Part shown: positions 1 through 64,000 of the stretch, one piece after another
How the letters are laid out: each line of letters opens with the position of its first letter
Numbering within the stretch: position 1 is the stretch's first letter
Source: Candidatus Tayloriibacteriota bacterium
Lineage (GTDB): Bacteria > Patescibacteriota > Minisyncoccia > Phycocordibacterales > PALSA-1337
Assembly (NCBI GenBank): GCA_943350765.1
Contig: CALRAJ010000004.1
Span: 19,309-83,308 of the forward strand
DNA: 64,000 bases
Reading direction: 5' to 3'
Program-made: the position numbers and the translations under genes
Notes under the pieces: model-generated
Told to the model about the DNA's origin: nothing
Databases searched by the model: none
The model's input: only the letters and a program-made list of their open reading frames with translations

Positions 1-11
1 AGCCAATAGGG

Positions 12-194
12 TCAAGGTGTTTTATGGGGTTTAATGTCAGCCGTCCATCCAGCTTTGCGGTCGGGTCTCCAAGTAGCAATGCCGTATACCCATGTGATAC
101 CTCGTGGATAATCACTGACATCAAAAGCACTATTATCGAAAATATAGCGTCTATCTCTTGCATAATTTTGATTATATGATACCATATCATTCAC
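12..194 (-). CDS. small hypothetical ORF (60 aa) at the window edge
   Basis: ORF track only; no recognisable motif. Confidence 0.2.
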   Translation of the reverse strand: MNDMVSYNQNYARDRRYIFDNSAFDVSDYPRGITWVYGIATWRPDRKAGWTADIKPHKTP

Positions 195-206
195 TAAGTA
201 AAAACC

Positions 207-449
207 ATGTCAAAAGTCTGTGCAATCACAAAAAGGCATTCAATAATGGGCGGTGGCTATAGCAACGCCACTCGTGCTACTCAGTACAACCCTACTGGCA
301 AAGTCCGCAAATACGCCAATCTCCAAAAGAAGCGTGTTTATATTCCCGAACTCAAAAAGACCATGGTTCTCACTCTTTCTACTCGAGCTATCAAAACCAT
401 CAACAAAAACGGAGCTTATTCTGCACTCAAAAAAGCAGGGGTGATTTAA
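207..449 (+). CDS. rpmB: 50S ribosomal protein L28
   Basis: MSKVCAITKRH...NPTGKVRKYANLQKKRVYIPE aligns with the L28 family N-terminus; 80 aa, basic. Confidence 0.85.
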   Translation: MSKVCAITKRHSIMGGGYSNATRATQYNPTGKVRKYANLQKKRVYIPELKKTMVLTLSTRAIKTINKNGAYSALKKAGVI

Positions 450-467
450 AAAATAGCATATTTAGTT

Positions 468-507
468 CACCACCAAAAACCGCCCCAAAAGGCGGTTTTT
501 GGTGGTG
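468..507 (+). terminator. rho-independent terminator hairpin after rpmB
   Basis: caccaccaaaaaccgcc-ccaaaa-ggcggtttttggtggtg perfect inverted repeat. Confidence 0.6.
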
Positions 508-510
508 ATA

Positions 511-563
511 TTTAAACGGCTAAACACGAGTGTTTAGCCGTTTAGCAAGCCTCTACAGAGCCA
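511..563. repeat. REP-like palindromic element (ggctaaac...gtttagcc core plus ctctacagagcc)
   Basis: Same element recurs at 11125-11182 and 46334-46390. Confidence 0.6.
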
Positions 564-614
564 TTTATGCTTTTTTCGATTTTGGGGTGTTTTTGTAGTT
601 CTAACACCTCTAAA

Positions 615-1472
615 TTACTCGATTTCTATACCCCTACCATCTGTCTTTGTGACTATTGTCCCACTAGTATAAGTACCTAGTATTGGTATTTTTAATTTAG
701 AAAAAGTATCCACCGTCTCCTTATGTGGGTGGCCGTATTTATTGTTTTTCCCTGCCGAAATCACCACAAAATCTGGTGAAACTGCCCTTACAAATTCCTC
801 CCCACTCGAGGTTCGTGAGCCATGGTGAGCTACCTTGAGTACTGTACTATCGAGCGACTTTTTATCTGTCAAAACCAGATGTCGCTCGGTCTTTTGGGTA
901 GTATCCCCTGTCAGCATATATGAAACATTCCCACAAACAAGTCTGGCAATAATCGACCCGTCATTGGTCGTAAAATCTGAAACATCTTGATCAGGAAAAA
1001 TGATTTCGATATACACCCCCTCATCCAAAACAATCTTCATACCTTTGCGCACCAAAGTTTTGGTCGCTCGCTCAAGTATCACATCATTTTCAAATTGTTT
1101 ATATGTTGCAGATGGCGAATATGTCCCAGGCTCCACCACCTGCCGTACTTCATAGTTTTTTAACACATCAATAAATCCAGCGTAATGATCTGTGTCGGGA
1201 TTGGTTACTACTAGCATGTCTATAGAGCGGTCGTAAAAAGGCATCACTTTTGAAAGTTCCCGTAAAACGGCTCGATCTGGACCACCGTCTACTATCACCT
1301 GATTACCGTTTGGCGCTTCTATATATATTGCATCACCCTGCCCTACATCCAGAAAATCGACCTTCAGTACTCCACTGCGATCTTCGTGAATGACAGCATA
1401 CCAAATAAAAATGTTACCTACACACAACAGGATGGCGATCAATACCAGTGGTTTTTTCAAAAATAAATGCAT
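615..1472 (-). CDS. comEC: ComEC/Rec2-related metallo-beta-lactamase domain protein (C-terminal module of ComEC as a separate gene)
   Basis: LDVGQGDAIYIE, DTDHYAGF and VAHHGSRTS motifs typical of the ComEC MBL domain; N-terminal TM helix. Confidence 0.75.
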   Translation of the reverse strand: MHLFLKKPLVLIAILLCVGNIFIWYAVIHEDRSGVLKVDFLDVGQGDAIYIEAPNGNQVIVDGGPDRAVLRELSKVMPFYDRSIDMLVVTNPDTDHYAGFIDVLKNYEVRQVVEPGTYSPSATYKQFENDVILERATKTLVRKGMKIVLDEGVYIEIIFPDQDVSDFTTNDGSIIARLVCGNVSYMLTGDTTQKTERHLVLTDKKSLDSTVLKVAHHGSRTSSGEEFVRAVSPDFVVISAGKNNKYGHPHKETVDTFSKLKIPILGTYTSGTIVTKTDGRGIEIE

Positions 1473-1550
1473 CTATTTTAGTCTAACATACATAGTTTTA
1501 AATCCTATGCTATAATTTATTATATTAGTAATATCCAAACTCAACCCACC

Positions 1551-2147
1551 ATGAACCAATTTATCGAAACAAAATTTGATATTCCAACACTCAAGGGTAT
1601 TTCTGCAAAAACCGTGGTGGAGCATCTAAAGCTCTACTCTGGTTATGTAAAAAATAGTAATTTAATCTTAGAAAAAATCGACGAGCTAGCAAAGGAAGCC
1701 GACAAAAATGCTTACCTACTCGGAGAGCTTCAGCGTCGTTTTGGATTTGAGTTTGATGGTATGCGAAATCACGAATATTATTTCAAAAGTTTTGAAGGTG
1801 GGTCAAAAAGTTTACCCGAGAACAGTCTGCTGAAAAAAGCTGTCGAAAGTGAGTTTGGCTCATGGGATCTCTGGCTCGCCCGTTTCAAATCAATCACCCT
1901 CACTCGTGGTGTCGGCTGGGCAATACTTTACTACGACAAACAGACCAACCGCCTCCTAAACGCATGGGTTGATGAACAACACCTAGGACACCTTACCGGA
2001 CTACCACCCATACTTACACTCGATATGTGGGAACACTCTTTTGTTGCCGACTATCAGCCTTCAGGGAAAAAGCAATATGTTGAGGATTTTTTTGCAAATA
2101 TAAATTGGGAAGTGATTGAAAAGAATTTTGTAGAAGCAAAAAAATAA
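1551..2147 (+). CDS. sod: Fe/Mn superoxide dismutase family protein
   Basis: C-terminal LDMWEHSFVADYQ...NWEVIEKNF aligns with SodA/SodB DVWEHAYYIDY...NWEFVAKN; the NH and EH metal-ligand positions are present. Confidence 0.75.
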   Translation: MNQFIETKFDIPTLKGISAKTVVEHLKLYSGYVKNSNLILEKIDELAKEADKNAYLLGELQRRFGFEFDGMRNHEYYFKSFEGGSKSLPENSLLKKAVESEFGSWDLWLARFKSITLTRGVGWAILYYDKQTNRLLNAWVDEQHLGHLTGLPPILTLDMWEHSFVADYQPSGKKQYVEDFFANINWEVIEKNFVEAKK

Positions 2148-2158
2148 ATTATGGTAGA

Positions 2159-3709
2159 TCACTTTTTAGAAAAATGGTGGTCAAACTTTGTTGTAGTCAT
2201 ACGACTACTGCTCGCCAATTGGGATTGGCGGATGTAAACGACGACAAAAAATAATGCGTAAATGCAAACCAGTCCAAAAAATGAAATGCTCGGCATAGAC
2301 ACCGAAGCAAAAGGAAATGATGCCACTAGAGTGACTAGCGACACCTGATACCAAAGTAGTGAGTACGCAATACCTGCAAAAGGTAAAGCGAGATATGTAC
2401 CGATAAAAGCCATTAACCCTGCAATAAAGCCAAAAAGCATGGTTGCGGGAATGGTTGGTAAAATAAGTAGGTTTATGGGCAGTGCCACGAGAGAAAGTTG
2501 TCCTGTATTATATAGTAAAAGTGGAAGCACAAAAATCTGTGTCGCGAGCGTAGCTGAAACAATATCCCTTAGACCAAATCTTTCGGTAACCCAGGCTAGT
2601 CTATTTTTGATAATTGGTGACAGAGTAACAAGCCCTAGCGTTGCCATAAACGAAAGCTGAAATGACGGGTCAAAAACCAGAATAGCTGGGTTATGGAGCA
2701 CCATCAAAAATCCTGCTACAAAAAGCGCTCTGGTGATGTCGTATGTCCGTCCTGTTGCCGAAGCGACTATTACGAGAAGTGCCATGATACTTGCCCTCAC
2801 CACCGTGGCGCTTCCACCAGTCATGAGCGCAAAAAGAATAATACTTACAACACCCAAGGACATTCCAAAAAACTTCGGTAAAAAAGAAAATGCTTTCATG
2901 ATAGCGTCGCCGACCACTGTGATGTTGTAGCCCGAAAGTACGACAATGTGAATAATTCCCACCCGACGAAAATCGTCGAGCAGTTCTTTGCCCAAGGACT
3001 GTTTACCTCCCAACAAGAGTCCGCTCAAAAACGACCCATACGGCTCGGGAATAATTTTTGTAATTTTACCTATAAAACTATTTTTAAATGCAAAAAGCTT
3101 TGTTTGAATAAAACTACCATTGTTTGCCGAGATAAATCCTGTTTTTGGTCGCTCTATTAAATAATAAATACCGTCCTTTGCCAGATAGGCTGGGTAGTCA
3201 AACTGCCGACCATTATCGGTATCGAATTTTTTAGGTTTTTGTAGCTTCCCCACAATAATCATCTTGTCCCCATAAGCAAATCGAGGATAAAGTGCTGTTG
3301 TGATAAGTAACCTAGTGCCTTGAGATACTACCGTCAGCCGTGCCTCCTTCTCTCGAATATCTGGCTCAGCATCAATAATACCTGTTATAGAAATAATATT
3401 ATCCAGATGTCTATCGAGGTTCGATGACGCAGAAATCTGATTATTCATCGTCATACGAAAAATACCTGCACCAAAAGAACCCAGTAGAAGCGCTGCAAAA
3501 AGAATACTTGTCAGAGTTTTTGGCAAAGTATCTTTACCAAAACCAAGGGTGAAAGCATTTTTTTGTAATACTAGATAATAAGCAAAAAGTGCACCGGCGA
3601 TCACTATACAAAGTAGTGCGATATGGACACCAAGAGTCGTGACAGACCCTAGACCTACTCCAGAGAAAAATCCAGCAAGTACGATGTATATAAAAATAGA
3701 TTGAGTCAT
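2159..3709 (-). CDS. comEC: ComEC/Rec2 competence-channel membrane protein (transmembrane competence domain only)
   Basis: Polytopic; LLGGKQSLGKELLDDFRRVGIIHIVVLSGYNITVV matches the ComEC competence-domain signature. Confidence 0.75.
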   Translation of the reverse strand: MTQSIFIYIVLAGFFSGVGLGSVTTLGVHIALLCIVIAGALFAYYLVLQKNAFTLGFGKDTLPKTLTSILFAALLLGSFGAGIFRMTMNNQISASSNLDRHLDNIISITGIIDAEPDIREKEARLTVVSQGTRLLITTALYPRFAYGDKMIIVGKLQKPKKFDTDNGRQFDYPAYLAKDGIYYLIERPKTGFISANNGSFIQTKLFAFKNSFIGKITKIIPEPYGSFLSGLLLGGKQSLGKELLDDFRRVGIIHIVVLSGYNITVVGDAIMKAFSFLPKFFGMSLGVVSIILFALMTGGSATVVRASIMALLVIVASATGRTYDITRALFVAGFLMVLHNPAILVFDPSFQLSFMATLGLVTLSPIIKNRLAWVTERFGLRDIVSATLATQIFVLPLLLYNTGQLSLVALPINLLILPTIPATMLFGFIAGLMAFIGTYLALPFAGIAYSLLWYQVSLVTLVASFPFASVSMPSISFFGLVCIYALFFVVVYIRQSQLASSSRMTTTKFDHHFSKK

Positions 3710-3760
3710 CGTGTTTTCGAATTATAAAACTTTAAAAAAAGTTTTATAATTTGAAGGTTT

Positions 3761-4516
3761 TTAAAGTGCTACACCCCAATCTTTCAAAATAGCTGACTCG
3801 TCCTCTACCGAAAACGACTTTTTGTACCTTGCATCACTCACACCCTTTACTCTTTTTTCACAATCAGGCCAGCTCGCATGCCTAATCGCAATACCGCCTA
3901 CCACAGACAAGTACGAGTAGGCTTTTTTACCTTTTTGAGTTTTTATACCTATCTTGGGCCTATCCCCTTCTGTACGCACTGCGTGAGTATATTTTAAGAT
4001 ATCTTTTACAAGTGGATATTTTTCTAAAGTCCCATTATAAAGAGTTGGCGGTATGTTGTCTGCAAAGCTTGTTGCAATCTCATCGCATCTTTCATTACCT
4101 ACCACACCTTGATGACCATCCACTCGGTGCCAAGATATTTTTTTACCATCTGATGCTACGAGTAATGCTTTCCACAAATCTTGGTTTGCTACAGGTTTTT
4201 TATCTGATGTTATCCATTTTTTCTTTTGCCATGCAAATACCCAGCTTGTCATACCGTCCAAAACATATTTTGAGTCAGTAACGATCGTACACTCTGTACC
4301 TGCCGATATAGATTTTAAAGCTTCAAGTACCGCCATCAACTCCATTCTATTGTTTGTAGTCTGTATTTCTCGACTACCCAATTCTCTAACCATAAATTTA
4401 GAACTTTTATTTTCACTAGTTTGATCAGGTAAAATAATTATAGTACCCCAGCCCCCTCTACCAGGATTACCTCTGGATGAACCGTCAGTAAAAATTAAAA
4501 TATCTTTTTGTTGCAT
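3761..4516 (-). CDS. rnhA: ribonuclease HI with a ~95-aa C-terminal extension
   Basis: TDGSSRGNPGRGGWG...ELMAVLEALK...TDSKYV...WHRVDGHQGVVGNERCDEIA matches the RNase H catalytic core. Confidence 0.85.
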   Translation of the reverse strand: MQQKDILIFTDGSSRGNPGRGGWGTIIILPDQTSENKSSKFMVRELGSREIQTTNNRMELMAVLEALKSISAGTECTIVTDSKYVLDGMTSWVFAWQKKKWITSDKKPVANQDLWKALLVASDGKKISWHRVDGHQGVVGNERCDEIATSFADNIPPTLYNGTLEKYPLVKDILKYTHAVRTEGDRPKIGIKTQKGKKAYSYLSVVGGIAIRHASWPDCEKRVKGVSDARYKKSFSVEDESAILKDWGVAL

Positions 4517-4925
4517 ATTATAATAATAGCACGGCGAATGATTAAAATGTACAAAAATAGTATTCTGTAACCAAAATTACAAAAATCCCCCGAAGCCTAC
4601 AAGCTAGGTCGGGGGGAATGTTATGTCAGACAGGTTGTCTCTTGTCCTACAAAAAGTATGTAGACCTAGAGGTTGCGTTTATTCTTGACGGAACAAAAAC
4701 AAATCTCATATCTCAAAAAACAACAAGGTAAAGTCGGCATTCAAACTTTACAATGGCCATACAATCCCGAGATTGGCGCATACTAACTCGATCGGAAAGG
4801 TCTTGCTCGCGGTGGGTGAGAAGTACTGTTAACCCGTCAACCTGCCAAGAATACAGGCAGACAACCGCATGAAGATGTGAAAAATAATTGTCAGTATAAA
4901 TCATTATTTCTGACTTACCCAAAGC

Positions 4926-4954
4926 TACTATAGTAAATATAGTACATTTTGTCA
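4926..4954 (-). promoter_or_regulatory. sigma70-like promoter (TTGACA-N17-TATAGT) reading into the 4517-4925 non-coding region
   Basis: Consensus -35 and near-consensus -10 with a 17-nt spacer on the minus strand. Confidence 0.45.
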
Positions 4955-5008
4955 AGCATATAAAATAATGACTGTAATACTAAAGTTAATAATGACTAGG
5001 GTGCTGAA

Positions 5009-6811
5009 TTATTTATTCCTCAATACATCGACCACCCTAAGACGAAGCTCTGGAAAGTTTCTAAAATGAGACTTTTCAAAAGTGGCGACTAGATCAATAA
5101 ACTCTCCAGAAACAAGTTCCTTCCCCCAAGTATCCGCTGTCATAAAAAACCCGATCGCCTTTACCGATTTTCCTGTACTATTTTCAAAACCTATTTCTAG
5201 ATGATTTTTTTGTTTACCGAATACTTTAATATTCTTAATCAAAACATTTTTAAATATAAAAAGCGGTTTTGGATTACCTGTACCAAAAGGTGCGAGCTTT
5301 TCTACTTCTCGATAAGTGGTCCACGAGACATGGTCGATTTCTAGCTCTGCATCTACAGCGATTATTTCTGACTTATCACTCTGCTTTATCTGAGAAAGTC
5401 CAGCCAGAAGTGACTCCTCGAGTAGATGAACTTTCTCTTGTGCAAATGAAAAACCCGCCGCAAATGCATGGCCCCCAAATTGTAAAAATGTCCCCACTGG
5501 AGTTGCGTGCATCAGATCGAGCATGTGCATCGAACCATACGAGCGACATGAACCCTTGAGTATCCCCTCAGCCTCGGCTTCACGACCCCAAAGAAAAACT
5601 GGACAGGAAAATGCTTCGACGATATTTGAAGCGATAAGTCCGAGTAATGCGGGTCTCCAATCTGGGTTACCCATCACAATGAGTTTTGGGGACACCTCGT
5701 CTCCATACCGCTGTGAAACATGTTTTTTAATATCCTTGACCATGCCCGCCACCACACCTTTACGCTCAGTATTTTTAGCATCGAGATGTGTCGCAAGTGC
5801 ACCAGCTTCTGTGAGATCGGTAGTCGCAAAAAGCTTAAAGGCATCATACGGTATACCCATGCGTGACGCCGCATTGATGCGTGGAGCAATCATAAAACCA
5901 ATATCATCTTCACTCACATATCGCTGATCTATTTTTGTTACATTCAAAAGAGCTTGCAGTCCTACGCGTGGAGATTTTCTTAACACGGCCAGTCCGTAAT
6001 ACGCTAAAGCACGATTTTCTCCGACTAGCGGAACCATGTCAGAAAGAGTCGCGATGCCCGCCATATCAAGCAACCATTTTTCCCACCCCATAGGAATTGG
6101 AGAAATTGTTGTGTGTCGAAAGTCAAAAGTCGAAAGGCTCAACGCTAGCGCCTGCACAACTTTAAAAATCACCCCTGATCCGCACAACATCTTTTCTGGA
6201 TACTGACAATCAGTCTGTTTTGGATTGATTATTACAAGTGCAGATGGTGCGGGTGTCGGCACGAGATGATGGTCGGTAATAATTACATTGATACCGAGAT
6301 CTTCCGCGCAGGCTGTCGCCACCACATCAGCGATGCCACAGTCGATCGTGATCACGAGCTTCACCCCATTTTTTGCAAACTCCTTTACCGCTTCTTTATG
6401 AAAACCAAATCCCTCCTCGTGACGATGTGGAATATAATTTTCAAAGTTTTGATAGCCAATCTTTTTAAAAAAGTCATGGAGTATCACTGCACCAGGGACA
6501 CCATCATGATCGTAATCACTATATATAATTATCTTTTCTTTTTCGTCAATCGCTTTTAAGATTCTCTCCACCGCTTTTTTCATATCCTTGAGTAGAAAAG
6601 GATCGTGCATATCTCGAATATAGTCAGGCTTTAAAAATATATCTGCTTGCTCGCGTGTTGTAACACCTCTAGCAAGCAAAAGGTCGATGAGAAGCGGGTG
6701 AAACTCTGCCAAAGGTTTCTTGGCTTTTTCGGTATATTTTTCTCGTACAGAGTAATGTTTCATGAGATTAGTGTAGCACATTCGCCTTGCTAGGCTCAGT
6801 ACTCCCAACAC
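5009..6811 (-). CDS. recJ: single-stranded-DNA-specific exonuclease RecJ
   Basis: DHH motifs (IIIYSDYDHDGVPG, ITDHH) and DHHA1 region; the true start may be the internal MKHYSV. Confidence 0.85.
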   Translation of the reverse strand: MLGVLSLARRMCYTNLMKHYSVREKYTEKAKKPLAEFHPLLIDLLLARGVTTREQADIFLKPDYIRDMHDPFLLKDMKKAVERILKAIDEKEKIIIYSDYDHDGVPGAVILHDFFKKIGYQNFENYIPHRHEEGFGFHKEAVKEFAKNGVKLVITIDCGIADVVATACAEDLGINVIITDHHLVPTPAPSALVIINPKQTDCQYPEKMLCGSGVIFKVVQALALSLSTFDFRHTTISPIPMGWEKWLLDMAGIATLSDMVPLVGENRALAYYGLAVLRKSPRVGLQALLNVTKIDQRYVSEDDIGFMIAPRINAASRMGIPYDAFKLFATTDLTEAGALATHLDAKNTERKGVVAGMVKDIKKHVSQRYGDEVSPKLIVMGNPDWRPALLGLIASNIVEAFSCPVFLWGREAEAEGILKGSCRSYGSMHMLDLMHATPVGTFLQFGGHAFAAGFSFAQEKVHLLEESLLAGLSQIKQSDKSEIIAVDAELEIDHVSWTTYREVEKLAPFGTGNPKPLFIFKNVLIKNIKVFGKQKNHLEIGFENSTGKSVKAIGFFMTADTWGKELVSGEFIDLVATFEKSHFRNFPELRLRVVDVLRNK

Positions 6812-6883
6812 CTTCGTGTTTCCTGCACATTCGCCTTGCTAGGCTCAGTATGTCCGCCACCGGCATGGCTCCTACACATTCGC
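6777..6883. repeat. tandem 49-bp repeat, 2.2 copies (25-bp core cacattcgccttgctaggctcagta)
   Basis: Direct repeats at 6777-6801 and 6826-6850, plus a partial copy at 6875-6883; a related copy lies at 25127-25172. Confidence 0.6.
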
Positions 6884-6896
6884 TTTTTACATATAA

Positions 6897-6925
6897 TTGA
6901 GAAACATTTAAAACCAAGTTATACT
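6897..6925 (+). promoter_or_regulatory. promoter for the HIT gene (TTGAGA-N17-TATACT)
   Basis: Sequence motif only. Confidence 0.4.
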
Positions 6926-6931
6926 ACGGCT

Positions 6932-7336
6932 ATGGAAAGTTGTATTTTCTGCAAAATTATTGCGAGACAAATCCCAGCCGAGATCATCTACGAAGATGAA
7001 ACTGTTCTCGCGTTTCTTGATATCCACCCGACTAAACCCGGGCATACATTGATCATTCCAAAAGCACATCATAAAATGATGATCGATACTCCAGAAAATA
7101 TTGTTGCTGATGTGTTTGTAAAAGCCAAGAGACTGATGACCCCACTCAAACAATCTCTCAGTGCAGACTATGTCGCACTTTCAGTCGTCGGTGTCGATGT
7201 CCCACATTTTCATGTCCACCTCATCCCTCGAGGCACCTTAGACGGCCTCGCAGACTTCTGGCTAAGAAAAAAATACCCCGAAGGTGAAATGCAAAAAGTG
7301 GGAAAAAAGATTCGAGAAAAGATTGGTAAAAAATAA
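6932..7336 (+). CDS. HIT-family (histidine triad) nucleotide hydrolase
   Basis: CIFCKII...HFHVHLIPR histidine-triad motif; start moved to MESCIFC because the upstream part of the track ORF overlaps the repeats. Confidence 0.8.
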   Translation: MESCIFCKIIARQIPAEIIYEDETVLAFLDIHPTKPGHTLIIPKAHHKMMIDTPENIVADVFVKAKRLMTPLKQSLSADYVALSVVGVDVPHFHVHLIPRGTLDGLADFWLRKKYPEGEMQKVGKKIREKIGKK

Positions 7337-7370
7337 AAACCGCTTGAAAAACCAAGCGGGTAAAGTACTA

Positions 7371-7853
7371 CTACTTCTTGTAATAAGTGATCTTGCCTTT
7401 TACAGCAGGGTCAAACACGATCAAATGATCACCCAGACAAAAGTCTCCCTTTTTTGTGAGAAGTTTACCCAATTCGGGGGTAAACCTGATATGAAGATTT
7501 ATACCGTCATAACCACCGATAGTAACAACCTTGCCCTTGAATGGTGACACCTTGTGGAAATGAGGAAATGCTTGGTGACCAAAAAGTGAGGCCAGAAACT
7601 TTGCCCATGTTGTCTTTTTAGAATCCCGCAATTCCATCAGCCATTTTCGTGCCATGGTTCCAGTCATCTCTGTAGCCAGTTGAGCCACGGCAACAACTCT
7701 TTTTTCCTTACTTGGGTGACAGAGATACTCAAGTATGGATGTGAGCCGAACATTACGAGCTTTCGCTCTTTCCAGATCCTCCGCCCTCCTTCTTTTGAAT
7801 TCTGCTTGTTCCTGACGATCCTCCCTCAAACTATCTGACGCTGCATCGCTCAT
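7371..7853 (-). CDS. hypothetical protein (GC-rich islet)
   Basis: 160-aa ORF; codon composition differs from its neighbours. Confidence 0.45.
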   Translation of the reverse strand: MSDAASDSLREDRQEQAEFKRRRAEDLERAKARNVRLTSILEYLCHPSKEKRVVAVAQLATEMTGTMARKWLMELRDSKKTTWAKFLASLFGHQAFPHFHKVSPFKGKVVTIGGYDGINLHIRFTPELGKLLTKKGDFCLGDHLIVFDPAVKGKITYYKK

Positions 7854-8184
7854 AGATAACCTTTTTGTTAAGTTGCACTAAACTATTCTGACTATACTCT
7901 TTTAAATTTAAAAATCAAGCATTCTAAAAACATGTGTTTATAGACTTTTCAGTAAAATAAATAATTCTATCAAGAAAAACCTTAGTTAAAAAAGCTTTAA
8001 TACTTTCAAATTTAATCGGCCAACTAGAATTATATTGTTCTACTGTATATTTCATTTTTATTTACCCGACCCAAAGAGTATGGATTTGAAGTTTCTAACA
8101 GTATATCAAAAATACAAAAAAGAAAACCCCGAGCGAACTCGGAGTTTGTGTGAAAGACAAAAGTCGAAGGGTCTGGGGTCAGTG

Positions 8185-8910
8185 TTAAGTGACCGGAACC
8201 GAGGACTTGCGAAAGAGGAACCAGTCGTTGCCGCTGACGAAACATTTCAACCTGTCCATACTGGCTTCACGAACCCTGCCGTACCAACACACAGAGCAGG
8301 CCTGCTGCTGACGCTCGAAGGTACACTCGTCAGTAGCAACCAAATACATCTGGTCTTGACCGACGATCTGGTAAAGGTTTGAATGCTTTTTTGCAACCGC
8401 AAAAACCTCGCGTGGGGCAGTGTTCTCAAGCCTTTGGCTCTTTGCCCAATCCAGTGCCAATTGCCATGAACCATCAGCGTCTGGAAAGTTGAGAGCGATG
8501 TAATGGCCCATCATTTCACCTTTCCCTGTCGGCGGGTAGAGGTAACTGACTTTGTGGACATCGAAGTTGGCAGGAGTATTGGGGCCAGCAGATTCCACTG
8601 CATTGCCCCAAGGTTCGTCGAGGATGACCTCGGTGTTGGGGAGGATATGGAAACGGGCACCCGGGGGTGGCAGGATCATGTCAAACCTTAGGGTATCGAG
8701 TAGATAAGCTGCACCTCGAGGCCCCTTTGTATCAAGCCACCTCTGAAACTGACCTACAGTGACACCTTTTGCTCTGGCCATGTCACGAACTGAATCTGTT
8801 TGACCATCGGTAACAAGCTTTTCACTCATAACGATTTTCCTTAGTGTTGTAGCCCACCTAAAGCGACGAATATCTCGCCACCAAAAGCAGACGGTTTTAC
8901 TTGCTGTCAA
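8185..8910 (-). CDS. hypothetical protein (GC-rich islet; probable start at MSEKLV)
   Basis: 241-aa ORF noticeably GC-richer than the genome; rho-independent terminator (ccgagttcgctcgg plus a T-tract) immediately downstream at about 8120-8150. Confidence 0.5.
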   Translation of the reverse strand: MTASKTVCFWWRDIRRFRWATTLRKIVMSEKLVTDGQTDSVRDMARAKGVTVGQFQRWLDTKGPRGAAYLLDTLRFDMILPPPGARFHILPNTEVILDEPWGNAVESAGPNTPANFDVHKVSYLYPPTGKGEMMGHYIALNFPDADGSWQLALDWAKSQRLENTAPREVFAVAKKHSNLYQIVGQDQMYLVATDECTFERQQQACSVCWYGRVREASMDRLKCFVSGNDWFLFRKSSVPVT

Positions 8911-8921
8911 TTTGACCCATT

Positions 8922-8980
8922 GGTTTCATCACAGCAGAAAATAGACTAGTGTATAAGCTACTTTCTGCTGTGATGAGGTT
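8922..8980. promoter_or_regulatory. perfect ~17-bp inverted repeat (tttcatcacagcagaaa ... tttctgctgtgatgaaa) with a 25-bp AT-rich spacer; candidate operator
   Basis: Seen directly; sits in the upstream region of the 8185-8910 gene. Confidence 0.35.
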
Positions 8981-9117
8981 TATAATTCCAATGTAGATTT
9001 ACCTTTGAATCCGAACACCCTACCCCCTATTATACACCCATATAAATCACTTGTCAAGTGCCGGAGTAGAGGGGACATTGTTTAGATTGGTAATACGTAC
9101 CAGATTACCCCAATACA

Positions 9118-10248
9118 TTACTTGAGTACCTCTATCCCCGGCAAAGTTTCGTGTATCAAAAAATCGAGCATAGCGCCACCAGCGGTAGAAATAAAAGAAA
9201 AGCTTTTTTCGAGACCGAGCTTATGTATCACGGCTAGTGTATCTCCTCCTCCTACAATAGTCTTTGCACCGCACTCAGCAAGAACTTTTGCCAATTCTTC
9301 TGTCCCTTGTGAAAATCCATTTTCATAATCACCAAGAGGACCGTTCCAGACAACGAGCTGGCTTTTCCGTGCGAGTAGGGCGAGCACGGAAACTGCCCTT
9401 TCTCCCACATCAAGAATATTCTCCCCTACCAAAACCTGATCGGGTCTTTTGGTTTCTTTTGTACCACTCACAGTTTTTACCACCACAGCCTCAGGCAAAT
9501 ATAATTTTTTATTTTGCATCATCTCTGCTAGTTTAAAATCAAGTTTCGAAAAAAGTGAAGCGCCTATCTCATACCCCTGTTCCTTAAAAAAGTTATTCGC
9601 CAACGCACCACCCACAAATACAAAATCGGCTCGTTTCAAAAACTTTTCAACGAGTGGTATTTTAGTTTCAAGCTTGGCTCCAGCAAGAACAAAAAGAAAT
9701 GGTCTTTCTGGCACAAAAGCTTGCGACAGATTTTTTACCTCTTCCTCAAACAAAAGTCCCGCATATCCAGGAATACATTTTGGCACACCCACAATAGACG
9801 CGTGTGCACGGTGTGAGACTGAAAATGCCTCGTTTACATACACATCAGCGAGCGAGGCCAGCTCTTTTGCAAACTTTAAATCGTTTACTTTTTCTCCTTC
9901 CCATGTACGCAAATTCTCAAGCATCAGACATTCCCCAGATGGAAGTGTTTCAAAATCCTTCAAAACATTTCGATAATTTTCCACAAATCTCACCGTCACA
10001 AACTTTTGCATATAGTCAGCTACCACTTTTAAAGACACTTTTTCCTTACTCTCGATATGTCCGATAATCAAAACTTTTGCACCTGCTTTTTGCAAATACT
10101 GTATAGTCGGCAAGGACTGACGAATTCGAAAATCATCTACCACCCTACCATTTTGTATCGGTACATTGAGATCCAGACGAAGCAAAACCCTCACCCCATC
10201 TAAATGTGGAATATCTCGCACAGTCTTAAATGAGGTTTTAAATGCCAT
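9118..10248 (-). CDS. pgk: phosphoglycerate kinase
   Basis: N-terminal VLLRLDLNVP...DDFRIRQSLPTIQYL plus overall PGK architecture. Confidence 0.9.
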   Translation of the reverse strand: MAFKTSFKTVRDIPHLDGVRVLLRLDLNVPIQNGRVVDDFRIRQSLPTIQYLQKAGAKVLIIGHIESKEKVSLKVVADYMQKFVTVRFVENYRNVLKDFETLPSGECLMLENLRTWEGEKVNDLKFAKELASLADVYVNEAFSVSHRAHASIVGVPKCIPGYAGLLFEEEVKNLSQAFVPERPFLFVLAGAKLETKIPLVEKFLKRADFVFVGGALANNFFKEQGYEIGASLFSKLDFKLAEMMQNKKLYLPEAVVVKTVSGTKETKRPDQVLVGENILDVGERAVSVLALLARKSQLVVWNGPLGDYENGFSQGTEELAKVLAECGAKTIVGGGDTLAVIHKLGLEKSFSFISTAGGAMLDFLIHETLPGIEVLK

Positions 10249-10990
10249 CGATTTCTTTTAAAATTAAATTAAAACCTTCTGTATTTATACTTTCCCGACC
10301 CACAAGTAATCCGTCCACCTGACCCAGTAGGACAATATCTTTTGCATTTTTAAAAGTAACCGAGCCACCGTATAAAATCCTTACTGACAAAGCATACTCC
10401 TGCCCATAAGTATCTGCCAACACTTTTTTTATAAACAACCCTGTCTCTCGCACATCAGCTGGAGTCATAGCAACCGGAGCCCCAATAGTCCAGAGTGGCT
10501 CATACGCCACGATGAGTTGTTTTACATCTTTGCGAGCTAGCTTACCTAGCGAAGCAATAATTTGTGCCTTGAGTACTGCGAGATAATCCCCATTCTGATC
10601 ACGCTCCTTTTCCCCGACACAAAGTATCACCTGCAAACCAGCTCCTACTACAGCACCTATCTTTTGTGAGACAATTTCATCGGTTTCCCCCATCTTGCGT
10701 CGTTCGGCGTGTCCAACAATAACATATTTCACCCCCACCGATTTCAACATGTCGGCACTCACTTCACCAGTAAAAGACCCCGATTGTTCGAGAGACACAT
10801 TCTGTGCACCGAGAGAAAAGTTATCGGCAGTTTTAACTAAATGTGCGTATACAAATGGTGGACACACAACCGTGTCAATCTTTTTAGATTTTATAGCAAC
10901 TTTTTTAACGGTGGTTGCTATCCGACTCGCCTCCTCAGTGGTTTGGGGGTTCATTTTCCAGTTCCCTGCAATGATATATTTTTTCTTCAT
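10238..10990 (-). CDS. tpiA: triosephosphate isomerase
   Basis: IIAGNWKMN, VIVGHAERR and YEPLWTIG motifs; overlaps pgk by 11 bp. Confidence 0.9.
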   Translation of the reverse strand: MKKKYIIAGNWKMNPQTTEEASRIATTVKKVAIKSKKIDTVVCPPFVYAHLVKTADNFSLGAQNVSLEQSGSFTGEVSADMLKSVGVKYVIVGHAERRKMGETDEIVSQKIGAVVGAGLQVILCVGEKERDQNGDYLAVLKAQIIASLGKLARKDVKQLIVAYEPLWTIGAPVAMTPADVRETGLFIKKVLADTYGQEYALSVRILYGGSVTFKNAKDIVLLGQVDGLLVGRESINTEGFNLILKEIDGI

Positions 10991-11124
10991 ACAAATCAGT
11001 ATAGCATTTCAAGCTTAAAATTACGAAATTACATCGTTTGTACTTACCTAACTATGGAAGTTCGTGTAATCACTCGAGTTGTGAGACACGGCTCAACCGA
11101 AGCCTGTTTTAGCAAACCTATATT

Positions 11125-11182
11125 TAGAGCCACATTAAACGGCTAAACAGGGTGTTTAGCCGTTTAATGTGGCTCTGTAGAG
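11125..11182. repeat. REP-like palindromic element (second copy, perfect palindrome)
   Basis: gagccacattaaacggctaaacagggtgtttagccgtttaatgtggctc followed by tgtagag. Confidence 0.6.
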
Positions 11183-11218
11183 TCGTTTGGAAAATTGATA
11201 AATCAAGCGGTTTTGGAG

Positions 11219-11362
11219 TACCCCCAATTACGAAATGCGTTGAAGGCATGTCTTTTAAATGGACTTCGGAAGCGGGTAGCTGAGACTTGAGAGATTTTTC
11301 ACCAGAAAAATACTCGTGCCATTTAAAAGATGTGCCGAGAAAGCATTTCGTAATTGGGGGGG
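11219..11362. repeat. MITE-like ~140-bp palindromic element (copy A)
   Basis: Terminal inverted repeats ccccaattacgaaat...atttcgtaattgggg; the family recurs six more times in the window. Confidence 0.7.
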
Positions 11363-11397
11363 GGAGAGTGGCAAGTTTTTCATTTCAAAAATTTTGA

Positions 11398-13659
11398 CTA
11401 CTCCACCTCCTGCCAGCTCTGTATTTGGTATCCACCAGACGGACCAGAAGTAAAAATTAGGTTGGCTAAACCAGTTTCATACACCACTGACGAGCTATTT
11501 TGAAGTTTTATTTTCCAACCGGTCACTTCTTTTACACTCGCACTACTTTGTAATAAAACCTGACCATGTGGAGCATATATCAGCACTTTACCCGAAATAC
11601 TATTGGCTACACTAATAGCATCAACAGTACCACCGTTTTGAGCACTATTGTTTTGAGAGACAAGCATCACATAAGAATTTGTTCCAGAACCTAGAAATTG
11701 TGTGCTGTTTGAGAGAGTTATCTTGCTACCTGAGGTTCTGCTCGCGGGATTATCTGCAATAATAGCCACCGTCTTACCAGAAATAGATGGACTAATCTGA
11801 ATTGCTCCACTATTGCCCAAGATGATATTCCCCTTTACCCAAACCATACCGGCCAGGGTGAGTGTTGAAGAATTACTTACTTCTAGGTCGCAATTGATTT
11901 TTATCGGTCCTAGAGTTACATTTGCTGAACCCGTTATTTTATACGGACACGGAGTTGTGATCACTCCGCCATTTTCTGCATCTATTTTCCACTGATCTAT
12001 CACGGCATCAGATATAGGCAAGCTACTTGTGGCTTGGTCGGCACTATTTGGGAATGATGTACCCAGCACTTTGGCATTTACAGTGGTTTTAAAATATCCA
12101 TCTTTTTCTGCTACTGCATCAGCGATTTTATTTGCATAAATAGAACCCGTTGAATGTAATTGTGTTACAAAACCATTTGGTCCAGCAGACACCACATCAC
12201 CCAAAACCATATTACCCCCCGAAGCAGTGGCCTGATAGATGCGGAGCGGGCTTACAGCATTTACATTTGTTGTAAGTAGATAAATATATCCAGACGGAGC
12301 GCTGGCGAGATCGTATGGTGCCCCACCAGTAATGGTGATTGTATTTTTAATTTCTGGTAAGACAGTGTTTCCGATATTCCAGACCTGAAACTGTTTTGTA
12401 GTTGCCGAACTTACAGCTGTATAGAGATAACTTCCAGATGCAAAAAATGCCTGAGGTGCAGTGGAAGTATTTGCACTTGTGGATGTTGCAATAGTGGGAG
12501 CTGTGGGGGTAGTGATGTTTACCACCTGAATATTGCCACCTCCCTGAGAGCCTACATACGCGTATATACCATATAATGATACCGAGAGTGGACTTGTCGT
12601 GAGTGCTACCGACCCAACAAGTGTAGGTAACGCTGGATTAGCTAAGCTAAAAATCTCCAACTTACTAGACGCACCACCTTGACTAATAACATACAGATAC
12701 TGATCCTGAATACCAATGTCTATGGGTGCTGCGTTGGTGGCTACTGTTGCCAAAAGCGTCATGCTGGCTGGATTCGAGACATTGAGAACTTTGATTGCAT
12801 TGCCCGAAAATGAAGCGACATAGGCATAAGCACCAGCTACAACAATCCTCCTAGGGTTGCCAGTAACGGCGACCGCACCTCGGTATACTGGCGAAGCCTG
12901 ATTTGTGATGGAGTATGCGATTACATTATTATGACCAGATGAAGTAATAAAAAGATTACTACCAGAAACAACAATGTCTTTTTGCAAAGGATTGATACCA
13001 TTTGGATTAGTAACTGTGGAAACCACCGATGGGGATGCTGGATTTGCAATCGAAACGGTTTGAAGATTATTATTATTTACAACATAGAGGTAGTCACCGC
13101 TACGGGCAAGTCTCCCCGCATCTGGTCCAACATTTACAGTACCCACGAGAGTGGGAGAGATAGATCCAGAGGTAATACTCCCGCTTCCACCGACCCCTCC
13201 ACTTGAATAGATATTTCCTGAAACTGAGGAACTATTAGATAACATAACTCCTCCCTCGCCAACCTGTAGACCATAATTAAATCCTGTTCCTGCACCTGAA
13301 AATAAATCGCTTCCAACTCTTTTTATATACCCCCCGCGATCAGCCGAGGTTGTAATTCTTTTACCCCCTACTATGTCGACAATCGTACTACTCGCAGTAT
13401 AGCCATTTAAGGTCAAGGACTCGCTTGTTCCAACTTTTTTTGACTTTTTAAATCTATAGACAATATCTTCGTGTAGAGCTTCACCGATTGCGTAGCTTTC
13501 TCTAGACTTTACTATGTTTTGTGCATTTTTTAGGTCTCGTGTTACTACTTCAGAAGTGCCGATCACCACGATAAGTCCAATGATTAAGAAAAATACCACC
13601 GAAATAATCATTGCTTGTCCACCTTTCATCGATACATGTTTTAAATTATATTTATTCAT
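11398..13659 (-). CDS. large secreted or membrane-anchored protein with LVIVD-type beta-propeller repeats; last gene of the pilus operon and a candidate pilus-associated adhesin
   Basis: N-terminal hydrophobic helix, then recurring (Y/A)xYVxx...NxxNPxxP units (YLYVVNNNNLQTVSIANPASP, AYAYVASFSGNAIKVLNVSNPAS). Confidence 0.6.
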   Translation of the reverse strand: MNKYNLKHVSMKGGQAMIISVVFFLIIGLIVVIGTSEVVTRDLKNAQNIVKSRESYAIGEALHEDIVYRFKKSKKVGTSESLTLNGYTASSTIVDIVGGKRITTSADRGGYIKRVGSDLFSGAGTGFNYGLQVGEGGVMLSNSSSVSGNIYSSGGVGGSGSITSGSISPTLVGTVNVGPDAGRLARSGDYLYVVNNNNLQTVSIANPASPSVVSTVTNPNGINPLQKDIVVSGSNLFITSSGHNNVIAYSITNQASPVYRGAVAVTGNPRRIVVAGAYAYVASFSGNAIKVLNVSNPASMTLLATVATNAAPIDIGIQDQYLYVISQGGASSKLEIFSLANPALPTLVGSVALTTSPLSVSLYGIYAYVGSQGGGNIQVVNITTPTAPTIATSTSANTSTAPQAFFASGSYLYTAVSSATTKQFQVWNIGNTVLPEIKNTITITGGAPYDLASAPSGYIYLLTTNVNAVSPLRIYQATASGGNMVLGDVVSAGPNGFVTQLHSTGSIYANKIADAVAEKDGYFKTTVNAKVLGTSFPNSADQATSSLPISDAVIDQWKIDAENGGVITTPCPYKITGSANVTLGPIKINCDLEVSNSSTLTLAGMVWVKGNIILGNSGAIQISPSISGKTVAIIADNPASRTSGSKITLSNSTQFLGSGTNSYVMLVSQNNSAQNGGTVDAISVANSISGKVLIYAPHGQVLLQSSASVKEVTGWKIKLQNSSSVVYETGLANLIFTSGPSGGYQIQSWQEVE

Positions 13660-13661
13660 AT

Positions 13662-14177
13662 TTAATAAAAGTTTCGCAATACAGCGGTAGTATAAAATGT
13701 TTCCGTTTTTGTTTTACTACCGACAGAACTTTGTAAAGTAAGGCTGATTTTTACTGCGTTTGAAAGACTGTTTTGTATTTGATTGAAAACCAAATTGGTA
13801 ACTATGGTATTTGAAAGGGTGATCTGTCCACCATCCACTCCCCCAGTCATAACTTTTATTACCCCGCCACTTACATAGAACCTCACAGTGGTTACTGCTC
13901 CATTTGCAAGAGTTGTATTTAGAGTTAGCTGACCCGGACTAGTCACAAAAGTACTTTGTCCAGTATCTATAGACTGTGCCTGGCGGATTTCGTATACCAT
14001 TCTAGAGAGAGCAGAGGTAGCTGAAGCTGTAATATTTTTTGAGAGCTTGACATTATTATATGTCTTTGACATAGTCACCAAACCATTTACCACTAAGGTT
14101 GTTACACTCGTCAATAATGCAATGTACACTAGCATTTCAATGAGAGAAACCCCAGTTTTACGAATATTTGTGTGCAT
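13662..14177 (-). CDS. type IV pilin-like (pseudopilin) protein
   Basis: Prepilin-type N-terminus KTGVSLIEMLVYIALL; start placed at MHTNIRK. Confidence 0.7.
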   Translation of the reverse strand: MHTNIRKTGVSLIEMLVYIALLTSVTTLVVNGLVTMSKTYNNVKLSKNITASATSALSRMVYEIRQAQSIDTGQSTFVTSPGQLTLNTTLANGAVTTVRFYVSGGVIKVMTGGVDGGQITLSNTIVTNLVFNQIQNSLSNAVKISLTLQSSVGSKTKTETFYTTAVLRNFY

Positions 14178-14178
14178 A

Positions 14179-14685
14179 TTAGTTGTCAAACATATTAGTA
14201 ATATAACTTGAAATTTGTTTGCTGGTGGTGGCGGTACTTCCACTTATTTTAGGCCAAACTACTGTTACTGAATATCCTTTGGTATTTGGATCAAGTGTTC
14301 CACCAGAAGACACAATCTTGTCATTACTATCTCGATACACAGCCGAAAACACAACCTTTCTAGTATATATAGTATCTACCGTTTGTGGTGTAGTAGTCGA
14401 TTGCCAAGCTCCACCCGTCCAATTTAAATAATATGTAGTCCCAGCAGTAGTATTACCGATGTGAGATGCCCAGCTTGTATCACGCAGTAGACGGACAACT
14501 TCGAGACCCTCCTCAATCAGAAAACTGGCTTTGACTATCCTAGTATTGGCAAATTGAACTTTTAAATATGAAGAGTAAACACTAAACAGTGATGTGAAGG
14601 TTATGGATATGATAGCGGTTGCTACTACCACCTCCAGTATACTGAAACCAACTTTATACTTTATATTTTGATTCAGGAAAGACAT
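14179..14685 (-). CDS. type IV pilin-like (pseudopilin) protein
   Basis: KVGFSILEVVVATAIISI prepilin cleavage/methylation motif. Confidence 0.7.
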   Translation of the reverse strand: MSFLNQNIKYKVGFSILEVVVATAIISITFTSLFSVYSSYLKVQFANTRIVKASFLIEEGLEVVRLLRDTSWASHIGNTTAGTTYYLNWTGGAWQSTTTPQTVDTIYTRKVVFSAVYRDSNDKIVSSGGTLDPNTKGYSVTVVWPKISGSTATTSKQISSYITNMFDN

Positions 14686-14691
14686 GGTTTT

Positions 14692-15195
14692 TTATTGTAC
14701 CTCTACTATACCTGTTTTATAAACAGTTACTGTTTTATATTTACTTGGATTTGAAACTAACACTACTCTAAATGTACCGTTATTAGATGTGTTTCCTGTA
14801 AATCTATCGAAAACTACATCTGTACTGCCATCAACAAGAGAAATCGTATTTATGGATACCCGACTATTTAATAACAAAGGTATATTTGAGGTAGCCGATG
14901 CATTATAAGAGTTGCCTTTGAAAATAATCGGTCCAGTACTAGTCAGATGTACACCAAAGTTTGAAGCATTTTTTGCAGAGATTGTTAATGACCTAGATTC
15001 TGCAAAAACAGATACGACCGAATCTGTCGCCTTATTTAAGACTTCATTATCTGTACTGGATGACAAAGCACTTAGTGATATTGCCGATATAATAGCCATC
15101 ACCGCTAATGTAATAACAATCTCTATCAATGAGAAGCCTCTACCCACAAATGATACTGGCTGATATTTCCTTGTAAAAAGATGTAGCAAAAACAT
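14692..15195 (-). CDS. type IV pilin-like (pseudopilin) protein
   Basis: RGFSLIEIVITLAVMAIIS prepilin motif. Confidence 0.7.
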   Translation of the reverse strand: MFLLHLFTRKYQPVSFVGRGFSLIEIVITLAVMAIISAISLSALSSSTDNEVLNKATDSVVSVFAESRSLTISAKNASNFGVHLTSTGPIIFKGNSYNASATSNIPLLLNSRVSINTISLVDGSTDVVFDRFTGNTSNNGTFRVVLVSNPSKYKTVTVYKTGIVEVQ

Positions 15196-15198
15196 GTA

Positions 15199-16422
15199 TT
15201 ATTTTATTGTATCCATTACTGAATAGATCGGAGTAATCATCGATATGGCAAAAAATCCAACAGCCGCACCAATAATTACCATGAGCACTGGCTCAATGAT
15301 AGTGGACATGTCTTTCGTCTTTTGCTCTACTTCATCCTCATAAAAATCAGCGACTCCAATCAACATTTCTGCCATTTTACCAGTCTCTTCTCCCACACTT
15401 ATCATTTCCCCAACAAAAACTGGATACAAACGAGGAACTTCAATAAAAGAAGCGGATATTGGTACACCCTGCTGTATAGACTTCTCGGCTTTTTGTAAAA
15501 CTTCTTTGTAATATGAGTTTTGCAAAACATCTCCCGTAATCCGCACCGACTCTACCACAGGGACACCAGCGGACAATAGAGAAGCGAGGGTGCGTGCTGT
15601 GCGAGCCGAATTTACTTGTTTTACCAAAAGTCCAACGATCGGCAATCTAAGTACAACATAATCACGAATTCTCTTGCCTCTTTTTGTTTGCAATGGAAAA
15701 TAAATAGCCAAAACCACCGAAACCAAAAGTAAAAAAGCGTATATAAAATGGTTTTTAAGGAAATCACTTACAAAAATCACAATTTTTGTACTGAGAGGTA
15801 AGGCTACACCAAGCTCAGTAAAAGTTGCGGTAAGAGTTGGCACGACAAATATAAGCATTAAAACTGCAATAATAGCCATTACCCCCATAATAACTGCTGG
15901 GTAAATCATCGCCCCCTTGACCTTACGCTGTATAAAATATGAACGATCCATTTGCTTTGCCACTACTTTCAATGATCCAGCCAGACTACCACTCTGCTCA
16001 CCAGCAGTCACCATAGAAACAAATAATGAAGAAAACACTTTTGGATATTTTCTCATACCGTCGCTTAATGTTTGCCCGTGACTAATATCCTTATTTAAAT
16101 CAATTAAAATCTTTTTTAGGTTCTGATTTTTTGATTGGCGTTCCAAAACATCAAGTGCTCTGGAAACCGCTAGTCCTGCTTCCAACATTGCACCCAGATT
16201 TCTAGCAAAAATAATCTTGTCGTATATTTTTATTCCGCTAAATAGGCCTGTTTTTTTAAAAATAGTGGATATAAGGTTTCTCTCTGAGGCTGGCTCAATA
16301 CTTACAATACTGCCACCCGCATCTTTGAATTCTTTTGCAACTGCAAATTTATCGGTAGCCTCCCTGAAACCTTCTGTGGTTTTACCATCTATACCTATTA
16401 CTTTATAAGCAAATCTAGTCAT
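15199..16422 (-). CDS. pilC: type IV pilus platform protein PilC (GspF family)
   Basis: Two GspF repeats, three TM segments, PilC-like N-terminus MTRFAYKVIGIDGKTTEG. Confidence 0.85.
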   Translation of the reverse strand: MTRFAYKVIGIDGKTTEGFREATDKFAVAKEFKDAGGSIVSIEPASERNLISTIFKKTGLFSGIKIYDKIIFARNLGAMLEAGLAVSRALDVLERQSKNQNLKKILIDLNKDISHGQTLSDGMRKYPKVFSSLFVSMVTAGEQSGSLAGSLKVVAKQMDRSYFIQRKVKGAMIYPAVIMGVMAIIAVLMLIFVVPTLTATFTELGVALPLSTKIVIFVSDFLKNHFIYAFLLLVSVVLAIYFPLQTKRGKRIRDYVVLRLPIVGLLVKQVNSARTARTLASLLSAGVPVVESVRITGDVLQNSYYKEVLQKAEKSIQQGVPISASFIEVPRLYPVFVGEMISVGEETGKMAEMLIGVADFYEDEVEQKTKDMSTIIEPVLMVIIGAAVGFFAISMITPIYSVMDTIK

Positions 16423-16441
16423 GTATATTAAAAATTAAATT

Positions 16442-18208
16442 TTACTCAGAAATCACTCGCAAAACCTCCTCTATGGTTGTTACCCCCATTACGGCCTTAA
16501 AAATACCGTCTTCTATCATGGTGAGCATCCCCTCTTTTTTTGCCTGATCTTCAATCTGGTCACTTGTCGCCCCCTTCATTACAAGTTCTCGTATTGGTAA
16601 TGTTACTTTTAGTATTTCATGTATACCAATACGACCGCTATAACCATCTTCACTTTCAGGAGTTTTTACTGGCTTATAAAACGCAATTTTTTCCCAACTC
16701 ATGTTTTTGTCGACAATCTTTTCTTCTTTTAAGGCGGAAAGTACCCTCTCCAAATCGACAGACTTTGAAAGAGTGGCTATTTCTGTTTTAGTTAAAAAAT
16801 ATTTCTCTTTTGAGACACAAAGTTTGCGAATCAGTCTCTGTGCGATCACGACATTGATAGTTGAGACCAACAAAAATGGTTCAATCTTCATATCGAGCAA
16901 TCGTGGGATAGCTCCCGCAGCTGAGTTTGTATGGAGAGTAGAAAGCACTAGATGTCCAGTAAGAGCCGCGTTTACTGCAAGAGAAGCTGTCTCATTATCA
17001 CGAATTTCACCTACCATTATAATATCGGGGTCTTGTCGAACCAGAGTACGCAAACCGATAGAAAAAGTAAAACCGATTTCTGGTTTTACTTGGGTTTGAT
17101 TGATCCTAGCCATTTGATACTCCACAGGATCCTCGATTGTAGAAATATTTACATCGGCGGTATTTAAAATATCTAATACGGTATATAGAGTAGTGGTTTT
17201 ACCTGAGCCTGTTGGACCTGTCGTAAGTATCATACCCGTCGTCAACCTACTTGCATTGTGGATACGCTCAAGCCCTTCGCCATGAAAACCGAGGCCTTCG
17301 AGATTAAACCCTGAAGCATTTTCTCGAAGCAGTCGCATCACGGTTTTTTCACCATAGTAAGTCGGCAAAATCGAAACTCGAAACGAGACTTTTTCTCCAT
17401 TCAGCTCAATTTTAAAACGACCGTCTTGTGGTAAACGCTTTTCATCAAGCTTCAAGCTTGAGAGTACTTTTATACGGGCAGTGATGCCAGCCTCAATATT
17501 TTTTGGTAAAATCATGGCATCATGGAGAATTCCGTCTATACGATACCGAACTAAAAGCTGGGTTTCGAGTGGCTCTATGTGTATATCAGAAGCATTTTGA
17601 ATAATCGCATGTTTAAGCAATGTATCCACTACTCGTACTACAGGCAAATCCTCGGCTATTTTCTTTAGGTCGCTTTCACTAGCTGGTTTAGCCTCACTAT
17701 CACCAATTGACATTTCGTCCAATGGCTTGATGGTCAATGCTTCCTTCTGAATAATATCTCCGAACTCAGCTTTTAAACTTTTTTGATACTGTAATATTGC
17801 AGATTTGATTGATTCAGTATCGGTAAGGCGTGGCAAAATCTTTAAATGCACCTTCTTTTTGACAAAGTCTATTGCACTCAAATCATCTGTATCGAGCATT
17901 GCTACCTCCAACGAATCCTTACTCTGCTTAAAAGCCACAATGTTGTTATTTCTCGCAATAGGCTCAGGAATAAGTGAAAGTACTTTAAAGTCGAGCTTTT
18001 GGTCCTTGAGGTCTACAAACGGGATACCCAAAACATAGGCTTGGATACGATGTAGGTTATCATCTGTTATTTTACCTATTTTTACCAAAATACTACCTAT
18101 GTCTTTTCCGCTTTTTTCTGATTCTTCTTGTGCAGACTCGAAATCGGCCTTTGAAACCAGACCTGAATCTAAAATAAAGTCCTTGAATTGTTTTTGTTCA
18201 ATATACAT
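16442..18208 (-). CDS. pilB: type IV pilus assembly ATPase PilB (GspE family)
   Basis: Walker A TGPTGSGKTT, GspE N-domain, tetracysteine-replaced region; probable start MYIEQKQF. Confidence 0.85.
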   Translation of the reverse strand: MYIEQKQFKDFILDSGLVSKADFESAQEESEKSGKDIGSILVKIGKITDDNLHRIQAYVLGIPFVDLKDQKLDFKVLSLIPEPIARNNNIVAFKQSKDSLEVAMLDTDDLSAIDFVKKKVHLKILPRLTDTESIKSAILQYQKSLKAEFGDIIQKEALTIKPLDEMSIGDSEAKPASESDLKKIAEDLPVVRVVDTLLKHAIIQNASDIHIEPLETQLLVRYRIDGILHDAMILPKNIEAGITARIKVLSSLKLDEKRLPQDGRFKIELNGEKVSFRVSILPTYYGEKTVMRLLRENASGFNLEGLGFHGEGLERIHNASRLTTGMILTTGPTGSGKTTTLYTVLDILNTADVNISTIEDPVEYQMARINQTQVKPEIGFTFSIGLRTLVRQDPDIIMVGEIRDNETASLAVNAALTGHLVLSTLHTNSAAGAIPRLLDMKIEPFLLVSTINVVIAQRLIRKLCVSKEKYFLTKTEIATLSKSVDLERVLSALKEEKIVDKNMSWEKIAFYKPVKTPESEDGYSGRIGIHEILKVTLPIRELVMKGATSDQIEDQAKKEGMLTMIEDGIFKAVMGVTTIEEVLRVISE

Positions 18209-18372
18209 AGTTTTCTTTGATATAAGTATATCAAATAATCCACACAACTCCTCAAAATACACTGTGGACAAGTACAATCTTGGCTAGGTAATAATAGTTA
18301 TTACTATTGTAAAAAAATAAAAAGACCACCCGTGAAGATGGTCAGACTGTATACTTAGACACGGAGTATGGC

Positions 18373-19155
18373 TTATGCAACTTTTTCTACCGACCCATTA
18401 CCAGTCATAGACAACGAGCTACTCAATGCTTGAAGTTTGGCAACGAGCACGGTCTTCGCCACCGAGGTGATTTCTGTTGTACCGAAACCGCCCAAGCGCC
18501 TCGTAGTCATTCCAGAGAGCTCGGTAGCAAGGGCGGCTGAAACACCATGATAATTTTCCTTCACAAGCCCAGTGATAGCCTCCAGAAGTTCTCCGAAACG
18601 CTGATAGACTAGTGCCTCTCGCTCTGTAGGACCAAAGTATGCCGTGTGATACATCAGTATCGAGGGGTAGAACCCATGTCCTACCCCCATGGTTTTCTTA
18701 TCAATGCCCCCACTCACTTCGAAGTCGAGCAATAGTCCCCTCAGTCCCACCATACATTCATCTGGTGATCCAAGGAGATGAGCCGCTGCGTAACACGCAA
18801 CATAGATCTACTCCAACCTTCGAATGTAGAAGTGGTGCAGAGGGTCGGTCGGACCATGCACACATGCGCTCTGGAACGGTCTCATTTCACATGCCAGAGC
18901 ATAAGCCCAGAAGCCCACCTCGAGAAGCCGGCTGATCTTTGTACGGTTAGCTGGGTTATCCAGCGACTGTTTATCAAGTCCTGACCAAAGCTCATTTAGC
19001 TCAGTTTTGATTTTGGGAAACCTTAGCCAAAGCTCATCCAAAAACCCACTGAGTGGCTTCCCACGATACCAGCATTCATTTACACCAGCACCAATGCCAT
19101 AGACCACAAAACCGAATTGCGGAACTTTAAGAGAGACGAACTCGCGTTTTTCCAT
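18373..19155 (-). pseudogene. GC-rich gene apparently disrupted into two ORFs (18808-19155 and 18373-18753); function unknown
   Basis: Two adjacent same-strand ORFs in different frames separated by 54 bp; local GC much higher than the genome; terminator immediately downstream. Confidence 0.4.
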
Positions 19156-19254
19156 AAAACCATCACTTTCTGCTAGTTGTTTATGTTCTACCGACTTTTA
19201 AAGTACCACGAGGTACAGCATATTGCAAGTTTTCACTTGAATTTTATAGTTCAC

Positions 19255-19283
19255 TTGACAAATACCCTGCAACACGCTACACT
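19255..19283 (+). promoter_or_regulatory. sigma70-like promoter (TTGACA-N17-TACACT) upstream of nusA
   Basis: Sequence motif only. Confidence 0.4.
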
Positions 19284-19351
19284 CATCTTGTAAGTAACTA
19301 GTTCGCCTCCTCAGGCGGACTCGTTTTTTTAAAAAATACAAATAAAGGGTT

Positions 19352-19383
19352 CTCCCCTGAAAATCTACTGATTTTCAGGGGAG
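19352..19383. repeat. hairpin element with conserved TCTACTGA loop (cccctgaaaatctactgattttcagggg)
   Basis: Related hairpins at 24945-24982, 30341-30366 (partial) and 46401-46434. Confidence 0.55.
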
Positions 19384-19413
19384 GCGACCCAATATTTACT
19401 AACAAAAACACAT

Positions 19414-20577
19414 ATGTTTGATTTAAAAGTAATCAACTCAGTACTAGCCCAGATGGAAGAAGAGCGAGGTATTCCAAAAGAAAAAACCCTTGAAGCTATT
19501 AAACTAGCCCTCGCTACTGCATACAAAAAAGAATATGGTAAAAAAGGTCAGATAGTGAGAGCTGATTTTGACCTAAATACTGGTAAAACTGAGTTTTACC
19601 AGGTGAAAATCGTCGTAGATGAGTCAAAAGTCATTATGGAAGACGAGGCAGAAGATAATCTAGAAAATGTTGACATGGAAAATGTCCGTGTTCGATTTAA
19701 TCCCGAACATCACATCCTCCTTGCTGATGCAAAGAAGATTAAAAAAGGTGTCGCACTAGATGATGAAATGATTTTTCCCCTTGAACACAAAGACGACTAT
19801 GGTCGCATTGCTGCCCAGACTGCAAAGCAAATTATTATTCAAAAAATTCGAGAAGCCGAAAAGACCTCTGTGCTTGGCGAATATGGTAAACGAGAGGGTG
19901 AAATAGTAAATGGAACTGTCCAAAGAATGGAACGAGGTAATATCTTCATAGACATGGGGCGTACCACAGGTATTCTACCTTTCGAAGAGCAGATTCCAGG
20001 CGAAAGATATAAGCAGGGTGAGCGTGTTCGTGGATATCTTCAAATGGTAGAAGATGGTCAAAGAGGTGTACTTCTACGCATTTCTCGTGCCCACCCAAAG
20101 TTTTTAGCAAAACTTTTTGAAATTGAAGCTCCAGAAATCGCTTCGGGTACCGTGGCTATCAAGGCTATTGCTCGTGAAGCGGGGTCTCGTTCAAAAATAG
20201 CAGTGGCCTCAAATGATCCTCATATCGATCCCATCGGCTCAATGGTGGGACAGCGAGGAGTACGAGTATCCACAGTGATGAGCGAGCTTCATGGCGAGAA
20301 AATTGATATCATAGAATGGTCAGAGAAGCCAGAGAAGTTTATCGAGGACGCACTTTCACCTGCAAAAGTTTTATCAGTAAAACTTGATATAGCTAGCGGT
20401 AAGGCCAATGTAGAGGTAGCCCCAGATCAACAGTCTCTCGCAATAGGTAAAGGTGGGCAAAATGTCCGTCTAGCTGCAAAGCTCACTGGCTGGAAGATAG
20501 ATATTCAATCTGAGCCGGTAAAGATAGTGACAGTAGAAGCAGTGGCGGAAGTTGCACCTGAAATAAAAGCGGAGTAA
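19414..20577 (+). CDS. nusA: transcription termination/antitermination factor NusA
   Basis: NusA N-domain, S1 domain and two KH domains (GKGGQNVRLAAKLTGWKIDI). Confidence 0.9.
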   Translation: MFDLKVINSVLAQMEEERGIPKEKTLEAIKLALATAYKKEYGKKGQIVRADFDLNTGKTEFYQVKIVVDESKVIMEDEAEDNLENVDMENVRVRFNPEHHILLADAKKIKKGVALDDEMIFPLEHKDDYGRIAAQTAKQIIIQKIREAEKTSVLGEYGKREGEIVNGTVQRMERGNIFIDMGRTTGILPFEEQIPGERYKQGERVRGYLQMVEDGQRGVLLRISRAHPKFLAKLFEIEAPEIASGTVAIKAIAREAGSRSKIAVASNDPHIDPIGSMVGQRGVRVSTVMSELHGEKIDIIEWSEKPEKFIEDALSPAKVLSVKLDIASGKANVEVAPDQQSLAIGKGGQNVRLAAKLTGWKIDIQSEPVKIVTVEAVAEVAPEIKAE

Positions 20578-20697
20578 GAAATTCGTCGAAGGTGTATCTT
20601 TTTCCGAGACTTCGGAAGCGGGTAGTTGAGACGGAGAGATTTCCTACCAAAGAAATACTCGTGCTCGGAAAAAGATATGCCGAGAAAGAATTTCTTA
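20578..20697. repeat. degenerate MITE-like element (copy B, termini eroded)
   Basis: Core cttcggaagcgggtagttgagac...atactcgtgc...atatgccgagaaag matches the other copies. Confidence 0.5.
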
Positions 20698-20727
20698 TTT
20701 CTATCAAAAACATAACCAAAAAAACCC

Positions 20728-21276
20728 ATGCATTTTTTACACGACATCGCTCCAGGAACAGCTCAAAAGATCAATGTGATTATTGAGATTCCAAAAGGTT
20801 CAAAAAATAAATACGAAATCGACAAGGCGACTGGGATCATCGCTCTCGACCGAGTCGGACACACCAGCCAAGACTTCCCTTTTGACTACGGCTTTATTCC
20901 TCAGACACTTTGGGACGATGGCGACGCAATGGATGTAGTCGTACTTACCACCTACCCACTTTTTCCGGGAGTACTCGTGCGAGTGCGTCCAGTAGCTATT
21001 ATGAGCATGATAGACAGCGGTGATGCTGATGACAAGATCATTGCCGTGCCAGTAGACGATCCACGCTGGAATGATGTGGTCGATCTAGAAGACCTCAATC
21101 CGCACACCTTGCGAGAAATAGAGCATTTCTACTCAACCTATAAAAAACTTCAGAATAAAGAGGTGGTGATCAACGATTTCAAAGGCAAAGCAGCTGCTGA
21201 AGCAGCCTTTGCACGAGGTATCAAGTTTTATCAGGATGATATGAAGAAAAAAGGCAAGAAGGCTAAAACAAATTAG
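20728..21276 (+). CDS. ppa: inorganic pyrophosphatase
   Basis: EIPKGSKNKYE...DYGFIPQTLWDDGDAMDVVVL family-I PPase motifs. Confidence 0.9.
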   Translation: MHFLHDIAPGTAQKINVIIEIPKGSKNKYEIDKATGIIALDRVGHTSQDFPFDYGFIPQTLWDDGDAMDVVVLTTYPLFPGVLVRVRPVAIMSMIDSGDADDKIIAVPVDDPRWNDVVDLEDLNPHTLREIEHFYSTYKKLQNKEVVINDFKGKAAAEAAFARGIKFYQDDMKKKGKKAKTN

Positions 21277-21371
21277 TAAATTTGTTCGCCCTAGGGCGAT
21301 GGGTAGACCCGGGCTAGCCCAAACATTTTAGTAAAAATGTTTTAGGAGGAAGAAGAAGTAGCTAAACTCTA

Positions 21372-21411
21372 AAAACACCCCCGCGCCGAGTACGGCGCGG
21401 GGGTGTTTTTA
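21372..21411. terminator. bidirectional terminator hairpin between ppa and the ABC remnant
   Basis: aaaaacacccccgcgccgagtacggcgcgggggtgttttt. Confidence 0.6.
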
Positions 21412-21418
21412 TTTCTCA

Positions 21419-21763
21419 CTAAGCCTGTTGCTTATCCCAAAACTCTCGAAAACGCCCATCTCGCTCATACAACTCGTGAAATGTACCTGTTTCCAGTATT
21501 TTGCCCTCTTGTATCACAATAATCCTATTCATTTCTTTGATAGTCGAAAGTCGATGTGCGATAACCACAGCTGTCACATCTTTGAAAAAATGTGTGAGGG
21601 AATCCTGTATCTTTTGCTCAGATTCTACATCGAGGTGCGAGGTAGCTTCGTCTAGGAAAAGAATTTCTGGATTTTTAAACACTGCACGAATAAGGTATTC
21701 CCCACCGACGAGCACGCTGTAAGGTACCATTTTCATTAGATACCTTTCCTGTCCTAAGCACAC
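21419..21763 (-). pseudogene. C-terminal remnant of an ABC-transporter ATP-binding protein
   Basis: Only Walker B (ILFLDEATSHLD), the H-loop (AHRLSTI) and the C-terminus are present; Walker A and the permease part are absent. Confidence 0.55.
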
Positions 21764-21821
21764 ACAAAACGCCTGCTAGTCTGGAATTTCAGGCAAAATG
21801 TAACGCAAAACATTTCACAAC

Positions 21822-22529
21822 TTACAAAAGCAACAAACTCGCTATCGCCACCCCCGCCGTCTCAGCACGGAGAGTTTGTTTGCCCAGTGAGTAAATAGGG
21901 ATATTTTTGGATTTGAAAAGCTCAATCTCTTTTTCACTAAAACCTCCTTCGGGTCCAATGAGGACGCCCAAAGGATTTTTGCCCACCATCACAACAGACT
22001 TTTCAAAAGTTATTCCCTCGACATGAAACACTATCAGATTTTCTAAAATGGAATCTTTTTGTTCCAAAATATCGTTAAGTGAAACAGGTTCACAGACCTC
22101 AGGCACACTCGCCCAGCCAGACTGCTCAGTCGCCTCCACTACTATTTTCCTCGCCCTCTCCATATTCAAATCCTTTTTTTCGCTTCTTTCAGAAACAATC
22201 GGCACAAAACGATTCACCCCGAGCTCCGTCCCCTTTTGCAATACCCATTCAAAGTTGTCTTTTTTAATAAGCGAGAGATACATGGTGACTTTTTGCGCGG
22301 GAGATGAGAGTCCTTCCCACCTTTCCTTGACCAAAAACTCAGCTACCTTTTTTGTCAGCAAGGTGATTTCGCACAAGGTTTCACCTCCAGTTCCATCAAA
22401 CAAAATCACCGTATCACCAGCCTTAAACCGAAAAACCTTGCTCATTTGGTGCAATAACTCAGGGTTGGTGAGAGAAATCTGCTCTTTTCCGCCTATTTTC
22501 TCATCTACAAAGAATCTGTGTGTTTTCAT
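21822..22529 (-). CDS. rsmE: 16S rRNA (uracil1498-N3)-methyltransferase RsmE
   Basis: MKTHRFFV...GDTVILFDGTGGE...GPEGGFSEKEIE matches the RsmE family. Confidence 0.8.
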   Translation of the reverse strand: MKTHRFFVDEKIGGKEQISLTNPELLHQMSKVFRFKAGDTVILFDGTGGETLCEITLLTKKVAEFLVKERWEGLSSPAQKVTMYLSLIKKDNFEWVLQKGTELGVNRFVPIVSERSEKKDLNMERARKIVVEATEQSGWASVPEVCEPVSLNDILEQKDSILENLIVFHVEGITFEKSVVMVGKNPLGVLIGPEGGFSEKEIELFKSKNIPIYSLGKQTLRAETAGVAIASLLLL

Positions 22530-22625
22530 AAAATACAGTATACCTGTTTTTTACAAAAAGTCTGTTACTTTGCATCCCGTGAAAATATGGTATAGTATGA
22601 ATCCTAATCAGTAATCAAAACACCC

Positions 22626-23201
22626 ATGTCATATCTCATCCCCACAGTTATAGAAAAATCACCCTTTGGCGAACGAGCCTATGATATTTACTCTAGACTA
22701 CTTCGTGATGGTATTATTTTTCTTGGTGGACCGATCGATGACGGCGTAGCTAACACAGTCATTGCCCAGATGCTTTTCCTTCAGTCTGAAGATCCAAAAA
22801 AGGAGATTAGTCTGTATGTAAACTCTCCAGGAGGCTCAGTAACAGCTACACTTGCAATCATCGACACCATGAATTTTGTGAAAAACGATGTAGCGACCTA
22901 CTGCGTAGGTCTCGCTGCTTCTGGTGGTGCCATGGTGCTTTCTGCTGGCAAAAAAGGTAAAAGATATATCCTCCAAAATGCCGAGGTGATGATACACCAG
23001 CCACTTGGTGGTGCAGAGGGTCAAGCGACTGATATTGCCATCAGTGCAAAGCATATTTTGAGAACTCGAGAGAATCTAGCCAAAATGCTCGCTAAAAACT
23101 GTGATCAGACTGTGGCACAAATCGAAAAAGACATCGAACGAGACTTCTATATGTCTGCGGAGGAAGCAAAAAAATACGGAATTGTAGATAAAATTTTGTA
23201 A
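22626..23201 (+). CDS. clpP: ATP-dependent Clp protease proteolytic subunit
   Basis: [20 protein letters not shown]...NSPGGSVTA...MIHQPLGG; catalytic Ser and His context. Confidence 0.9.
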
Positions 23202-23386
23202 AATTGGACAAATACTAGTAAATACTATACTATATCTTTATTACTGGTATTAATTTGGTTCCGCCTTTTACCTTATCGGGCATAATAACAATGGTACAAT
23301 TACAAGAAAAAATGATACAAACCCAGAAAACATCTCGTATTTTATGCCGTTTTTAGCACTTTAAACAGAAGGCGGACTATCCGCAT

Positions 23387-24916
23387 ATGTCATTACAAAT
23401 CATCGTACTTATCATAAGCCTCGTAGGTCTTTTGGGTATTGCTCTTGGATATTATCTTCGACTTATAATTTCTTTGGGTAAAAGAGGTTCAATGGAATTA
23501 GAGATCAAAGAGATGCTCCTTGGGGCAAAGGAACAAGCAAAAAAGGTAACTACTGAGGCAGAAACAAAAGCTATCGAGACCATTCAAGAAGCTAGAAAAG
23601 AAGCTCGTGAAAAAGAAGAAAAACTCAAGCAAACAGAAATCCGCCTTATTAAAAAGGAGGACTTGCTCGATGGTCGCCAGTCAGATATAGACAAGGAAGT
23701 CGAGAACATCAAAGCTAAAATTATTGAGGTCAAGGACATTCGGGACAAAGCGGAAAGGCTTCATGCCGAAAAGAGGCTTGAGCTAGAGCGGACAGCTCGT
23801 ATGAGCGAAGTAGAGGCGAAACAAGAGCTGATCAAAACCATTGAAAAGCAGAACGAGGAAGACATACTCGTCCGTATGCAGAAGCTTGAAATGGCTGGGA
23901 CTGAAGCCTTAGAAAAAAAGGCTCAAAGTATTTTAGCTATTTCCATTCAACGAATGGCAAACTCTGTGGCAGGAGAAATGATGTCTACAAATGTCCCCAT
24001 AGTGAGTGATGACATAAAAGGTAAAATCATCGGAAAAGAAGGAAGAAATATCAAAGCTTTTGAAAGAATCACTGGCGTAGAGGTCATTGTCGACGACACC
24101 CCAGGAGCCATCACAATTTCGTCATTTGACCCTGTACGAAGGCAGGTGGCAAAGACCGCCCTCGAGGAACTCATCAAAGACGGTCGTATTCAACCTGCAA
24201 AAATAGAAAAAGTGGTAGAGGAAGCCCAGCAAAATATCAATAAAATAATCAAGGAAAAAGGTGAGCAGGCAGTCTACGAATGTGGGGTTATTGGTCTTGA
24301 TCCACGAATCATAGCTATCCTTGGACGCCTTCACTACCGTACAAGCTATGGTCAAAATGTACTACAACATTCCATAGAGATGTCACATATTGCTGGCATG
24401 ATAGCAAGCGAGCTAAAAGCCAATGTTTCCGTAGCAAAAGCAGGTGCCCTACTCCACGATCTTGGCAAAGCGGTGGATCACGAAGTCGCAGGTACTCATG
24501 TAGAAATCGGTCGTCGTATCTTGCAAAAGTTTGGAGCTAGTGAAGATATTATAAAGGCTATGCAGGCACATCACGAGGAATATCCTTATGAAACAGTCGA
24601 ATCTATTATTGTACAGTGTGCAGATGCTATTTCTGGTTCTCGTCCAGGGGCACGACAGGATAGCATTGAAAACTACCTGAAGCGTCTTGGTGACCTAGAA
24701 GCGATTGCCAATTCATTCAAGGGTGTTGAAAAGTCATACGCCTTACAAGCAGGTCGTGAGATCCGTATTTTTGTAAATCCTGAACAAATGACTGATCTAG
24801 AAGCAAAAACTCTGGCTCGAGATATTGCGATTAAAGTAGAAAAGGACTTGAAATACCCAGGTGAGATCAAGGTAAATGTAATCCGCGAGCTGAGAGCGAT
24901 AGAGTTTGCGAGGTAG
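23387..24916 (+). CDS. rny: ribonuclease Y
   Basis: N-terminal TM, coiled coil, KH domain (GKIIGKEGRNIKAFE) and HD domain (LLHDLGKA). Confidence 0.9.
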   Translation: MSLQIIVLIISLVGLLGIALGYYLRLIISLGKRGSMELEIKEMLLGAKEQAKKVTTEAETKAIETIQEARKEAREKEEKLKQTEIRLIKKEDLLDGRQSDIDKEVENIKAKIIEVKDIRDKAERLHAEKRLELERTARMSEVEAKQELIKTIEKQNEEDILVRMQKLEMAGTEALEKKAQSILAISIQRMANSVAGEMMSTNVPIVSDDIKGKIIGKEGRNIKAFERITGVEVIVDDTPGAITISSFDPVRRQVAKTALEELIKDGRIQPAKIEKVVEEAQQNINKIIKEKGEQAVYECGVIGLDPRIIAILGRLHYRTSYGQNVLQHSIEMSHIAGMIASELKANVSVAKAGALLHDLGKAVDHEVAGTHVEIGRRILQKFGASEDIIKAMQAHHEEYPYETVESIIVQCADAISGSRPGARQDSIENYLKRLGDLEAIANSFKGVEKSYALQAGREIRIFVNPEQMTDLEAKTLARDIAIKVEKDLKYPGEIKVNVIRELRAIEFAR

Positions 24917-24944
24917 AAACTGGCTAGAAAACATAGACAAGAAT

Positions 24945-24982
24945 AACATCCCCGAATTTTCTACCGAAAATTCGGGGATGTT
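24945..24982. terminator. terminator-like hairpin of the TCTAC-loop family (catccccgaattttctaccgaaaattcggggatg)
   Basis: Perfect stem followed by a T-run; lies after rny. Confidence 0.55.
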
Positions 24983-25126
24983 ATTTTTAAATACCTGGAC
25001 ATTCGCTTTGGTGGGCTCAGAATACAAAAACCATAAGGTTGCTTCGCTATTTTGGCCGATACCGAGGGGGATACCTCGGTACACACGATTTATATAGTCG
25101 CTCCGCTCCTTATAAATCGGTGCTTG

Positions 25127-25172
25127 CACTTCGCCTTGGTAGGCTCAGCACGGTCGGCACCGATATGCCTCC
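25127..25172. repeat. single copy of the 49-bp repeat unit found at 6777-6883
   Basis: cacttcgccttggtaggctcagca plus cggtcggcaccgatatgcctcc. Confidence 0.5.
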
Positions 25173-25323
25173 TTGCATAAAAAATGGCTTATTATATAAT
25201 GGTCACAGAGGTTAGATTTCTGTATGGAGGTATCTACACAGAAAGTTTTATAATAAATACACATAGGTCGATGTTTTTGTTTTCTATAATTTATTAGAAT
25301 TAGACAAGTAACTTTTTTACAAT

Positions 25324-25596
25324 ATGAATAAACAAGCAATTGTTGACGCAGTACACGCAATACTCGGTGGCACCAAAGTACAGGCTGAGCAGGCTGTAGA
25401 CACCGTAGTAGACTCAATCATCAATACCCTAAAGAAAGGTGAGGAAGTATCTATCGCAGGGGTAGGTATATTTTCAGTAAAGCAGAGAGCTGCTCGAGAC
25501 GCTCGCAACCCTCGCACAGGTGAAACCATCAAGGTTCCTGCGATGAAAGTACCGAAGTTTAGAGCTGCTAAAGCGTTGAAGGAAGCGGTGAAGTAG
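25324..25596 (+). CDS. hup: DNA-binding protein HU
   Basis: MNKQAIVDAV...GFGSF-like arm...RNPRTGETIKVPA matches the HU/IHF family. Confidence 0.9.
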   Translation: MNKQAIVDAVHAILGGTKVQAEQAVDTVVDSIINTLKKGEEVSIAGVGIFSVKQRAARDARNPRTGETIKVPAMKVPKFRAAKALKEAVK

Positions 25597-25640
25597 CATT
25601 TTATCGTCTTTTATTGGCCAAACTTACCGCTTTTGTGATC

Positions 25641-26429
25641 TTAGTTTGTACCCGTCTCACGACTCCACTTGGTATATAGTGCTTCGTTATCTTTATAATA
25701 TCCAGCCTTAAACTCTGGTGAATGTTTAAATATCTCAATCTCCTTGAAACCAACCTCGTCAGAAAGTAACGCATCCACTGACCGCTGAGCAACTTCATCC
25801 GGAGTTAGCCAATAGGTGAGATCGGCAAAAGGTCGCACCTTGAGCGCAGACTTCGTGACAGTAGAGCTCACATTAATAGAGAGCCCACTTACCCAATTCG
25901 GATAGAGGCCAACAGCCGACTGAATATACTGTCGACAGAGATTTTTTGCCTCACAGAAGCCCTCGATTACAAAGGGAGCATACTTATCAGGAATACCTCC
26001 AAGTAGAGCAACTTTTAGCTGAACAATCTTCCCCGACTCACAAACAGCATGTAGTATATTTATCAGATAACGCAGTGGGGATTTAAAGGTATTCACATTA
26101 GTATCGTATATATCCGGGTCAATAGTCTTCATCTTTTGGATAGTCGGGTATCCTCGGGGATCGTACTTGTCTACTCCGATTGTGTGTAGAAAGATCACCC
26201 TGTCATACTGGGCAAAATTAATAGACTTAAATGAACCCTCGATCGATCGCGCATCAGAAAGGTCACATCGCACTATTTGTATACATGGCGAGGTCAGAAG
26301 TAATGGAGTATTTCTAAGCACTGCAACAGTCTCTATCTGTTTCTCTGCAAGGACACTACAAAATTGCGTTCCTATTTCCCCTGCCGCCCCAGCAACAATT
26401 ACTATGGTTTTTATTTGTTTTATATTCAT
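25641..26429 (-). CDS. NAD(P)-binding Rossmann-fold protein (NmrA/SDR-like)
   Basis: N-terminal IVIVAGAAGEIG glycine-rich dinucleotide-binding motif. Confidence 0.55.
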   Translation of the reverse strand: MNIKQIKTIVIVAGAAGEIGTQFCSVLAEKQIETVAVLRNTPLLLTSPCIQIVRCDLSDARSIEGSFKSINFAQYDRVIFLHTIGVDKYDPRGYPTIQKMKTIDPDIYDTNVNTFKSPLRYLINILHAVCESGKIVQLKVALLGGIPDKYAPFVIEGFCEAKNLCRQYIQSAVGLYPNWVSGLSINVSSTVTKSALKVRPFADLTYWLTPDEVAQRSVDALLSDEVGFKEIEIFKHSPEFKAGYYKDNEALYTKWSRETGTN

Positions 26430-26542
26430 ACAATAGAAGTCTACCAGCTCTAGTTGACAATATCTAATAAAACTGTCTTTATATGTAGAAAGTAAACTGT
26501 TAGTTTACTTTCTACTATTAAAAAGCTATACTAGCCTTATAT

Positions 26543-27379
26543 ATGAGTCTTCTAAAACCAAGTACTCTCGAAGAAGTGGTGGTCAAGTTTTTATCGGAGG
26601 GCGAGAAATCCACAGCCACTCTACTTACAAAAATCAGAGAATCGGGCAGAGACATTACGAAACAAGGTTTCTATAAAGCTCTGCGGAAGTTAAAGGGCGA
26701 GGAGATCATTCTCGTATATCGAAAAATTGTTTCACTGGACACCGTTTGGATAAAGAAAATGGGTGATCTGTTTGAAGAAATCACCAAAGCACATGCACTC
26801 AGGCGAGATTCCTTCGATATCGTTGGACTTGACGACAGAGAAAGCATGACCTACTTATTTTCGAATGCAAAAAACCTGGATACTTTTTGGGGTTACATAC
26901 AGAGCATCCTCATACACAAAATAGAGCCGTGTGAGCCGATTTTTTCATACGACCCCCATTATTGGTTTTATATTGCCCGAAAAGAACGTGAACAGGAGCT
27001 ACTGAAAGAGATGGTCGAGCATAAACGCCAGTTTCTCATGACTGTCGGAGGTACTACCCCGCTCGACAAAGTCGTACGACAGGATTTCAACAACGACTAC
27101 CTTCAGTACAATTACAAAAAGATGTTTGACGCGCCTAATTATTACATTACCCTGCTCAGCGACTACATTATTGAAGTTACACTCGACATTTCTGTCTCGA
27201 CAGAGATAGAAAATATATATCAAAATGAAAAAGTGATTACTGCCGAAATCATTAATAGTTTAGACAAGCTTCTTTTATCTAAGGGCAGAAACAAAATAAA
27301 AATCTCAAGAAACAGAAAGAGAGCAGTTCTACTCCGCAAAAAATTCCAAAAGGATTTTTATAAACTGAGGGAAAAATAG
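26543..27379 (+). CDS. hypothetical protein with a predicted N-terminal winged-helix region
   Basis: ORF only; no recognisable catalytic motif. Confidence 0.4.
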   Translation: MSLLKPSTLEEVVVKFLSEGEKSTATLLTKIRESGRDITKQGFYKALRKLKGEEIILVYRKIVSLDTVWIKKMGDLFEEITKAHALRRDSFDIVGLDDRESMTYLFSNAKNLDTFWGYIQSILIHKIEPCEPIFSYDPHYWFYIARKEREQELLKEMVEHKRQFLMTVGGTTPLDKVVRQDFNNDYLQYNYKKMFDAPNYYITLLSDYIIEVTLDISVSTEIENIYQNEKVITAEIINSLDKLLLSKGRNKIKISRNRKRAVLLRKKFQKDFYKLREK

Positions 27380-27609
27380 CAGGCGGGAGACGCTTCGCTA
27401 TCTCACTCGCCCTCCGTTTGTCGAGCCCCTTAGAAACCTCGTCTACAGATGCACATCATCTACCGATGTGCCGAGGTTTCTAACACTCGAGTACTCGTTG
27501 TTTTCCTCCACGGGAAAACGCCTGTTTTCCCGACCCCTTTCCGGTTCGATTCTCCCTACCCACAAAAAATAAGAAAACCTCAGGTAAACTGAGGTTTTCT
27601 TATTTTTTG
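27380..27609 (+). repeat. conserved tRNA-Gly-associated module, copy 1 (structured; ends in an inverted mimic of the tRNA-Gly 3' half plus a terminator hairpin)
   Basis: About 70% identical to 31467-31658; conserved blocks ggcgggagacgcttcgctatc, gaaacctcgtctacagatgcacatcatctaccgatgtgcc, ggttcgattctccc. Confidence 0.6.
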
Positions 27610-27680
27610 TGCGGGACGGGAGAATCGAACTCCCACCAAGAGTTTGGAAAACTCCTATTCTACCATTAAACTAGTCCCGC
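27610..27680 (-). tRNA. tRNA-Gly (anticodon UCC)
   Basis: Manual cloverleaf: acceptor GCGGGAC/GUCCCGC, anticodon loop UUUCCAA, T-arm GGGAGUUCGAUUCUCCC. Confidence 0.85.
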
Positions 27681-27737
27681 CTACGCTTTTGCTCTGGCGG
27701 GGTAAAGCCCGCAAGACCTAATACCCACACATACTAT

Positions 27738-27770
27738 CAAACAAAACACTCCCTCGCAATGGAGGGAGTG
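27738..27770. terminator. bidirectional terminator hairpin
   Basis: aaacactccctcgcaatggagggagtgtttt. Confidence 0.6.
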
Positions 27771-28021
27771 TTTTGAGCTAGACTACTTTGCTTTTGAGCA
27801 AGTGCAAGCATTTGGAGCACACTTTGTACATGGAACTGCCATATTTTTTAAATCTCAGCTCTTTATCAAGCCGAAACAAATTAGGCTAATAAATGAAATT
27901 CGGGTTATTTAAACAATGCGCATTGCTCAAATAACAGCCTAAATTATACACCTAAATAACTCCAAAAATACAATAAAACAATACGTTGACGATATGTCAA
28001 TACCAGTATGAAGTCGTGGCT

Positions 28022-28372
28022 CTACTTCCTTTGAGAGTTGGCACGAGAGGACACCAGGAGCACTTTGTCAAAATCATCGTCCTTGACGACTTTATTTCGC
28101 TTTTTGAAACCGCAAACAACACATTCTTGCACCAAAACATAGTCCCCTGCCTTATTTTCCACCTCCACAGGTTTCATTAGTCCCCCACAGGTGGCTTTTC
28201 GGTCCCCGGGGTGAATATCCACATGTTTGCTGTAGAGACATTTCGGGCAATGATTGGTATAGCCATTCCCCACCACCTCATATTTGCAGTGTTCGCAGGT
28301 AAAATTTTCAATTGTGCGGGTGAATTGTTTAGACATAAGGTTTAGATTAGTATGAATGTAAAACAAAGTCAA
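28022..28372 (-). CDS. RNHCP-domain zinc-ribbon protein
   Basis: CEHCKYEVVGNGYTNHCPKCLYSKHVDIHPGDR...CGG...CVVCGFKK: paired CxxC clusters and the NHCPxCL(Y/W)SKHVD signature. Confidence 0.6.
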   Translation of the reverse strand: MTLFYIHTNLNLMSKQFTRTIENFTCEHCKYEVVGNGYTNHCPKCLYSKHVDIHPGDRKATCGGLMKPVEVENKAGDYVLVQECVVCGFKKRNKVVKDDDFDKVLLVSSRANSQRK

Positions 28373-28459
28373 AGTCGTGTTATGAGGACTTTTTAAAATT
28401 AAAAAACCCCGAGATCAATCTCGAGGCTTGTGTTAACTTTCTAAACCCGATTATCTTTT

Positions 28460-29383
28460 TTATACACTAGTAGGTAGTTCCACTTCTACATCAAACCGTG
28501 CTTCTTTGTAGTAAGCCACTACGAATTCCTCCTGACCAAGTTCATGGTAACTTCCCAGACTTTTATTGAAGCGTGAACGACAAGTCACAACAAGAAAAGG
28601 GTCTGGGGGTGGTAAAGTTTTCACAGGAGAGTAGTATCGAACATGTTCTTCCTTTAAACCTGGACCTTTCATCCGCAACTCTCTAGCAAGAAATCTCCTG
28701 TCATCACTATCCAGTAACATTACAGTGAAGGCTAGCTCTGAACAGCCCACTTCATCAGTGGCCCTCATTTTGATTTCAGCAGCGATTTCTATTACCATTT
28801 TTGGAATAGGGAGCCGGTGATCATATATCGGCTCTGTTCTCCAATAAAACAATGCCCCCTGACCAATATCCTTCAGTTTAAAGAGAGTATCGATTGGTAA
28901 AGGCATATTCGAGGCAGTATTGCCGTACACAACAATTGCTATCAGTCCAAAAACAAGAGCAAATCCTCCGAAGATATTGCCGATACCAAAGAACTTATAT
29001 ACTCCGTATCCAGTAGCAACAACGGGTACAAGGTATATCGCAACCGCACAGACAGCACACAAGAACTGCATGGCTCGAACACAAAGTCTGGCCGTCAGAA
29101 ACTTGCCTGCCATATACTCCATGAATGGTAAGATGCCGGCAGCAAGATTGTACTTAAACTCCAACCACGCCATCCTGCGACGCACTGCTTTGGCATCGAA
29201 GTATCCAATTCCCGCCTCGCGTAGCACTCTCTGGAGAGGTGGCTCCGTATGGCGCATCACCTCATCAAGATTATAACCAACCACTCTGGAAAACTTTTCC
29301 ATTTCTGCCGTACAGTGATCTTTGACATATTGAATTTTCATTGAACTATTTAATCGACTGATTCGTACCACAGCGATACTCAT
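28460..29383 (-). CDS. hypothetical polytopic membrane protein
   Basis: Several hydrophobic helices in the central third (AVCAVAIYLVPVVATGYGVYKFFGIGNIFGGFALVFGLIAIVVYG); terminator at 28399-28425. Confidence 0.5.
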   Translation of the reverse strand: MSIAVVRISRLNSSMKIQYVKDHCTAEMEKFSRVVGYNLDEVMRHTEPPLQRVLREAGIGYFDAKAVRRRMAWLEFKYNLAAGILPFMEYMAGKFLTARLCVRAMQFLCAVCAVAIYLVPVVATGYGVYKFFGIGNIFGGFALVFGLIAIVVYGNTASNMPLPIDTLFKLKDIGQGALFYWRTEPIYDHRLPIPKMVIEIAAEIKMRATDEVGCSELAFTVMLLDSDDRRFLARELRMKGPGLKEEHVRYYSPVKTLPPPDPFLVVTCRSRFNKSLGSYHELGQEEFVVAYYKEARFDVEVELPTSV

Positions 29384-29516
29384 CCTCGATTTCCTTTCAT
29401 TGTATAGATTATCACGAAATACTAGTTATGTAAATATATTATCGTCTATTCTAGTATATTTGCATATTATATCTATATAATGTATACTATTACTGACGAA
29501 TTATCTCGTCATCTAT

Positions 29517-30266
29517 ATGGAATATTTACTTGAAAAACTGGGTGTAAACAAAACCGACACAAAAATATATATCTTTCTTGTAGAGGTTGGCTGGTGTTCA
29601 GTTGCCCAAATTGCTCGGGATATCAATCTACCTCGACAGACTGTTTATAGCGGACTGAAACAACTTCTTTCTATTGGTATTGTGGAGCAAAGTAGGACAA
29701 AAAAGTCTGGACTTTTCTACGCTGATCCACAAATATTGATTAGTACCATCAATAAACACAATATCGAGCTTGAAAGGGCGAAATCTACTTTAGAGAAAAA
29801 CTTACCCGAAATATTGCTTCAAAAGAAGAGGTATACACAAAGTTACCCAACCATAACCTACTATGAAGGTGAAAAAAGCTTACAGCGGCTCTTCGATGAC
29901 ATTTTAAGCCAATTTAAAACTAAAAAAGATACTGTCTTTCGTGGGTTTGGGGTTAATACCGTGAAAGATAAGTTGAGTGGCTACGCAGAAAAATTTATCA
30001 AAGAACGAGCGAAATACGATGTTGAAACGCGCTTGATTATCGGCCTAGGTCCAGATGACTTTGGCATTTCAGGCGCCGATCCACTCGGGAGAGAAGTAAA
30101 ACGCATCCCAATCCCCTCTCAAGATGCTGGAGTGTATATGGTTGCCAATCGCCTCTATATATTTTCTTACAAAAACAAAAATGGTATCATGATCGAGGAC
30201 GAAAGCGTTGTAAAGTTTCTACGAGAAGTCTTTGATTATTTGTGGCAAGGAATGAATAGTAGGTAA
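29517..30266 (+). CDS. TrmB-family HTH transcriptional regulator
   Basis: N-terminus LEKLGVNKTDTKIYIFLVEVGWCSVAQIARDINLPRQTVYSGLKQLLSIGIV matches the TrmB wHTH pattern. Confidence 0.6.
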   Translation: MEYLLEKLGVNKTDTKIYIFLVEVGWCSVAQIARDINLPRQTVYSGLKQLLSIGIVEQSRTKKSGLFYADPQILISTINKHNIELERAKSTLEKNLPEILLQKKRYTQSYPTITYYEGEKSLQRLFDDILSQFKTKKDTVFRGFGVNTVKDKLSGYAEKFIKERAKYDVETRLIIGLGPDDFGISGADPLGREVKRIPIPSQDAGVYMVANRLYIFSYKNKNGIMIEDESVVKFLREVFDYLWQGMNSR

Positions 30267-30272
30267 TTTTGT

Positions 30273-30289
30273 CGGGGCGCCGGGAGTTT
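30273..30289. repeat. 17-bp direct repeat of the tRNA-Pro 3' end (gtcggggcgccgggag), att-like
   Basis: Identical to 30455-30470, the 3' end of the tRNA-Pro gene 170 bp away in the same orientation. Confidence 0.5.
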
Positions 30290-30455
30290 CTCCCTCGACT
30301 TTTTCCTCGCCGTCACTCGGAAAAGTCTGGGCACCAGCTCACATAATTTTCTACTGAAAATTATTGGCTCCGCTGTTCGAATCCCGACGTAAGCCGTACC
30401 CACGGCTTACTGCGCCCCGAGCGCGAAAAAACGGCATAAAGCCGTTTTTTCAGTG

Positions 30456-30538
30456 TCGGGGCGCCGGGATTCGAACCCGGAGTCACTTGTTCCCAAAACA
30501 AGCATGTTAGCCGTTACACCACGCCCCGATATATTTAG
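30456..30538 (-). tRNA. tRNA-Pro (anticodon UGG)
   Basis: Manual cloverleaf: acceptor CGGGGCG/CGCCCCG, anticodon loop UUUGGGA, T-arm CCGGGUUCGAAUCCCGG. Confidence 0.85.
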
Positions 30539-30685
30539 ATCACTCTCCTGAACCAATATATACTAGCACAAAGTCTTAAAAAGACATAGAAAATAGAAAT
30601 TTCTTTCAAGCATACACATATCACACAAAAACAATTCACGACCGTTAACTATTTATATATCTATAACCAGCCAATAGCAAAAATT

Positions 30686-31126
30686 TTATAAAATAATATC
30701 TTCCAAAATCTCCACACTTCCCTCTTTTGTTTCCTGACTTATATACACCGACGCTAGGTCAAATTGCCAGGATATGTCTTCTGACAGATTTTTCTCCAGA
30801 AGATAGCTTTCTATGGTCTTGGCTAGTCTTTTGACTTTTAGACCATGCATGTTGTCCTCGGGACGGTAGCTGTCACCCATTCCTGATGTTTCATGTGGAA
30901 CATTACCGCCAGTCGCCTCTGCGTTGCTACGGCGTACCAAGCAAGAAACACTCTTTACTTCAATAAAATGAAGCTTTCCTCCCCTTTTTGCCACAATATC
31001 GATCTCTCCCCACTTTTTGGTATAGTTTCGCTCGATTATTGAGAAACCTTGTTTTTTGAGAAATTTACATGCGATATCCTCACCGAGCTCACCCAATTTC
31101 TGTGTTTTTGATGTAAATAGTTTCAT
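30686..31126 (-). CDS. yraN: YraN (UPF0102) family endonuclease-like protein
   Basis: LGELGEDIACKFLKKQGFSIIERNY...GEIDIVAKRGGKLHFIEVKS matches the YraN signature; an insertion lies in the middle. Confidence 0.65.
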   Translation of the reverse strand: MKLFTSKTQKLGELGEDIACKFLKKQGFSIIERNYTKKWGEIDIVAKRGGKLHFIEVKSVSCLVRRSNAEATGGNVPHETSGMGDSYRPEDNMHGLKVKRLAKTIESYLLEKNLSEDISWQFDLASVYISQETKEGSVEILEDIIL

Positions 31127-31466
31127 ATGTAACACTTATTTATGTTTTCACGTGAAACATTTCATGTGAAATCGCCTATTTTTATCAATATACCTATATT
31201 TATAGGCCTATCTTTACAAAAAATACCTCATTTACGGACATTGTCATCGTCGACTATGAGCCATATTCTGTGTCCTTTATGAACACTGTCCACATAGTTA
31301 TCCACAGTTTTCCAAAAATAGCCTTGTTTTTAGGGGATAAGTTGAGTAAGTGGTTTGGGACAAAAGAAGAGGTACCCGATGGAAGTTTTAAAGGACATGG
31401 GGAAGTATAGCATGGATTATATAGAATATGGCGATAGATGCTTTGGCATCAAACTCAAAATGGAGC

Positions 31467-31658
31467 GGGCGGGGGAGACGCTTCGCTATCGAACTTCCTC
31501 GGAAACCTCGTCTACAGATGCACATCACCTACCGATGTGCCAGGGTTTTCCGACGCTCGTCGGGCTCGCTGCCTTCCTCAACAGGGAACTCCCGTTCCCG
31601 ACCCCATCCCCATTCGATTCTCCCTGCCTGACACAAAAAATCTTCGATTTATTTTTTG
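31467..31658 (+). repeat. conserved tRNA-Gly-associated module, copy 2
   Basis: Paralogous to 27380-27609; ends in ttcgattctccctgcc, the inverted image of the adjacent tRNA-Gly(GCC) 3' end. Confidence 0.6.
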
Positions 31659-31729
31659 TGCGGGCAGGGAGAATCGAACTCCCGTCTCAATCTTGGCAAG
31701 ATCGTGTTCTACCACTAAACCATGCCCGC
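31659..31729 (-). tRNA. tRNA-Gly (anticodon GCC)
   Basis: Manual cloverleaf: acceptor GCGGGCA/UGCCCGC, anticodon loop UUGCCAA. Confidence 0.85.
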
Positions 31730-31733
31730 ATAT

Positions 31734-32405
31734 CTATTTCTCAACAAGTGCTAAAAATTCTTTCTCCAGTAGTGCTAGCCATACTAACACTTTCTCTTTT
31801 AAAAATCTACTGGACACACCAGCTACTGCTGTGCCATACGCCAATTTCTTTACCTTGCTTCGACTTGGAATAATCATTGTTTTTTGAAAATTATCCCTAT
31901 CTAGAGACACTTTTTCTGACCAAAAACATTCAGTTTCGTTTATATTCATATCGAGATAGCCGATTACAGATAACCAGATTCTATCCTTTGGAACTCCACA
32001 TATATTCTCCAAAAAAGAAAGGAATATTTTAACTATGGCCGGCTCAGAATTTGAAATTCTCACCTGATATTTATTCGCCTTATCACCTTCTCCCCAATAA
32101 AGAAACATCCCAGCAAGAAATAGAGGATTTGTTTTTAGTGTTTGGAATTCTGTCTCAGCATCATCCTTCGCCTCGATATAAAGCTTGTTCAATCTTTCTC
32201 CTCTGATACGATTCAGATTCTTCAGACTTTCTGCATTTGTCTGTATGAGTTTTTTAGAAAGATTTTCCCTTATTTCGGCGGACCATTCCTTTTGACTAAA
32301 CCACTCAGAAAGAGTCGCTTTTGACATGCCTAACAAACTCCTAATTTCGTTATAGCTTTTGCCTTCTTTCCTTAGATTTATTGCAATTTCTTTATCTTTT
32401 CTCAT
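31734..32405 (-). CDS. hypothetical protein with an N-terminal HTH and a LAGLIDADG-like motif
   Basis: HTH GKSYNEIRSLLGMSKATLSEW; central LAGMFLYWGEGDK followed by a hydrophobic alpha/beta segment. Confidence 0.4.
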   Translation of the reverse strand: MRKDKEIAINLRKEGKSYNEIRSLLGMSKATLSEWFSQKEWSAEIRENLSKKLIQTNAESLKNLNRIRGERLNKLYIEAKDDAETEFQTLKTNPLFLAGMFLYWGEGDKANKYQVRISNSEPAIVKIFLSFLENICGVPKDRIWLSVIGYLDMNINETECFWSEKVSLDRDNFQKTMIIPSRSKVKKLAYGTAVAGVSSRFLKEKVLVWLALLEKEFLALVEK

Positions 32406-32494
32406 ACATTATAAGTATAGCACTATGGTTCGACTTACAGCAAACGCTTACGAATTAGCCTCTCGTCAAACGATGGATAGCTAACAAAAATCTG

Positions 32495-32566
32495 TGCACC
32501 TATCAGGACTCGAACCTGAAATAACGGTTCCGAAGACCGTTGTGATATCCATTTCACCATAGGTGC
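32495..32566 (-). tRNA. tRNA-Arg (anticodon UCG)
   Basis: Manual cloverleaf: acceptor GCACCUA/UAGGUGC, anticodon loop CUUCGGA, T-loop UUCGAGU. Confidence 0.8.
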
Positions 32567-32640
32567 AAATACAAAATACTTTAACCCAAACACTATACCG
32601 CACATTCGCTAAAAATCAAAATATGTACTAGAATAAAGCC

Positions 32641-34215
32641 ATGAAACTGTCAACAAATGTCATTTTTGACACTTCTCTAGGTAAACATATACCCGAAGAG
32701 GTTTCACATGTAACCGAAACCTTGGAAAAAGGCGGTTTTGAAGCATATTTGGTAGGCGGATGCACCAGAGACCTTCTTCTAGGTAGAAAACCTAAAGACT
32801 GGGATGTTACGACAGACGCTACTCCAGAGCAGATTATTGCTCTATTTCCAAAGACTTTTTATGAAAATGTCTATGGCACTGTCGGCGTGGTCAATGAAAA
32901 GACCGAGGATGAAACACTCAAAGTGATTGAAGTCACCCCATATCGCCTCGAAGCAGGGTACTCGGATCATCGCCGACCAGACAGCGTTACTTTTAGTACA
33001 AAGCTCGAAGACGATCTCAAGCGACGAGATTTCACGATTAACGCTATCGCCCTTGGACTTAAAAGAGAACAAGAAGTAACTAAACACCAAGAAACAATAA
33101 CCCAAGGCTCTAAAAGCCTCGTGGCTAAAGTTTCACAAGAAACACTCGTAGACCCTTATAAAGGACAAAAGGATTTAAAGGACAAGGTTATACGCACTGT
33201 GGGAGCACCTCAGGATCGCTTTGAGGAAGATGCTTTGCGTATCATTCGCGCTATTCGACTTTCCGCTGAGCTTAGTTTCACGATTAACGCCGAGACAGCG
33301 AAGGCGATCGAGGAAAAGTCCCCTTTACTTGCCAAAATATCAAAAGAACGCATTCGAGATGAGTTTACTCGCATTCTTATGTCAGATACTCCAATGACCG
33401 CACTCGCTGTGGCTCAAAAACTCGGTGTTTTGAAATATATCGTACCCGAGCTTGAGCAGGGTATCGGAATCGAACAAAACAAAGCCCACGCCTACACAGT
33501 TTGGGAGCATCTGCTTCGATCTTGCCAGCATGCAGTAGACAAAAAGTGGCCCCTAGACATTCGTCTTACCGCTCTTTTTCACGACATCTCAAAGCCTGAG
33601 ACACGCAGATGGTCAAACGAATCCGCTCAGTGGACTTTTTATGGTCATGATGTGGTTGGTGCCCGTGTAACAGCTAAAATCCTAGAAAACTTAAGATTTC
33701 CAAAGAAAATGAGTGAGAAAATTGTAAAACTAGTCAGATGGCACATGTTTTTTTCAGATACTGAAAACATTACTCTTTCGGCGGTACGACGAATCATTAC
33801 TAATGTCGGCACAGAAAACATTTGGGATCTCATGAATGTACGGGTGTGTGATAGGGTGGGAACAGGTAGACCCAAGGAACAGCCGTATCGGCTACGCAAA
33901 TATCATGCCATGATAGACGAAGCGCTCCGCGACCCGATTTCTGTCGGAATGTTAAAAATAGACGGGACTACACTTATAAAAGACTTAGGTATGAATCCTG
34001 GTCCAAAAATAGGACACACCTTACATGCATTACTCGAAGAAGTACTAGAGGAACCAAAAAAGAATACTCTTGTATATCTTAAAACCAGAGCTACGGAGCT
34101 TGCAAATCTTGGTGACGAGGAGCTAAAAAAGATAGGGGAAGCGGGTAAACGAAAAAAGGCTATGGAAGAGGAAAAGGAACTTGCCGAGATACAAAAAAAG
34201 CATTGGGTGAAATAG
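32641..34215 (+). CDS. cca: CCA-adding tRNA nucleotidyltransferase with HD domain
   Basis: Pol-beta head motif LVGGCTRDLLLGRKPKDWDVTTDA, RRDFTINA, HD motif FHDISKP. Confidence 0.85.
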   Translation: MKLSTNVIFDTSLGKHIPEEVSHVTETLEKGGFEAYLVGGCTRDLLLGRKPKDWDVTTDATPEQIIALFPKTFYENVYGTVGVVNEKTEDETLKVIEVTPYRLEAGYSDHRRPDSVTFSTKLEDDLKRRDFTINAIALGLKREQEVTKHQETITQGSKSLVAKVSQETLVDPYKGQKDLKDKVIRTVGAPQDRFEEDALRIIRAIRLSAELSFTINAETAKAIEEKSPLLAKISKERIRDEFTRILMSDTPMTALAVAQKLGVLKYIVPELEQGIGIEQNKAHAYTVWEHLLRSCQHAVDKKWPLDIRLTALFHDISKPETRRWSNESAQWTFYGHDVVGARVTAKILENLRFPKKMSEKIVKLVRWHMFFSDTENITLSAVRRIITNVGTENIWDLMNVRVCDRVGTGRPKEQPYRLRKYHAMIDEALRDPISVGMLKIDGTTLIKDLGMNPGPKIGHTLHALLEEVLEEPKKNTLVYLKTRATELANLGDEELKKIGEAGKRKKAMEEEKELAEIQKKHWVK

Positions 34216-34876
34216 GCCTAGAAAAATAGACAAGAAAAAGCCGCTTCAATGCGACCATGGTTAGATAGGGTGGCAGAGAAGCGGCTTTTAAAATGGGAAG
34301 AATTGTTGATGAGAAATTGGATCGGATTGACCATTGATCTCGATGCTAGAAATAGAACACAGCATCTAAAAATTTAAGGTTGGAGAAGTGTGGACTGCCC
34401 AACAACCAGATCAGGGTTACCAGATCTTTATTCTTTTTCAACTTTCTTCGAGTTATGGAAGAGCGTGCGCCGCTAGTTTTTTCTCGGTAAAAACTTTTGG
34501 CCTGTTATTATTATAGCAAATCAAAAAGACATGTAAAGGACACACCTGTGGATAACTTTTTTGACACTGTCTTTTATAGGAGTACACTTATACTCGGTAT
34601 AGAACAAAGGGATGCTTAAAGGACATCCAACAATTAAAAGGCTTTCTTATGAGTATACTTAAAAAGATAAGTCGCCCAGACTCAAAACCGAGTGTTATTG
34701 AGAAAAAAGTTAATAGGATTCTGAGGCTTTTGAGAAAAGGGAAGGACCACCAAGCATTCAAACTTTGTGGACAATTCTAAATTCAACTTCAACCCTTGGG
34801 GTACTATTATTTATACCGAGCAAATGCCCGGTATTTTTATGGGTAAATTATACACTCAACATTTTTATCCTACTTA

Positions 34877-35018
34877 CCCCAAATTACGAAATACTGTCGC
34901 AGGCGTATCTTTTAAAAGGACTTCGCAAGACGGGTAGTCGAGACTTGAGGAAAATTTCAGCAGAAATTTATCCGTGCCTTTTAAAAGATATGCCGAGAAA
35001 GGCATTTCGTGATTGGGG
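34877..35018. repeat. MITE-like palindromic element (copy C)
   Basis: ccccaaattacgaaatactgtcgcaggcgtatcttttaaaagg...cctttaaaagatatgccgagaaaggcatttcgtgattgggg. Confidence 0.7.
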
Positions 35019-35025
35019 TACTTAC

Positions 35026-35793
35026 CTAATCTTTCAACTCAATCATAATCGGGCAATGATCCGAACCTAGTACAGAATCTAGAATCTCGGCCCGCGTCAA
35101 ACAGGGGAGTAGATCGGGAGAAATAAAAAAGTAGTCTATGCGCCAGCCTATATTCCTATCACGAGCAAATGTCTTCATGTCCCACCACGAATACTGGACT
35201 TTTTCTCGGTGTAGATATCTGAATGTATCGATATAGCCAGCCGACACGACTGTATCCAGCCACACTCGCTCAGTAGGCAAAAAACCAGTGTTATTGGCAT
35301 TTTCCTTTGGTCTGGCTAGGTCTATTTCATTGTGGGCGGTATTTATATCACCAGTAAAAATAATTGATTTTCCAGATTTACGAAGTTTTTCAATATGTTT
35401 TAAAAACGCATCATAAAAACGCAATTTATAGTCTAGTCGCTCGGGACCACCACCTCCGTTGGGAAAGTAGATATTAAATAAAACAAAATCCTTGAAGTGA
35501 AGCTCGAGTAGACGACCCTCCTGATCTAGCTCTGGTACACCCATACCGTACTCAACCTTTTCAGGCTTTATTTTTGTATATACCGCTACACCACTATAGC
35601 CTTTTCTCATCTTTGAGTGGTCGAAATAGCTATGATAGCCCACAGGGTAAACAACCTCCTGTGTAAGCTGTTCTCTATGAGCTTTTGTTTCTTGTAGGCA
35701 AAAAATATCTACATCTTCATTGACCAGCCAGTCGAAACCACCCTTTCTGTGATTTGCCCTGATACCGTTTACATTCCAAGAGATAATTCGCAT
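35026..35793 (-). CDS. xth: exodeoxyribonuclease III (AP endonuclease)
   Basis: MRIISWNVNGIRA...CLQETK...SDHCPI matches the ExoIII/APE1 family; start set at MRIISWNV. Confidence 0.85.
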   Translation of the reverse strand: MRIISWNVNGIRANHRKGGFDWLVNEDVDIFCLQETKAHREQLTQEVVYPVGYHSYFDHSKMRKGYSGVAVYTKIKPEKVEYGMGVPELDQEGRLLELHFKDFVLFNIYFPNGGGGPERLDYKLRFYDAFLKHIEKLRKSGKSIIFTGDINTAHNEIDLARPKENANNTGFLPTERVWLDTVVSAGYIDTFRYLHREKVQYSWWDMKTFARDRNIGWRIDYFFISPDLLPCLTRAEILDSVLGSDHCPIMIELKD

Positions 35794-35873
35794 AACCACA
35801 GTGTAGGGTTTGTGATCAAAAAAGTAAAGTAAATAAAAACTCGACCCTACGGATCGAGATCTGAACAACTCTT

Positions 35874-36143
35874 TCACGAACCCAAACTATGAGGAACTCG
35901 CACAAAACACTCAAGCCCCTCATCAATCGTGGCGGCCGTTACATCGGCCGGTAAAACCAACCGCCATAAACCACGAATGTGATCAATACCTAGGGAAAAA
36001 TGTTCGTAACCTGGATTTCCCGCAAGTGTTCTCGCGAGAAAGCCTCTCAATTCCCTGATAGCTTTGCCACGGGCTGTTTTGGATTTCACATGACTCTTGA
36101 AATCCAGATGAATTGTTTTTGTCATAAGAACTTTGCATACCAC
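35874..36143 (-). CDS. hypothetical small protein (GC-rich islet)
   Basis: ORF only; composition atypical for the genome. Confidence 0.4.
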   Translation of the reverse strand: MVCKVLMTKTIHLDFKSHVKSKTARGKAIRELRGFLARTLAGNPGYEHFSLGIDHIRGLWRLVLPADVTAATIDEGLECFVRVPHSLGS

Positions 36144-36273
36144 AATTTTGATTTTGATAGGTAACCGAAACCGAAGATTACTATACCAGAAGTTTTAAAT
36201 AAAGCAATGTTTGGACAAATAAAAAACCAACCCCTAAAACATTCTCTGGTTGGCTTGGTGAACTGAAAAAGAA

Positions 36274-36663
36274 CTAGGTGACGACCGTGATGATTCCGTC
36301 CCCATGATCGGTAATCTCACCATCACCCCCCTCAGTACTGGCGACAAGGGGTGCTGATCGGTGATCTGGATAGTAGTTTTGCTGGTTGAGCTCCGGAAGT
36401 ACGCTAAACCCACAAGCTTCGAGAATTTCGATGATTTCAGGGTGGCTTTCGCTGAATTCATCGTGTGGTTTGATCGAGAAGCACCTAAGCTTTGCTCCGT
36501 CAATTTCAACCACCCTGACCAAGGGTTTTGGATAATCCCCATGCACCAAAGCAGCCTCGAGGATTTTGCCGTAAAACATAATGGTATCAGCCAAAAGACC
36601 CAGCATCATGTCCTCTTGTACTTCGTCCTGTTGGACTTTTGAAAAAAACTCAATCTTGCTCAT
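36274..36663 (-). CDS. hypothetical acidic protein (GC-rich islet)
   Basis: ORF only; composition atypical; an overlapping alternative-frame ORF at 36234-36542 is less likely. Confidence 0.4.
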   Translation of the reverse strand: MSKIEFFSKVQQDEVQEDMMLGLLADTIMFYGKILEAALVHGDYPKPLVRVVEIDGAKLRCFSIKPHDEFSESHPEIIEILEACGFSVLPELNQQNYYPDHRSAPLVASTEGGDGEITDHGDGIITVVT

Positions 36664-36812
36664 ATTATTTATTTTTGACCAACTACACCGCAGGTCTGGC
36701 TACACACCAAACTATTACGAATCTACCCCTTATTATAGTACACTTGAGTACAAAAGTCAAGTACCCAAATAACTCGCTGTGTCTAGCAAAATACCGCAGG
36801 AAACATCTACAC

Positions 36813-37730
36813 CTACTTTTTACCCCTATTGTGAAAACTTTTATGTATGTCCCGCAGATGTTTATCTGTCACATGAGTGTATATTTGAGTAGTGCTAATA
36901 TTCGCATGTCCCAAAAGTGCCTGCACACTACGAAGATCTGCTCCATTTGAAAGCAAGTCCGTAGCAAAGCAATGCCTTATCACATGGGGAGTAACTTTTT
37001 TGGAAATACCTGCCGAAATAGCGTGGTGTTTTACAATACGCTCTATAGAACGGCGTGTCAGCCCAGCTTCTTCTCCAGCCCCTCGTTCTTTATTTATTTT
37101 TACAAACAGTGCATCGTCGATATCGTCTCTTTTGTCCAAATAAGCTTTGACCGAAGACTTGGCGGTATCAGATAGGAAAACCACCCGCACTTTTTCACCC
37201 TTTCCACGAATAGAAAACTCGTCCCGACGAATATCCAAATCTCTCGATAGGGAACACAGCTCAGAAACACGCAGACCTGTAGAAAAGAGAAGCTCTAGTA
37301 TTGCCCTATCACGAAGTCCTTGAAGAGTACCTGTCTTTGGTGCATTGAGAAGTCGAACAAGATCCTCTGGAGAAATGAGGTCTAATGATCTTTCAGAAGT
37401 TTTTGCTAACTCGATCGCCTCTGGCGAAAGGGAAGAGACACCAAGCTTTTGCAAATACTTTAAAAAAGCTCTGAGTGCAATAAGATAATAGTTTTGGGTC
37501 TTTTTTTTTAAAGTTTCTCCTGTGGCACGATTATTACCAGTAGACTGTCTATTGAGCCACAGGCGAAATTCTCGTACTAATGTTTCAGTAATACTTTTGG
37601 GATCTGTAGTTTTAGCAAAGACTAAAAAACGGGTCAAATAATGGTCATAGTTTTCGACAGTTTTTATACTGCGACCCTTTTCTATCTCTACATATTCGAG
37701 AAATTGTGTTTTTAGCTCCAAAAGATTCAT
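36813..37730 (-). CDS. xerC: Xer-type site-specific tyrosine recombinase
   Basis: N-terminal SAM-like ENYDHYLTRFL; C-terminal catalytic HVIRHCFATDLL...LLGHANISTTQIYTHV. Confidence 0.8.
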   Translation of the reverse strand: MNLLELKTQFLEYVEIEKGRSIKTVENYDHYLTRFLVFAKTTDPKSITETLVREFRLWLNRQSTGNNRATGETLKKKTQNYYLIALRAFLKYLQKLGVSSLSPEAIELAKTSERSLDLISPEDLVRLLNAPKTGTLQGLRDRAILELLFSTGLRVSELCSLSRDLDIRRDEFSIRGKGEKVRVVFLSDTAKSSVKAYLDKRDDIDDALFVKINKERGAGEEAGLTRRSIERIVKHHAISAGISKKVTPHVIRHCFATDLLSNGADLRSVQALLGHANISTTQIYTHVTDKHLRDIHKSFHNRGKK

Positions 37731-37799
37731 GTCGCACAATATTATAGCACGAAAACCGTCTGCTCTTTGCAACAGGCGGAGTTTTGTCGATTTTTTACT

Positions 37800-38378
37800 T
37801 TATTCTTCCAAGATATTGAGTTTTCCACTAATACTTTCTGCTCGAGCATCGATACCTAGAGCCTCCGGAGAAACTGGGTCTAGCCCAGACTTCGCCGTAC
37901 TCAAAAGGGATAAGGTCTTTCGACACCCTTCTCTTATCTGTACATCTGTACCAAGATCATCTACCCCCATACCCACAAGTTTTTCTCTGTATAAAATAAG
38001 CCTGTCGAGTTCCTCCTCTGCTTGTACTATCTCTGTGTTCCTCGCAACCCTTTGTCTTTCTGCTTGATTTTTTATAGCTATTTCTGCTTCTGCAAGATGA
38101 ATCAGTGCTGCAATTTTCGCTGTTTCACCCTTATTCTCCACAACCATTTCAGTTAGTCTGTCATTGACCCAGAAAGCCTTTTCTTCTGAACCAAGGCTAC
38201 TCACATCATCTGGCATTACCTGTCTAATATTTGCTTTGTCTGCATCTGCAAAAGTAGCGAGCCAGCGCATGTATTCTTCTAGGCGTTTTTTTGGGTCATT
38301 TGGCCATGATTCCTCAGCAAATCTCTGTATATCCTCCACTTTTTTTGGACCATCATTCAATCTTTCATTACTTGCCAT
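37800..38378 (-). CDS. hypothetical coiled-coil protein
   Basis: ORF only. Confidence 0.4.
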   Translation of the reverse strand: MASNERLNDGPKKVEDIQRFAEESWPNDPKKRLEEYMRWLATFADADKANIRQVMPDDVSSLGSEEKAFWVNDRLTEMVVENKGETAKIAALIHLAEAEIAIKNQAERQRVARNTEIVQAEEELDRLILYREKLVGMGVDDLGTDVQIREGCRKTLSLLSTAKSGLDPVSPEALGIDARAESISGKLNILEE

Positions 38379-38572
38379 AAATTATTTTTATTACTCTACT
38401 AATATATGTAGTATAGCAAATTTAAATTAAATATAAACCTAAACACTAACACTCGTTGAAATTAAGAAATTACCTCTTGCTGGCGCCTTTAGCCTTATAT
38501 TAAGGCTTAATATGGTATTTGACTGCTCTTTTGCTTGCAAATAAATCTCTTTTATGCTAGTATATACAGGCA

Positions 38573-38842
38573 ATGTTAACAGCAACAAAGAAGCTAAAAA
38601 TTATCAAGGGTGCGCAAATTCATGAAAAGGACTCTGGCTCTCCAGAGGTTCAGATTTCTATACTATCAAAAAAGATTGACGAGCTTGCAAGTCATCTGAA
38701 AAAACACAACAAAGACAACCATTCTCGCCGTGGTCTACTAGCCATGGTTGCTGATCGTCAGACCCACATCAAATATCTCCAGCGAAAGGATATTAAACGC
38801 TACAATACTATCGCAAAGAAGCTAGATCTAAAGAAAAAGTAG
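38573..38842 (+). CDS. rpsO: 30S ribosomal protein S15
   Basis: GSPEVQISILSKKIDELASHLKKHNKDNHSRRGLLAMVADRQTHIKYL matches S15. Confidence 0.9.
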   Translation: MLTATKKLKIIKGAQIHEKDSGSPEVQISILSKKIDELASHLKKHNKDNHSRRGLLAMVADRQTHIKYLQRKDIKRYNTIAKKLDLKKK

Positions 38843-39042
38843 CTTTTTGACACCAGTCCTCCTGTTTCTTTGAGCTTTTTTGATACTAGAGTTAAGCACC
38901 TTATTAGCAAACTGATTTTCATGCATCGGTATATCATTTTAAACCGATAAAACTCAAGTTTTTATCACTCGGCAGTTGCTGGCAACCAGTGCTATACTTG
39001 AGTGACCAAGGTATATTTTATAAATAATAAATTAACATTTTT

Positions 39043-39666
39043 ATGACAGTAATCAAACACAAGGAACAACGAGTTGGTATTTTTATCGACACACAAAACC
39101 TATATCATTGTGCAAAAAACCTTTACCACGCTAGGGTTAACTTTGGCCAAGTAGTAAAAGACGCCCTTGCCGGACGAGCCCTTATCAGAGCAGTCGCCTA
39201 TGTTATCACTACCGAATCTGGTGATGAGAAAAACTTTTTTGAAGCATTGAGTAAGGTTGGAATTGAAACCAAGACCAAAGACCTACAAATTTTCGCTGGC
39301 GGAAGCAAAAAAGCCGACTGGGATGTAGGTCTCGCGGTAGATGCTATCAAACTTGCACCCAAGCTCGATACAGTTATCCTAATTTCAGGGGATGGAGATT
39401 TTGTCCCACTAGTGCAGTACCTCCAAATACATGAGGGATGTCAGGTAGAAGTGCTTTCTTTCGGTAAGTCTACCTCAAGCAAGCTTATTGAGTCTGCTGA
39501 TGACTTTATTGATCTAGACGATAATCCACGCAAATATCTGATGGGTGGAGCACAGACACGAAACAAACGAGGAGGTGATCGGAGCGAACAAAATGAAAAT
39601 AGCGAGGACAGGCCGCTTCGTAGTTCACAAACTAGCGACCAGCCCAACATATCTCCCAAAAAATAG
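39043..39666 (+). CDS. NYN-domain (LabA-like) predicted RNase
   Basis: GIFIDTQNLYH...ILISGDGDF NYN/PIN-like motifs; low-complexity acidic tail. Confidence 0.65.
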   Translation: MTVIKHKEQRVGIFIDTQNLYHCAKNLYHARVNFGQVVKDALAGRALIRAVAYVITTESGDEKNFFEALSKVGIETKTKDLQIFAGGSKKADWDVGLAVDAIKLAPKLDTVILISGDGDFVPLVQYLQIHEGCQVEVLSFGKSTSSKLIESADDFIDLDDNPRKYLMGGAQTRNKRGGDRSEQNENSEDRPLRSSQTSDQPNISPKK

Positions 39667-39683
39667 TTGGGTACGAAGAGCAA

Positions 39684-39736
39684 ACCAAAGAATCCCTTAT
39701 TTGTCTTTTGGACAAATAAGGGATTCTTTGGTTTAT
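39684..39736. terminator. strong 22-bp-stem terminator hairpin
   Basis: aaccaaagaatcccttatttgtc-tttt-ggacaaataagggattctttggtt. Confidence 0.65.
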
Positions 39737-39772
39737 TCTAAAAATACGGTATACTTTCAATAATAACCAGCA

Positions 39773-40744
39773 ATGGATACTACATTCAATCCACCTCCCG
39801 GGGATACAGGACAATCAGTGCCACCTATGAGTCCGCCAGATAAGGTCTCTATTAGGCCTATTCGTACCTACGAGAGCGACACGGCTGATGTACTTCGTAG
39901 TCAAAATGCCTCTTTGATTAAAATCGCAATCGCTGAAGATACTCGTCGACAAGAAATACCCACGGTGACTGAAGAGCAGGGTGAGCAAGTAGATGGAAGT
40001 TTAACAAAAAAAAGCCTCATGGTTTTGTTGAGCCTGGTACTCTTGGCTGGGGGAGCAGGGGTACTATATTATATATATAGTACTTCACAAAAAAATACCG
40101 CTGAAAAAGCATCGTTAGCTCTTACAAGCATTATTCCCTACCAAAAAGCCTTCGAAATAAATATACCTATAGAAAATCTAACTCGAGATGCATTTATAGC
40201 TAAAATAAACCAAGAAATCAAAAACTCAAAATCTCTAGATGGATCTATTGGATATATCCACACCACAATCAACGGAAGTAGTGGTAAAGAAATACTTTCT
40301 ACTGAAAAACTTCTGTCAATACTCAATACCTCAGCATCAAGTGAATTTAGCAGATCCCTAGACCCCCAACATATGTTTGGAATAATTGGTACCACTAAAA
40401 ATAGTCCTTTCTTGATATTAAAAACAAACTTTTACCAGAATGGCTTTGTCGGTATGTTGGCTTGGGAAAAAACACTTGCCGATGATTTTGAAGGACTCCT
40501 AACCAACACACCACTCGTAGAAAGTACCACTACACCTAAAAATAGTAGTGATCTACTTAGACCAGAACAAAAATTTACTGACATCGTTATGCAAAATCAA
40601 GATGTAAGGGTACTCAGGGATAGTTTGGGTACGACGCGTATCGTCTATAGTTTTATTGATAATAATACAATCGTGATCGCTCCAGACGAGCTGGCATTGT
40701 TAGGAATTATCAATATAGCTAACAAGAAAAGGTTTTTACGCTAA
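39773..40744 (+). CDS. hypothetical single-pass membrane protein
   Basis: Proline-rich N-terminus, one TM helix (LMVLLSLVLLAGGAGVLYYIY), extracytoplasmic domain. Confidence 0.5.
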   Translation: MDTTFNPPPGDTGQSVPPMSPPDKVSIRPIRTYESDTADVLRSQNASLIKIAIAEDTRRQEIPTVTEEQGEQVDGSLTKKSLMVLLSLVLLAGGAGVLYYIYSTSQKNTAEKASLALTSIIPYQKAFEINIPIENLTRDAFIAKINQEIKNSKSLDGSIGYIHTTINGSSGKEILSTEKLLSILNTSASSEFSRSLDPQHMFGIIGTTKNSPFLILKTNFYQNGFVGMLAWEKTLADDFEGLLTNTPLVESTTTPKNSSDLLRPEQKFTDIVMQNQDVRVLRDSLGTTRIVYSFIDNNTIVIAPDELALLGIINIANKKRFLR

Positions 40745-40804
40745 AACATAAAAGTTACTTAGATAGCCGTTTACTTTTTTACTCCACTCTGTTACCATTA
40801 CCCA

Positions 40805-41173
40805 ATGACAATGGACACTACAAAATATAAAAAACTACTAGAAAAGGAACTGAAAACTCTCGAAGGTGAGCTTGAGAGTATCGGGCAGAGAAGTCCCTCA
40901 AATCCAAACGACTGGGAAGCTAAGCCAAACAAAATCGACGCACTTGCTTCTGATGATATGGAAGTGGCTGAAAGTATCGACGAATTTGAAGATAACGCAG
41001 GGATAGTGAAACAGCTCGAGGTTCAGTATAATGATGTAAAACACGCACTCAAAAAAATAAGTGATGGTACCTATGGAATCTGCGAAAATAATGGTCACGA
41101 GATCGAGACGGCTCGATTGGAAGCAAATCCTTCAGCTAAAAACTGTATCCTTCACATGAATTTGCAAAAATAA
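40805..41173 (+). CDS. DksA/TraR-family C4 zinc-finger protein
   Basis: Coiled-coil N-terminus plus C-terminal GICENNGHEI...NCILH cysteine pairs. Confidence 0.55.
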   Translation: MTMDTTKYKKLLEKELKTLEGELESIGQRSPSNPNDWEAKPNKIDALASDDMEVAESIDEFEDNAGIVKQLEVQYNDVKHALKKISDGTYGICENNGHEIETARLEANPSAKNCILHMNLQK

Positions 41174-42795
41174 TGAGTTTTGCAAAAGTCTATAGCGCTC
41201 AGACCAATTATCTCAAAGCTCAAATAATTACAATTGAAGTGGATATTTCAAAGGGATTATATGCTTTTTCTATTGTCGGCATGCCCGACAAGGCTGTGGA
41301 AGAGTCCAAAGACCGATTTTCTGCAGCCATCAAAAATTCTGGTTTTAAGTCGCCAAAACAGAAAAATCAAAAGGTGATCGTGTCTCTAGCCCCAGCCCAA
41401 CTCAAAAAAGAAGGTCCGAGCTTTGATCTTGCCATAGCACTTGCATACCTACTTGCATCAAAGGAGATCCAGTTTGACTACACTAAAAAGCTTTTTCTAG
41501 GCGAGCTATCTCTAGACGGCTCCTTGCGAGCAGTCACAGGTATCCTTCTACTCGTTATAGAAGCAAAGAAACGAGGGTACACTGAAATATATGTACCAAA
41601 GGACAATGCTCTCGAAGCTGCACTAATAGAAGGTATCACCGTTTTTCCTGTTACTGATCTAAAGGAAATAGTCGAGCATTTTGGAGGTAAGGTAGGGGAG
41701 CCTAAATCAGAAGATATTTTGTCTGAAATTAAAAAATCTACAAAAAAACAAACTGTAACGCCCACAGGAGATATTGTACAAATTAAAAAAATCGTCCCCC
41801 AGCCCAAAACCGTACTTCGTAAAAAAGTTACCGCCTCCACCATAGACTTTTCTGATGTCCGAGGACAAGAAAGTGCGAAACGCGGTCTAGAAATAGCAGC
41901 GGCAGGTGGACACAACATTGCCATGTACGGACCACCTGGCACTGGCAAAACCATGCTCGCTAAAGCTTTTTGCCATATATTGCCACCACTTTCTTTTGAA
42001 GATATGCTTGAAGTTACGGGAATACACTCGGTCGCAGGCGCTTTGCGTGGAGGGCTTATGACTGAGGCACCTTTTCGTGCGCCTCATCACACATCCTCTT
42101 ATGTAGCACTAGTTGGAGGAGGGTCCACACCGAAACCCGGCGAGATCACCCTCGCACACAAAGGAGTACTATTTCTCGATGAATTCCCTGAGTTTGACCG
42201 GAAGGTAATCGACTCTCTCCGTCAACCACTTGAGGATAGGGTGGTGAGCATATCACGAGCAAAAGGCTCTGTGCTTTTCCCTGCACATTTTATCCTCATT
42301 GCTACCATGAATCCCTGCCCGTGTGGCAACTACGGCATCAAGGGCAAAGAGTGTGTCTGTAGTGCTTTATCATCTCAGAGATACCAGCTCAAAATATCTG
42401 GACCAATAATAGACCGTATCGATATCTGGCTCGAGGTTGGCTCAGTCAGTCACGCTGACCTTGCTCGCAAAGACAAAACAGGGGAGACAACCGAGTCAAT
42501 CAAAAATCGAGTACTCGAAGCTCGCACAATCCAAGAATCCCGTTTCAAAAAAGCTAGCAAGCCAATAAAAACCAACGCCGAAATGTCAGCCAAGCAAATA
42601 GAAGAGCTTATTGACCTTGATCCCGAAACAACAAAGATTTTAAACACCTCAGCAGAAAAGCTCGACCTTTCAGCTCGGGCATACCACAAAATCATCAAGC
42701 TTGCCCGCACTATCGCCGACCTCGACAAGAGTGAACGAGTCCTCACACCTCACATCCTCGAAGCCTTGCAATATCGCCCAAGAAAAAGATCATAG
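41173..42795 (+). CDS. comM: YifB/ComM-family Mg-chelatase-like AAA+ ATPase
   Basis: Lon-like N-domain, Walker A YGPPGTGKT, Walker B VLFLDEFPEF, C4 cluster CPCGNYG...CVC. Confidence 0.85.
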   Translation: MSFAKVYSAQTNYLKAQIITIEVDISKGLYAFSIVGMPDKAVEESKDRFSAAIKNSGFKSPKQKNQKVIVSLAPAQLKKEGPSFDLAIALAYLLASKEIQFDYTKKLFLGELSLDGSLRAVTGILLLVIEAKKRGYTEIYVPKDNALEAALIEGITVFPVTDLKEIVEHFGGKVGEPKSEDILSEIKKSTKKQTVTPTGDIVQIKKIVPQPKTVLRKKVTASTIDFSDVRGQESAKRGLEIAAAGGHNIAMYGPPGTGKTMLAKAFCHILPPLSFEDMLEVTGIHSVAGALRGGLMTEAPFRAPHHTSSYVALVGGGSTPKPGEITLAHKGVLFLDEFPEFDRKVIDSLRQPLEDRVVSISRAKGSVLFPAHFILIATMNPCPCGNYGIKGKECVCSALSSQRYQLKISGPIIDRIDIWLEVGSVSHADLARKDKTGETTESIKNRVLEARTIQESRFKKASKPIKTNAEMSAKQIEELIDLDPETTKILNTSAEKLDLSARAYHKIIKLARTIADLDKSERVLTPHILEALQYRPRKRS

Positions 42796-42825
42796 GATTG
42801 GGTTCCAGAAGTAAAAAACTCCTAA

Positions 42826-43911
42826 CTAAAACGGATTCTTAGCACCTCGAATCTCAAAGTGGACATGTGGACCAGTAGAGTTACCCGTTGAACCCAAAAG
42901 TCCGACCAGCTGACCTTGTTTGACAGTCTGACCTTCAGTAACAATATTATAAGAAAGGTGTGCATATAATGTCTGCGTACCGTTTGGGTGAGCGATTACT
43001 ACATAGTTACCATACCCAGCATTCCATGTACCCGTACGACTGATTATTACCTCGCCAGGAGCTGAGGCGATGATTGGTGTTCCAGTTTTAGCACCGATAT
43101 CTATGCCGTTGTAGCCGTGCAACCCTTGGGTTTTATGCCCACCCACAATCGGTCTTATGTAATACCCCTCATAATATGGAGCATTTGCCCCTTTGACTAG
43201 ACTTTTACCAGGTTTTGGCTTTACGGCAATCGTAGCTGTATGAATAGCTACAACCTCACCATCAGGGATAATCAGTGTTTGACCCACAGCTAAAACTGTA
43301 CTAGCTTTTAAATTATTGTACTGGACAACTTCATTAAAATCCGCACGGTATTTTGTAACAATGCTTTTAATCGTATCGCCATTTTTAACAACATGTTGTA
43401 CTCCAGAAATAGGCAAAATAACCAATGTTTGACCTGGTTTGATTGTTCCAGTAGCCGAAATATCATTTGACCAGCGTATGGTATTGGCAGATACTCCAAA
43501 TATGTTTGCAATCGTACTCAAAGAATCTCCCTCTCGTACTACATAAATACTAATCTGGTCTGAGCTAGGAGTTTCTACTATATCCGCAATAGTTCCGACA
43601 GGACCACTTTCAGTAAGAAGTGCCGTACCACCTACAATAGTTATATCTCCACCCCCCTTGGCTGGGTTTGGATCTGTATTTAAAGCTGCCTGTAAAAGCG
43701 GGATATTTTGAGAATTTTTTTCTGCTACCTCTACCTTTGGAAAAATAGTGTCGTCAAGTATATCTGTGATAAAAGAAAAGAAGCCTGCATAGGCTCTAAA
43801 TGGTAAAGAAATAAGCAATAACAGCAAAAAAAGCTTTTTTGAAAAAAGCTCGGAAGTGATAGTTGTAACGGCTTTGTTGAGCCGTATTTTTGTAAACCAA
43901 GATACTCGCAC
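42826..43911 (-). CDS. LysM-domain M23-family peptidoglycan endopeptidase
   Basis: Signal peptide, two LysM repeats (VVREGDSLSTIANIFGV; HVVKNGDTIKSIVTKY), M23 motifs HGYNGIDIG...GSTGNSTGPHVHFE. Confidence 0.85.
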   Translation of the reverse strand: MRVSWFTKIRLNKAVTTITSELFSKKLFLLLLLISLPFRAYAGFFSFITDILDDTIFPKVEVAEKNSQNIPLLQAALNTDPNPAKGGGDITIVGGTALLTESGPVGTIADIVETPSSDQISIYVVREGDSLSTIANIFGVSANTIRWSNDISATGTIKPGQTLVILPISGVQHVVKNGDTIKSIVTKYRADFNEVVQYNNLKASTVLAVGQTLIIPDGEVVAIHTATIAVKPKPGKSLVKGANAPYYEGYYIRPIVGGHKTQGLHGYNGIDIGAKTGTPIIASAPGEVIISRTGTWNAGYGNYVVIAHPNGTQTLYAHLSYNIVTEGQTVKQGQLVGLLGSTGNSTGPHVHFEIRGAKNPF

Positions 43912-44104
43912 CTACTCATAGTAGGCTTTTACCACACCGAAGTCAATAGGTAAAATGGTACCCTGTGGATAACTAATAAACGGCAACTTTTGTCAAGGTC
44001 GCACCCCGAAACTATCGGTGATTTTTTATAGAATTTTCCGCCTCGACACCCATCATGCCGTCCGTAGTAATTAAGCATTACAAAACTATTTCATGTCTAA
44101 ACAA

Positions 44105-44246
44105 CCCCAAATTACGAGATACTGTCGCAGGCGTATCTTTTAAAGGGGGTTCGCAGGCGGGTAGCCGAGATTTCAGGAAAAAATTAGTAAATTTTTATCC
44201 GTACCCTTTAAAAGATATGCCAAGAAAAGTATTTTGTAATTTGGGG
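44105..44246. repeat. MITE-like palindromic element (copy D)
   Basis: ccccaaattacgagatactgtcgcaggcgtatcttttaaagg...ccctttaaaagatatgccaagaaaagtattttgtaatttgggg. Confidence 0.7.
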
Positions 44247-44266
44247 TAAACAAGCTCCCTATCCCC

Positions 44267-46213
44267 TTAGAAATCAATAAAAATTGCTTTCACTCCTCGC
44301 ACTTCTTCTCGCTCCTCACTTTCTATCAAATCTAGATCTATATCCGAAATAAATTCTGATGGTGTATTAACCTTTTGTGCCCCAAAAATAGTGCGTATGA
44401 CGGCATGAGTCAGATATATCTTCTTTCTCGCTCGTGTGAGTGCTACATAGAAGAGTCTTCGTTCCTCCTCAGCCTGATTTTTATCCAATGCATCTTCGTT
44501 AAGTTTCTTGTGAGGAAAAAGGTCTGTCTCTAAACCTGGAATGATGACATAGTCGAACTCAAGCCCTTTTGAGGCGTGGACGGTCATTAGCTTTACGGCA
44601 TTCTTATCTTTTGTTAGCTCGTCCTGATCAGTCGCAAGTGCTGCCTCCTCAAGCATTTTTTCAAGTCCTTCACCCTGTGGGAGAACATCGTACTTACTAG
44701 CCAAAGTTACTAGCTCACGAATATTTTCTAGATTCTCCATGCCCTCTTCGCCTTCTTTCCTAAACATTCCTTCCATACCGCTATCTGTAATAATCATTTT
44801 TACCACTTGAGAAGGTGGCAACGACAAGGCCGCCTGCTTTATCCGCTCGAGCAAAGACATAAAACTTGCCACTTTTTGTTGCATTGCTGGAGGTAAAGCA
44901 CCGTGTACTGGATCAAATATCTTGAGCAGAGTAACCTTTCCAATACCACGAGGTGGGATATTGATTACTCTACCTACATCTGCAAAACTATCTCTGTTTA
45001 GCGATGCTTTTATAAACGACAAAACATCTTTGACCTCCTTTCGGTCAAAAAATCTAGTTCCGAGAATCTGATAGGGAACACTCTTGTGCAAAAAAGCCTC
45101 CTCGAGTACTCGTGACTGGAAGTTTGCCCGATAAAGCACCGCTATGTCTCTAGGCGAAGCACCCGCCTCGATTAGTTTTTTAGCAGTATTTGCTACAAAG
45201 TTTGCTTCCTCTGCCTCCTCGTAAGCCTGAAAAACGGTAATCTTTTCACCTTCGATATTTTTAGTAAATAAATTCTTATCCTTACGCATTACATTTTTTG
45301 CAATCACCTGATTGGCAGCTGCCAGGATATTTTGTGTCGAACGATAATTTTCTTCCATCACAATCACTGTTGCGTCTGCATAATCTTTTTCAAAATTCAA
45401 GATATTTTGGATGTTAGCACCTCGCCAGCTATAAATAGTTTGGTCCGCGTCTCCCACCACACAAATATTGTGGTGTTTTTCAGCGAGAAGTGAAGCGATT
45501 TGATACTGTACCCTGTTGGTATCTTGATATTCGTCAATATGCACATATTGCCAGAGGTTTTGATACTTTGTACGGACTTCTGGATCATTTTGCAAAAGTA
45601 ATGCTGTTTTTAGAAGTAGATCATCAAAATCAAGTGATTTTTCTTTTTTCAAAATATCTTCGTATTTTGACCAAATTTTTGCCACCATATCATTCCAATA
45701 TTCACCACCCCACTTATCTGCATAGCTTGTATGTGTACTGAGATTGCCTTTCTCTCGAGAAATGGTAGCGAGTATTTTTGATGGCTCAAATTGTTTTGGA
45801 TCGAGCTGACTTGCTTCTATAGCTTCTTTTATTGCTCTTTTTGAATCGTTTCGATCGTAAATAGTAAAATGTCGAGTAAGCCCGAGCTTGATGGCGTTTT
45901 CTTTAATAATATGCACTCCAAGTGAGTGAAAAGTCGAGATAAATGTTCGTTCAGAAGATGAAACCGGGAGGTTGAGCATCTTATCATCTTCCAAAAGTCT
46001 GTTCATACGATCCCTCATTTCCTTGGCTGCTTTGTTGGTAAAAGTAATTGCTAAAATAGCATGTGGCGCTACTCCAGTTTTGATCAAATTCAAAATCCTG
46101 TGTGTTAATGTCTTGGTTTTACCTGCACCTGCACCCGCAACAATAAGGAGTGGACCGTTTTTGTGTTCTACCGCCTTTTTTTGTTGGATATTAAGTCCTT
46201 CGAGATGAGTCAT
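44267..46213 (-). CDS. pcrA: UvrD/PcrA-family ATP-dependent DNA helicase
   Basis: Walker A AGAGAGKTKTL, motifs TFTNKAAKEM, DEYQDTN, VGDADQTIYSWRGA. Confidence 0.85.
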   Translation of the reverse strand: MTHLEGLNIQQKKAVEHKNGPLLIVAGAGAGKTKTLTHRILNLIKTGVAPHAILAITFTNKAAKEMRDRMNRLLEDDKMLNLPVSSSERTFISTFHSLGVHIIKENAIKLGLTRHFTIYDRNDSKRAIKEAIEASQLDPKQFEPSKILATISREKGNLSTHTSYADKWGGEYWNDMVAKIWSKYEDILKKEKSLDFDDLLLKTALLLQNDPEVRTKYQNLWQYVHIDEYQDTNRVQYQIASLLAEKHHNICVVGDADQTIYSWRGANIQNILNFEKDYADATVIVMEENYRSTQNILAAANQVIAKNVMRKDKNLFTKNIEGEKITVFQAYEEAEEANFVANTAKKLIEAGASPRDIAVLYRANFQSRVLEEAFLHKSVPYQILGTRFFDRKEVKDVLSFIKASLNRDSFADVGRVINIPPRGIGKVTLLKIFDPVHGALPPAMQQKVASFMSLLERIKQAALSLPPSQVVKMIITDSGMEGMFRKEGEEGMENLENIRELVTLASKYDVLPQGEGLEKMLEEAALATDQDELTKDKNAVKLMTVHASKGLEFDYVIIPGLETDLFPHKKLNEDALDKNQAEEERRLFYVALTRARKKIYLTHAVIRTIFGAQKVNTPSEFISDIDLDLIESEEREEVRGVKAIFIDF

Positions 46214-46243
46214 GGGGACATCATAACACGAGGTGATGACAAA

Positions 46244-46303
46244 GCCCGAAAAAGGGTCAACGGCTCAGTCGTTTACGACTGAGCCGTTGACCCTTTTTCG
46301 GGC
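46244..46303. terminator. very long (26-bp stem) bidirectional terminator hairpin
   Basis: gcccgaaaaagggtcaacggctcagtcgtttacgactgagccgttgaccctttttcgggc. Confidence 0.6.
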
Positions 46304-46333
46304 TAAAATATCCGTTTTAAACATTTTTAAGAT

Positions 46334-46390
46334 ATGGCTCTGTAGAGCCATGCTAAACGGCTAAACGCGGGCGTTTAGCCGTTTAAATTT
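46334..46390. repeat. REP-like palindromic element (third copy)
   Basis: ggctctgtagagcc plus gctaaacggctaaacgcgggcgtttagccgtttaaa. Confidence 0.6.
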
Positions 46391-46400
46391 AGGCTGGTTT

Positions 46401-46434
46401 GTCCCCGAAATTTTCTACTGAAAATTTCGGGGAC
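46401..46434. repeat. TCTAC-loop hairpin element (gtccccgaaattttctactgaaaatttcggggac)
   Basis: Family member; see 19352 and 24945. Confidence 0.55.
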
Positions 46435-46483
46435 TTCAATCCCTTTTTTCATAAATCCCTCCCGCCATGCTACTCTTATACTT

Positions 46484-47305
46484 ATGATACCAGCCAAAAA
46501 GTCATTGGGTCAAAACTTTCTCCACTCTATGGGTGCGGTCAATGCTATGGTAGAAGCATCTAGTCTAAACGAAAGCGACACTGTTCTTGAAATAGGTCCG
46601 GGTAAGGGAGTTTTGACGGACTTTCTTCTAAAAAAAGTTCGGCAGGTGGTAGCCGTGGAAAAGGATGACCGCCTGATACCACATCTCACCGAACGCTTTG
46701 AGAAAGAAGTCGTATCTGGTAAATTAAAAATAATTCACGCAGACATTCTTGAGATTTCGCCAAAAGACCTCGGTCTTTTGGCGAAATCCTACAAGCTTGT
46801 TGCCAATATCCCTTATTACATCACGGGGGAGCTAATCCAAAAGTTTCTCGAGACCGACACCCAGCCAATACTCATGACTTTAATGCTTCAAAAAGAGGTT
46901 GCTAGACGAATAGTGGCAAAGGATGGCAAAGAAAGCATCTTGTCGCTCTCAGTAAAATCCTACGGCGTCCCTAAATATATTCAAACCGTTAGTGCTGGAT
47001 GTTTTATACCCAAACCCTCAGTTGACTCAGCTATTTTGCTGGTAGATAATATTTCTGACACTTTTTTTAAATACGCCAACTCCAAAGAAGATGGGGGATC
47101 GACAACAAATCAACAAAAATTCTTTTTTTCACTCATAAAATCTGGTTTTGCTCACAAAAGGAAAAAACTCATCAGAAATCTTGAAACTATTACCCAAAAG
47201 ACCACATTAGAAAATGCTTTTTCAAAGCTCGATCTCACTATCAACACCCGGGCAGAAGATCTCTCGCTAGAACAGTGGAAAACTCTTGCACATTTACTAA
47301 AATAA
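46484..47305 (+). CDS. rsmA: 16S rRNA (adenine1518/1519-N6)-dimethyltransferase
   Basis: KKSLGQNFL...VLEIGPGKGVLT...NIPYYI matches KsgA. Confidence 0.9.
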   Translation: MIPAKKSLGQNFLHSMGAVNAMVEASSLNESDTVLEIGPGKGVLTDFLLKKVRQVVAVEKDDRLIPHLTERFEKEVVSGKLKIIHADILEISPKDLGLLAKSYKLVANIPYYITGELIQKFLETDTQPILMTLMLQKEVARRIVAKDGKESILSLSVKSYGVPKYIQTVSAGCFIPKPSVDSAILLVDNISDTFFKYANSKEDGGSTTNQQKFFFSLIKSGFAHKRKKLIRNLETITQKTTLENAFSKLDLTINTRAEDLSLEQWKTLAHLLK

Positions 47306-47385
47306 TTTGCTATAATTAACCCTGTGTATATCCCTCCTTTTCTAAAGGGAGAATTCGTACAAAAAGTCTCAGTCTACCCAAACTT

Positions 47386-48378
47386 TTGAAACCAATTACC
47401 AAAAAAGGGGTAATGATAATCCTCACCACCGTAATCGTCAGTTTCGGTATATTTTTTGTTGCTACATGGTCACAAAAATCTTCTCAAAAAATCACCTACA
47501 CAGGGCTTGAGGCGGTAAAACCCGGAGAAGAGCTGACAGACACAACTTCAGAAATAGATTCGGATGGAGACAACCTAAAAGACTGGGAAGAAGTTTTGTG
47601 GCGTACCGACCCCAGAAAGGCCGATACGGATCTAGATGGCACATCAGATGGTCAAGAGGTAAAGGAGGGTAGAAATCCCACCGTAAAGGGACCCAAGGAC
47701 AAAATATCAGAAAATCCATTTACTCAAAATCAAGATGGTTTAAAAAATGCTCCACCACTCACAATCACCGATAAGTTTGCCAGAGATGTCTTTGACCAAT
47801 ACATGACAGCCAAGCAGGCAAACGGTGGGACACCTCTGACCACCGATGAGCAGAGGACTATTGTACTCAAAATGCTCGATGCCAGCGATGATGTCCTGGC
47901 AAAGATAGAGTACTCTCGGACTGATTTAAATATCGCCAAAAATAGCTCATCCGAAACTATCCGTGCGTACGGCAATGAGCTAGGCAGAATAATCCACACT
48001 TATTCTATTACCGCAAAAGACGAGGGTATTATACTTCGCGATAGCATCAAAGATAATGACCCCGAGCTTGTAAAACAGCTCGACCCTATTATCAAATCAT
48101 ACCAAAATCTTCTGAGTAATTTCCTCAAAGCACGAATCCCTGCAAACGCGGTGTTTATCCACCTTACGCTAATAAATAGTTTTAGTGATATAATTACGAC
48201 TGTCCAAGGGATGCGAAATATCTATACTGATCCGATAGCTACACTTCAGGGTGCAGGGCATTTCCCAGAGGCACGGGCAAGTGTTGTAAATGCTCTTGTC
48301 CGTGTTAAGGCATACTTCAAGGAAAATGGAGTAGTGTTTACCCAAGGGGAACAAGGGTACATTTTTAATTCAAACTGA
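47386..48378 (+). CDS. membrane-anchored protein with thrombospondin-type-3-like Ca-binding repeats
   Basis: N-terminal TM; DSDGDNLKDWEE and DTDLDGTSDGQE aspartate-rich repeats. Confidence 0.5.
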   Translation: MKPITKKGVMIILTTVIVSFGIFFVATWSQKSSQKITYTGLEAVKPGEELTDTTSEIDSDGDNLKDWEEVLWRTDPRKADTDLDGTSDGQEVKEGRNPTVKGPKDKISENPFTQNQDGLKNAPPLTITDKFARDVFDQYMTAKQANGGTPLTTDEQRTIVLKMLDASDDVLAKIEYSRTDLNIAKNSSSETIRAYGNELGRIIHTYSITAKDEGIILRDSIKDNDPELVKQLDPIIKSYQNLLSNFLKARIPANAVFIHLTLINSFSDIITTVQGMRNIYTDPIATLQGAGHFPEARASVVNALVRVKAYFKENGVVFTQGEQGYIFNSN

Positions 48379-48382
48379 TAGC

Positions 48383-50056
48383 ATGGTCAGAAACACTTTT
48401 TACAAAATTATAAGCGTAGCTCTTATATTTTCTTTTGTTTTTTCATCTACTTTTTTTATACAACCACCTAAAAAAGCAGAGGCTTTTGCCGCACTAACAT
48501 TTGACGGGGGAAACTTTATACAAAACACCCTGTCAGCCATTGCTGATACTGCAAGTAGTATTGCTGAATACGCTATCCAGTACAAGGAGTTTGTCCTCGA
48601 TGGTATTGTCAACTACATCGCCAAAGCCGTTCTCCGCCAGCTCACCACCAGTGTGGTGAACTGGATAAACAGCGGCTTTGACGGCAACCCATCCTTTGTT
48701 ACCGACCCAGCTGGCTTTTTTGCAAATATTGCCAACGAGGAGATTGGTAAGTTTATAGAAGGATCATCAGACCTCAACTTTCTCTGTAGCCCATTCCGTA
48801 TCGATGTTCGCATCGCTCTGGCATTCCAGTATTCGCCATTTAAAAAGAGGATTACTTGTACTTTTACCGATTCAGTCATAAACCTAAGTAATGCAGTGGG
48901 TGGTGCAACCATAAACGGCAAAAGTTTCACTAAGGGCAACTTTAGCAACGGAGGTTGGGATAATTGGATTTCACTCACCACCAATCCTCAAAACAATGTC
49001 TACGGCGCCACACTCATGGCACAGGTAGAGCTTTCGAGGCGTATCGCCGACAGACAAAAAAACAGCCAGAAAGAGCTCGATCACGGTCGAGGTTTCCTCT
49101 CATGGAAGAGCGATTGTACTGGCAAAAGCTCTGCCAATGCTGCTGAATATCGTACTCAGCTCGCAGAGGTTGGGGACAAAAATAGTGATAATTATGACGC
49201 CGAGGAAGCTACTCGCTACAAAAACATGTTACGGGCAGAGGAGAATACTGGCTGTAAGGTAAACACCCCTGGTTCTGTCATAGAGGGTCAGCTAGGCAAA
49301 GTCCTCGGCAGTAGTATAGACAGCCTCGGCCTAGCCGATGAGTTCAACGAAATCGTCAACGCCCTCTTTGCCCAGCTAGTAAATCAGGTAGTCGGTGGTG
49401 GGGGTGGTCTCCGTGGTGCGAGCCAGCCTACCTACGATGGCTCCTCATACTTAGACAAGCTCGGAGCAGCTCAAGACGCCGACACACTTAAAAATATCAG
49501 CTCTAGGGGTGCGGATGGGATAGATAAGTCGCTCGAGCTCATGGATAGATACAAGGCCGAAAAGCAAGCCTCGTTCACTGTAGTACTGATCGCTGAAAAC
49601 AAGCTTGTCCAGCTAGAAATGTGCTATACCCGCAAAGTCTCGACCCCCCAGACACCACCACTCAGTACCTATCAGGTAGACGAGGCAAACCGTCTTGCGA
49701 GCGAAGCTCGTGCAAGTATAGAGACCAATATAGCCTCAATAAAAAACCAGCTAAGCAATGATATCACTGCAGCAAACACAATTATCAATAAACTAGAGGT
49801 ACTCAAGTCTCGCATCGCCAACACCACATCACTCGATGACACCCTAAAGGCGACTTCAGAGTATGAAGCGTTACTCACGAGCAAGGGTCCAGATGCTATA
49901 AACGACGAGATCGATGTGTCAGTAGCTACAGTACAAAAAGAGGATATCTCTGCTAAAATGAAGGTGTTAAATACCGAGACAGATCGCAAGATCGGTATCT
50001 GCGAATCTGGTCAAATAGATGTAGGGAACACTGGCCAGCAAGGCGATCGAACATGA
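48383..50056 (+). CDS. secreted hypothetical protein of the T4SS-like cluster
   Basis: Signal/TM N-terminus; no assignable family; translationally coupled to the next gene (4-bp overlap). Confidence 0.5.
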   Translation: MVRNTFYKIISVALIFSFVFSSTFFIQPPKKAEAFAALTFDGGNFIQNTLSAIADTASSIAEYAIQYKEFVLDGIVNYIAKAVLRQLTTSVVNWINSGFDGNPSFVTDPAGFFANIANEEIGKFIEGSSDLNFLCSPFRIDVRIALAFQYSPFKKRITCTFTDSVINLSNAVGGATINGKSFTKGNFSNGGWDNWISLTTNPQNNVYGATLMAQVELSRRIADRQKNSQKELDHGRGFLSWKSDCTGKSSANAAEYRTQLAEVGDKNSDNYDAEEATRYKNMLRAEENTGCKVNTPGSVIEGQLGKVLGSSIDSLGLADEFNEIVNALFAQLVNQVVGGGGGLRGASQPTYDGSSYLDKLGAAQDADTLKNISSRGADGIDKSLELMDRYKAEKQASFTVVLIAENKLVQLEMCYTRKVSTPQTPPLSTYQVDEANRLASEARASIETNIASIKNQLSNDITAANTIINKLEVLKSRIANTTSLDDTLKATSEYEALLTSKGPDAINDEIDVSVATVQKEDISAKMKVLNTETDRKIGICESGQIDVGNTGQQGDRT

Positions 50057-52248
50057 AAAAATATCTACCTCACATTTTCATATTAGCACTCATCCTCGGC
50101 TGGGCTGGGACTTTTGGGGTGGGGGTGGTGCATGCAGGTTCACCACTTGAAGCTGGTTTAGACTATATTGCAGCACAAACAGGAAACATGATACTCACCG
50201 CAATGTCCTCACTAGTCTATGTCTCTGGACTTCTTTTGGATTTATCTCTGCAGTGGACATTAAACATGGCGGCCTTGGTAAAAGGTATACCCGCTATTGA
50301 GCTCGGCTGGAAGGTTTTCCGCGACCTCAGCACCATGTTCTTTATTTTTATCCTTCTCTACACCGCTATCAGCACTATTTTAGGAAAAGGTAGTGTTGAA
50401 GATGCAAAAAAGGTGGTAGTAAGTATTGTAGTAGCAGGACTTCTCATAAACTTTAGCTTGTTCTTTACCAAAATAGTCATTGATACCTCAAATGTTATTT
50501 CTCTTGGGTTTTATAAGGCCTTAGTACCTGATGGTGCAAGTAGAAAAGATGGTCTTTCTGCAATTTTTATGCAGAGCCTCTATCTCCAAACTGTCTATGA
50601 TGCACAAGGAATAGGGACAGCATCTGTTTCAAATTCAAATCTTTCTGGCTCTGGACTAGTAGCTGGTGCAAGTTGGACGAAATTATTTATCAACACCCTT
50701 ATGGGGTCATTGGTGATGCTGGTCGCCTCCATCGTATTTTTAGCGGGAGCATTTTTCTTTACTGTCCGTATTGTAATGCTTTTACTACTTATGGTTACTT
50801 CTCCTATAGCCTTTGCAGGACAAGCCCTCTCTGGGAAAGCCGAGAAGCTAGCCGAAAAGTGGAAAGATGAGCTAATAAACCAATGTCTTTTTATGCCAGC
50901 CTACCTAGCCATTACCTATGTAGGAATAAAAATTGTCGCCTCTCAAGCCTTTCAGGACGCCGTTAACCCTGCCAAGGCGAGTTTCTCTACGGTTGCCGTA
51001 GGGAATGTTGGTGTTATATTTAACTACCTCATCGTTATCGTATTCCTGATGGCTGCCCTGATACTAGCAAAACAGTTTGGGGTGATGGGAGCTGAAACTG
51101 TCAATGGCTGGGCTGAGGGGGCACTCAAAGCGGTACCAAACCTTACTGCGAGAAAAACGCTGGGTGGAGCAGGACACTGGGCAGAAAGAAAGCTTGAAAA
51201 TACAGTCATCGGGAACAGTGGTGTCGGCAGGTCACTTCGAAGTATCAGTACTGGTGCATTAGCAAATCAAAAATTCCTCGGAGACAAGTCCTACACGGAT
51301 GATGTAAAAGAAGGTAAGGAAATCAAAGCAAAAAGAAATCAGATCAATGATAATGCAACCATACGGGCTGGTGCTAGCGCTAGAGCTGCTGTTGCAAGTA
51401 GAGGTGTAGGAGCTACTGTTACAAATGAAGAGCGGGCACAAATTGATGCTGGTGAAATAGCACTCCAGAGAATGTCGTCTTCTGATATTGTTACACAAAC
51501 CCCTCAGATGCTGACGGAAAACGCAAAGAATTTAAATGAGGCTCAAGTTAAAGCAATCATGAAGAGTGATAAATTTACAGATGAAAATAAAGAGGAAATG
51601 CTCAAAGCCCGATTTGCACCAGTCGACGAAGCACTTGGGGTTCTTCATGAGGTTCTTGATAGAAGACCACCCGCTTCACCCACTGAAATAGATGCTGCAA
51701 AAGCTAAGCTTGGTGACGCAATTAGTGGTCTTTCCGATACTGACATAGAAAACCTTGGTTATGAACGCTTAAAAGACCCTGTTCTTATTGATGCACTCCC
51801 TTACTCGAAAATAAAAATTGCTACAGATAAGAAAACTGAAGGTTATAGTACTGATCAGAAAAAATTCTTCAAGGAAAGGAAGTTTAAACCTTTTACAGAC
51901 GCACTCGCCGCAATTCCTCCCAATCCAGTTGCTATTGAGAAAGAACTTGGAGCTCTCAGACTCAGTTCGGATGAGGTTGCTGAACTCGGCAAAAAAACCC
52001 TAGTTAAGTTAGCAGAAAATAAATGCTTGCCAACATTAGCACTTCCAAAGATAGCTGAAAAAATGACAAGTCAGGGAGAGCGTGATGAGATTATAGATGC
52101 CATAAAAGCTGCGCACGGAGGAAACCTTGCAGGCTTCCTAAACGATCCCAACAGGGCAGAGCTTCCTGACGCAACAGTTGCAACGCTTTCAAAAAAGGAC
52201 AAGGCTATTTACAGCTTCTTTATAGGTCCAATCGGCAGAAGTTTTTAA
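50053..52248 (+). CDS. VirB6/TrbL-like polytopic membrane protein of the T4SS-like cluster
   Basis: Signal peptide, at least six TM helices in the first 400 aa, then a hydrophilic C-terminal domain; architecture of the TrbL/VirB6 family. Confidence 0.55.
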   Translation: MKKYLPHIFILALILGWAGTFGVGVVHAGSPLEAGLDYIAAQTGNMILTAMSSLVYVSGLLLDLSLQWTLNMAALVKGIPAIELGWKVFRDLSTMFFIFILLYTAISTILGKGSVEDAKKVVVSIVVAGLLINFSLFFTKIVIDTSNVISLGFYKALVPDGASRKDGLSAIFMQSLYLQTVYDAQGIGTASVSNSNLSGSGLVAGASWTKLFINTLMGSLVMLVASIVFLAGAFFFTVRIVMLLLLMVTSPIAFAGQALSGKAEKLAEKWKDELINQCLFMPAYLAITYVGIKIVASQAFQDAVNPAKASFSTVAVGNVGVIFNYLIVIVFLMAALILAKQFGVMGAETVNGWAEGALKAVPNLTARKTLGGAGHWAERKLENTVIGNSGVGRSLRSISTGALANQKFLGDKSYTDDVKEGKEIKAKRNQINDNATIRAGASARAAVASRGVGATVTNEERAQIDAGEIALQRMSSSDIVTQTPQMLTENAKNLNEAQVKAIMKSDKFTDENKEEMLKARFAPVDEALGVLHEVLDRRPPASPTEIDAAKAKLGDAISGLSDTDIENLGYERLKDPVLIDALPYSKIKIATDKKTEGYSTDQKKFFKERKFKPFTDALAAIPPNPVAIEKELGALRLSSDEVAELGKKTLVKLAENKCLPTLALPKIAEKMTSQGERDEIIDAIKAAHGGNLAGFLNDPNRAELPDATVATLSKKDKAIYSFFIGPIGRSF

Positions 52249-52259
52249 TAAATTAAAGT

Positions 52260-53096
52260 ATGTACACAAAAGAACAAAAATTAGACGCGTATCGCAAACT
52301 CCCTGAGGAAATAAAAGCTGTCATTTCTGCTGAAGATGTGACTGATAAGATTACCGCGGTAGGAAACAAGCACAACCTCCTCATCGACAAACAAGGAATG
52401 CTTGTCGACGAAATCGGTCTCGTCATGTTCGGGCTCACTCATCCAGACAAGTTTGTAGACAGTCTGAAAAATCGTCTTGGGATATCACATGACGATGCCG
52501 AGGCTATCGCCACTGATGTAAACAATGAAATCTTGCTCGAAATCCGCGAAGAATTGAAAAAGATTAGTGCAAAAAATGCCGAGACAGAAAAAACCTCCAA
52601 TCTCGCTCACGATAGCCTAGACCCTGTCGAGACGGACGAGCATCACGCCACCCTAAAGAGGGAAGACATCCTGAGAGATATTGAGGATCCCGCTCCAACA
52701 CAGAATCCAACCCTAACTAGAACCACTCTTCCTTTAGCAAGGACCGTCATTGCAAAAGATGCCGAGGCTATTCAGCCTGCCGTAGCCAAAACCTCCCCAC
52801 CTCCATCAAACCTCCCTGTTGCCTATAACGACAACGACCTACCCACCGTTATCCCTCAAATGGATCATTCCTACCCGACACCAGCAAAAAAAGAAGTAGC
52901 TCCCGATAGTCCAGCAACCACTTTAGTCAGAACAGTCCCACTCACACAGACTGTCCTTGCAAAGGAAACCACTCCAAACATCGTTTCCGCCAAACTCAGT
53001 GGGGTAGTCGTTACCACGACCACAAGGATCCCTGAAAAGCCGTCTGCTACAAAAACCCCCTACAAAACAGACCCCTATCGAGAGGGGATAAATTAA
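52260..53096 (+). CDS. hypothetical protein with an internal duplicated TLxRTxPLxxTVxAK motif
   Basis: ORF; repeats TLTRTTLPLARTVIAKD and TLVRTVPLTQTVLAKE. Confidence 0.45.
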   Translation: MYTKEQKLDAYRKLPEEIKAVISAEDVTDKITAVGNKHNLLIDKQGMLVDEIGLVMFGLTHPDKFVDSLKNRLGISHDDAEAIATDVNNEILLEIREELKKISAKNAETEKTSNLAHDSLDPVETDEHHATLKREDILRDIEDPAPTQNPTLTRTTLPLARTVIAKDAEAIQPAVAKTSPPPSNLPVAYNDNDLPTVIPQMDHSYPTPAKKEVAPDSPATTLVRTVPLTQTVLAKETTPNIVSAKLSGVVVTTTTRIPEKPSATKTPYKTDPYREGIN

Positions 53097-53197
53097 CAGA
53101 CAAAATAACCCCGAAGCCGAGACTCTGATTTGACTTTTTTAAACATTCTGCTAATATGTATGTATTCAGACGAAAAGGGATCCAAACGGCTAACTAC

Positions 53198-53731
53198 CTA
53201 AGGAGCCCTTTTCTTTTTTAGCTCTATCTTTGCTCTTATATTTTCTAGATAATCAAAGTATCTAGACCCAATCTCTTTATACAAAGATGATGCGAACTTT
53301 TTATTCGGAAATAAAACCTTCTCAAACCTATTTTCTTCTATCAAAAAATCAACTACAAGTTTGTAATCTCCGTCCCCAGAAACCAAAACAATTTTTGTAA
53401 AATCTTCTTTTTTATACATCTTTTTCATAATATGAAAAATAATATCTGAATCGACATTTCCTTTTTTCTTTCCCATCATCGCTGGATTGTGTTCTCGGAA
53501 TATGAGAACAAAACCAGCACTTTGTATTTCTTCGTATAAATCTTGATTTTCTTCTTGAACATAACCTAGAAAATAGTAGGCTTTACCCACACTGTATTTT
53601 TGCTCAAGATACACACGAAATCTTGTGAGGTCAATTCTCCAAGGGTCGGCTTCTCGCTTAGCAGTACCCATATACAGATTCTGTCCATCTACAAACGCAA
53701 GGTTATTTGTGTGCTTAGTATTCGTGTTCAT
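53198..53731 (-). CDS. NYN-domain predicted RNase (second paralogue-type), embedded in the T4SS-like cluster
   Basis: AFVDGQNLY...IVLVSGDGDY NYN motifs. Confidence 0.65.
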   Translation of the reverse strand: MNTNTKHTNNLAFVDGQNLYMGTAKREADPWRIDLTRFRVYLEQKYSVGKAYYFLGYVQEENQDLYEEIQSAGFVLIFREHNPAMMGKKKGNVDSDIIFHIMKKMYKKEDFTKIVLVSGDGDYKLVVDFLIEENRFEKVLFPNKKFASSLYKEIGSRYFDYLENIRAKIELKKKRAP

Positions 53732-53903
53732 AGTGTGTTTTTGATTTTATCTTAACATAATTAGCATTATAAACACCATTAGATACTTATCCCCAAATAA
53801 CCTCTAAGGGTCATTATTTCACATATAGCAAATATCCTTGATTTTAGTATAATCAAGTAAAGAAAAACTGTATCAAATTATAAGATTTTTATTCACCGCC
53901 ATT

Positions 53904-54332
53904 ATGCGTTTCCAAGTACCACAATTTATCGAAATAGAAGACAAAATAATCGGTCAATTTACCTTTAAGCAGTTTGTCTACATGGGTGGTGGTCTCGGAC
54001 TTTCTTTTGTTGTCTACAATTTTCTAAATATCTACATCGCCCTGATTCTTATTGCTCCGATACTCGCCTTTGCTGGTGCTCTCGCATTTTACAAGCCATA
54101 CAACCCCAGCCAAATACCTTTTTCAGCTCTGGTAGAGTCCGCTGTCAGGTACATAAGCAACGAAAAGCTCTATATCTGGAAGAAAAAAGACCGTCTAGTA
54201 ACACCAAGTGGTACCGGCGAGCTTGTGGACACAGCGATGCTTAGTGTACCAAAGCTTTCGGATAGCAAGCTCAAAGACCTTACATGGAGCCTCGACATAA
54301 ACAACAGTCTCTATTCAGACAAAAGACATTAA
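53904..54332 (+). CDS. PrgI-family (VirB3-like) small membrane protein
   Basis: MRFQVPQFIEIEDKIIGQFTFKQFVYM... followed by two TM helices: the canonical PrgI N-terminus. Confidence 0.65.
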   Translation: MRFQVPQFIEIEDKIIGQFTFKQFVYMGGGLGLSFVVYNFLNIYIALILIAPILAFAGALAFYKPYNPSQIPFSALVESAVRYISNEKLYIWKKKDRLVTPSGTGELVDTAMLSVPKLSDSKLKDLTWSLDINNSLYSDKRH

Positions 54333-54381
54333 ACAACACCTATATTTCTGCTCGAGAGCAGGGCGTGATATACTTAAAACC

Positions 54382-55029
54382 ATGGCGACACTCAGCTCAA
54401 AAACAACTCAAGATTTTGTACCCATAAAAGAGGTAAAGAATGGCATCGTTATTCTCAAAGACGGTGGTATGCGAGGTATACTCATGGCTTCATCTCTAAA
54501 CTTTGCTTTAAAATCTACAGACGAGCAAAACTCCATCATCTACCAATTCCAAAACTTTTTGAACTCTCTCGACTTTTCTGTGCAAATATTTATCCAATCA
54601 AAGCGCCTGGATATTCGCCCATACATAGCGCTCCTAGAAAACAGATACAAGGAACAACCGGGGGACCTCATGAAAATCCAGACCCGCGAGTACATAGAGT
54701 TTATCAAAAACTTTACCGACAACTCCAGTATCATGACAAAAAGCTTTTTTATCGTCGTTCCTTACTCGCCAGCAATTCTACAAACAAAAGATAGTATTGT
54801 GGGCAAGCTTCTCGGCAAAAAATCTTCTACCGAGGTCGATGTAAATAAGCAAAAAATAGAGGATTTTGAAGAACACCGTAGTCAGCTCGAGCAGAGACTG
54901 AGCGTGGTAGAGCAAGGTCTCGTGAGATCTGGGGTACGAGTAGTACAGCTGGGCACCGAGGAGATAGTCGAGCTGTATTATCGCATATTCAATCCTGGAG
55001 ATATGGAAAAGCCGATACAGCTTACATAA
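54382..55029 (+). CDS. VirB4-like protein, N-terminal domain (separate ORF)
   Basis: Sits directly upstream of the ATPase ORF with a 28-bp gap and a frame change; size and position fit the VirB4 N-domain. Confidence 0.5.
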   Translation: MATLSSKTTQDFVPIKEVKNGIVILKDGGMRGILMASSLNFALKSTDEQNSIIYQFQNFLNSLDFSVQIFIQSKRLDIRPYIALLENRYKEQPGDLMKIQTREYIEFIKNFTDNSSIMTKSFFIVVPYSPAILQTKDSIVGKLLGKKSSTEVDVNKQKIEDFEEHRSQLEQRLSVVEQGLVRSGVRVVQLGTEEIVELYYRIFNPGDMEKPIQLT

Positions 55030-55057
55030 TCACCGAGAACTAAGCTATACTTAACAC

Positions 55058-56866
55058 ATGGGAATATTCTCAAACTTATTTGGACCAAAAAAAGAAGTGC
55101 CGATCGCATCTATTTTGCCTCAGCAGATATATAATGCTGGCGTACTTGAGCTAAAGGATATCATTGCTCCATCGGCACTAAAAGTAAGCCCTAAAGAGCT
55201 CAATCTTGGTGAGAAGATCGCCCGCACCTTTTTCGTCATTTCTTATCCTCGATTTCTTTCTGATAGCTGGTTTGCACCTATTATAAACCTCGACAAAGTT
55301 TTCAACATTTCTATTTTTATTCACCCTGTCGATACCGCAAAAGCCCTCCGCACATTCCAGACCAAAGTAGCCGAGGTGCAGAGTCAGATCAATGTTCGAG
55401 AAAAAAAGGGTCTAGTGCGTGACCCAATGCTCGATACTGCCTATCGTGACCTCGAGCAACTCCGCGACAGCCTCCAGCAAGCTCAAGAAAAACTTTTTGA
55501 TGTGGGTGTTTACATTACTATCTATGGCGATAGTGCAGGGGAGCTAGACAAAACCGAGTCTGAGATCAAATCCGTACTCGAGTCAAAGCTTGTATACCTA
55601 AAACCCGCCCTTTTCCAGCAGGAGCAAGGCTACAAGAGCATTTTACCTATTGCTACCGACGAGCTCAATGTACACTCAAAACTCAACTCCTCACCACTCT
55701 CCAGTCTCTTTCCGTTTGTTTCATTTGACCTCACTTCAGACAAAGGTATTCTGTATGGTATCAATCGTCACAACTCTAGCCTTGTGCTTTTTGACCGTTT
55801 TCTACTCGAAAACTACAACTCAGTAACCTTTGCAAAAGCTGGTTCTGGTAAATCATATGCCGTAAAGCTCGAAATTCTCCGCACCCTGATGTTTGAGACT
55901 GAGGTTATCGTTATTGATCCAGAAAAGGAGTACGAATACATGTCCGAGGCAGTCGGCGGACGATACTTCAATATTTCGCTCACATCAGAGCATCATATCA
56001 ACCCTTTTGATCTTCCTATCCCTAGAGAAGATGAGTCTGCGTCAGATGTATTGCGTTCAAATATTGTAAACCTTGTCGGTCTATTTCGTATTATGATGGG
56101 AGGGCTTACTCAGGAAGAAGACGCTATCATCGACCGAGCTATCACGGAAACATATGCACTCAAAGACATCACCGCTGAGTCTGATTTTCGCAATGTCGAG
56201 CCACCACTTCTTTCAGATTTTGAGCTGGTACTGGCTGGTATGGAGGGAGGGGAGTCACTGGTACAAAAGCTTAGTAAATATACAAAAGGAACTTGGTCTG
56301 GCTTTATCAACAGACCGTCAAATGTAGACATCAACAAAAAGTTTGTAGTCTTTTCGCTCCGTGATATGGAAGATGAGCTCAAACCTGTCGCTATGTATAT
56401 TGTTACTCATTATATCTGGAATGCTATTCGCAAAAACCTCAAAAAACGCCTGTTGGTCATCGACGAGGCGTGGTGGATGATGAAATCCGACGACACAGCA
56501 TCATTCCTCCTCGGTCTTGCCAAAAGAGGACGAAAATACTATCTCGGTCTTGCTACCATCACTCAAGATGTTGATGACTTTCTCAAATCACCTTATGGTC
56601 TGCCAATTATTACTAACTCTTCCATTCAAATACTACTAAAACAGTCTCCGTCATCTATAGATATTCTTCAGAAGACCTTCAATCTCACCGACGAGGAAAA
56701 ATACCTTTTGCTCGAGTCGGATATTGGAGAGGGTATATTCTTTGTTGGTCTCAAGCATGTAGCTATTAAGGTAATCGCCTCATATACCGAGGACCAAATC
56801 ATTACGACGAATCCCGAGCAGGTTTTGGCGATCAAGCGAGCAAAAGACGAGCTCGCAGGGCAGTAA
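55058..56866 (+). CDS. VirB4/TraC/PrgJ-family conjugation ATPase (ATPase domain)
   Basis: Walker A FAKAGSGKSYAVK, Walker B LLVIDEAWWMM, C-terminal GLATITQDVDDF. Confidence 0.8.
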   Translation: MGIFSNLFGPKKEVPIASILPQQIYNAGVLELKDIIAPSALKVSPKELNLGEKIARTFFVISYPRFLSDSWFAPIINLDKVFNISIFIHPVDTAKALRTFQTKVAEVQSQINVREKKGLVRDPMLDTAYRDLEQLRDSLQQAQEKLFDVGVYITIYGDSAGELDKTESEIKSVLESKLVYLKPALFQQEQGYKSILPIATDELNVHSKLNSSPLSSLFPFVSFDLTSDKGILYGINRHNSSLVLFDRFLLENYNSVTFAKAGSGKSYAVKLEILRTLMFETEVIVIDPEKEYEYMSEAVGGRYFNISLTSEHHINPFDLPIPREDESASDVLRSNIVNLVGLFRIMMGGLTQEEDAIIDRAITETYALKDITAESDFRNVEPPLLSDFELVLAGMEGGESLVQKLSKYTKGTWSGFINRPSNVDINKKFVVFSLRDMEDELKPVAMYIVTHYIWNAIRKNLKKRLLVIDEAWWMMKSDDTASFLLGLAKRGRKYYLGLATITQDVDDFLKSPYGLPIITNSSIQILLKQSPSSIDILQKTFNLTDEEKYLLLESDIGEGIFFVGLKHVAIKVIASYTEDQIITTNPEQVLAIKRAKDELAGQ

Positions 56867-56952
56867 GTAACATATTTTTTACCTTTTTAGGCGATTAATA
56901 TGTGTCAGAATTGTAAAATCTTTTCTGTTATCTTTTTTAATCTTAATCAACC

Positions 56953-57465
56953 ATGGCAAGTCGAATAAGTAAAACCGAGTGGAAGATATTAGTGGGTTTA
57001 GCTGTTATTGTAGACGGGATACAGATAATCCTCGACTTTTTTGGTATTGGTATTATAGTTAATCGCTTTATTGATGTAGCTGTTGGTATCGCCCTACCGC
57101 TATATCTCCAAACACAAGGGGTAAGTATGGCAAATCCAAAAAGATTACTGGGTATGCTCGGAGCATTTGTCGGTGAAATGATACCCGTAGTAGATAGTCT
57201 TCCCCTGTGGACAGCTGATGTACTTTTTACATGGAGTACTGTCAAAGCTGAGGAGCTGATAGCCAAAGCACCTGGTGGCAAAATGCTGGCAAAAAAGATT
57301 CAAAACTCTCAAAATACTCCGGGACCATCTGACGAAGGCGAGGTTGATGAAGGTTCAAATGATACAGACCTAGACAATATCGATTTAAATGCTGAAGTAG
57401 GAGACTCAAATAATTCTCCCCAACGAGACCGTCCTGTCTTGCAAGACATCCGCCCACGGCTATGA
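56953..57465 (+). CDS. small integral membrane protein with an acidic C-terminal tail
   Basis: Three hydrophobic segments; DEGEVDEGSNDTDLDNIDL tail. Confidence 0.45.
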   Translation: MASRISKTEWKILVGLAVIVDGIQIILDFFGIGIIVNRFIDVAVGIALPLYLQTQGVSMANPKRLLGMLGAFVGEMIPVVDSLPLWTADVLFTWSTVKAEELIAKAPGGKMLAKKIQNSQNTPGPSDEGEVDEGSNDTDLDNIDLNAEVGDSNNSPQRDRPVLQDIRPRL

Positions 57466-57478
57466 TAAAATATAAGTA

Positions 57479-58516
57479 ATGAAATTACGCTCTGTTTATT
57501 TTAATCTTTTCTGTTTAGTAGTCTTTAGTGTTTTTTCTCTGGCTTCTTTTTCACATACTCACGCACAAATCACAAACGATATACCCAGTGCCATAGAGGT
57601 AGACATCGCCCCTCAAAATCCTGGTCCAAATACCGAGACCAGCATCACTATCAAAAACTACTCCACCGATCTCGACCGGGCCACCATCACTTGGTCACTA
57701 AACAACAAACAGCTACAAAAAGCTGTCGGCTCTACTCATTTTGAATTTCGCACAGGTCCTTTGGGAACCCCCTCGGTCGTTACTGTTGTTATTAACACCG
57801 TGAGTGGTAGGACTATTCGCAAAAACATCACCCTCCGGCCATCTGAGGTAGACCTCGTGTGGGAGACTAGTGGCTATACACCACCTTTTTATCGTGGAAA
57901 ATCTATTTATGTCAATCAAGGCTTTGTAACAGTCGTGGCAATCCCAAATATGGTCGGGATAAATGGCAAAAAACTAAACTCTAAAAATCTAGTCTACAAA
58001 TGGAGCGTGGATGGGGAGATAAAGGGCAGTGACTCTGGATATGGCAAGGATAGTTTCGTATTCCAAGGGGGTATTGTGCCACAGCCTACTACTATATCCG
58101 TCGAGGCCTCGTCTCTGACCGATGGTACCCGTGCCTCGGCTAGTATTGAGCTCGATCCAGAGAGACCCGAACTTTTGCTATACCAAGACGATCCTCTCTA
58201 CGGCATATTCTACAACAGAGCTCTACTCGAAACATTTCGCCTTACAGATGATGAGGTCACTTTTCTAGCTTTACCATATTTCTTTTCTGGTAAAACACCG
58301 ACCGTTTCAAGCCTCAGCTATGTATGGAGTATGAACGGTACCGATCTCGGTGACACCGCAAAGAAAAATAGGGTTACCTTGAGAAGGAGCGGCCAGACCG
58401 AGTCGGGGAGTGCTACTATTAGTATCGGTCTAGAAAACTCCCGAGACATCCTACAGGGCGCTAGGCACGATCTCTCCATATCTTTTGAAGCCAAGGGCAA
58501 GGAGGTAAAATTTTAA
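57479..58516 (+). CDS. secreted hypothetical protein (signal peptide)
   Basis: MKLRSVYFNLFCLVVFSVFSLASFSHTHAQ signal peptide; beta-rich. Confidence 0.5.
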   Translation: MKLRSVYFNLFCLVVFSVFSLASFSHTHAQITNDIPSAIEVDIAPQNPGPNTETSITIKNYSTDLDRATITWSLNNKQLQKAVGSTHFEFRTGPLGTPSVVTVVINTVSGRTIRKNITLRPSEVDLVWETSGYTPPFYRGKSIYVNQGFVTVVAIPNMVGINGKKLNSKNLVYKWSVDGEIKGSDSGYGKDSFVFQGGIVPQPTTISVEASSLTDGTRASASIELDPERPELLLYQDDPLYGIFYNRALLETFRLTDDEVTFLALPYFFSGKTPTVSSLSYVWSMNGTDLGDTAKKNRVTLRRSGQTESGSATISIGLENSRDILQGARHDLSISFEAKGKEVKF

Positions 58517-58522
58517 CATTTT

Positions 58523-59770
58523 ATGAAAAATACTTTTACAAAAAGATTATTAGCATCAACACTACTTACAGCCATCGTGATGCTTTTTGTTGGTACACTT
58601 GTAGCTATTCCAGTCAATATATCTGCCCAAGCAGGCACCCAAACTACCGTAAAGGAAACTCCTTGTGTTTCCACCAAAGATGCATACTGTCTTCTCGAGC
58701 CACTCTCAATAGGTGGAAAAGTTGAGACAAAAGTAGCCATAGCCGACTACCTGAAACAACTATTCAAAATAGGTATCGGTCTTGCTGGGCTTTTTGCAGT
58801 ATTTATGATTGTGTTAGGTGGACTTGAGTATATGAGTACTGATGCGGTTACCAAAAAGGAATCTGGCAAAGAAAAGATACAAAATGCTCTCATCGGTCTC
58901 GCTCTCGCCCTCGGCTCATACCTCATACTAAACACCATAAATCCCCAGCTACTTGAGTTTAGTGGGGGACTAGAGCCAGTGGGTACTTTAGCGACAAGAG
59001 AGAGGTATGATGACGGTCTTCAAGCTCGTCTCAATAATATTGAAAATGGCAGACAGCGCGAAAGGGCACTGAGAGCCGATGGTCAAGCAGAAGCAGCAGA
59101 TGACCTCCATCGAGAAGTTCAGGTTGTGGATATTATTGATAGAACGATACTCAACCTACAAAAAAAAGAGGGGGACAAAGCAAACACAAATTATATCCAG
59201 TCTGCAAAAGCTAGTATCGGTCAGCAATACGACAAAGCTATAGTAAAAATACAAACAGCTATTGAAAAAGACAGGTCTGACCGAGCCACAAAAAAAGCAG
59301 GTATAACGACCCAGATAAAAGACCTCGAGTCTTCGGGAGTGCTTACAGCAGACCAAACTCAAAAATTAGCAGACCTTAAAAATGAATTACTGGGATTGGA
59401 AAACTATGTAAACGAAAGCGCTCGATTGACTGAAAAAGTAAGTACTTTGCGAAAGCAAAAAACAAATTCATTGGATGTAATGGAAAAATATTTTATTCAT
59501 GAAGTAGAAACTATTAAATTTACAAGCAGTACCCAAACCATATTTCGTGCATTAAGAACCTACTCAGACACCACCGCAGCCAAAGTTGCAAAAGACCTTG
59601 TGGTTAAAATTTCTAGTGAATCAGAGCAACTAATAAAAACATCTAAGAATGACCAGCCAGAATTAGCTATAAAAATAAAAAATGATAGTGATCAGAGAAT
59701 ACAAAGAATAACAAGTTGGCTCGCACAAGAATTCAAAAAAAACCTTAACGGCACCGAAACAACAAACTAA
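58523..59770 (+). CDS. VirB2/TrbC-like pilin with a long coiled-coil C-terminal extension
   Basis: Signal peptide, then two adjacent TM helices (IGIGLAGLFAVFMIVLGGL; ALIGLALALGSYLILNTI) typical of T4SS pilins, then ~250 aa predicted coiled coil. Confidence 0.5.
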   Translation: MKNTFTKRLLASTLLTAIVMLFVGTLVAIPVNISAQAGTQTTVKETPCVSTKDAYCLLEPLSIGGKVETKVAIADYLKQLFKIGIGLAGLFAVFMIVLGGLEYMSTDAVTKKESGKEKIQNALIGLALALGSYLILNTINPQLLEFSGGLEPVGTLATRERYDDGLQARLNNIENGRQRERALRADGQAEAADDLHREVQVVDIIDRTILNLQKKEGDKANTNYIQSAKASIGQQYDKAIVKIQTAIEKDRSDRATKKAGITTQIKDLESSGVLTADQTQKLADLKNELLGLENYVNESARLTEKVSTLRKQKTNSLDVMEKYFIHEVETIKFTSSTQTIFRALRTYSDTTAAKVAKDLVVKISSESEQLIKTSKNDQPELAIKIKNDSDQRIQRITSWLAQEFKKNLNGTETTN

Positions 59771-59772
59771 CC

Positions 59773-61062
59773 ATGTCCAAAAAAACCCTCATTACTCTCA
59801 TACTCCTCCTTCTTCTCATCACTGCAGGGATTTTTGGCTACTTTTTTTATTCGATCAGGCCCACGCCCCTCGTGATAGACACCAACAAAGACAAAAACAC
59901 CCATTTTCCTTTTGGTAGCGGTAACACTTACCCCACAAATACTGGCAGAGATACTGCCACCAGTACAGGTGCTACAAGTACTTCTACCAGCACACGGAAC
60001 ACCTACACTCGCACACCCGCCCTACCAGTACTCCGCCACCTTTCTACAGTACCTACCGCAGGGGCAGGGGCTTATGACAGCTCTCGGGGCACTCAGATAC
60101 GCTACATCGAGCGAGGCACTGGCTACATCTACCAAGCCAGTAACCTAAACCTTGACCAGATCAAGCTTTCAAATACCCCGATTATAAAAATCTACGAAGC
60201 GCTCTGGACAAGTAAAAATAATGCCTTAATTATTCGCCGTCTCAAGGGGGATACTGACACCATCGACAGCTTCTACAGCACCCTCAACACAACCCCAACC
60301 ATAAAAAACGCCTCGAGTACGACCTCTTTATCTGACTCACTCATTTCCAGCGTATCTTCAGACTACCTAGGTGCAAACATTAGCAGTGCAGTGTTGTCGC
60401 CAAAAAAGGACTCTCTTTTTTACCTAATTCCTGATGGTAGTGGGGGGGTATCTGGTATTATTGCCAAAGTAGATGGAACTAAAAAAGTACTCGTCTTTAG
60501 CTCACCCCTCAAGGGTTGGGTCACACAATGGCCTGCAGATAACACCATCGCGCTCACTAGCAAATCTTCCTCAAAGAGTGCTGGCTTCTTATACTTTGTA
60601 TCTAGTCTGACGGGTTCTTCGACCAAAGTACTCGGAGGAATAAACGGCTTTACAACCCTGACTAGTACGGATACAAATACCGTCCTTTATTCAAAAACCA
60701 ACAACGACAGCTTCACGCTCAACTCATTTAATGTAAAAAATGGCAACAAAGAACAAATAAGCCTCACCACCTTGCCTGAAAAGTGTGTTTGGAGCGCAAA
60801 AGAAAAGAATAGTGCTTATTGTGCGGTGCCAAAAAGTATTCCAAGTGGTAGCTACCCAGAAAGCTGGTATCAAGGGAAAGTATTTTTCAACGACGAAATC
60901 TGGAAAATCGACACTTTTATAGGAACACTCGAGCATATTGCTGACCTTAATAGTCTGTCTGGGCAAGAGATTGACGCGACAAACCTAAGTCTAAATGGTA
61001 AAGAAGACCTGCTACTTTTTACAAACAAACAAGACCTCACCTTATGGAGCTTGGATATATAA
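59773..61062 (+). CDS. membrane-anchored Ser/Thr-rich beta-rich protein
   Basis: N-terminal TM, low-complexity TST linker, repeated hydrophobic beta-like segments. Confidence 0.45.
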   Translation: MSKKTLITLILLLLLITAGIFGYFFYSIRPTPLVIDTNKDKNTHFPFGSGNTYPTNTGRDTATSTGATSTSTSTRNTYTRTPALPVLRHLSTVPTAGAGAYDSSRGTQIRYIERGTGYIYQASNLNLDQIKLSNTPIIKIYEALWTSKNNALIIRRLKGDTDTIDSFYSTLNTTPTIKNASSTTSLSDSLISSVSSDYLGANISSAVLSPKKDSLFYLIPDGSGGVSGIIAKVDGTKKVLVFSSPLKGWVTQWPADNTIALTSKSSSKSAGFLYFVSSLTGSSTKVLGGINGFTTLTSTDTNTVLYSKTNNDSFTLNSFNVKNGNKEQISLTTLPEKCVWSAKEKNSAYCAVPKSIPSGSYPESWYQGKVFFNDEIWKIDTFIGTLEHIADLNSLSGQEIDATNLSLNGKEDLLLFTNKQDLTLWSLDI

Positions 61063-61070
61063 GATAGTGA

Positions 61071-61393
61071 CCCCGAATTACGAAATACCGTCGCAGGCGT
61101 ATCTTTTCGAGGGGGCTCGCAGGTCGACGAGCGAAGGCGAGGAAGATACTGCATCTACCAAGATACATGTGCATGGGTAGCCCTCTGCCTTCGCTAAAGC
61201 TACGGCATGGCGAGGGAGATTTCAGAGATTTTTCAGTAGAAAAATACTCGTACCCCATCTACAGGTGGTCTATTGGTTAGGAATAGACATCTGTGGACGA
61301 TCTATCCCTAACCGATAGACCTCGAAAAGATACGCCAAGAAAGGGTCGATCGTTTGTGATCGACACCTGTAGACGGTATTTTGTAATTCTGGG
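61071..61393. repeat. expanded composite MITE-like element (copy E, ~320 bp with nested palindromes)
   Basis: Family termini ccccgaattacgaaatac...tattttgtaattctggg enclose extra inverted repeats (catctacaggtg/cacctgtagacg; ggttagg/cctaacc). Confidence 0.65.
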
Positions 61394-61402
61394 TAGTGAA
61401 AA

Positions 61403-62140
61403 CTAGGCTTTCTCAGCAATATGAAACTTGCGACGCACCACTATCTCCTGACCGATAGCGAAAATGTTACTGACAGTCCAATACAGGGCTACTGCTGACA
61501 AGATATTGTAAGAGATAAAGAACACCATGACAGGGAAAACATATTTCATTTGCACTTGCATACTACGAGCCAAATCATCTTTGAAGCTAGGCTGTGTACC
61601 TGTATTAGCTGGCGCAGTAATCGCTGGTATCGCAAACTTGATCTGAAAATACTGCGATATAGCAGCGACTAAAGCGAGCCATGTGCTCTTTTGCCCTATA
61701 TCTACAATACCGAAAAATTGCATGTTCACTGCAAGTGGGGTATGGATAAACGAGTAGAGTAGGTCTGTGTTGATTGTGGGTAAGCCAGATTTTAAAAAGA
61801 TAGAGTATAGACCAATAATGATAGGGAACTGGATTAATATCAGCACAATACCTCCAAATGGGTTTATTTTCTTCTCCCGATACAAATCCATGGTTTTTTG
61901 ACCTTGTGCTTGCTTGTCATCTTTATACTTTACACGAATAGAAGCTAGTTCTGGCTCCAACGCTTTCATTTTGACCTGAGTAACAATAGCCTTTTTTGCT
62001 AGTGGAAAAAGTACCAGCTTTACAACTATCGTCAGAATGATAACCGCCAATCCAACATCCGCCCAAGGTAAAACTCCAATAAGAAAAATAAGTCCGTTGT
62101 ATAACGGCTGGTAAACAATCTCATGGTACAAAGTCATCAT
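61403..62140 (-). CDS. yidC: membrane protein insertase YidC (short form)
   Basis: Five TM segments, conserved ...PLAKK...K...L.PE...I..KYKDD...M.LYREKKINP; classic position next to rnpA. Confidence 0.85.
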   Translation of the reverse strand: MMTLYHEIVYQPLYNGLIFLIGVLPWADVGLAVIILTIVVKLVLFPLAKKAIVTQVKMKALEPELASIRVKYKDDKQAQGQKTMDLYREKKINPFGGIVLILIQFPIIIGLYSIFLKSGLPTINTDLLYSFIHTPLAVNMQFFGIVDIGQKSTWLALVAAISQYFQIKFAIPAITAPANTGTQPSFKDDLARSMQVQMKYVFPVMVFFISYNILSAVALYWTVSNIFAIGQEIVVRRKFHIAEKA

Positions 62141-62199
62141 ATATATGTATACTATCCTACTTGACGATGATTATCAATAAATCCTTTTTAATTTATTTA

Positions 62200-62338
62200 C
62201 CTGAATTACGAAATGCGTTGAAGGCGTATCTTTTAAATGGACTTCGCAAGGCGGGTAGCCGAGACTTGAGAGATTTTCTAGTAAGAAAATACTCGTGCCA
62301 TTTAAAAGATATGCCGAGAAAGTATTTCGTAATTTGGG
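62200..62338. repeat. MITE-like palindromic element (copy F)
   Basis: cctgaattacgaaatgcgttgaaggcgtatcttttaaatgg...ccatttaaaagatatgccgagaaagtatttcgtaatttggg. Confidence 0.7.
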
Positions 62339-62345
62339 TTGCTAC

Positions 62346-62687
62346 CTACAAAATAAGCCCAGACTGCTTGAGTAGGGCAGTGATTTCTTTTTTTATTTGA
62401 TCAAACGATAGCCCAAGTGAGCCAGTTTTAAAAAGAAATACAGCTGAGACACCCTTTTTTATCTCAGGTATAAAACCTTCTACCGAGGAGATTGCTCTTC
62501 TACGAAGAAGATTCCTATCTACTGAAAGTATTGCCACCTTTTTAGGTACAGTTACAGAAAAAGTACTAGGTGTGATATCGTCCTTTTTTATTCCTCTTAG
62601 AACTATATGTGGTGAATGAAAAGAAAGACCTTTTTTCAGGACCTCTGCAAAAACAGCCTTATGTACCCTCAATTTACGAGGAAGCAT
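62346..62687 (-). CDS. rnpA: ribonuclease P protein component
   Basis: MLPRKLRVHKAVFAEVLKKG...; basic; immediately downstream of rpmH. Confidence 0.8.
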   Translation of the reverse strand: MLPRKLRVHKAVFAEVLKKGLSFHSPHIVLRGIKKDDITPSTFSVTVPKKVAILSVDRNLLRRRAISSVEGFIPEIKKGVSAVFLFKTGSLGLSFDQIKKEITALLKQSGLIL

Positions 62688-62701
62688 GTATTTTGGGTTG
62701 A

Positions 62702-62836
62702 CTAAACAACGAGACGAGTGCGTCCTTTGGCTCGACGACGCTTTATCACATTTCTACCAGCAGTAGTACGACGACGCTTTATAAAGCCGTGTGATCTTGC
62801 TCTCTTTCGCTTTTTTGGTTTGTATGTAAACGACAT
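62702..62836 (-). CDS. rpmH: 50S ribosomal protein L34 (44 aa; absent from the ORF track because it is under 60 aa)
   Basis: Manual translation [44 protein letters not shown]. Confidence 0.85.
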
Positions 62837-62938
62837 AAAAAACATCATACTCTGTATTAGCTAAAAAATCAAGTCGCTTCTCTACCTACATCTAAAATCA
62901 GCCCTAAAATCCCATAATGGTGGTTATTTCTTAATTTA

Positions 62939-62995
62939 CCCCAAATTACGAGATACTGTCGTAGGCGTATCTTTTAAAAGGACTTTCACATCGGT
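62939..62995. repeat. half copy of the MITE-like element inside the rpmH-dnaA origin region (copy G)
   Basis: ccccaaattacgagatactgtcgtaggcgtatcttttaaaaggactt, then the similarity ends. Confidence 0.55.
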
Positions 62996-63045
62996 AGGGT
63001 GGTGTGCCCACTGCATACTTCATTTTGTTATTTAGGTTAAATTTC

Positions 63046-63095
63046 TTATCCCCACCTTATACACATCATATGCACATAAATGTGTGTTTTCCACA
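63046..63095. promoter_or_regulatory. cluster of three one-mismatch DnaA boxes (TTATCCCCA, TTATACACA, TTTTCCACA) upstream of dnaA; candidate oriC or dnaA autoregulatory region
   Basis: Three near-consensus TTATCCACA 9-mers within 50 bp, AT-rich surroundings, conserved rpmH-dnaA gene context. Confidence 0.5.
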
Positions 63096-63146
63096 AGTTC
63101 AGTATTATTATAAAAGGTATATACTAAGTGAGTAAAAATTTAATCT

Positions 63147-64000
63147 ATGCCACATACACTCGTCGATAATTCTAAGCTTTGGGAAAATGTACTAGTGGAG
63201 ATTGAGCTTGCGGTATCAAAAGCCAACTTTAGTACATGGTTTAAAGGGACATACATCTCCAAACAAGAAGATGGTGTTGTTTTTGTGAGTGTACCAAATG
63301 CTTTTGTAAAAGATTGGCTAAATAATAAATACCACAATACTATACTAAAAATCCTTAGAAACTTTAGCGAGCAAGTTCGAGCGCTCGAGTATATTGTTAC
63401 CAAAGATGATGGTAAAAAAAGGGAAGTCCTCGATAGCCACAAACCTTCTATTACTCAATCAAACACAGAGCTACCTCTGCACGACTTTTATATCAATAAA
63501 GATGATAACCTGAACCCAAAATACACCTTTGATAATTTTGTGGTTGGACCATTTAACGAGCTTGCCCACGCTGCGGCTCAGGCAGTGATTAGAAAACCGG
63601 GGGTTACCTACAATCCTTTTTTTGTATATGGCAATACAGGGCTTGGAAAAACCCATCTTACTCAGGCAATAGGTAACCATATAAAAAATACTCATCCTGG
63701 AAAAAAAGTATACTATATGACTTCTGAGAAATTTACTATCGAATACATGAATGCCGTGTCTATTAATAGCCAAAAGGTTAATCAATTTAAAGAAAGATAC
63801 CGAAAATATGATGTTTTAATTGTAGATGATATTCAATTTTTTGCAGGAAAAGACAAATCTCAAGAGGAGCTATTTCACCTTTTTAATAGCCTGTACGAAA
63901 ACAACAAACAGATCATCTTTTCTTCTGATAAACACCCAAATTTCATTCCAAACCTAGAAGAACGCCTAAAGTCTCGTTTTGGGGCGGGTATGATTGTTGA
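63147..64000 (+). CDS. dnaA: chromosomal replication initiator DnaA (3' end runs past the window)
   Basis: Manual translation from ATG 63147: MPHTLVDNSKLWENV...AAA+ Walker A GNTGLGKTHL, Walker B VLIVDDIQF, SRFGAGMIV; absent from the ORF track because no in-window stop. Confidence 0.9.
   Translation, partial: MPHTLVDNSKLWENVLVEIELAVSKANFSTWFKGTYISKQEDGVVFVSVPNAFVKDWLNNKYHNTILKILRNFSEQVRALEYIVTKDDGKKREVLDSHKPSITQSNTELPLHDFYINKDDNLNPKYTFDNFVVGPFNELAHAAAQAVIRKPGVTYNPFFVYGNTGLGKTHLTQAIGNHIKNTHPGKKVYYMTSEKFTIEYMNAVSINSQKVNQFKERYRKYDVLIVDDIQFFAGKDKSQEELFHLFNSLYENNKQIIFSSDKHPNFIPNLEERLKSRFGAGMIV

Follow-up and report, generated by a model that had tools for sequence, protein, structure and literature searches.

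Genes and gene order between the two tRNA-Gly genes

The 3.8 kb between the tRNA-Gly(UCC) and tRNA-Gly(GCC) genes of the 64-kb stretch of DNA analysed here (the window) contain genes for an RNHCP zinc-ribbon protein, a 307-residue protein (mem307), a TrmB-family regulator, tRNA-Pro(UGG) and YraN (Table 1). HMM searches confirmed the RNHCP, TrmB and YraN assignments of an earlier sequence-only reading, all of them with scores above the Pfam gathering cut-off. The RNHCP protein is likely to start at the ATG at 28336, which gives a length of 104 residues. mem307 has two adjacent hydrophobic stretches (residues 98–158) and is thus a membrane protein, but hardly the polytopic one previously described. 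It matched no Pfam or NCBIfam family; a search of 5.8 billion clusters returned only mem307 itself and a full HMMER search gave five remote homologues. As had been stated, the interval encodes no integrase: integrase and recombinase families were found in none of its five ORFs with Pfam and in none of four of them with NCBIfam. The Xer-type recombinase that had been pointed out nearby is present 5–6 kb away; it is a syntenic gene found in 59 related loci. Farther along, orf223 was considered as a LAGLIDADG homing endonuclease, an assignment rejected for want of any LAGLIDADG fold or profile match.

Gene order was compared with 80 related genome loci. The related Paceibacteria loci that cover the interval share the order RNaseY–HU–tRNAGly(UCC)–RNHCP–tRNAPro–YraN–tRNAGly(GCC)–tRNAArg–CCA–ExoIII–Xer. 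The RNHCP gene lies between tRNA-Gly(UCC) and tRNA-Pro in most of them, and the arrangement of RNHCP, tRNA-Pro, YraN and both tRNA-Gly genes persists even in loci whose neighbouring CCA-adding enzyme is only about 60% identical. Judged by gene order, most of the interval is an ancestral Paceibacteria gene string with small lineage insertions; the greater part of the supposed island is core genome and the adjacency of RNHCP and a membrane protein an accident of insertion.

With regard to an empty site, only mem307 and TrmB are missing from the related loci (all 80), whereas RNHCP, tRNA-Pro and YraN belong to the conserved order. In the closest relative (L001; 88% identity of the CCA-adding enzyme) only 56 nt separate RNHCP from tRNA-Pro. 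The GC content of the insertion is unremarkable. The membrane protein travels with TrmB, and the pairing with RNHCP that had been proposed is not supported: in another genome (L340) the same divergent TrmB/mem307 pair, at 41% and 33% identity, is flanked by RsmE and trigger factor. L002 carries a different TrmB-like cassette at the site that mem307 and TrmB occupy in the window. mem307 and TrmB are a separate, lineage-specific two-gene cassette of regulator and membrane protein that landed beside the repeat T2 described below.

Table 1. Features of the interval and its surroundings, in window coordinates
Feature	Position	Strand	Evidence and remarks
Type B mini-element behind tRNA-Gly(UCC)	27380–27569	-	T2 arm about 27380–27403, core, A′ arm 27544–27569; inverted repeats I1 and I3, direct families D2–D4
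Perfect 23-bp palindrome, terminator-like hairpin with A-run and T-run	27561–27611	.	Separates tRNA-Gly(UCC) from its element; inverted repeat I2 with 100% complementarity
tRNA-Gly(UCC)	27609–27680	-	ARAGORN, Rfam
RNHCP zinc-ribbon protein	28022–28336 (ORF 28022–28372)	-	PF12647, E = 8e-29, 99.9 bits (cut-off 24); ancestral, syntenic
Lineage-specific 1.9-kb insertion with mem307 and TrmB	28339–30269	.	No counterpart in L001
mem307, 307 residues	28460–29383	-	Hydropathy, alignment; very small family
TrmB-family winged-helix regulator	29517–30266	+	PF01978, E = 4e-11, 43.0 bits (cut-off 25.6); divergent partner of mem307
T2 of tRNA-Pro element (the 'att-like' repeat of the earlier reading)	30270–30285	-	Repeats, in direct orientation, the 16 terminal nt of the tRNA-Pro region (3′ strands of T-stem and acceptor, discriminator, 2 nt); direct family D10
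Type A conserved core	30286–30374	-	Multi-helix junction; one hairpin with loop GAGTGACGGCGAG
A′ of tRNA-Pro element	30375–30421	-	Inverted copy of tRNA-Pro from T-loop through 3′ terminus; inverted repeats I6, I16
Terminator-like hairpin AAAAAACGGC-TTTAT-GCCGTTTTTT	30426–30450	.	Between tRNA-Pro and A′; sequence, inverted repeat I6
tRNA-Pro(UGG)	30455–30528	-	ARAGORN, Rfam
YraN/UPF0102	30686–31135	-	PF02021, E = 2e-17, 63.6 bits (cut-off 23.6); ancestral, syntenic
Type B mini-element behind tRNA-Gly(GCC)	31466–31640	-	Inverted repeat I4
tRNA-Gly(GCC)	31658–31729	-	ARAGORN, Rfam
orf223, HTH and alpha/beta domain protein	31734–32405	-	Lineage-variable; always directly 5′ of a tRNA
tRNA-Arg(UCG)	32494–32566		ARAGORN, Rfam
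Xer-type tyrosine recombinase	36813–37772		

Structured elements behind tRNA-Pro and both tRNA-Gly genes

The tRNA-Pro gene had been recognized earlier, with limits (30456–30538) that ARAGORN and Rfam correct. The direct repeat of its 3′ end also exists, although not as 17 nt at 30273–30289: it is an exact 16-nt match, TGTCGGGGCGCCGGGA, between T2 and 30454–30469, in direct orientation with a start-to-start spacing of 184 nt, and corresponds to the complement of tRNA-Pro positions 60–74 plus one base. Further copies, which had been thought worth seeking, were searched for with up to two mismatches, and the 64 kb contain these two alone. None of 100 dinucleotide shuffles had two or more matches to TGTCGGGGCGCCGGGA; the repeat is significant against shuffled sequence.

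The unit bounded by the repeat (30270–30453) is ∼185 bp long and non-coding. T2 is the distal arm of a non-coding structured mini-element of ∼150 nt, designated type A, that adjoins the tRNA-Pro 3′ end. Its A′ arm is interrupted at the acceptor/T-stem junction by a hairpin, H0 (30389–30410), and the predicted fold, which closes A′ on T2, has an energy of -72.7 kcal/mol (z = -5.1). Compensatory changes occur in 18 of the 30 pairs of the type A consensus fold. A leave-one-out nhmmer profile of type A matched 30272–30394 (E = 3.7e-19) and nothing else in the window.

Both tRNA-Gly genes are followed by elements of a second type, B, which are 79% identical to each other over 143 nt and were recovered by leave-one-out nhmmer at 27420–27569 (E = 1.9e-11) behind tRNA-Gly(UCC) and at 31474–31637 (E = 5.4e-14) behind tRNA-Gly(GCC). 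The fold of the former has an energy of -70.3 kcal/mol (z = -3.2). Mini-elements are thus present at three of the four tRNA genes of the window. The hairpins that follow the tRNA genes, including the palindrome, were not called by a simple terminator scan of the window. With the Rfam 15 covariance models only the tRNAs pass the gathering score; by E-value there are weak hairpin-type matches, such as those of miRNA models to the palindrome.

These dimensions bear on the proposal that the interval is the decayed scar or the cargo of a tRNA-targeting integrative element, with attachment sites either at the tRNA-Pro 3′ end and its copy or at the tRNA-Gly modules. The tRNA 3′ end is indeed directly repeated, and the lineage-specific mem307 and TrmB genes abut the repeat (TrmB stop at 30266, repeat start at 30270). 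The two copies, however, enclose 168 nt of non-coding DNA and leave the genes outside, and neither mem307/TrmB nor NmrA/orf278 has a copy of the tRNA tail on its far side. Composition is normal, there is no integrase, the Xer gene is conserved and syntenic, and the same repeat architecture recurs without gene cargo at dozens of tRNAs. The tRNA-Gly modules, for their part, are not the two ends of one element: they represent different isoacceptors, occupy conserved positions and have a mini-element each. Reading the duplicated tRNA end as the footprint of an insertion at a tRNA gene was broadly sound, but not the 3.8-kb scale or the gene content attributed to it; the integrative-element model is already contradicted by synteny and we consider it scarcely credible.

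Architecture and distribution of the element family

The three elements of the window and their relatives share one layout, in which an intact gene end (T1) is followed by a terminator-like hairpin or spacer (X), a copy of the beginning of T1 in inverted orientation (A′), a conserved core and a direct copy of T1 (T2). Pairing between A′ and T2 closes the core. Each element copies the end of its target, the adjacent gene, in both orientations. Profiles of types A and B built without window sequences match the window elements. Of 233 tRNAs, 44 are followed by an exact copy of at least 12 nt from their own final 24 nt, whereas none of 247 has such a copy upstream. Three core families, A, B and C, gave 27, 16 and 18 nhmmer matches in relatives (61 in total); all 47 among the matches listed lie 7–177 nt downstream of a tRNA on the same strand, and tandem arrays also occur. 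A metagenome scan matched at least 120 loci, with 110 type B copies; for 72 of these a tRNA lies no more than 400 nt upstream, in 71 cases on the same strand, and about 30 tRNA species are represented. Other type B copies follow tRNA-like 3′ ends, apparently of tmRNA, or adjoin protein genes (L33, the 3′ end of a second gene, and the 5′ ends of a glycosyltransferase and an RNase H gene), and these too keep the T1-X-A′-core-T2 layout. Small structured elements stand behind a substantial share of the Paceibacteria tRNA genes examined, and the family is widespread among these very small bacteria of groundwater. No counterpart was found in Rfam or in the searchable literature; as that literature is incomplete, the family is only provisionally, and apparently, undescribed.

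The arms vary with the target (Gly, Pro, Arg, about 30 tRNAs and protein genes), with duplications of 14–50 nt. A′ is closer to the local T1 than to T2 in 64 of 69 elements, and at L33 11 codons differ synonymously between T1 and T2 and two non-synonymously. Occupancy is patchy: at orthologous tRNA sites, 66–88% of the genomes lack all three modelled types and the remainder have A, B or C. The tRNA-Gly(GCC) gene, for example, is followed by type B in the window and in L002 and by type A in L001. The nucleotides left unpaired at the type B junction hardly vary among more than 100 copies. Conserved helices show compensatory changes; hairpin H1 has 13 G·T and nine A·C pairs and the closing stem two and five, respectively, and this lack of an excess of G·T over A·C fits pairing at the level of DNA.

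An origin by local rearrangement with no mobile entity would have replication template switching at natural palindromes (the terminator hairpin and the T-arm) produce a direct–inverted–direct triplication of the tRNA end, that is, a small tandem inversion duplication. Tandem inversion duplications and quasi-palindrome template switching do share this order of copies and a first junction at a palindrome. T1-X-A′ is an almost perfect palindrome with the terminator loop at its centre (I2, I3, I4 and I6), and A′ tracks T1 as quasi-palindrome correction predicts. The second junction, however, holds a foreign core of 60–150 nt; such cores form three families and are conserved among distant genomes and at targets unrelated to one another, which local copying cannot create. 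As T2 and T1 of protein genes moreover differ in the way orthologues do, we regard this origin as very improbable.

Nature of the elements

The family, its architecture and fixed orientation, the target-derived arms, the patchy occupancy of orthologous sites, the many unrelated targets and an ortholog-like divergence of T2 from T1 are established. The elements are probably non-autonomous mobile elements that target gene ends, set in an ancestral gene string with small lineage insertions. They would insert above all at tRNA 3′ ends, from the T-loop onward, and the duplicated target end would keep the gene whole, as do attL/attR of integrative elements or a single-crossover integration. We infer that they move as DNA, that the target-derived stem may serve as the recombination substrate, as a folded hairpin like integron attC or CTX-phage attP, and that a host enzyme would act in trans. 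The elements encode no recombinase or transposase and none could be linked to them; the genomes examined yielded neither an excised form, nor a strictly empty and filled pair of near-identical genomes, nor identical copies at different loci.

The near-invariant type B junctions and the fixed orientation to tRNA transcription would suit a functional RNA equally well. Structured non-coding RNAs might be made from the tRNA strand, with a core that binds, for example, a ligand or protein, or with a regulatory switch between A′:T1 and A′:T2 pairing. The closing stem would then mimic the neighbouring tRNA in its acceptor/T-stem minihelix, and RNase P, RNase Z and the CCA-adding enzyme would therefore trim and stabilize the transcript. 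The same-strand position directly downstream, the covarying helices, the conserved junctions and the stability of the folds agree with this, as do the extent of T2 at tRNAs (T-stem 3′ strand through discriminator) and the position of H0, where the D and anticodon arms of a tRNA emerge. The core is, however, also found at protein-gene ends, with arms made of coding sequence, and at gene 5′ ends, where it can point either with or against the gene; occupancy is patchy and core types swap at orthologous sites, G·U is not in excess of A·C, and a terminator-like hairpin stands between tRNA and element. Likewise, tRNA-like structured RNAs (tmRNA, YrlA/Y RNA and viral tRNA-like structures) resemble the elements in that the closing stem reproduces acceptor and T-stem at tRNA targets, but the elements have no T-loop, D arm or anticodon arm, their arms at protein genes are not tRNA-like and no Rfam family matches them. 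On balance, we consider the RNA interpretation unlikely.

If the elements are mobile, as we favour, they would explain many partial copies of tRNA ends and oversized spacers in otherwise compact genomes, as well as the hot spot where accessory cassettes land and, perhaps, why single tRNA genes are flipped so often. The question is then how one conserved core gains arms for dozens of targets while encoding no enzyme, and an answer might bring to light a guided form of recombination. On a more speculative reading, which we consider unlikely, the elements could represent a new class in which the insertion site is programmed by the target-derived hairpin stem (A′ pairing with T), a reprogrammable, nucleic-acid-guided integration at gene ends of CPR bacteria through a host recombinase, which would carry T2 between genomes as a fossil of the previous target.

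Among known mobile systems, integrative elements and genomic islands at tRNA genes (tyrosine-integrase attL/attR, T-loop sublocation) likewise duplicate the sequence from T-loop/T-stem to 3′ end directly, leave the target intact, can accumulate in tandem and can replace protein-gene ends by a diverged copy. The mini-elements differ in their size (0.15–0.25 kb, with no integrase or other gene), in the obligatory A′ and conserved structured core, and in that one core family serves about 30 tRNA species and protein genes. MITEs and palindromic repeats (REP/BIME, Correia, RPE and BOX) are similarly small, non-coding, strongly folding, multi-copy, patchy and located at gene ends or after terminators. 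Classification as MITEs was nevertheless rejected: the terminal inverted repeats come from the target and change with it, and the duplications are 14–50 nt in length and can be ortholog-diverged, a short fixed target-site duplication not being seen. Integron attC and the CTX-phage attP(+) used by XerCD (IMEX) share an imperfect hairpin that closes a variable or structured region and, if the mini-elements are mobile, a non-autonomous nature or use of a host recombinase and orientation-specific insertion; the mini-elements combine a variable stem with a conserved loop, whereas in attC the reverse holds.

Mini-elements behind the tRNA genes

The direct repeat at a tRNA end that the sequence-only reading had reported is real; it is 16 nt long (TGTCGGGGCGCCGGGA) and occurs in the same orientation at 30270-30285 and 30454-30469. 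These are the only two copies in the 64 kb with up to two mismatches allowed, and chance is disfavoured, as a two-match outcome was obtained in 0 of 100 shuffles. The repeat belongs to a ~185-bp mini-element behind tRNA-Pro(UGG), one of three in the window, and is its footprint. All four tRNA genes of the region lie on the minus strand, and tRNA-Pro and both tRNA-Gly genes are each trailed, on their own strand, by a terminator-like palindrome, an inverted copy of the tRNA from the T-loop to the 3' end (A') and a strongly folding stretch of ~100-150 nt that ends in a direct copy of the tRNA 3' end (T2, the original end being T1); for tRNA-Pro, T2 is the 16-nt repeat. This layout rests on inverted repeats I2-I4, I6 and I16, and when folded on the strand of their tRNA the window elements reach -67 to -73 kcal/mol (z down to -5.1). 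In the window and 80 related loci, exact copies of a tRNA's own tail (at least 12 nt from the last 24 nt) were found on the downstream side of 44 of 233 tRNAs and on the upstream side of 0 of 247.

On reading the sequences, three conserved core types were distinguished between the arms, with compensatory changes in the core helices. Searches with nhmmer gave 27 copies of type A, 16 of type B and 18 of type C, and among the matches listed 47 of 47 follow a tRNA of the same strand at a distance of 7-177 nt. With the window sequences left out of the models, all three window elements are still recovered, type A at 30272-30394 (E = 3.7e-19) and type B at 31474-31637 (E = 5.4e-14) and 27420-27569 (E = 1.9e-11). 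Rfam returned tRNAs and weak hairpin-type matches only, at both gathering and E-value thresholds, and the searchable literature on CPR/Patescibacteria (mobile and repeat elements, tRNA introns and tRNA-like RNAs) yielded nothing relevant; the family is apparently undescribed and is widespread in Paceibacteria.

Judged from the sequence, a hammerhead or other small ribozyme, a group I/II intron, a retron, a DGR and an IS200/IS605 omega-RNA are unlikely readings: the core motifs do not fit, the cores are of insufficient size, and neither a reverse transcriptase nor TnpB is present. For type B, a micro-ORF (an SD-like GGAGG followed by TTG) was ruled out, as insertion variants disrupt both spacing and frame. 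In type B copies at tRNAs (e.g. L323, L288 and L223) the T-loop in T2 systematically gives way to GTGAGATA, often with a GCGAAGC mini-hairpin after it; GTGAGATA faces the T-loop complement TCGAAC of A', so that a conserved asymmetric internal loop forms at the core base. Type B copies at protein genes are without this feature.

Target genes and the duplicated ends

A metagenome scan with the type B motif matched at least 120 loci, and nhmmer gave at least 110 type B copies among the matches listed; 72 of these 110 have a tRNA within 400 nt upstream (71 of the 72 on the same strand, ~30 tRNA species). The remaining copies lie either behind tRNA-like 3' ends (loci L330 and L296), which we read from their sequence as tmRNA, or at protein-gene ends, namely the 3' ends of ribosomal protein L33 and of a second gene and the 5' ends of a glycosyltransferase and an RNase H. 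The order T1-spacer-A'-core-T2 is uniform at the tmRNA-like and protein-gene copies. Where the target is a protein gene, the arms consist of coding sequence, and T1 and T2 differ as orthologues do: for L33, three codons are identical, 11 synonymous and two nonsynonymous, and the two glycosyltransferase copies differ, by eye, in a serine codon (TCG versus AGT). Divergence at this level speaks for an origin of one copy in another genome. These copies, together with the patchy occupancy of orthologous sites, lead us to infer that the elements are probably mobile; their targets are not confined to tRNA genes.

The main alternative is that the elements make a functional RNA with a tRNA-like minihelix as its cap. 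Fixed orientation, exact T-stem/acceptor boundaries and near-invariant junction nucleotides speak for such an RNA, but the protein-gene copies and the patchy occupancy weaken it (depending on which of the four orthologous tRNA sites is taken, 66-88% of genomes are without the three modelled types and the others carry A, B or C), and we consider it unlikely. Counts of G·U versus A·C pairs (13 versus 9 in hairpin H1, 2 versus 5 in the closing stem) show no bias that would assign a strand; the lack of a G·U excess fits pairing at the DNA level better than RNA, with small numbers.

What the sequences show is the layout itself: the conserved core is closed by a stem of the target's own end, the target gene is intact and a second, often diverged, copy of the end lies beyond the core. 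This product is expected of site-specific or single-crossover integration of a DNA that itself brings in a copy of the gene end, following attL/attR logic. In such an integration the stem between A' and T would be the recombination substrate, by analogy with a folded attC or CTX attP, and a host enzyme would presumably act in trans because the elements encode nothing. A' is closer to the local T1 than to T2 in 64 of 69 elements, and palindrome correction may keep it matched to T1. Among viral contigs, motifs of all three cores gave chance matches only; by nhmmer, none was a real element or had a tRNA as neighbour.

Element types differ between genomes at orthologous sites. Behind tRNA-Gly(GCC), type B is present in the window and in L002 (the second-closest relative) and type A in L001 (the closest); tandem elements occur in L001 (type C then type A, behind tRNA-Pro) and L079 (type B then type A). 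A lineage-specific internal hairpin (direct families D2-D4) common to both window type B copies points to exchange within the genome. By eye, T2 behind tRNA-Gly(GCC) in L034 looks like the tRNA-Gly(UCC) tail. No empty-versus-filled pair was found among close relatives (L022, L034 and others): where L034 has type B behind tRNA-Gly(GCC), its close relative L022 carries a different insert of ~130 nt (L022:9720-9850) that has no recognisable arms and may be a further element type beyond the three models.

Ancestral gene order and accessory cassettes

Window proteins and tRNAs were mapped onto 80 loci around homologues of the CCA-adding enzyme (59-88% identity). The order RNaseY-HU-tRNAGly(UCC)-RNHCP-tRNAPro-YraN-tRNAGly(GCC)-tRNAArg-CCA-ExoIII recurs across the clade, with L004 and L021 as very compact versions. 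A Xer-type recombinase comes next after ExoIII in 59 related loci (58-79% identity) and is therefore a conserved syntenic gene. The ~3.8 kb between the two tRNA-Gly genes had been taken for an integrated island, a reading borne out only in part: the tRNA-end copy is probably indeed an insertion footprint, but by its gene order the interval is mostly ancestral, with RNHCP, tRNA-Pro, YraN and both tRNA-Gly genes syntenic and mem307 (a 307-aa membrane protein) and the window TrmB absent from 80 of 80 loci. GC content across the region is flat, and the inserted gene pairs show no tRNA-tail copy at their far ends. Relative to the window, the block of tRNA-Pro and its element is inverted in L001.

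Features of the region and segments extra relative to the closest relative, L001 (window positions)
Feature	Position	Strand	Remark
tRNA-Gly(UCC)	27609-27680	minus	
tRNA-Pro(UGG)	30455-30528	minus	
tRNA-Gly(GCC)	31658-31729	minus	
tRNA-Arg(UCG)	32494-32566	minus	
orf223	31734-32405	minus	25 homologues in L003-L080
NmrA-like+orf278	25596-27434		extra segment
mem307+TrmB	28339-30277		extra segment
orf223 segment	31731-32492		extra segment

The RNHCP, TrmB and UPF0102/YraN assignments were borne out. mem307, with two hydrophobic stretches, is nearly an orphan: it has no match in family searches and falls in its own cluster only among 5.8 billion clusters, and a full HMMER search gave five remote homologues (an alignment of six sequences). 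The best of these (33% identity) is divergently oriented to a TrmB of 41% identity (E = 1e-72), between RsmE and trigger factor with no tRNA nearby. The functional pair is therefore TrmB with mem307, and not, as had been proposed, RNHCP with the membrane protein; mem307 and TrmB form a separate accessory cassette. At the corresponding site in L002 (L002:125-3811), where tRNA-Pro is missing before YraN, a TrmB-like regulator is divergent from a three-gene ABC transporter, so that the position is a hot spot for accessory cassettes.

A second lineage-specific insertion (25641-27379) comprises an NmrA-like NAD-binding protein (262 aa, minus strand) and orf278 (plus strand, no family match) and stops 1 nt short of T2 in the Gly(UCC) element; in parallel, TrmB stops 3 nt short of T2 in the Pro element. 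The outer edge of T2 may be a favoured landing site. TrmB and orf278 share no similarity and are not paralogues.

The window is from a CPR bacterium of the Paceibacteria/"Taylorbacteria" group. All 11 proteins of the region are encoded at 100% identity on a 20.9-kb stretch of GCA_964952345.1; the nearest other genomes are Candidatus Taylorbacteria and Patescibacteria MAGs. RNHCP is annotated as a 51-aa fragment in three loci of window-identical sequence (L081:11207-11362, L082:2186-2341 and L083:4299-4454) and as 104 aa in a fourth public assembly (L084:2071-2385); this looks like a difference in gene calling and not in sequence, as all four are 100% identical over 116 aa by tblastn.

Nested tRNA-Pro, orf223 and tRNA inversions

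Outside the window, tRNA-Pro(UGG) is nested in a second tRNA-Pro-like gene at L034:8560-8880, L022:8580-8910, L030:3560-3890, L017:8280-8600, L023:8400-8730, L044:1-310 and L038:1-260. The 5' half of the inner tRNA (positions 1-39) is repeated 16-20 nt upstream and its 3' half (41-74) ~53 nt downstream, the leader is complementary to the trailer, and compensatory changes are seen between genomes in a conserved hairpin (CCAGAAACAT..ATGTTTCTGTGG). Joined in silico, the outer halves give a tRNA-Pro (UGG or GGG) of ambiguous anticodon; ARAGORN with introns made no call for it.

orf223 has 107 homologues of ~220 aa, the few with a named source being Paceibacterota/Pacebacteria MAGs, and its presence differs between genomes. 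In the AlphaFold model (pLDDT 93.7) an N-terminal HTH and a long helix are combined with an alpha-beta-beta-alpha-beta-beta-alpha domain; Foldseek gave no significant match in the PDB. No duplicated tRNA 5' part was found upstream of orf223, which lies directly 5' of a same-strand tRNA (Gly-UCC, Gly-GCC or Arg) in 26 of 26 cases.

In the stretch from HU to the CCA-adding enzyme of L001-L080, single tRNA genes flip (Pro, Gly-GCC and Arg, rarely Gly-UCC) and Gly-GCC and Arg trade places; the protein genes on either side are fixed. The downstream mini-element always inverts together with its tRNA; at tRNA-Gly(GCC), elements are carried in 11 of 21 flipped versus 10 of 41 unflipped cases.

What the first reader, a model, noticed from the sequence alone, without database searches (positions are those of the whole stretch)
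47386..61062. A 14-kb type IV secretion / conjugation-like cluster with VirB6-, PrgI-, split VirB4- and VirB2-like genes plus uncharacterised secreted proteins
Twelve co-directional genes are tightly packed, with overlaps or gaps under 30 bp. The recognisable ones are:
- a VirB4-family ATPase with Walker A and B motifs (55058-56866);
- a PrgI-type small membrane protein with the canonical MRFQVPQFIE N-terminus (53904-54332);
- a VirB6/TrbL-like polytopic protein (50053-52248);
- a two-helix pilin-like protein with a long coiled-coil extension (58523-59770).
The remaining genes encode Ca-binding-repeat, secreted, Ser/Thr-rich and acidic-tail proteins that I cannot place in any family, and one NYN nuclease sits on the opposite strand in the middle. 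I see no relaxase, coupling protein (VirD4) or origin of transfer in the window. The machine may therefore serve contact-dependent or epibiont-type functions rather than plasmid transfer, and several components may be novel. Taken together with the type IV pilus operon at 11.4-18.2 kb, this is the most system-like undescribed content in the window.
Basis: partly seen in the sequence, partly recalled or inferred. Interest (0 to 1): 0.8.

Follow-up and report, generated by a model that had tools for sequence, protein, structure and literature searches.

The report
Chromosomal Patescibacteria type IV secretion locus
This is the chromosomal, origin-adjacent type IV secretion gene cluster that ultra-small Patescibacteria (here a Paceibacteria/Parcubacteria genome) carry and probably use to interact with host cells rather than to transfer plasmids; the system was described in 2023-2025, so this copy is a new member of a known kind.

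Summary
The cluster is real and is a type IV secretion system (T4SS). Profile searches confirm:
- a VirB4 ATPase (55058-56866);
- a separate TrsD-like gene matching the VirB4 N-terminus (54382-55029);
- a PrgI/VirB3 protein;
- a VirB2-type pilin;
- a weak VirB6/TrbL match.

No relaxase, coupling protein or nearby tRNA was found in the window.

In 37 of 39 related Paceibacteria genomes that span the interval, the same 11 genes lie in the same order between ksgA and yidC. dnaA starts about 2 kb downstream. VirB4 is about 82% identical across these genomes, against about 50% for the housekeeping flanks. The envelope proteins are only 27-41% identical. The NYN gene is a strain-specific insertion.

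This matches the Patescibacteria T4SS already published (Wang 2023; Quinonero-Coronel 2025), so the system is not undescribed.

Four results go beyond the HMM-level annotation:
- The protein upstream of VirB6 belongs to a family whose N-terminus resembles TrbJ/VirB5.
- One conserved secreted protein is three Ig-like domains.
- One cytoplasmic protein ends in a near-invariant DPYRE motif.
- A four-helix membrane protein has an invariant Asp.

Function is inferred, not shown.

The parts
47386..48378 (+). g1: membrane-anchored protein. It has one N-terminal hydrophobic segment, sub-threshold TSP3-type acidic repeats, and a conserved C-terminal domain of about 200 aa with unknown fold.
   Evidence: ORF. 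TSP3_bac 0.0036, below cutoff. Hydropathy. Positional orthologs in 47 loci, median 27% identity. No PDB sequence match.
48383..50056 (+). g2: secreted all-helical protein, candidate VirB5/TrbJ-like component. Its stop overlaps the VirB6 start by 4 nt.
   Evidence: AF2 pLDDT 72.7, with a confident long helical bundle at residues 356-542. N-termini of family members match TrbJ models (17 of 28, best 3.3e-6); the window copy scores only 0.073. Alignment to R751 TrbJ N-terminus. Specificity control, 31 of 149 against 0 of 270. About 10% of homologs hit DUF4141. Fold searches are non-specific.
50053..52248 (+). g3: extended VirB6/TrbL-like polytopic membrane protein. It has a signal segment, about 6 TM segments, and a hydrophilic C-terminal half of about 390 aa.
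   Evidence: TrbL 7.6e-4, below cutoff. 8 of 39 orthologs hit TrbL, best 6e-5, and it is the only recurrent family. Hydropathy.
52260..53096 (+). g4: cytoplasmic protein of unknown family. It has an N-terminal helical domain of about 100 aa, a variable Pro/Thr-rich linker, and a near-invariant C-terminal DPYRE(P) motif.
   Evidence: No TM segment. Alignment. Motif found in 63 loci and only at this gene position. No Pfam or PDB match.
53198..53731 (-). NYN-domain protein: a strain-specific insertion between g4 and PrgI, not part of the system.
   Evidence: NYN 1.6e-13. No hit at this position in the 80 related loci; the one hit, in L072, lies elsewhere.
53904..54332 (+). g6: PrgI-family (VirB3-like) small membrane protein.
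   Evidence: PF12666 PrgI 9.1e-9, 36.2 bits against a cutoff of 27. Orthologs in 79 loci, median 50% identity.
54382..55029 (+). g7: TrsD-like protein, equivalent to the N-terminal domain of VirB4 encoded as a separate gene.
   Evidence: VirB4_plasma 2.5e-11 (profile positions 100-241), TrsD NF041427 2.5e-7, CD1110 VirB4 positions 2-118. Precomputed PF26593 TraC-like.
55058..56866 (+). g8: VirB4 ATPase, covering the central and C-terminal P-loop part.
   Evidence: conju_CD1110 1.3e-114, 384 bits against a cutoff of 325, profile positions 185-733 of 752. P-loop_TraG 7.5e-26. Walker A and B. 79-89% identical in 80 species-level genomes.
56953..57465 (+). g9: small membrane protein of unknown family, about 4 hydrophobic segments. 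It has an invariant Asp in the first segment and a conserved E..IP....LP.WT motif. The tail is variable and acidic in this copy.
   Evidence: Alignment of 36 positional orthologs. Hydropathy. No Pfam or NCBIfam hit. Not a paralog of PrgI or the pilin.
57479..58516 (+). g10: secreted protein made of three tandem Ig/FN3-like beta-sandwich domains.
58523..59770 (+). g11: VirB2-type T4SS pilin (signal peptide plus two TM helices, residues 76-136) with a coiled-coil C-terminal extension of about 275 aa. The extension varies in length among orthologs.
   Evidence: PF18895 8.4e-6. 42 of 45 orthologs hit PF18895, best 2.6e-9. Hydropathy. Ortholog lengths 106-628 aa.
59773..61062 (+). g12: membrane-anchored protein with a Ser/Thr-rich linker and a beta-rich C-terminal domain with conserved Cys residues. 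It may be a beta-propeller.
   Evidence: Alignment with invariant C338 and C350. Only faint TolB and PD40 similarity, E 0.05-0.13 and 0.008 in 1 of 44 members, not significant. Hydropathy.
46484..47305 (+). ksgA/rsmA: conserved upstream boundary of the locus.
   Evidence: RrnaAD 6e-51. Same position in 44 loci.
61403..62140 (-). yidC: conserved downstream boundary of the locus.
   Evidence: 60KD_IMP 2.3e-45. Same position and strand in 55 loci.
63147..64000 (+). dnaA, cut by the window end. It places the T4SS locus about 2 kb from the replication initiator gene.
   Evidence: L081 is 100% identical to window 47479-64000 and carries DnaA and DnaN domains downstream.

Best explanation
The 11 co-directional genes at 47386-61062 are the vertically inherited chromosomal T4SS of the Patescibacteria clade, in its Paceibacteria (Parcubacteria) layout.

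Shown here:
- The cytoplasmic motor is a VirB4 ATPase whose N-terminal domain is encoded separately (TrsD-like).
- A PrgI/VirB3 protein is present next to it, and a probable extended VirB6 lies upstream.
- A VirB2-type pilin is encoded in the same cluster.
- The whole gene set keeps a fixed order at a fixed chromosomal site between ksgA and yidC, next to dnaA.

Inferred:
- PrgI/VirB3 anchors the motor and the extended VirB6 forms the channel.
- VirB4 drives assembly of a pilus or tube from the pilin on a VirB6 platform. The secreted helical protein g2 may play the VirB5/TrbJ role as nucleator or tip.
- The other envelope proteins carry the structure through the wall and make contact with a host cell. 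These are the three-Ig-domain protein g10, the anchored proteins g1 and g12, and the four-helix protein g9.
- The machine does not conjugate DNA. It moves macromolecules or nutrients between the epibiont and its host, as proposed for the essential Saccharibacteria homolog.
- Direction and cargo are unknown.
For: - Component identities.
- No relaxase or coupling protein in 27 screened window ORFs: all those of 500 aa or more, plus ten more of 250-376 aa.
- No tRNA within 15 kb. The only recombinase is an Xer-like gene 10 kb away.
- G+C content is the same as the flanks.
- At least 579 relatives in species-representative genomes, all uncultured Patescibacteria-type MAGs in the top 80.
- Gene order is colinear in 37 of 39 loci that span ksgA to yidC.
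- VirB4 is 82% identical (median), TrsD 64% and PrgI 50%. The housekeeping genes KsgA, YidC and PcrA are 49-54% identical in the same genomes. The envelope proteins are 27-41% identical. This fits an indispensable motor with fast-evolving surface parts.
- dnaA lies about 2 kb downstream.
- The g2 N-terminal similarity to TrbJ is specific to that family.
- Literature: the Southlakia T4SS and its pilins are essential for epibiotic growth and lack a relaxase and coupling protein (PMC10633639). TrsD, PrgI, VirB6 and VirB2 lie near virB4, and KsgA, DnaA and DnaN are common neighbours, with Paceibacteria and Microgenomatia named for DnaA and DnaN (PMC12102498). Tubular structures at a parasite-host interface have been seen (bioRxiv 10.64898/2026.06.21.733656).
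Against: - No experiment bears on this organism or on any Paceibacteria T4SS; function is transferred from Saccharibacteria.
- The VirB6 assignment rests on sub-threshold matches.
- No VirB8-like or VirB1-like gene was identified inside the cluster.
- A coupling protein or relaxase could lie outside the 64-kb window. The 2025 survey found many T4CP homologs far from virB4.
- The VirB5 reading of g2 rests on about 40 N-terminal residues. It is weak in the window's own copy (E 0.073), is absent against Ti-type TrbJ, and is not discriminated by fold search.
- The 80 loci were chosen as the best VirB4 matches, which inflates the VirB4 identity somewhat relative to the flanks.
Confidence: 0.75

Rival explanations
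1. The cluster is the mating-pair-formation module of an integrated conjugative element, or a decayed remnant of one. It transfers DNA using a relaxase and coupling protein encoded elsewhere.
For: VirB4 is closest to conjugative VirB4 of monoderm bacteria (CD1110 family). The best plasmid-borne relatives are conjugative systems. T4CP homologs exist elsewhere in many Patescibacteria genomes (PMC12102498).
Against: The locus sits at the same chromosomal site, in the same order, in 37 of 39 genomes. There is no integrase, relaxase, tRNA or composition shift at its borders. VirB4 is more conserved than the housekeeping flanks, the opposite of what a decaying element would show. Relaxases are found in only 103 Patescibacteria genomes.
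Confidence: 0.05
2. The machine works inward. It would be a T4SS-type uptake system, like H. pylori ComB or the archaeal Ced system, importing host DNA, RNA or nucleotides into a cell that cannot make its own.
For: VirB4 shows weak similarity to CedB (3.1e-9). The window also encodes ComEC, RecJ, a ComM-like Mg-chelatase-family ATPase and type IV pilus genes. Patescibacteria lack nucleotide synthesis, and one cultured member feeds on host RNA and shows tubes at the host interface. Uptake through a pilus conduit has been proposed (PMC12857230).
Against: In Southlakia, comEC is dispensable while the T4SS is essential, so the T4SS does not act through ComEC. No ComB- or Ced-specific component was detected here. 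Direction of transport cannot be read from sequence. This rival overlaps the best explanation, which leaves direction open.
Confidence: 0.15
3. The system only builds an adhesive surface fibre and translocates nothing. The fibre would be a VirB2-type pilus decorated by the pilin's long extension, the Ig-domain protein and anchored adhesins.
For: There is a pilin with a variable extension that is probably exposed at the surface. A three-Ig-domain secreted protein resembles adhesion molecules. The envelope components diverge fast. No coupling protein is present in the window.
Against: Type IV pili already supply adhesion in these organisms (PMC12857230), and a T4P operon is present in the window. 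The extreme conservation of VirB4 and TrsD and the presence of a cytoplasmic partner with a conserved terminal motif (g4) suggest more than fibre assembly.
Confidence: 0.08

Closest known systems
Patescibacteria-clade T4SS (Saccharibacteria 'Southlakia epibionticum' SEML1_0006-0019; survey of Quinonero-Coronel et al. 2025)
   Same: - VirB4 related to MPF_FATA, with a separate TrsD-like gene.
- A PrgI-type VirB3, VirB6, and a VirB2-like pilin near virB4.
- No relaxase or coupling protein nearby.
- A chromosomal position near dnaA and ksgA.
   Different: - This Paceibacteria layout has a single pilin with a long C-terminal extension, not an array of 2-11 short pilins.
- No peptidase or lysozyme genes lie directly downstream of virB4.
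- Six conserved accessory genes (g1, g2, g4, g9, g10, g12) match no Pfam or NCBIfam model.
- A TrbJ/VirB5-like N-terminus in g2 is not reported in the papers I could search.
MPF_FATA conjugative T4SS of Gram-positive bacteria (pCF10 Prg/Pcf, pGO1 Trs, CTn2 of C. difficile)
   Same: - The best-scoring VirB4 model is the CD1110 (CTn2) family.
- PrgI and TrsD homologs are present.
- The envelope logic is monoderm: no VirB7, VirB9 or VirB10 detected.
   Different: - It has a VirB2-type pilin.
- It lacks a detectable VirB1-like hydrolase, VirB8-like protein, adhesin (PrgB), coupling protein and relaxase in the cluster.
- It is chromosomal, vertically inherited and next to the replication origin.
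P-type (MPF_T) T4SS such as IncP trb and Agrobacterium virB
   Same: - The pilin is VirB2/TrbC-like.
- A secreted helical protein with a TrbJ-like N-terminal motif sits directly upstream of the VirB6/TrbL-like gene, as in trbJ-trbK-trbL.
   Different: - No outer-membrane core (VirB7, VirB9, VirB10) and no VirB11.
- VirB4 belongs to a different clade.
- g2 is twice the length of TrbJ and matches it only over about 40 residues.

Membership tests
Type IV secretion system (VirB4-based) | VirB4-family ATPase with Walker A and B motifs | tested here: met
   conju_CD1110 1.3e-114, 384 bits against a cutoff of 325. AKAGSGKS at residue 259 and LLVIDE at residue 465.
Type IV secretion system (VirB4-based) | VirB3-like small membrane partner of VirB4 | tested here: met
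   PrgI PF12666 9.1e-9, above the gathering score.
Type IV secretion system (VirB4-based) | VirB6-like polytopic channel protein | tested here: inconclusive
   TrbL 7.6e-4, below the gathering score. 8 of 39 orthologs hit TrbL, best 6e-5, and it is the only recurrent family. The polytopic topology fits.
Conjugative T4SS | Relaxase and type IV coupling protein associated with the locus | tested here: not met
   None in 27 screened window ORFs: all those of 500 aa or more, plus ten more of 250-376 aa. The rest of the genome could not be examined.
Patescibacteria-clade T4SS | Separate TrsD-like gene next to virB4 | tested here: met
   54382-55029 matches VirB4 N-terminal regions and TrsD NF041427. 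It lies 28 nt upstream of virB4.
Patescibacteria-clade T4SS | VirB2-like pilin gene near virB4 in a monoderm-type system | tested here: met
   PF18895 in the window copy at 26.2 bits against 26.6 and in 42 of 45 positional orthologs.
Patescibacteria-clade T4SS | Chromosomal location near ksgA, dnaA and dnaN, without mobile-element markers | tested here: met
   ksgA lies directly upstream, yidC directly downstream, and dnaA starts at 63147. No tRNA or integrase at the borders.
Patescibacteria-clade T4SS | VirB4 falls in the monophyletic Patescibacteria clade, sister to MPF_FATA | not tested
   No tree was built. Indirect support: the top 80 of at least 579 relatives are all uncultured Patescibacteria-type MAGs at 79-89% identity, and the best curated model is an MPF_FATA family.
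MPF_FATA conjugative T4SS | VirB1-like cell-wall hydrolase and VirB8-like protein in the cluster; no pilin | tested here: not met
   No hydrolase or NTF2-like match among the 11 products. A pilin is present. An M23/LysM peptidase lies 3.5 kb upstream on the other strand.
VirB5/TrbJ minor pilin (for g2, 48383-50056) | Signal peptide followed by the N-terminal (I/L)PV.D..N..QN-type helix | tested here: inconclusive
   17 of 28 family N-termini hit TrbJ PRK13874, best 3.3e-6; the window copy scores 0.073. R751 TrbJ aligns at 16.2 bits. 31 of 149 g2 family members score at least 10 bits against 0 of 270 control proteins. No similarity to Ti-type TrbJ.
VirB5/TrbJ minor pilin (for g2, 48383-50056) | Full-length match to a VirB5, TrbJ or TraC model, or a specific fold match | tested here: not met
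VirB5/TrbJ minor pilin (for g2, 48383-50056) | Gene directly upstream of the VirB6/TrbL gene | tested here: met
   4-nt overlap with the VirB6-like gene. Same adjacency in 55 loci. Compare trbJ-trbK-trbL in pTiC58 and R751.

The most novel reading that the evidence does not exclude
The Paceibacteria locus encodes a hybrid machine. A monoderm-type motor (VirB4, TrsD, PrgI) is joined to the full pilus-building trio otherwise typical of diderm systems: a VirB2 pilin, a VirB5/TrbJ-like tip or nucleator (g2), and a VirB6 platform. A lineage-specific set of envelope and cytoplasmic proteins adds to it: the three-Ig protein, the anchored propeller-like protein, the four-helix Asp protein, and the DPYRE-tailed cytoplasmic adaptor. 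Together they would build a tube that reaches into host cells and carries host macromolecules to the epibiont.
Probability: 0.25. Interest if true: 0.7.

Novelty: new member of a known kind. Interest (0 to 1): 0.35.

Why it matters
Patescibacteria make up a large share of bacterial diversity and mostly cannot be grown. Their T4SS is one of the few systems shown to be essential for life on a host, and only in one Saccharibacteria strain.

This window gives a clean Paceibacteria example with a fixed 11-gene layout. It shows that six conserved genes in it are still unassigned. The observations below are concrete starting points for structural and genetic work on how these cells tap their hosts:
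- the TrbJ/VirB5-like N-terminus of g2;
- the Ig-domain protein g10;
- the DPYRE-tailed protein g4;
- a VirB4 that is more conserved than the housekeeping neighbours.

They do not change the current picture of the system.

Tried and rejected
- **g2 against Ti-type TrbJ.** hhalign probability was below 1%. The similarity is limited to IncP-type TrbJ N-termini.
- **g1, g4 and g9.** No Pfam, NCBIfam or PDB match.
- **Paralogy within the cluster** (for example g9 as a second VirB3 or pilin). Rejected by all-against-all hhalign.
- **NYN nuclease as a system component.** Rejected, because it is absent from relatives. No flanking repeats explain its insertion.
- **Promoter and terminator scans.** No excess over shuffled sequence.
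- **Accession look-ups.** RP4 and R751 under their GenBank accessions were not in the plasmid collection. The exact-sequence look-up of YidC failed.

Full report
**Observation.** Eleven lie on the + strand; the twelfth, the NYN gene, lies on the - strand. Spacings between the + strand genes are 4, -4, 11, 807 (this gap holds NYN), 49, 28, 86, 13, 6 and 2 nt. Packing is therefore tight, but not uniformly under 30 bp. G+C content (0.40-0.45) does not differ from the rest of the window.

**Recognisable components.**
- 55058-56866 matches the NCBIfam CD1110-family VirB4 model at 1.3e-114. The score is 384 bits against a curated cutoff of 325, over profile positions 185-733 of 752. It also matches Pfam P-loop_TraG at 7.5e-26. 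It has Walker A AKAGSGKS and Walker B LLVIDE.
- The missing N-terminal part of VirB4 is encoded by the preceding gene, 54382-55029. That gene matches positions 100-241 of a mycoplasma VirB4 model (2.5e-11), the TrsD model (2.5e-7) and positions 2-118 of the CD1110 model. The 'split VirB4' is real and corresponds to the TrsD arrangement.
- 53904-54332 is a PrgI-family (VirB3-like) protein, 9.1e-9 and above the gathering score.
- 58523-59770 carries a T4SS_pilin domain at residues 76-136, 0.4 bits below the gathering score. Of its positional orthologs, 42 of 45 match the same model, best 2.6e-9.
- 50053-52248 is polytopic. It matches TrbL/VirB6 only below threshold (7.6e-4). Eight of 39 orthologs do the same, and no other family recurs. 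I call it VirB6-like with moderate confidence.
- The NYN domain is confirmed.

**What is absent.** I screened 27 window ORFs against Pfam or NCBIfam: all those of 500 aa or more, plus ten more of 250-376 aa. None is a coupling protein or a relaxase. The screened ORFs outside the cluster are ComEC, RecJ, PilB, PilC, an LVIVD propeller, RNase Y, CCA-adding enzyme, a ComM-like Mg-chelatase-family ATPase, NusA, an M23/LysM peptidase, PGK, TIM, RNase H, an Xer-like recombinase, PcrA/UvrD, KsgA, YidC and others. The nearest tRNA is 15 kb away.

**Context and conservation.**
- A scan of one genome per species with the VirB4 protein found at least 579 relatives. The best 80 are 79-89% identical. All come from uncultured MAGs titled Parcubacteria, Paceibacterota, Taylorbacteria, Zambryskibacteria, Campbellbacteria, Nomurabacteria or Patescibacteria group. 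One bulk MAG project labels its genomes 'uncultured Candidatus Saccharibacteria'.
- tblastn of every window protein against these loci shows one conserved order: ksgA, g1, g2, VirB6, g4, PrgI, TrsD, VirB4, g9, g10, pilin, g12, then yidC on the opposite strand.
- Of 39 loci that span ksgA to yidC, 37 are colinear. The interval has a median length of 15.1 kb, against 15.7 kb in the window.
- The NYN gene is absent from this position in all 80 loci, so it is a strain-specific insertion.
- A contig 100% identical to window 47479-64000 continues into dnaA and dnaN. dnaA starts at window position 63147.
- Median identity to the window proteins is 82% for VirB4, 64% for TrsD and 50% for PrgI. It is 49-54% for the housekeeping genes KsgA, YidC and PcrA in the same genomes, and 27-41% for the envelope proteins. 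The loci were picked by VirB4 similarity, which biases this comparison somewhat. Even so, the motor clearly evolves more slowly than its housekeeping neighbours, while the exposed parts evolve fast.

**Unassigned genes.**
- *g2 (48383-50056).* The protein is secreted and all-helical, with a confident long helical bundle at residues 356-542.
  - About 10% of its homologs carry a marginal DUF4141 match at residues 20-60. DUF4141 proteins lie next to traJ in Bacteroides conjugative transposons. TraI of CTnDOT was called a VirB5 homolog by Guglielmini et al.; that this TraI is the DUF4141 protein is my inference from gene position.
  - Scanning 28 N-terminal fragments of the family against NCBIfam gave TrbJ models as the only recurrent hits: 17, 12 and 4 members for three TrbJ models, best 3.3e-6. 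One fragment hit VirB5. The window copy scored 0.073. I chose these 28 by eye, so that fraction is biased.
  - The R751 TrbJ N-terminus (AGIPVIDGTNLSQNIMTAIES...) aligns with the family consensus (AQlaVvDagNlvQntisA...) at 16.2 bits.
  - In an unselected control, that TrbJ segment scored at least 10 bits with 28 of 104 database homologs and 3 of 45 locus orthologs of g2. It did so with none of 270 other signal-peptide proteins from the same clusters. The result held when the signal peptide was removed.
  - Taken with the 4-nt overlap with the VirB6-like gene, which mirrors trbJ-trbK-trbL, g2 is a reasonable VirB5-like candidate but not a demonstrated member.
- *g4 (52260-53096).* It has no hydrophobic segment. 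It has a conserved N-terminal domain, a variable linker and a C-terminal DPYRE(P) motif. The motif is present in 63 loci and only at this gene position.
- *g9 (56953-57465).* It is a small membrane protein of about four hydrophobic segments, with an invariant Asp in the first segment and a conserved E..IP....LP.WT motif.
- *g1 and g12.* Both are N-terminally anchored. g1 has sub-threshold TSP3 repeats. g12 has a Ser/Thr-rich linker and a beta-rich domain with invariant cysteines, and only faint TolB/PD40 similarity.
- No two cluster proteins are paralogs.

**Comparison with the literature.**
- Wang et al. 2023 showed by Tn-seq that the T4SS genes and pilins of the Saccharibacterium Southlakia epibionticum are essential for epibiotic growth. 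That system lacks a recognisable relaxase and coupling protein.
- Quinonero-Coronel et al. 2025 surveyed Patescibacteria. They reported a monophyletic VirB4 clade related to MPF_FATA. TrsD, PrgI/VirB3, VirB6 and VirB2-like pilins lie near virB4, relaxases are rare, and KsgA, RnpA, RpmH, DnaA and DnaN are common neighbours; they name Paceibacteria and Microgenomatia for DnaA and DnaN.
- A 2025 review lists these systems as a new T4SS type that may build a pilus and act as a conduit.
- The window's cluster fits this description point by point, so the system is known.
- VirB5 or TrbJ is mentioned in these papers only for one imported MPF_T-type cluster. The g2 observation and the description of g4, g9 and g10 are, as far as the searchable literature shows, additions at the level of annotation.

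**Mechanism.**
- *Shown:* the identities of the motor, VirB3 and pilin; the absence of conjugation markers in the window; the fixed chromosomal location; and the conservation pattern.
- *Inferred:* VirB4 with TrsD and PrgI powers assembly of a VirB2-type fibre on a VirB6 platform. g2 possibly acts as VirB5. g1, g9, g10 and g12 form or decorate the wall-spanning part. g4 is a cytoplasmic partner whose terminal motif docks on the motor or marks it for export. The machine serves exchange with a host cell rather than conjugation.
- Direction and cargo remain open.

**Verdict.** The finding is real and correctly interpreted. It is an instance of a system already described, so novelty is 'new member of a known kind' and interest is moderate to low (0.35). 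The most novel reading not excluded is a hybrid pilus-building machine with a VirB5-like component and a lineage-specific accessory set (probability about 0.25).

Noticed in passing
window 53198-53731 (-): The NYN-domain gene sits in an 807-nt gap between g4 and PrgI, where relatives have about 30 nt. It is absent there in all 80 related loci, so it looks like a recent insertion. No flanking repeats were found.
   Followed up: partly
window 44267-46213 (-): The PcrA/UvrD helicase gene is on the - strand here. Its best matches in 35 related loci lie on the + strand, upstream of ksgA. This suggests a local inversion in this genome, or a paralog.
   Followed up: no
window 63147-64000 (+), L081 15669-18408: dnaA starts at 63147 and is cut by the window end; dnaN follows on the identical contig. 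Cumulative GC skew falls across the whole window; I did not test whether the replication origin lies just past the right edge.
   Followed up: partly
window 55058-56866 compared with 46484-47305 and 61403-62140: VirB4 is far more conserved among related genomes (median 82%) than the adjacent housekeeping genes KsgA (49%) and YidC (51%).
   Followed up: partly
window 52260-53096; 63 related loci: The cytoplasmic protein g4 ends in a near-invariant DPYRE(P) motif after a variable low-complexity linker. No other ORF in the window or the loci has this ending. Its function is unexplained.
   Followed up: partly
g9 positional orthologs in related loci (alignment A7), e.g. L015:11958-12431, L016:12014-12541, L020:11869-12360: Many orthologs of the small membrane protein g9 have tails with one or two G(V/I)RxP motifs, often ending in GGL. 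The window copy (56953-57465) instead has an acidic tail ending in DIRPRL.
   Followed up: no
window 42826-43911 (-): An M23 peptidase with LysM domains lies 3.5 kb upstream of the cluster, and at the same relative position in several relatives. It could be the cell-wall hydrolase (VirB1 analog) of the system, or an ordinary division hydrolase.
   Followed up: no
L045 5238-6266; L035 about 8484: Two relatives break colinearity. In L045 the three-Ig gene lies between g2 and VirB6. In L035 the PrgI match is on the opposite strand.
   Followed up: no
hit H1, NZ_CP081497.1 2186408-2188156: The best plasmid-collection match to this VirB4 is in a 2.8-Mb Streptomyces sp. BHT-5-2 replicon, with no feature listed under it: 35% identity over 95% of the protein, E 7e-93. 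It is much closer than any Firmicutes plasmid VirB4.
   Followed up: no
window 2159-3709, 5009-6811, 11398-18277, 41173-42795: The window also holds ComEC, RecJ, a type IV pilus operon (PilB, PilC and neighbours, next to an LVIVD beta-propeller protein) and a ComM-like Mg-chelatase-family ATPase. Together these are a competence and pilus toolkit alongside the T4SS.
   Followed up: partly
loci L001-L080 record titles: Many close relatives are titled 'uncultured Candidatus Saccharibacteria' (one bulk MAG project), while equally close ones are titled Parcubacteria, Paceibacterota or Taylorbacteria. The Saccharibacteria labels look like default names rather than true taxonomy.
   Followed up: no
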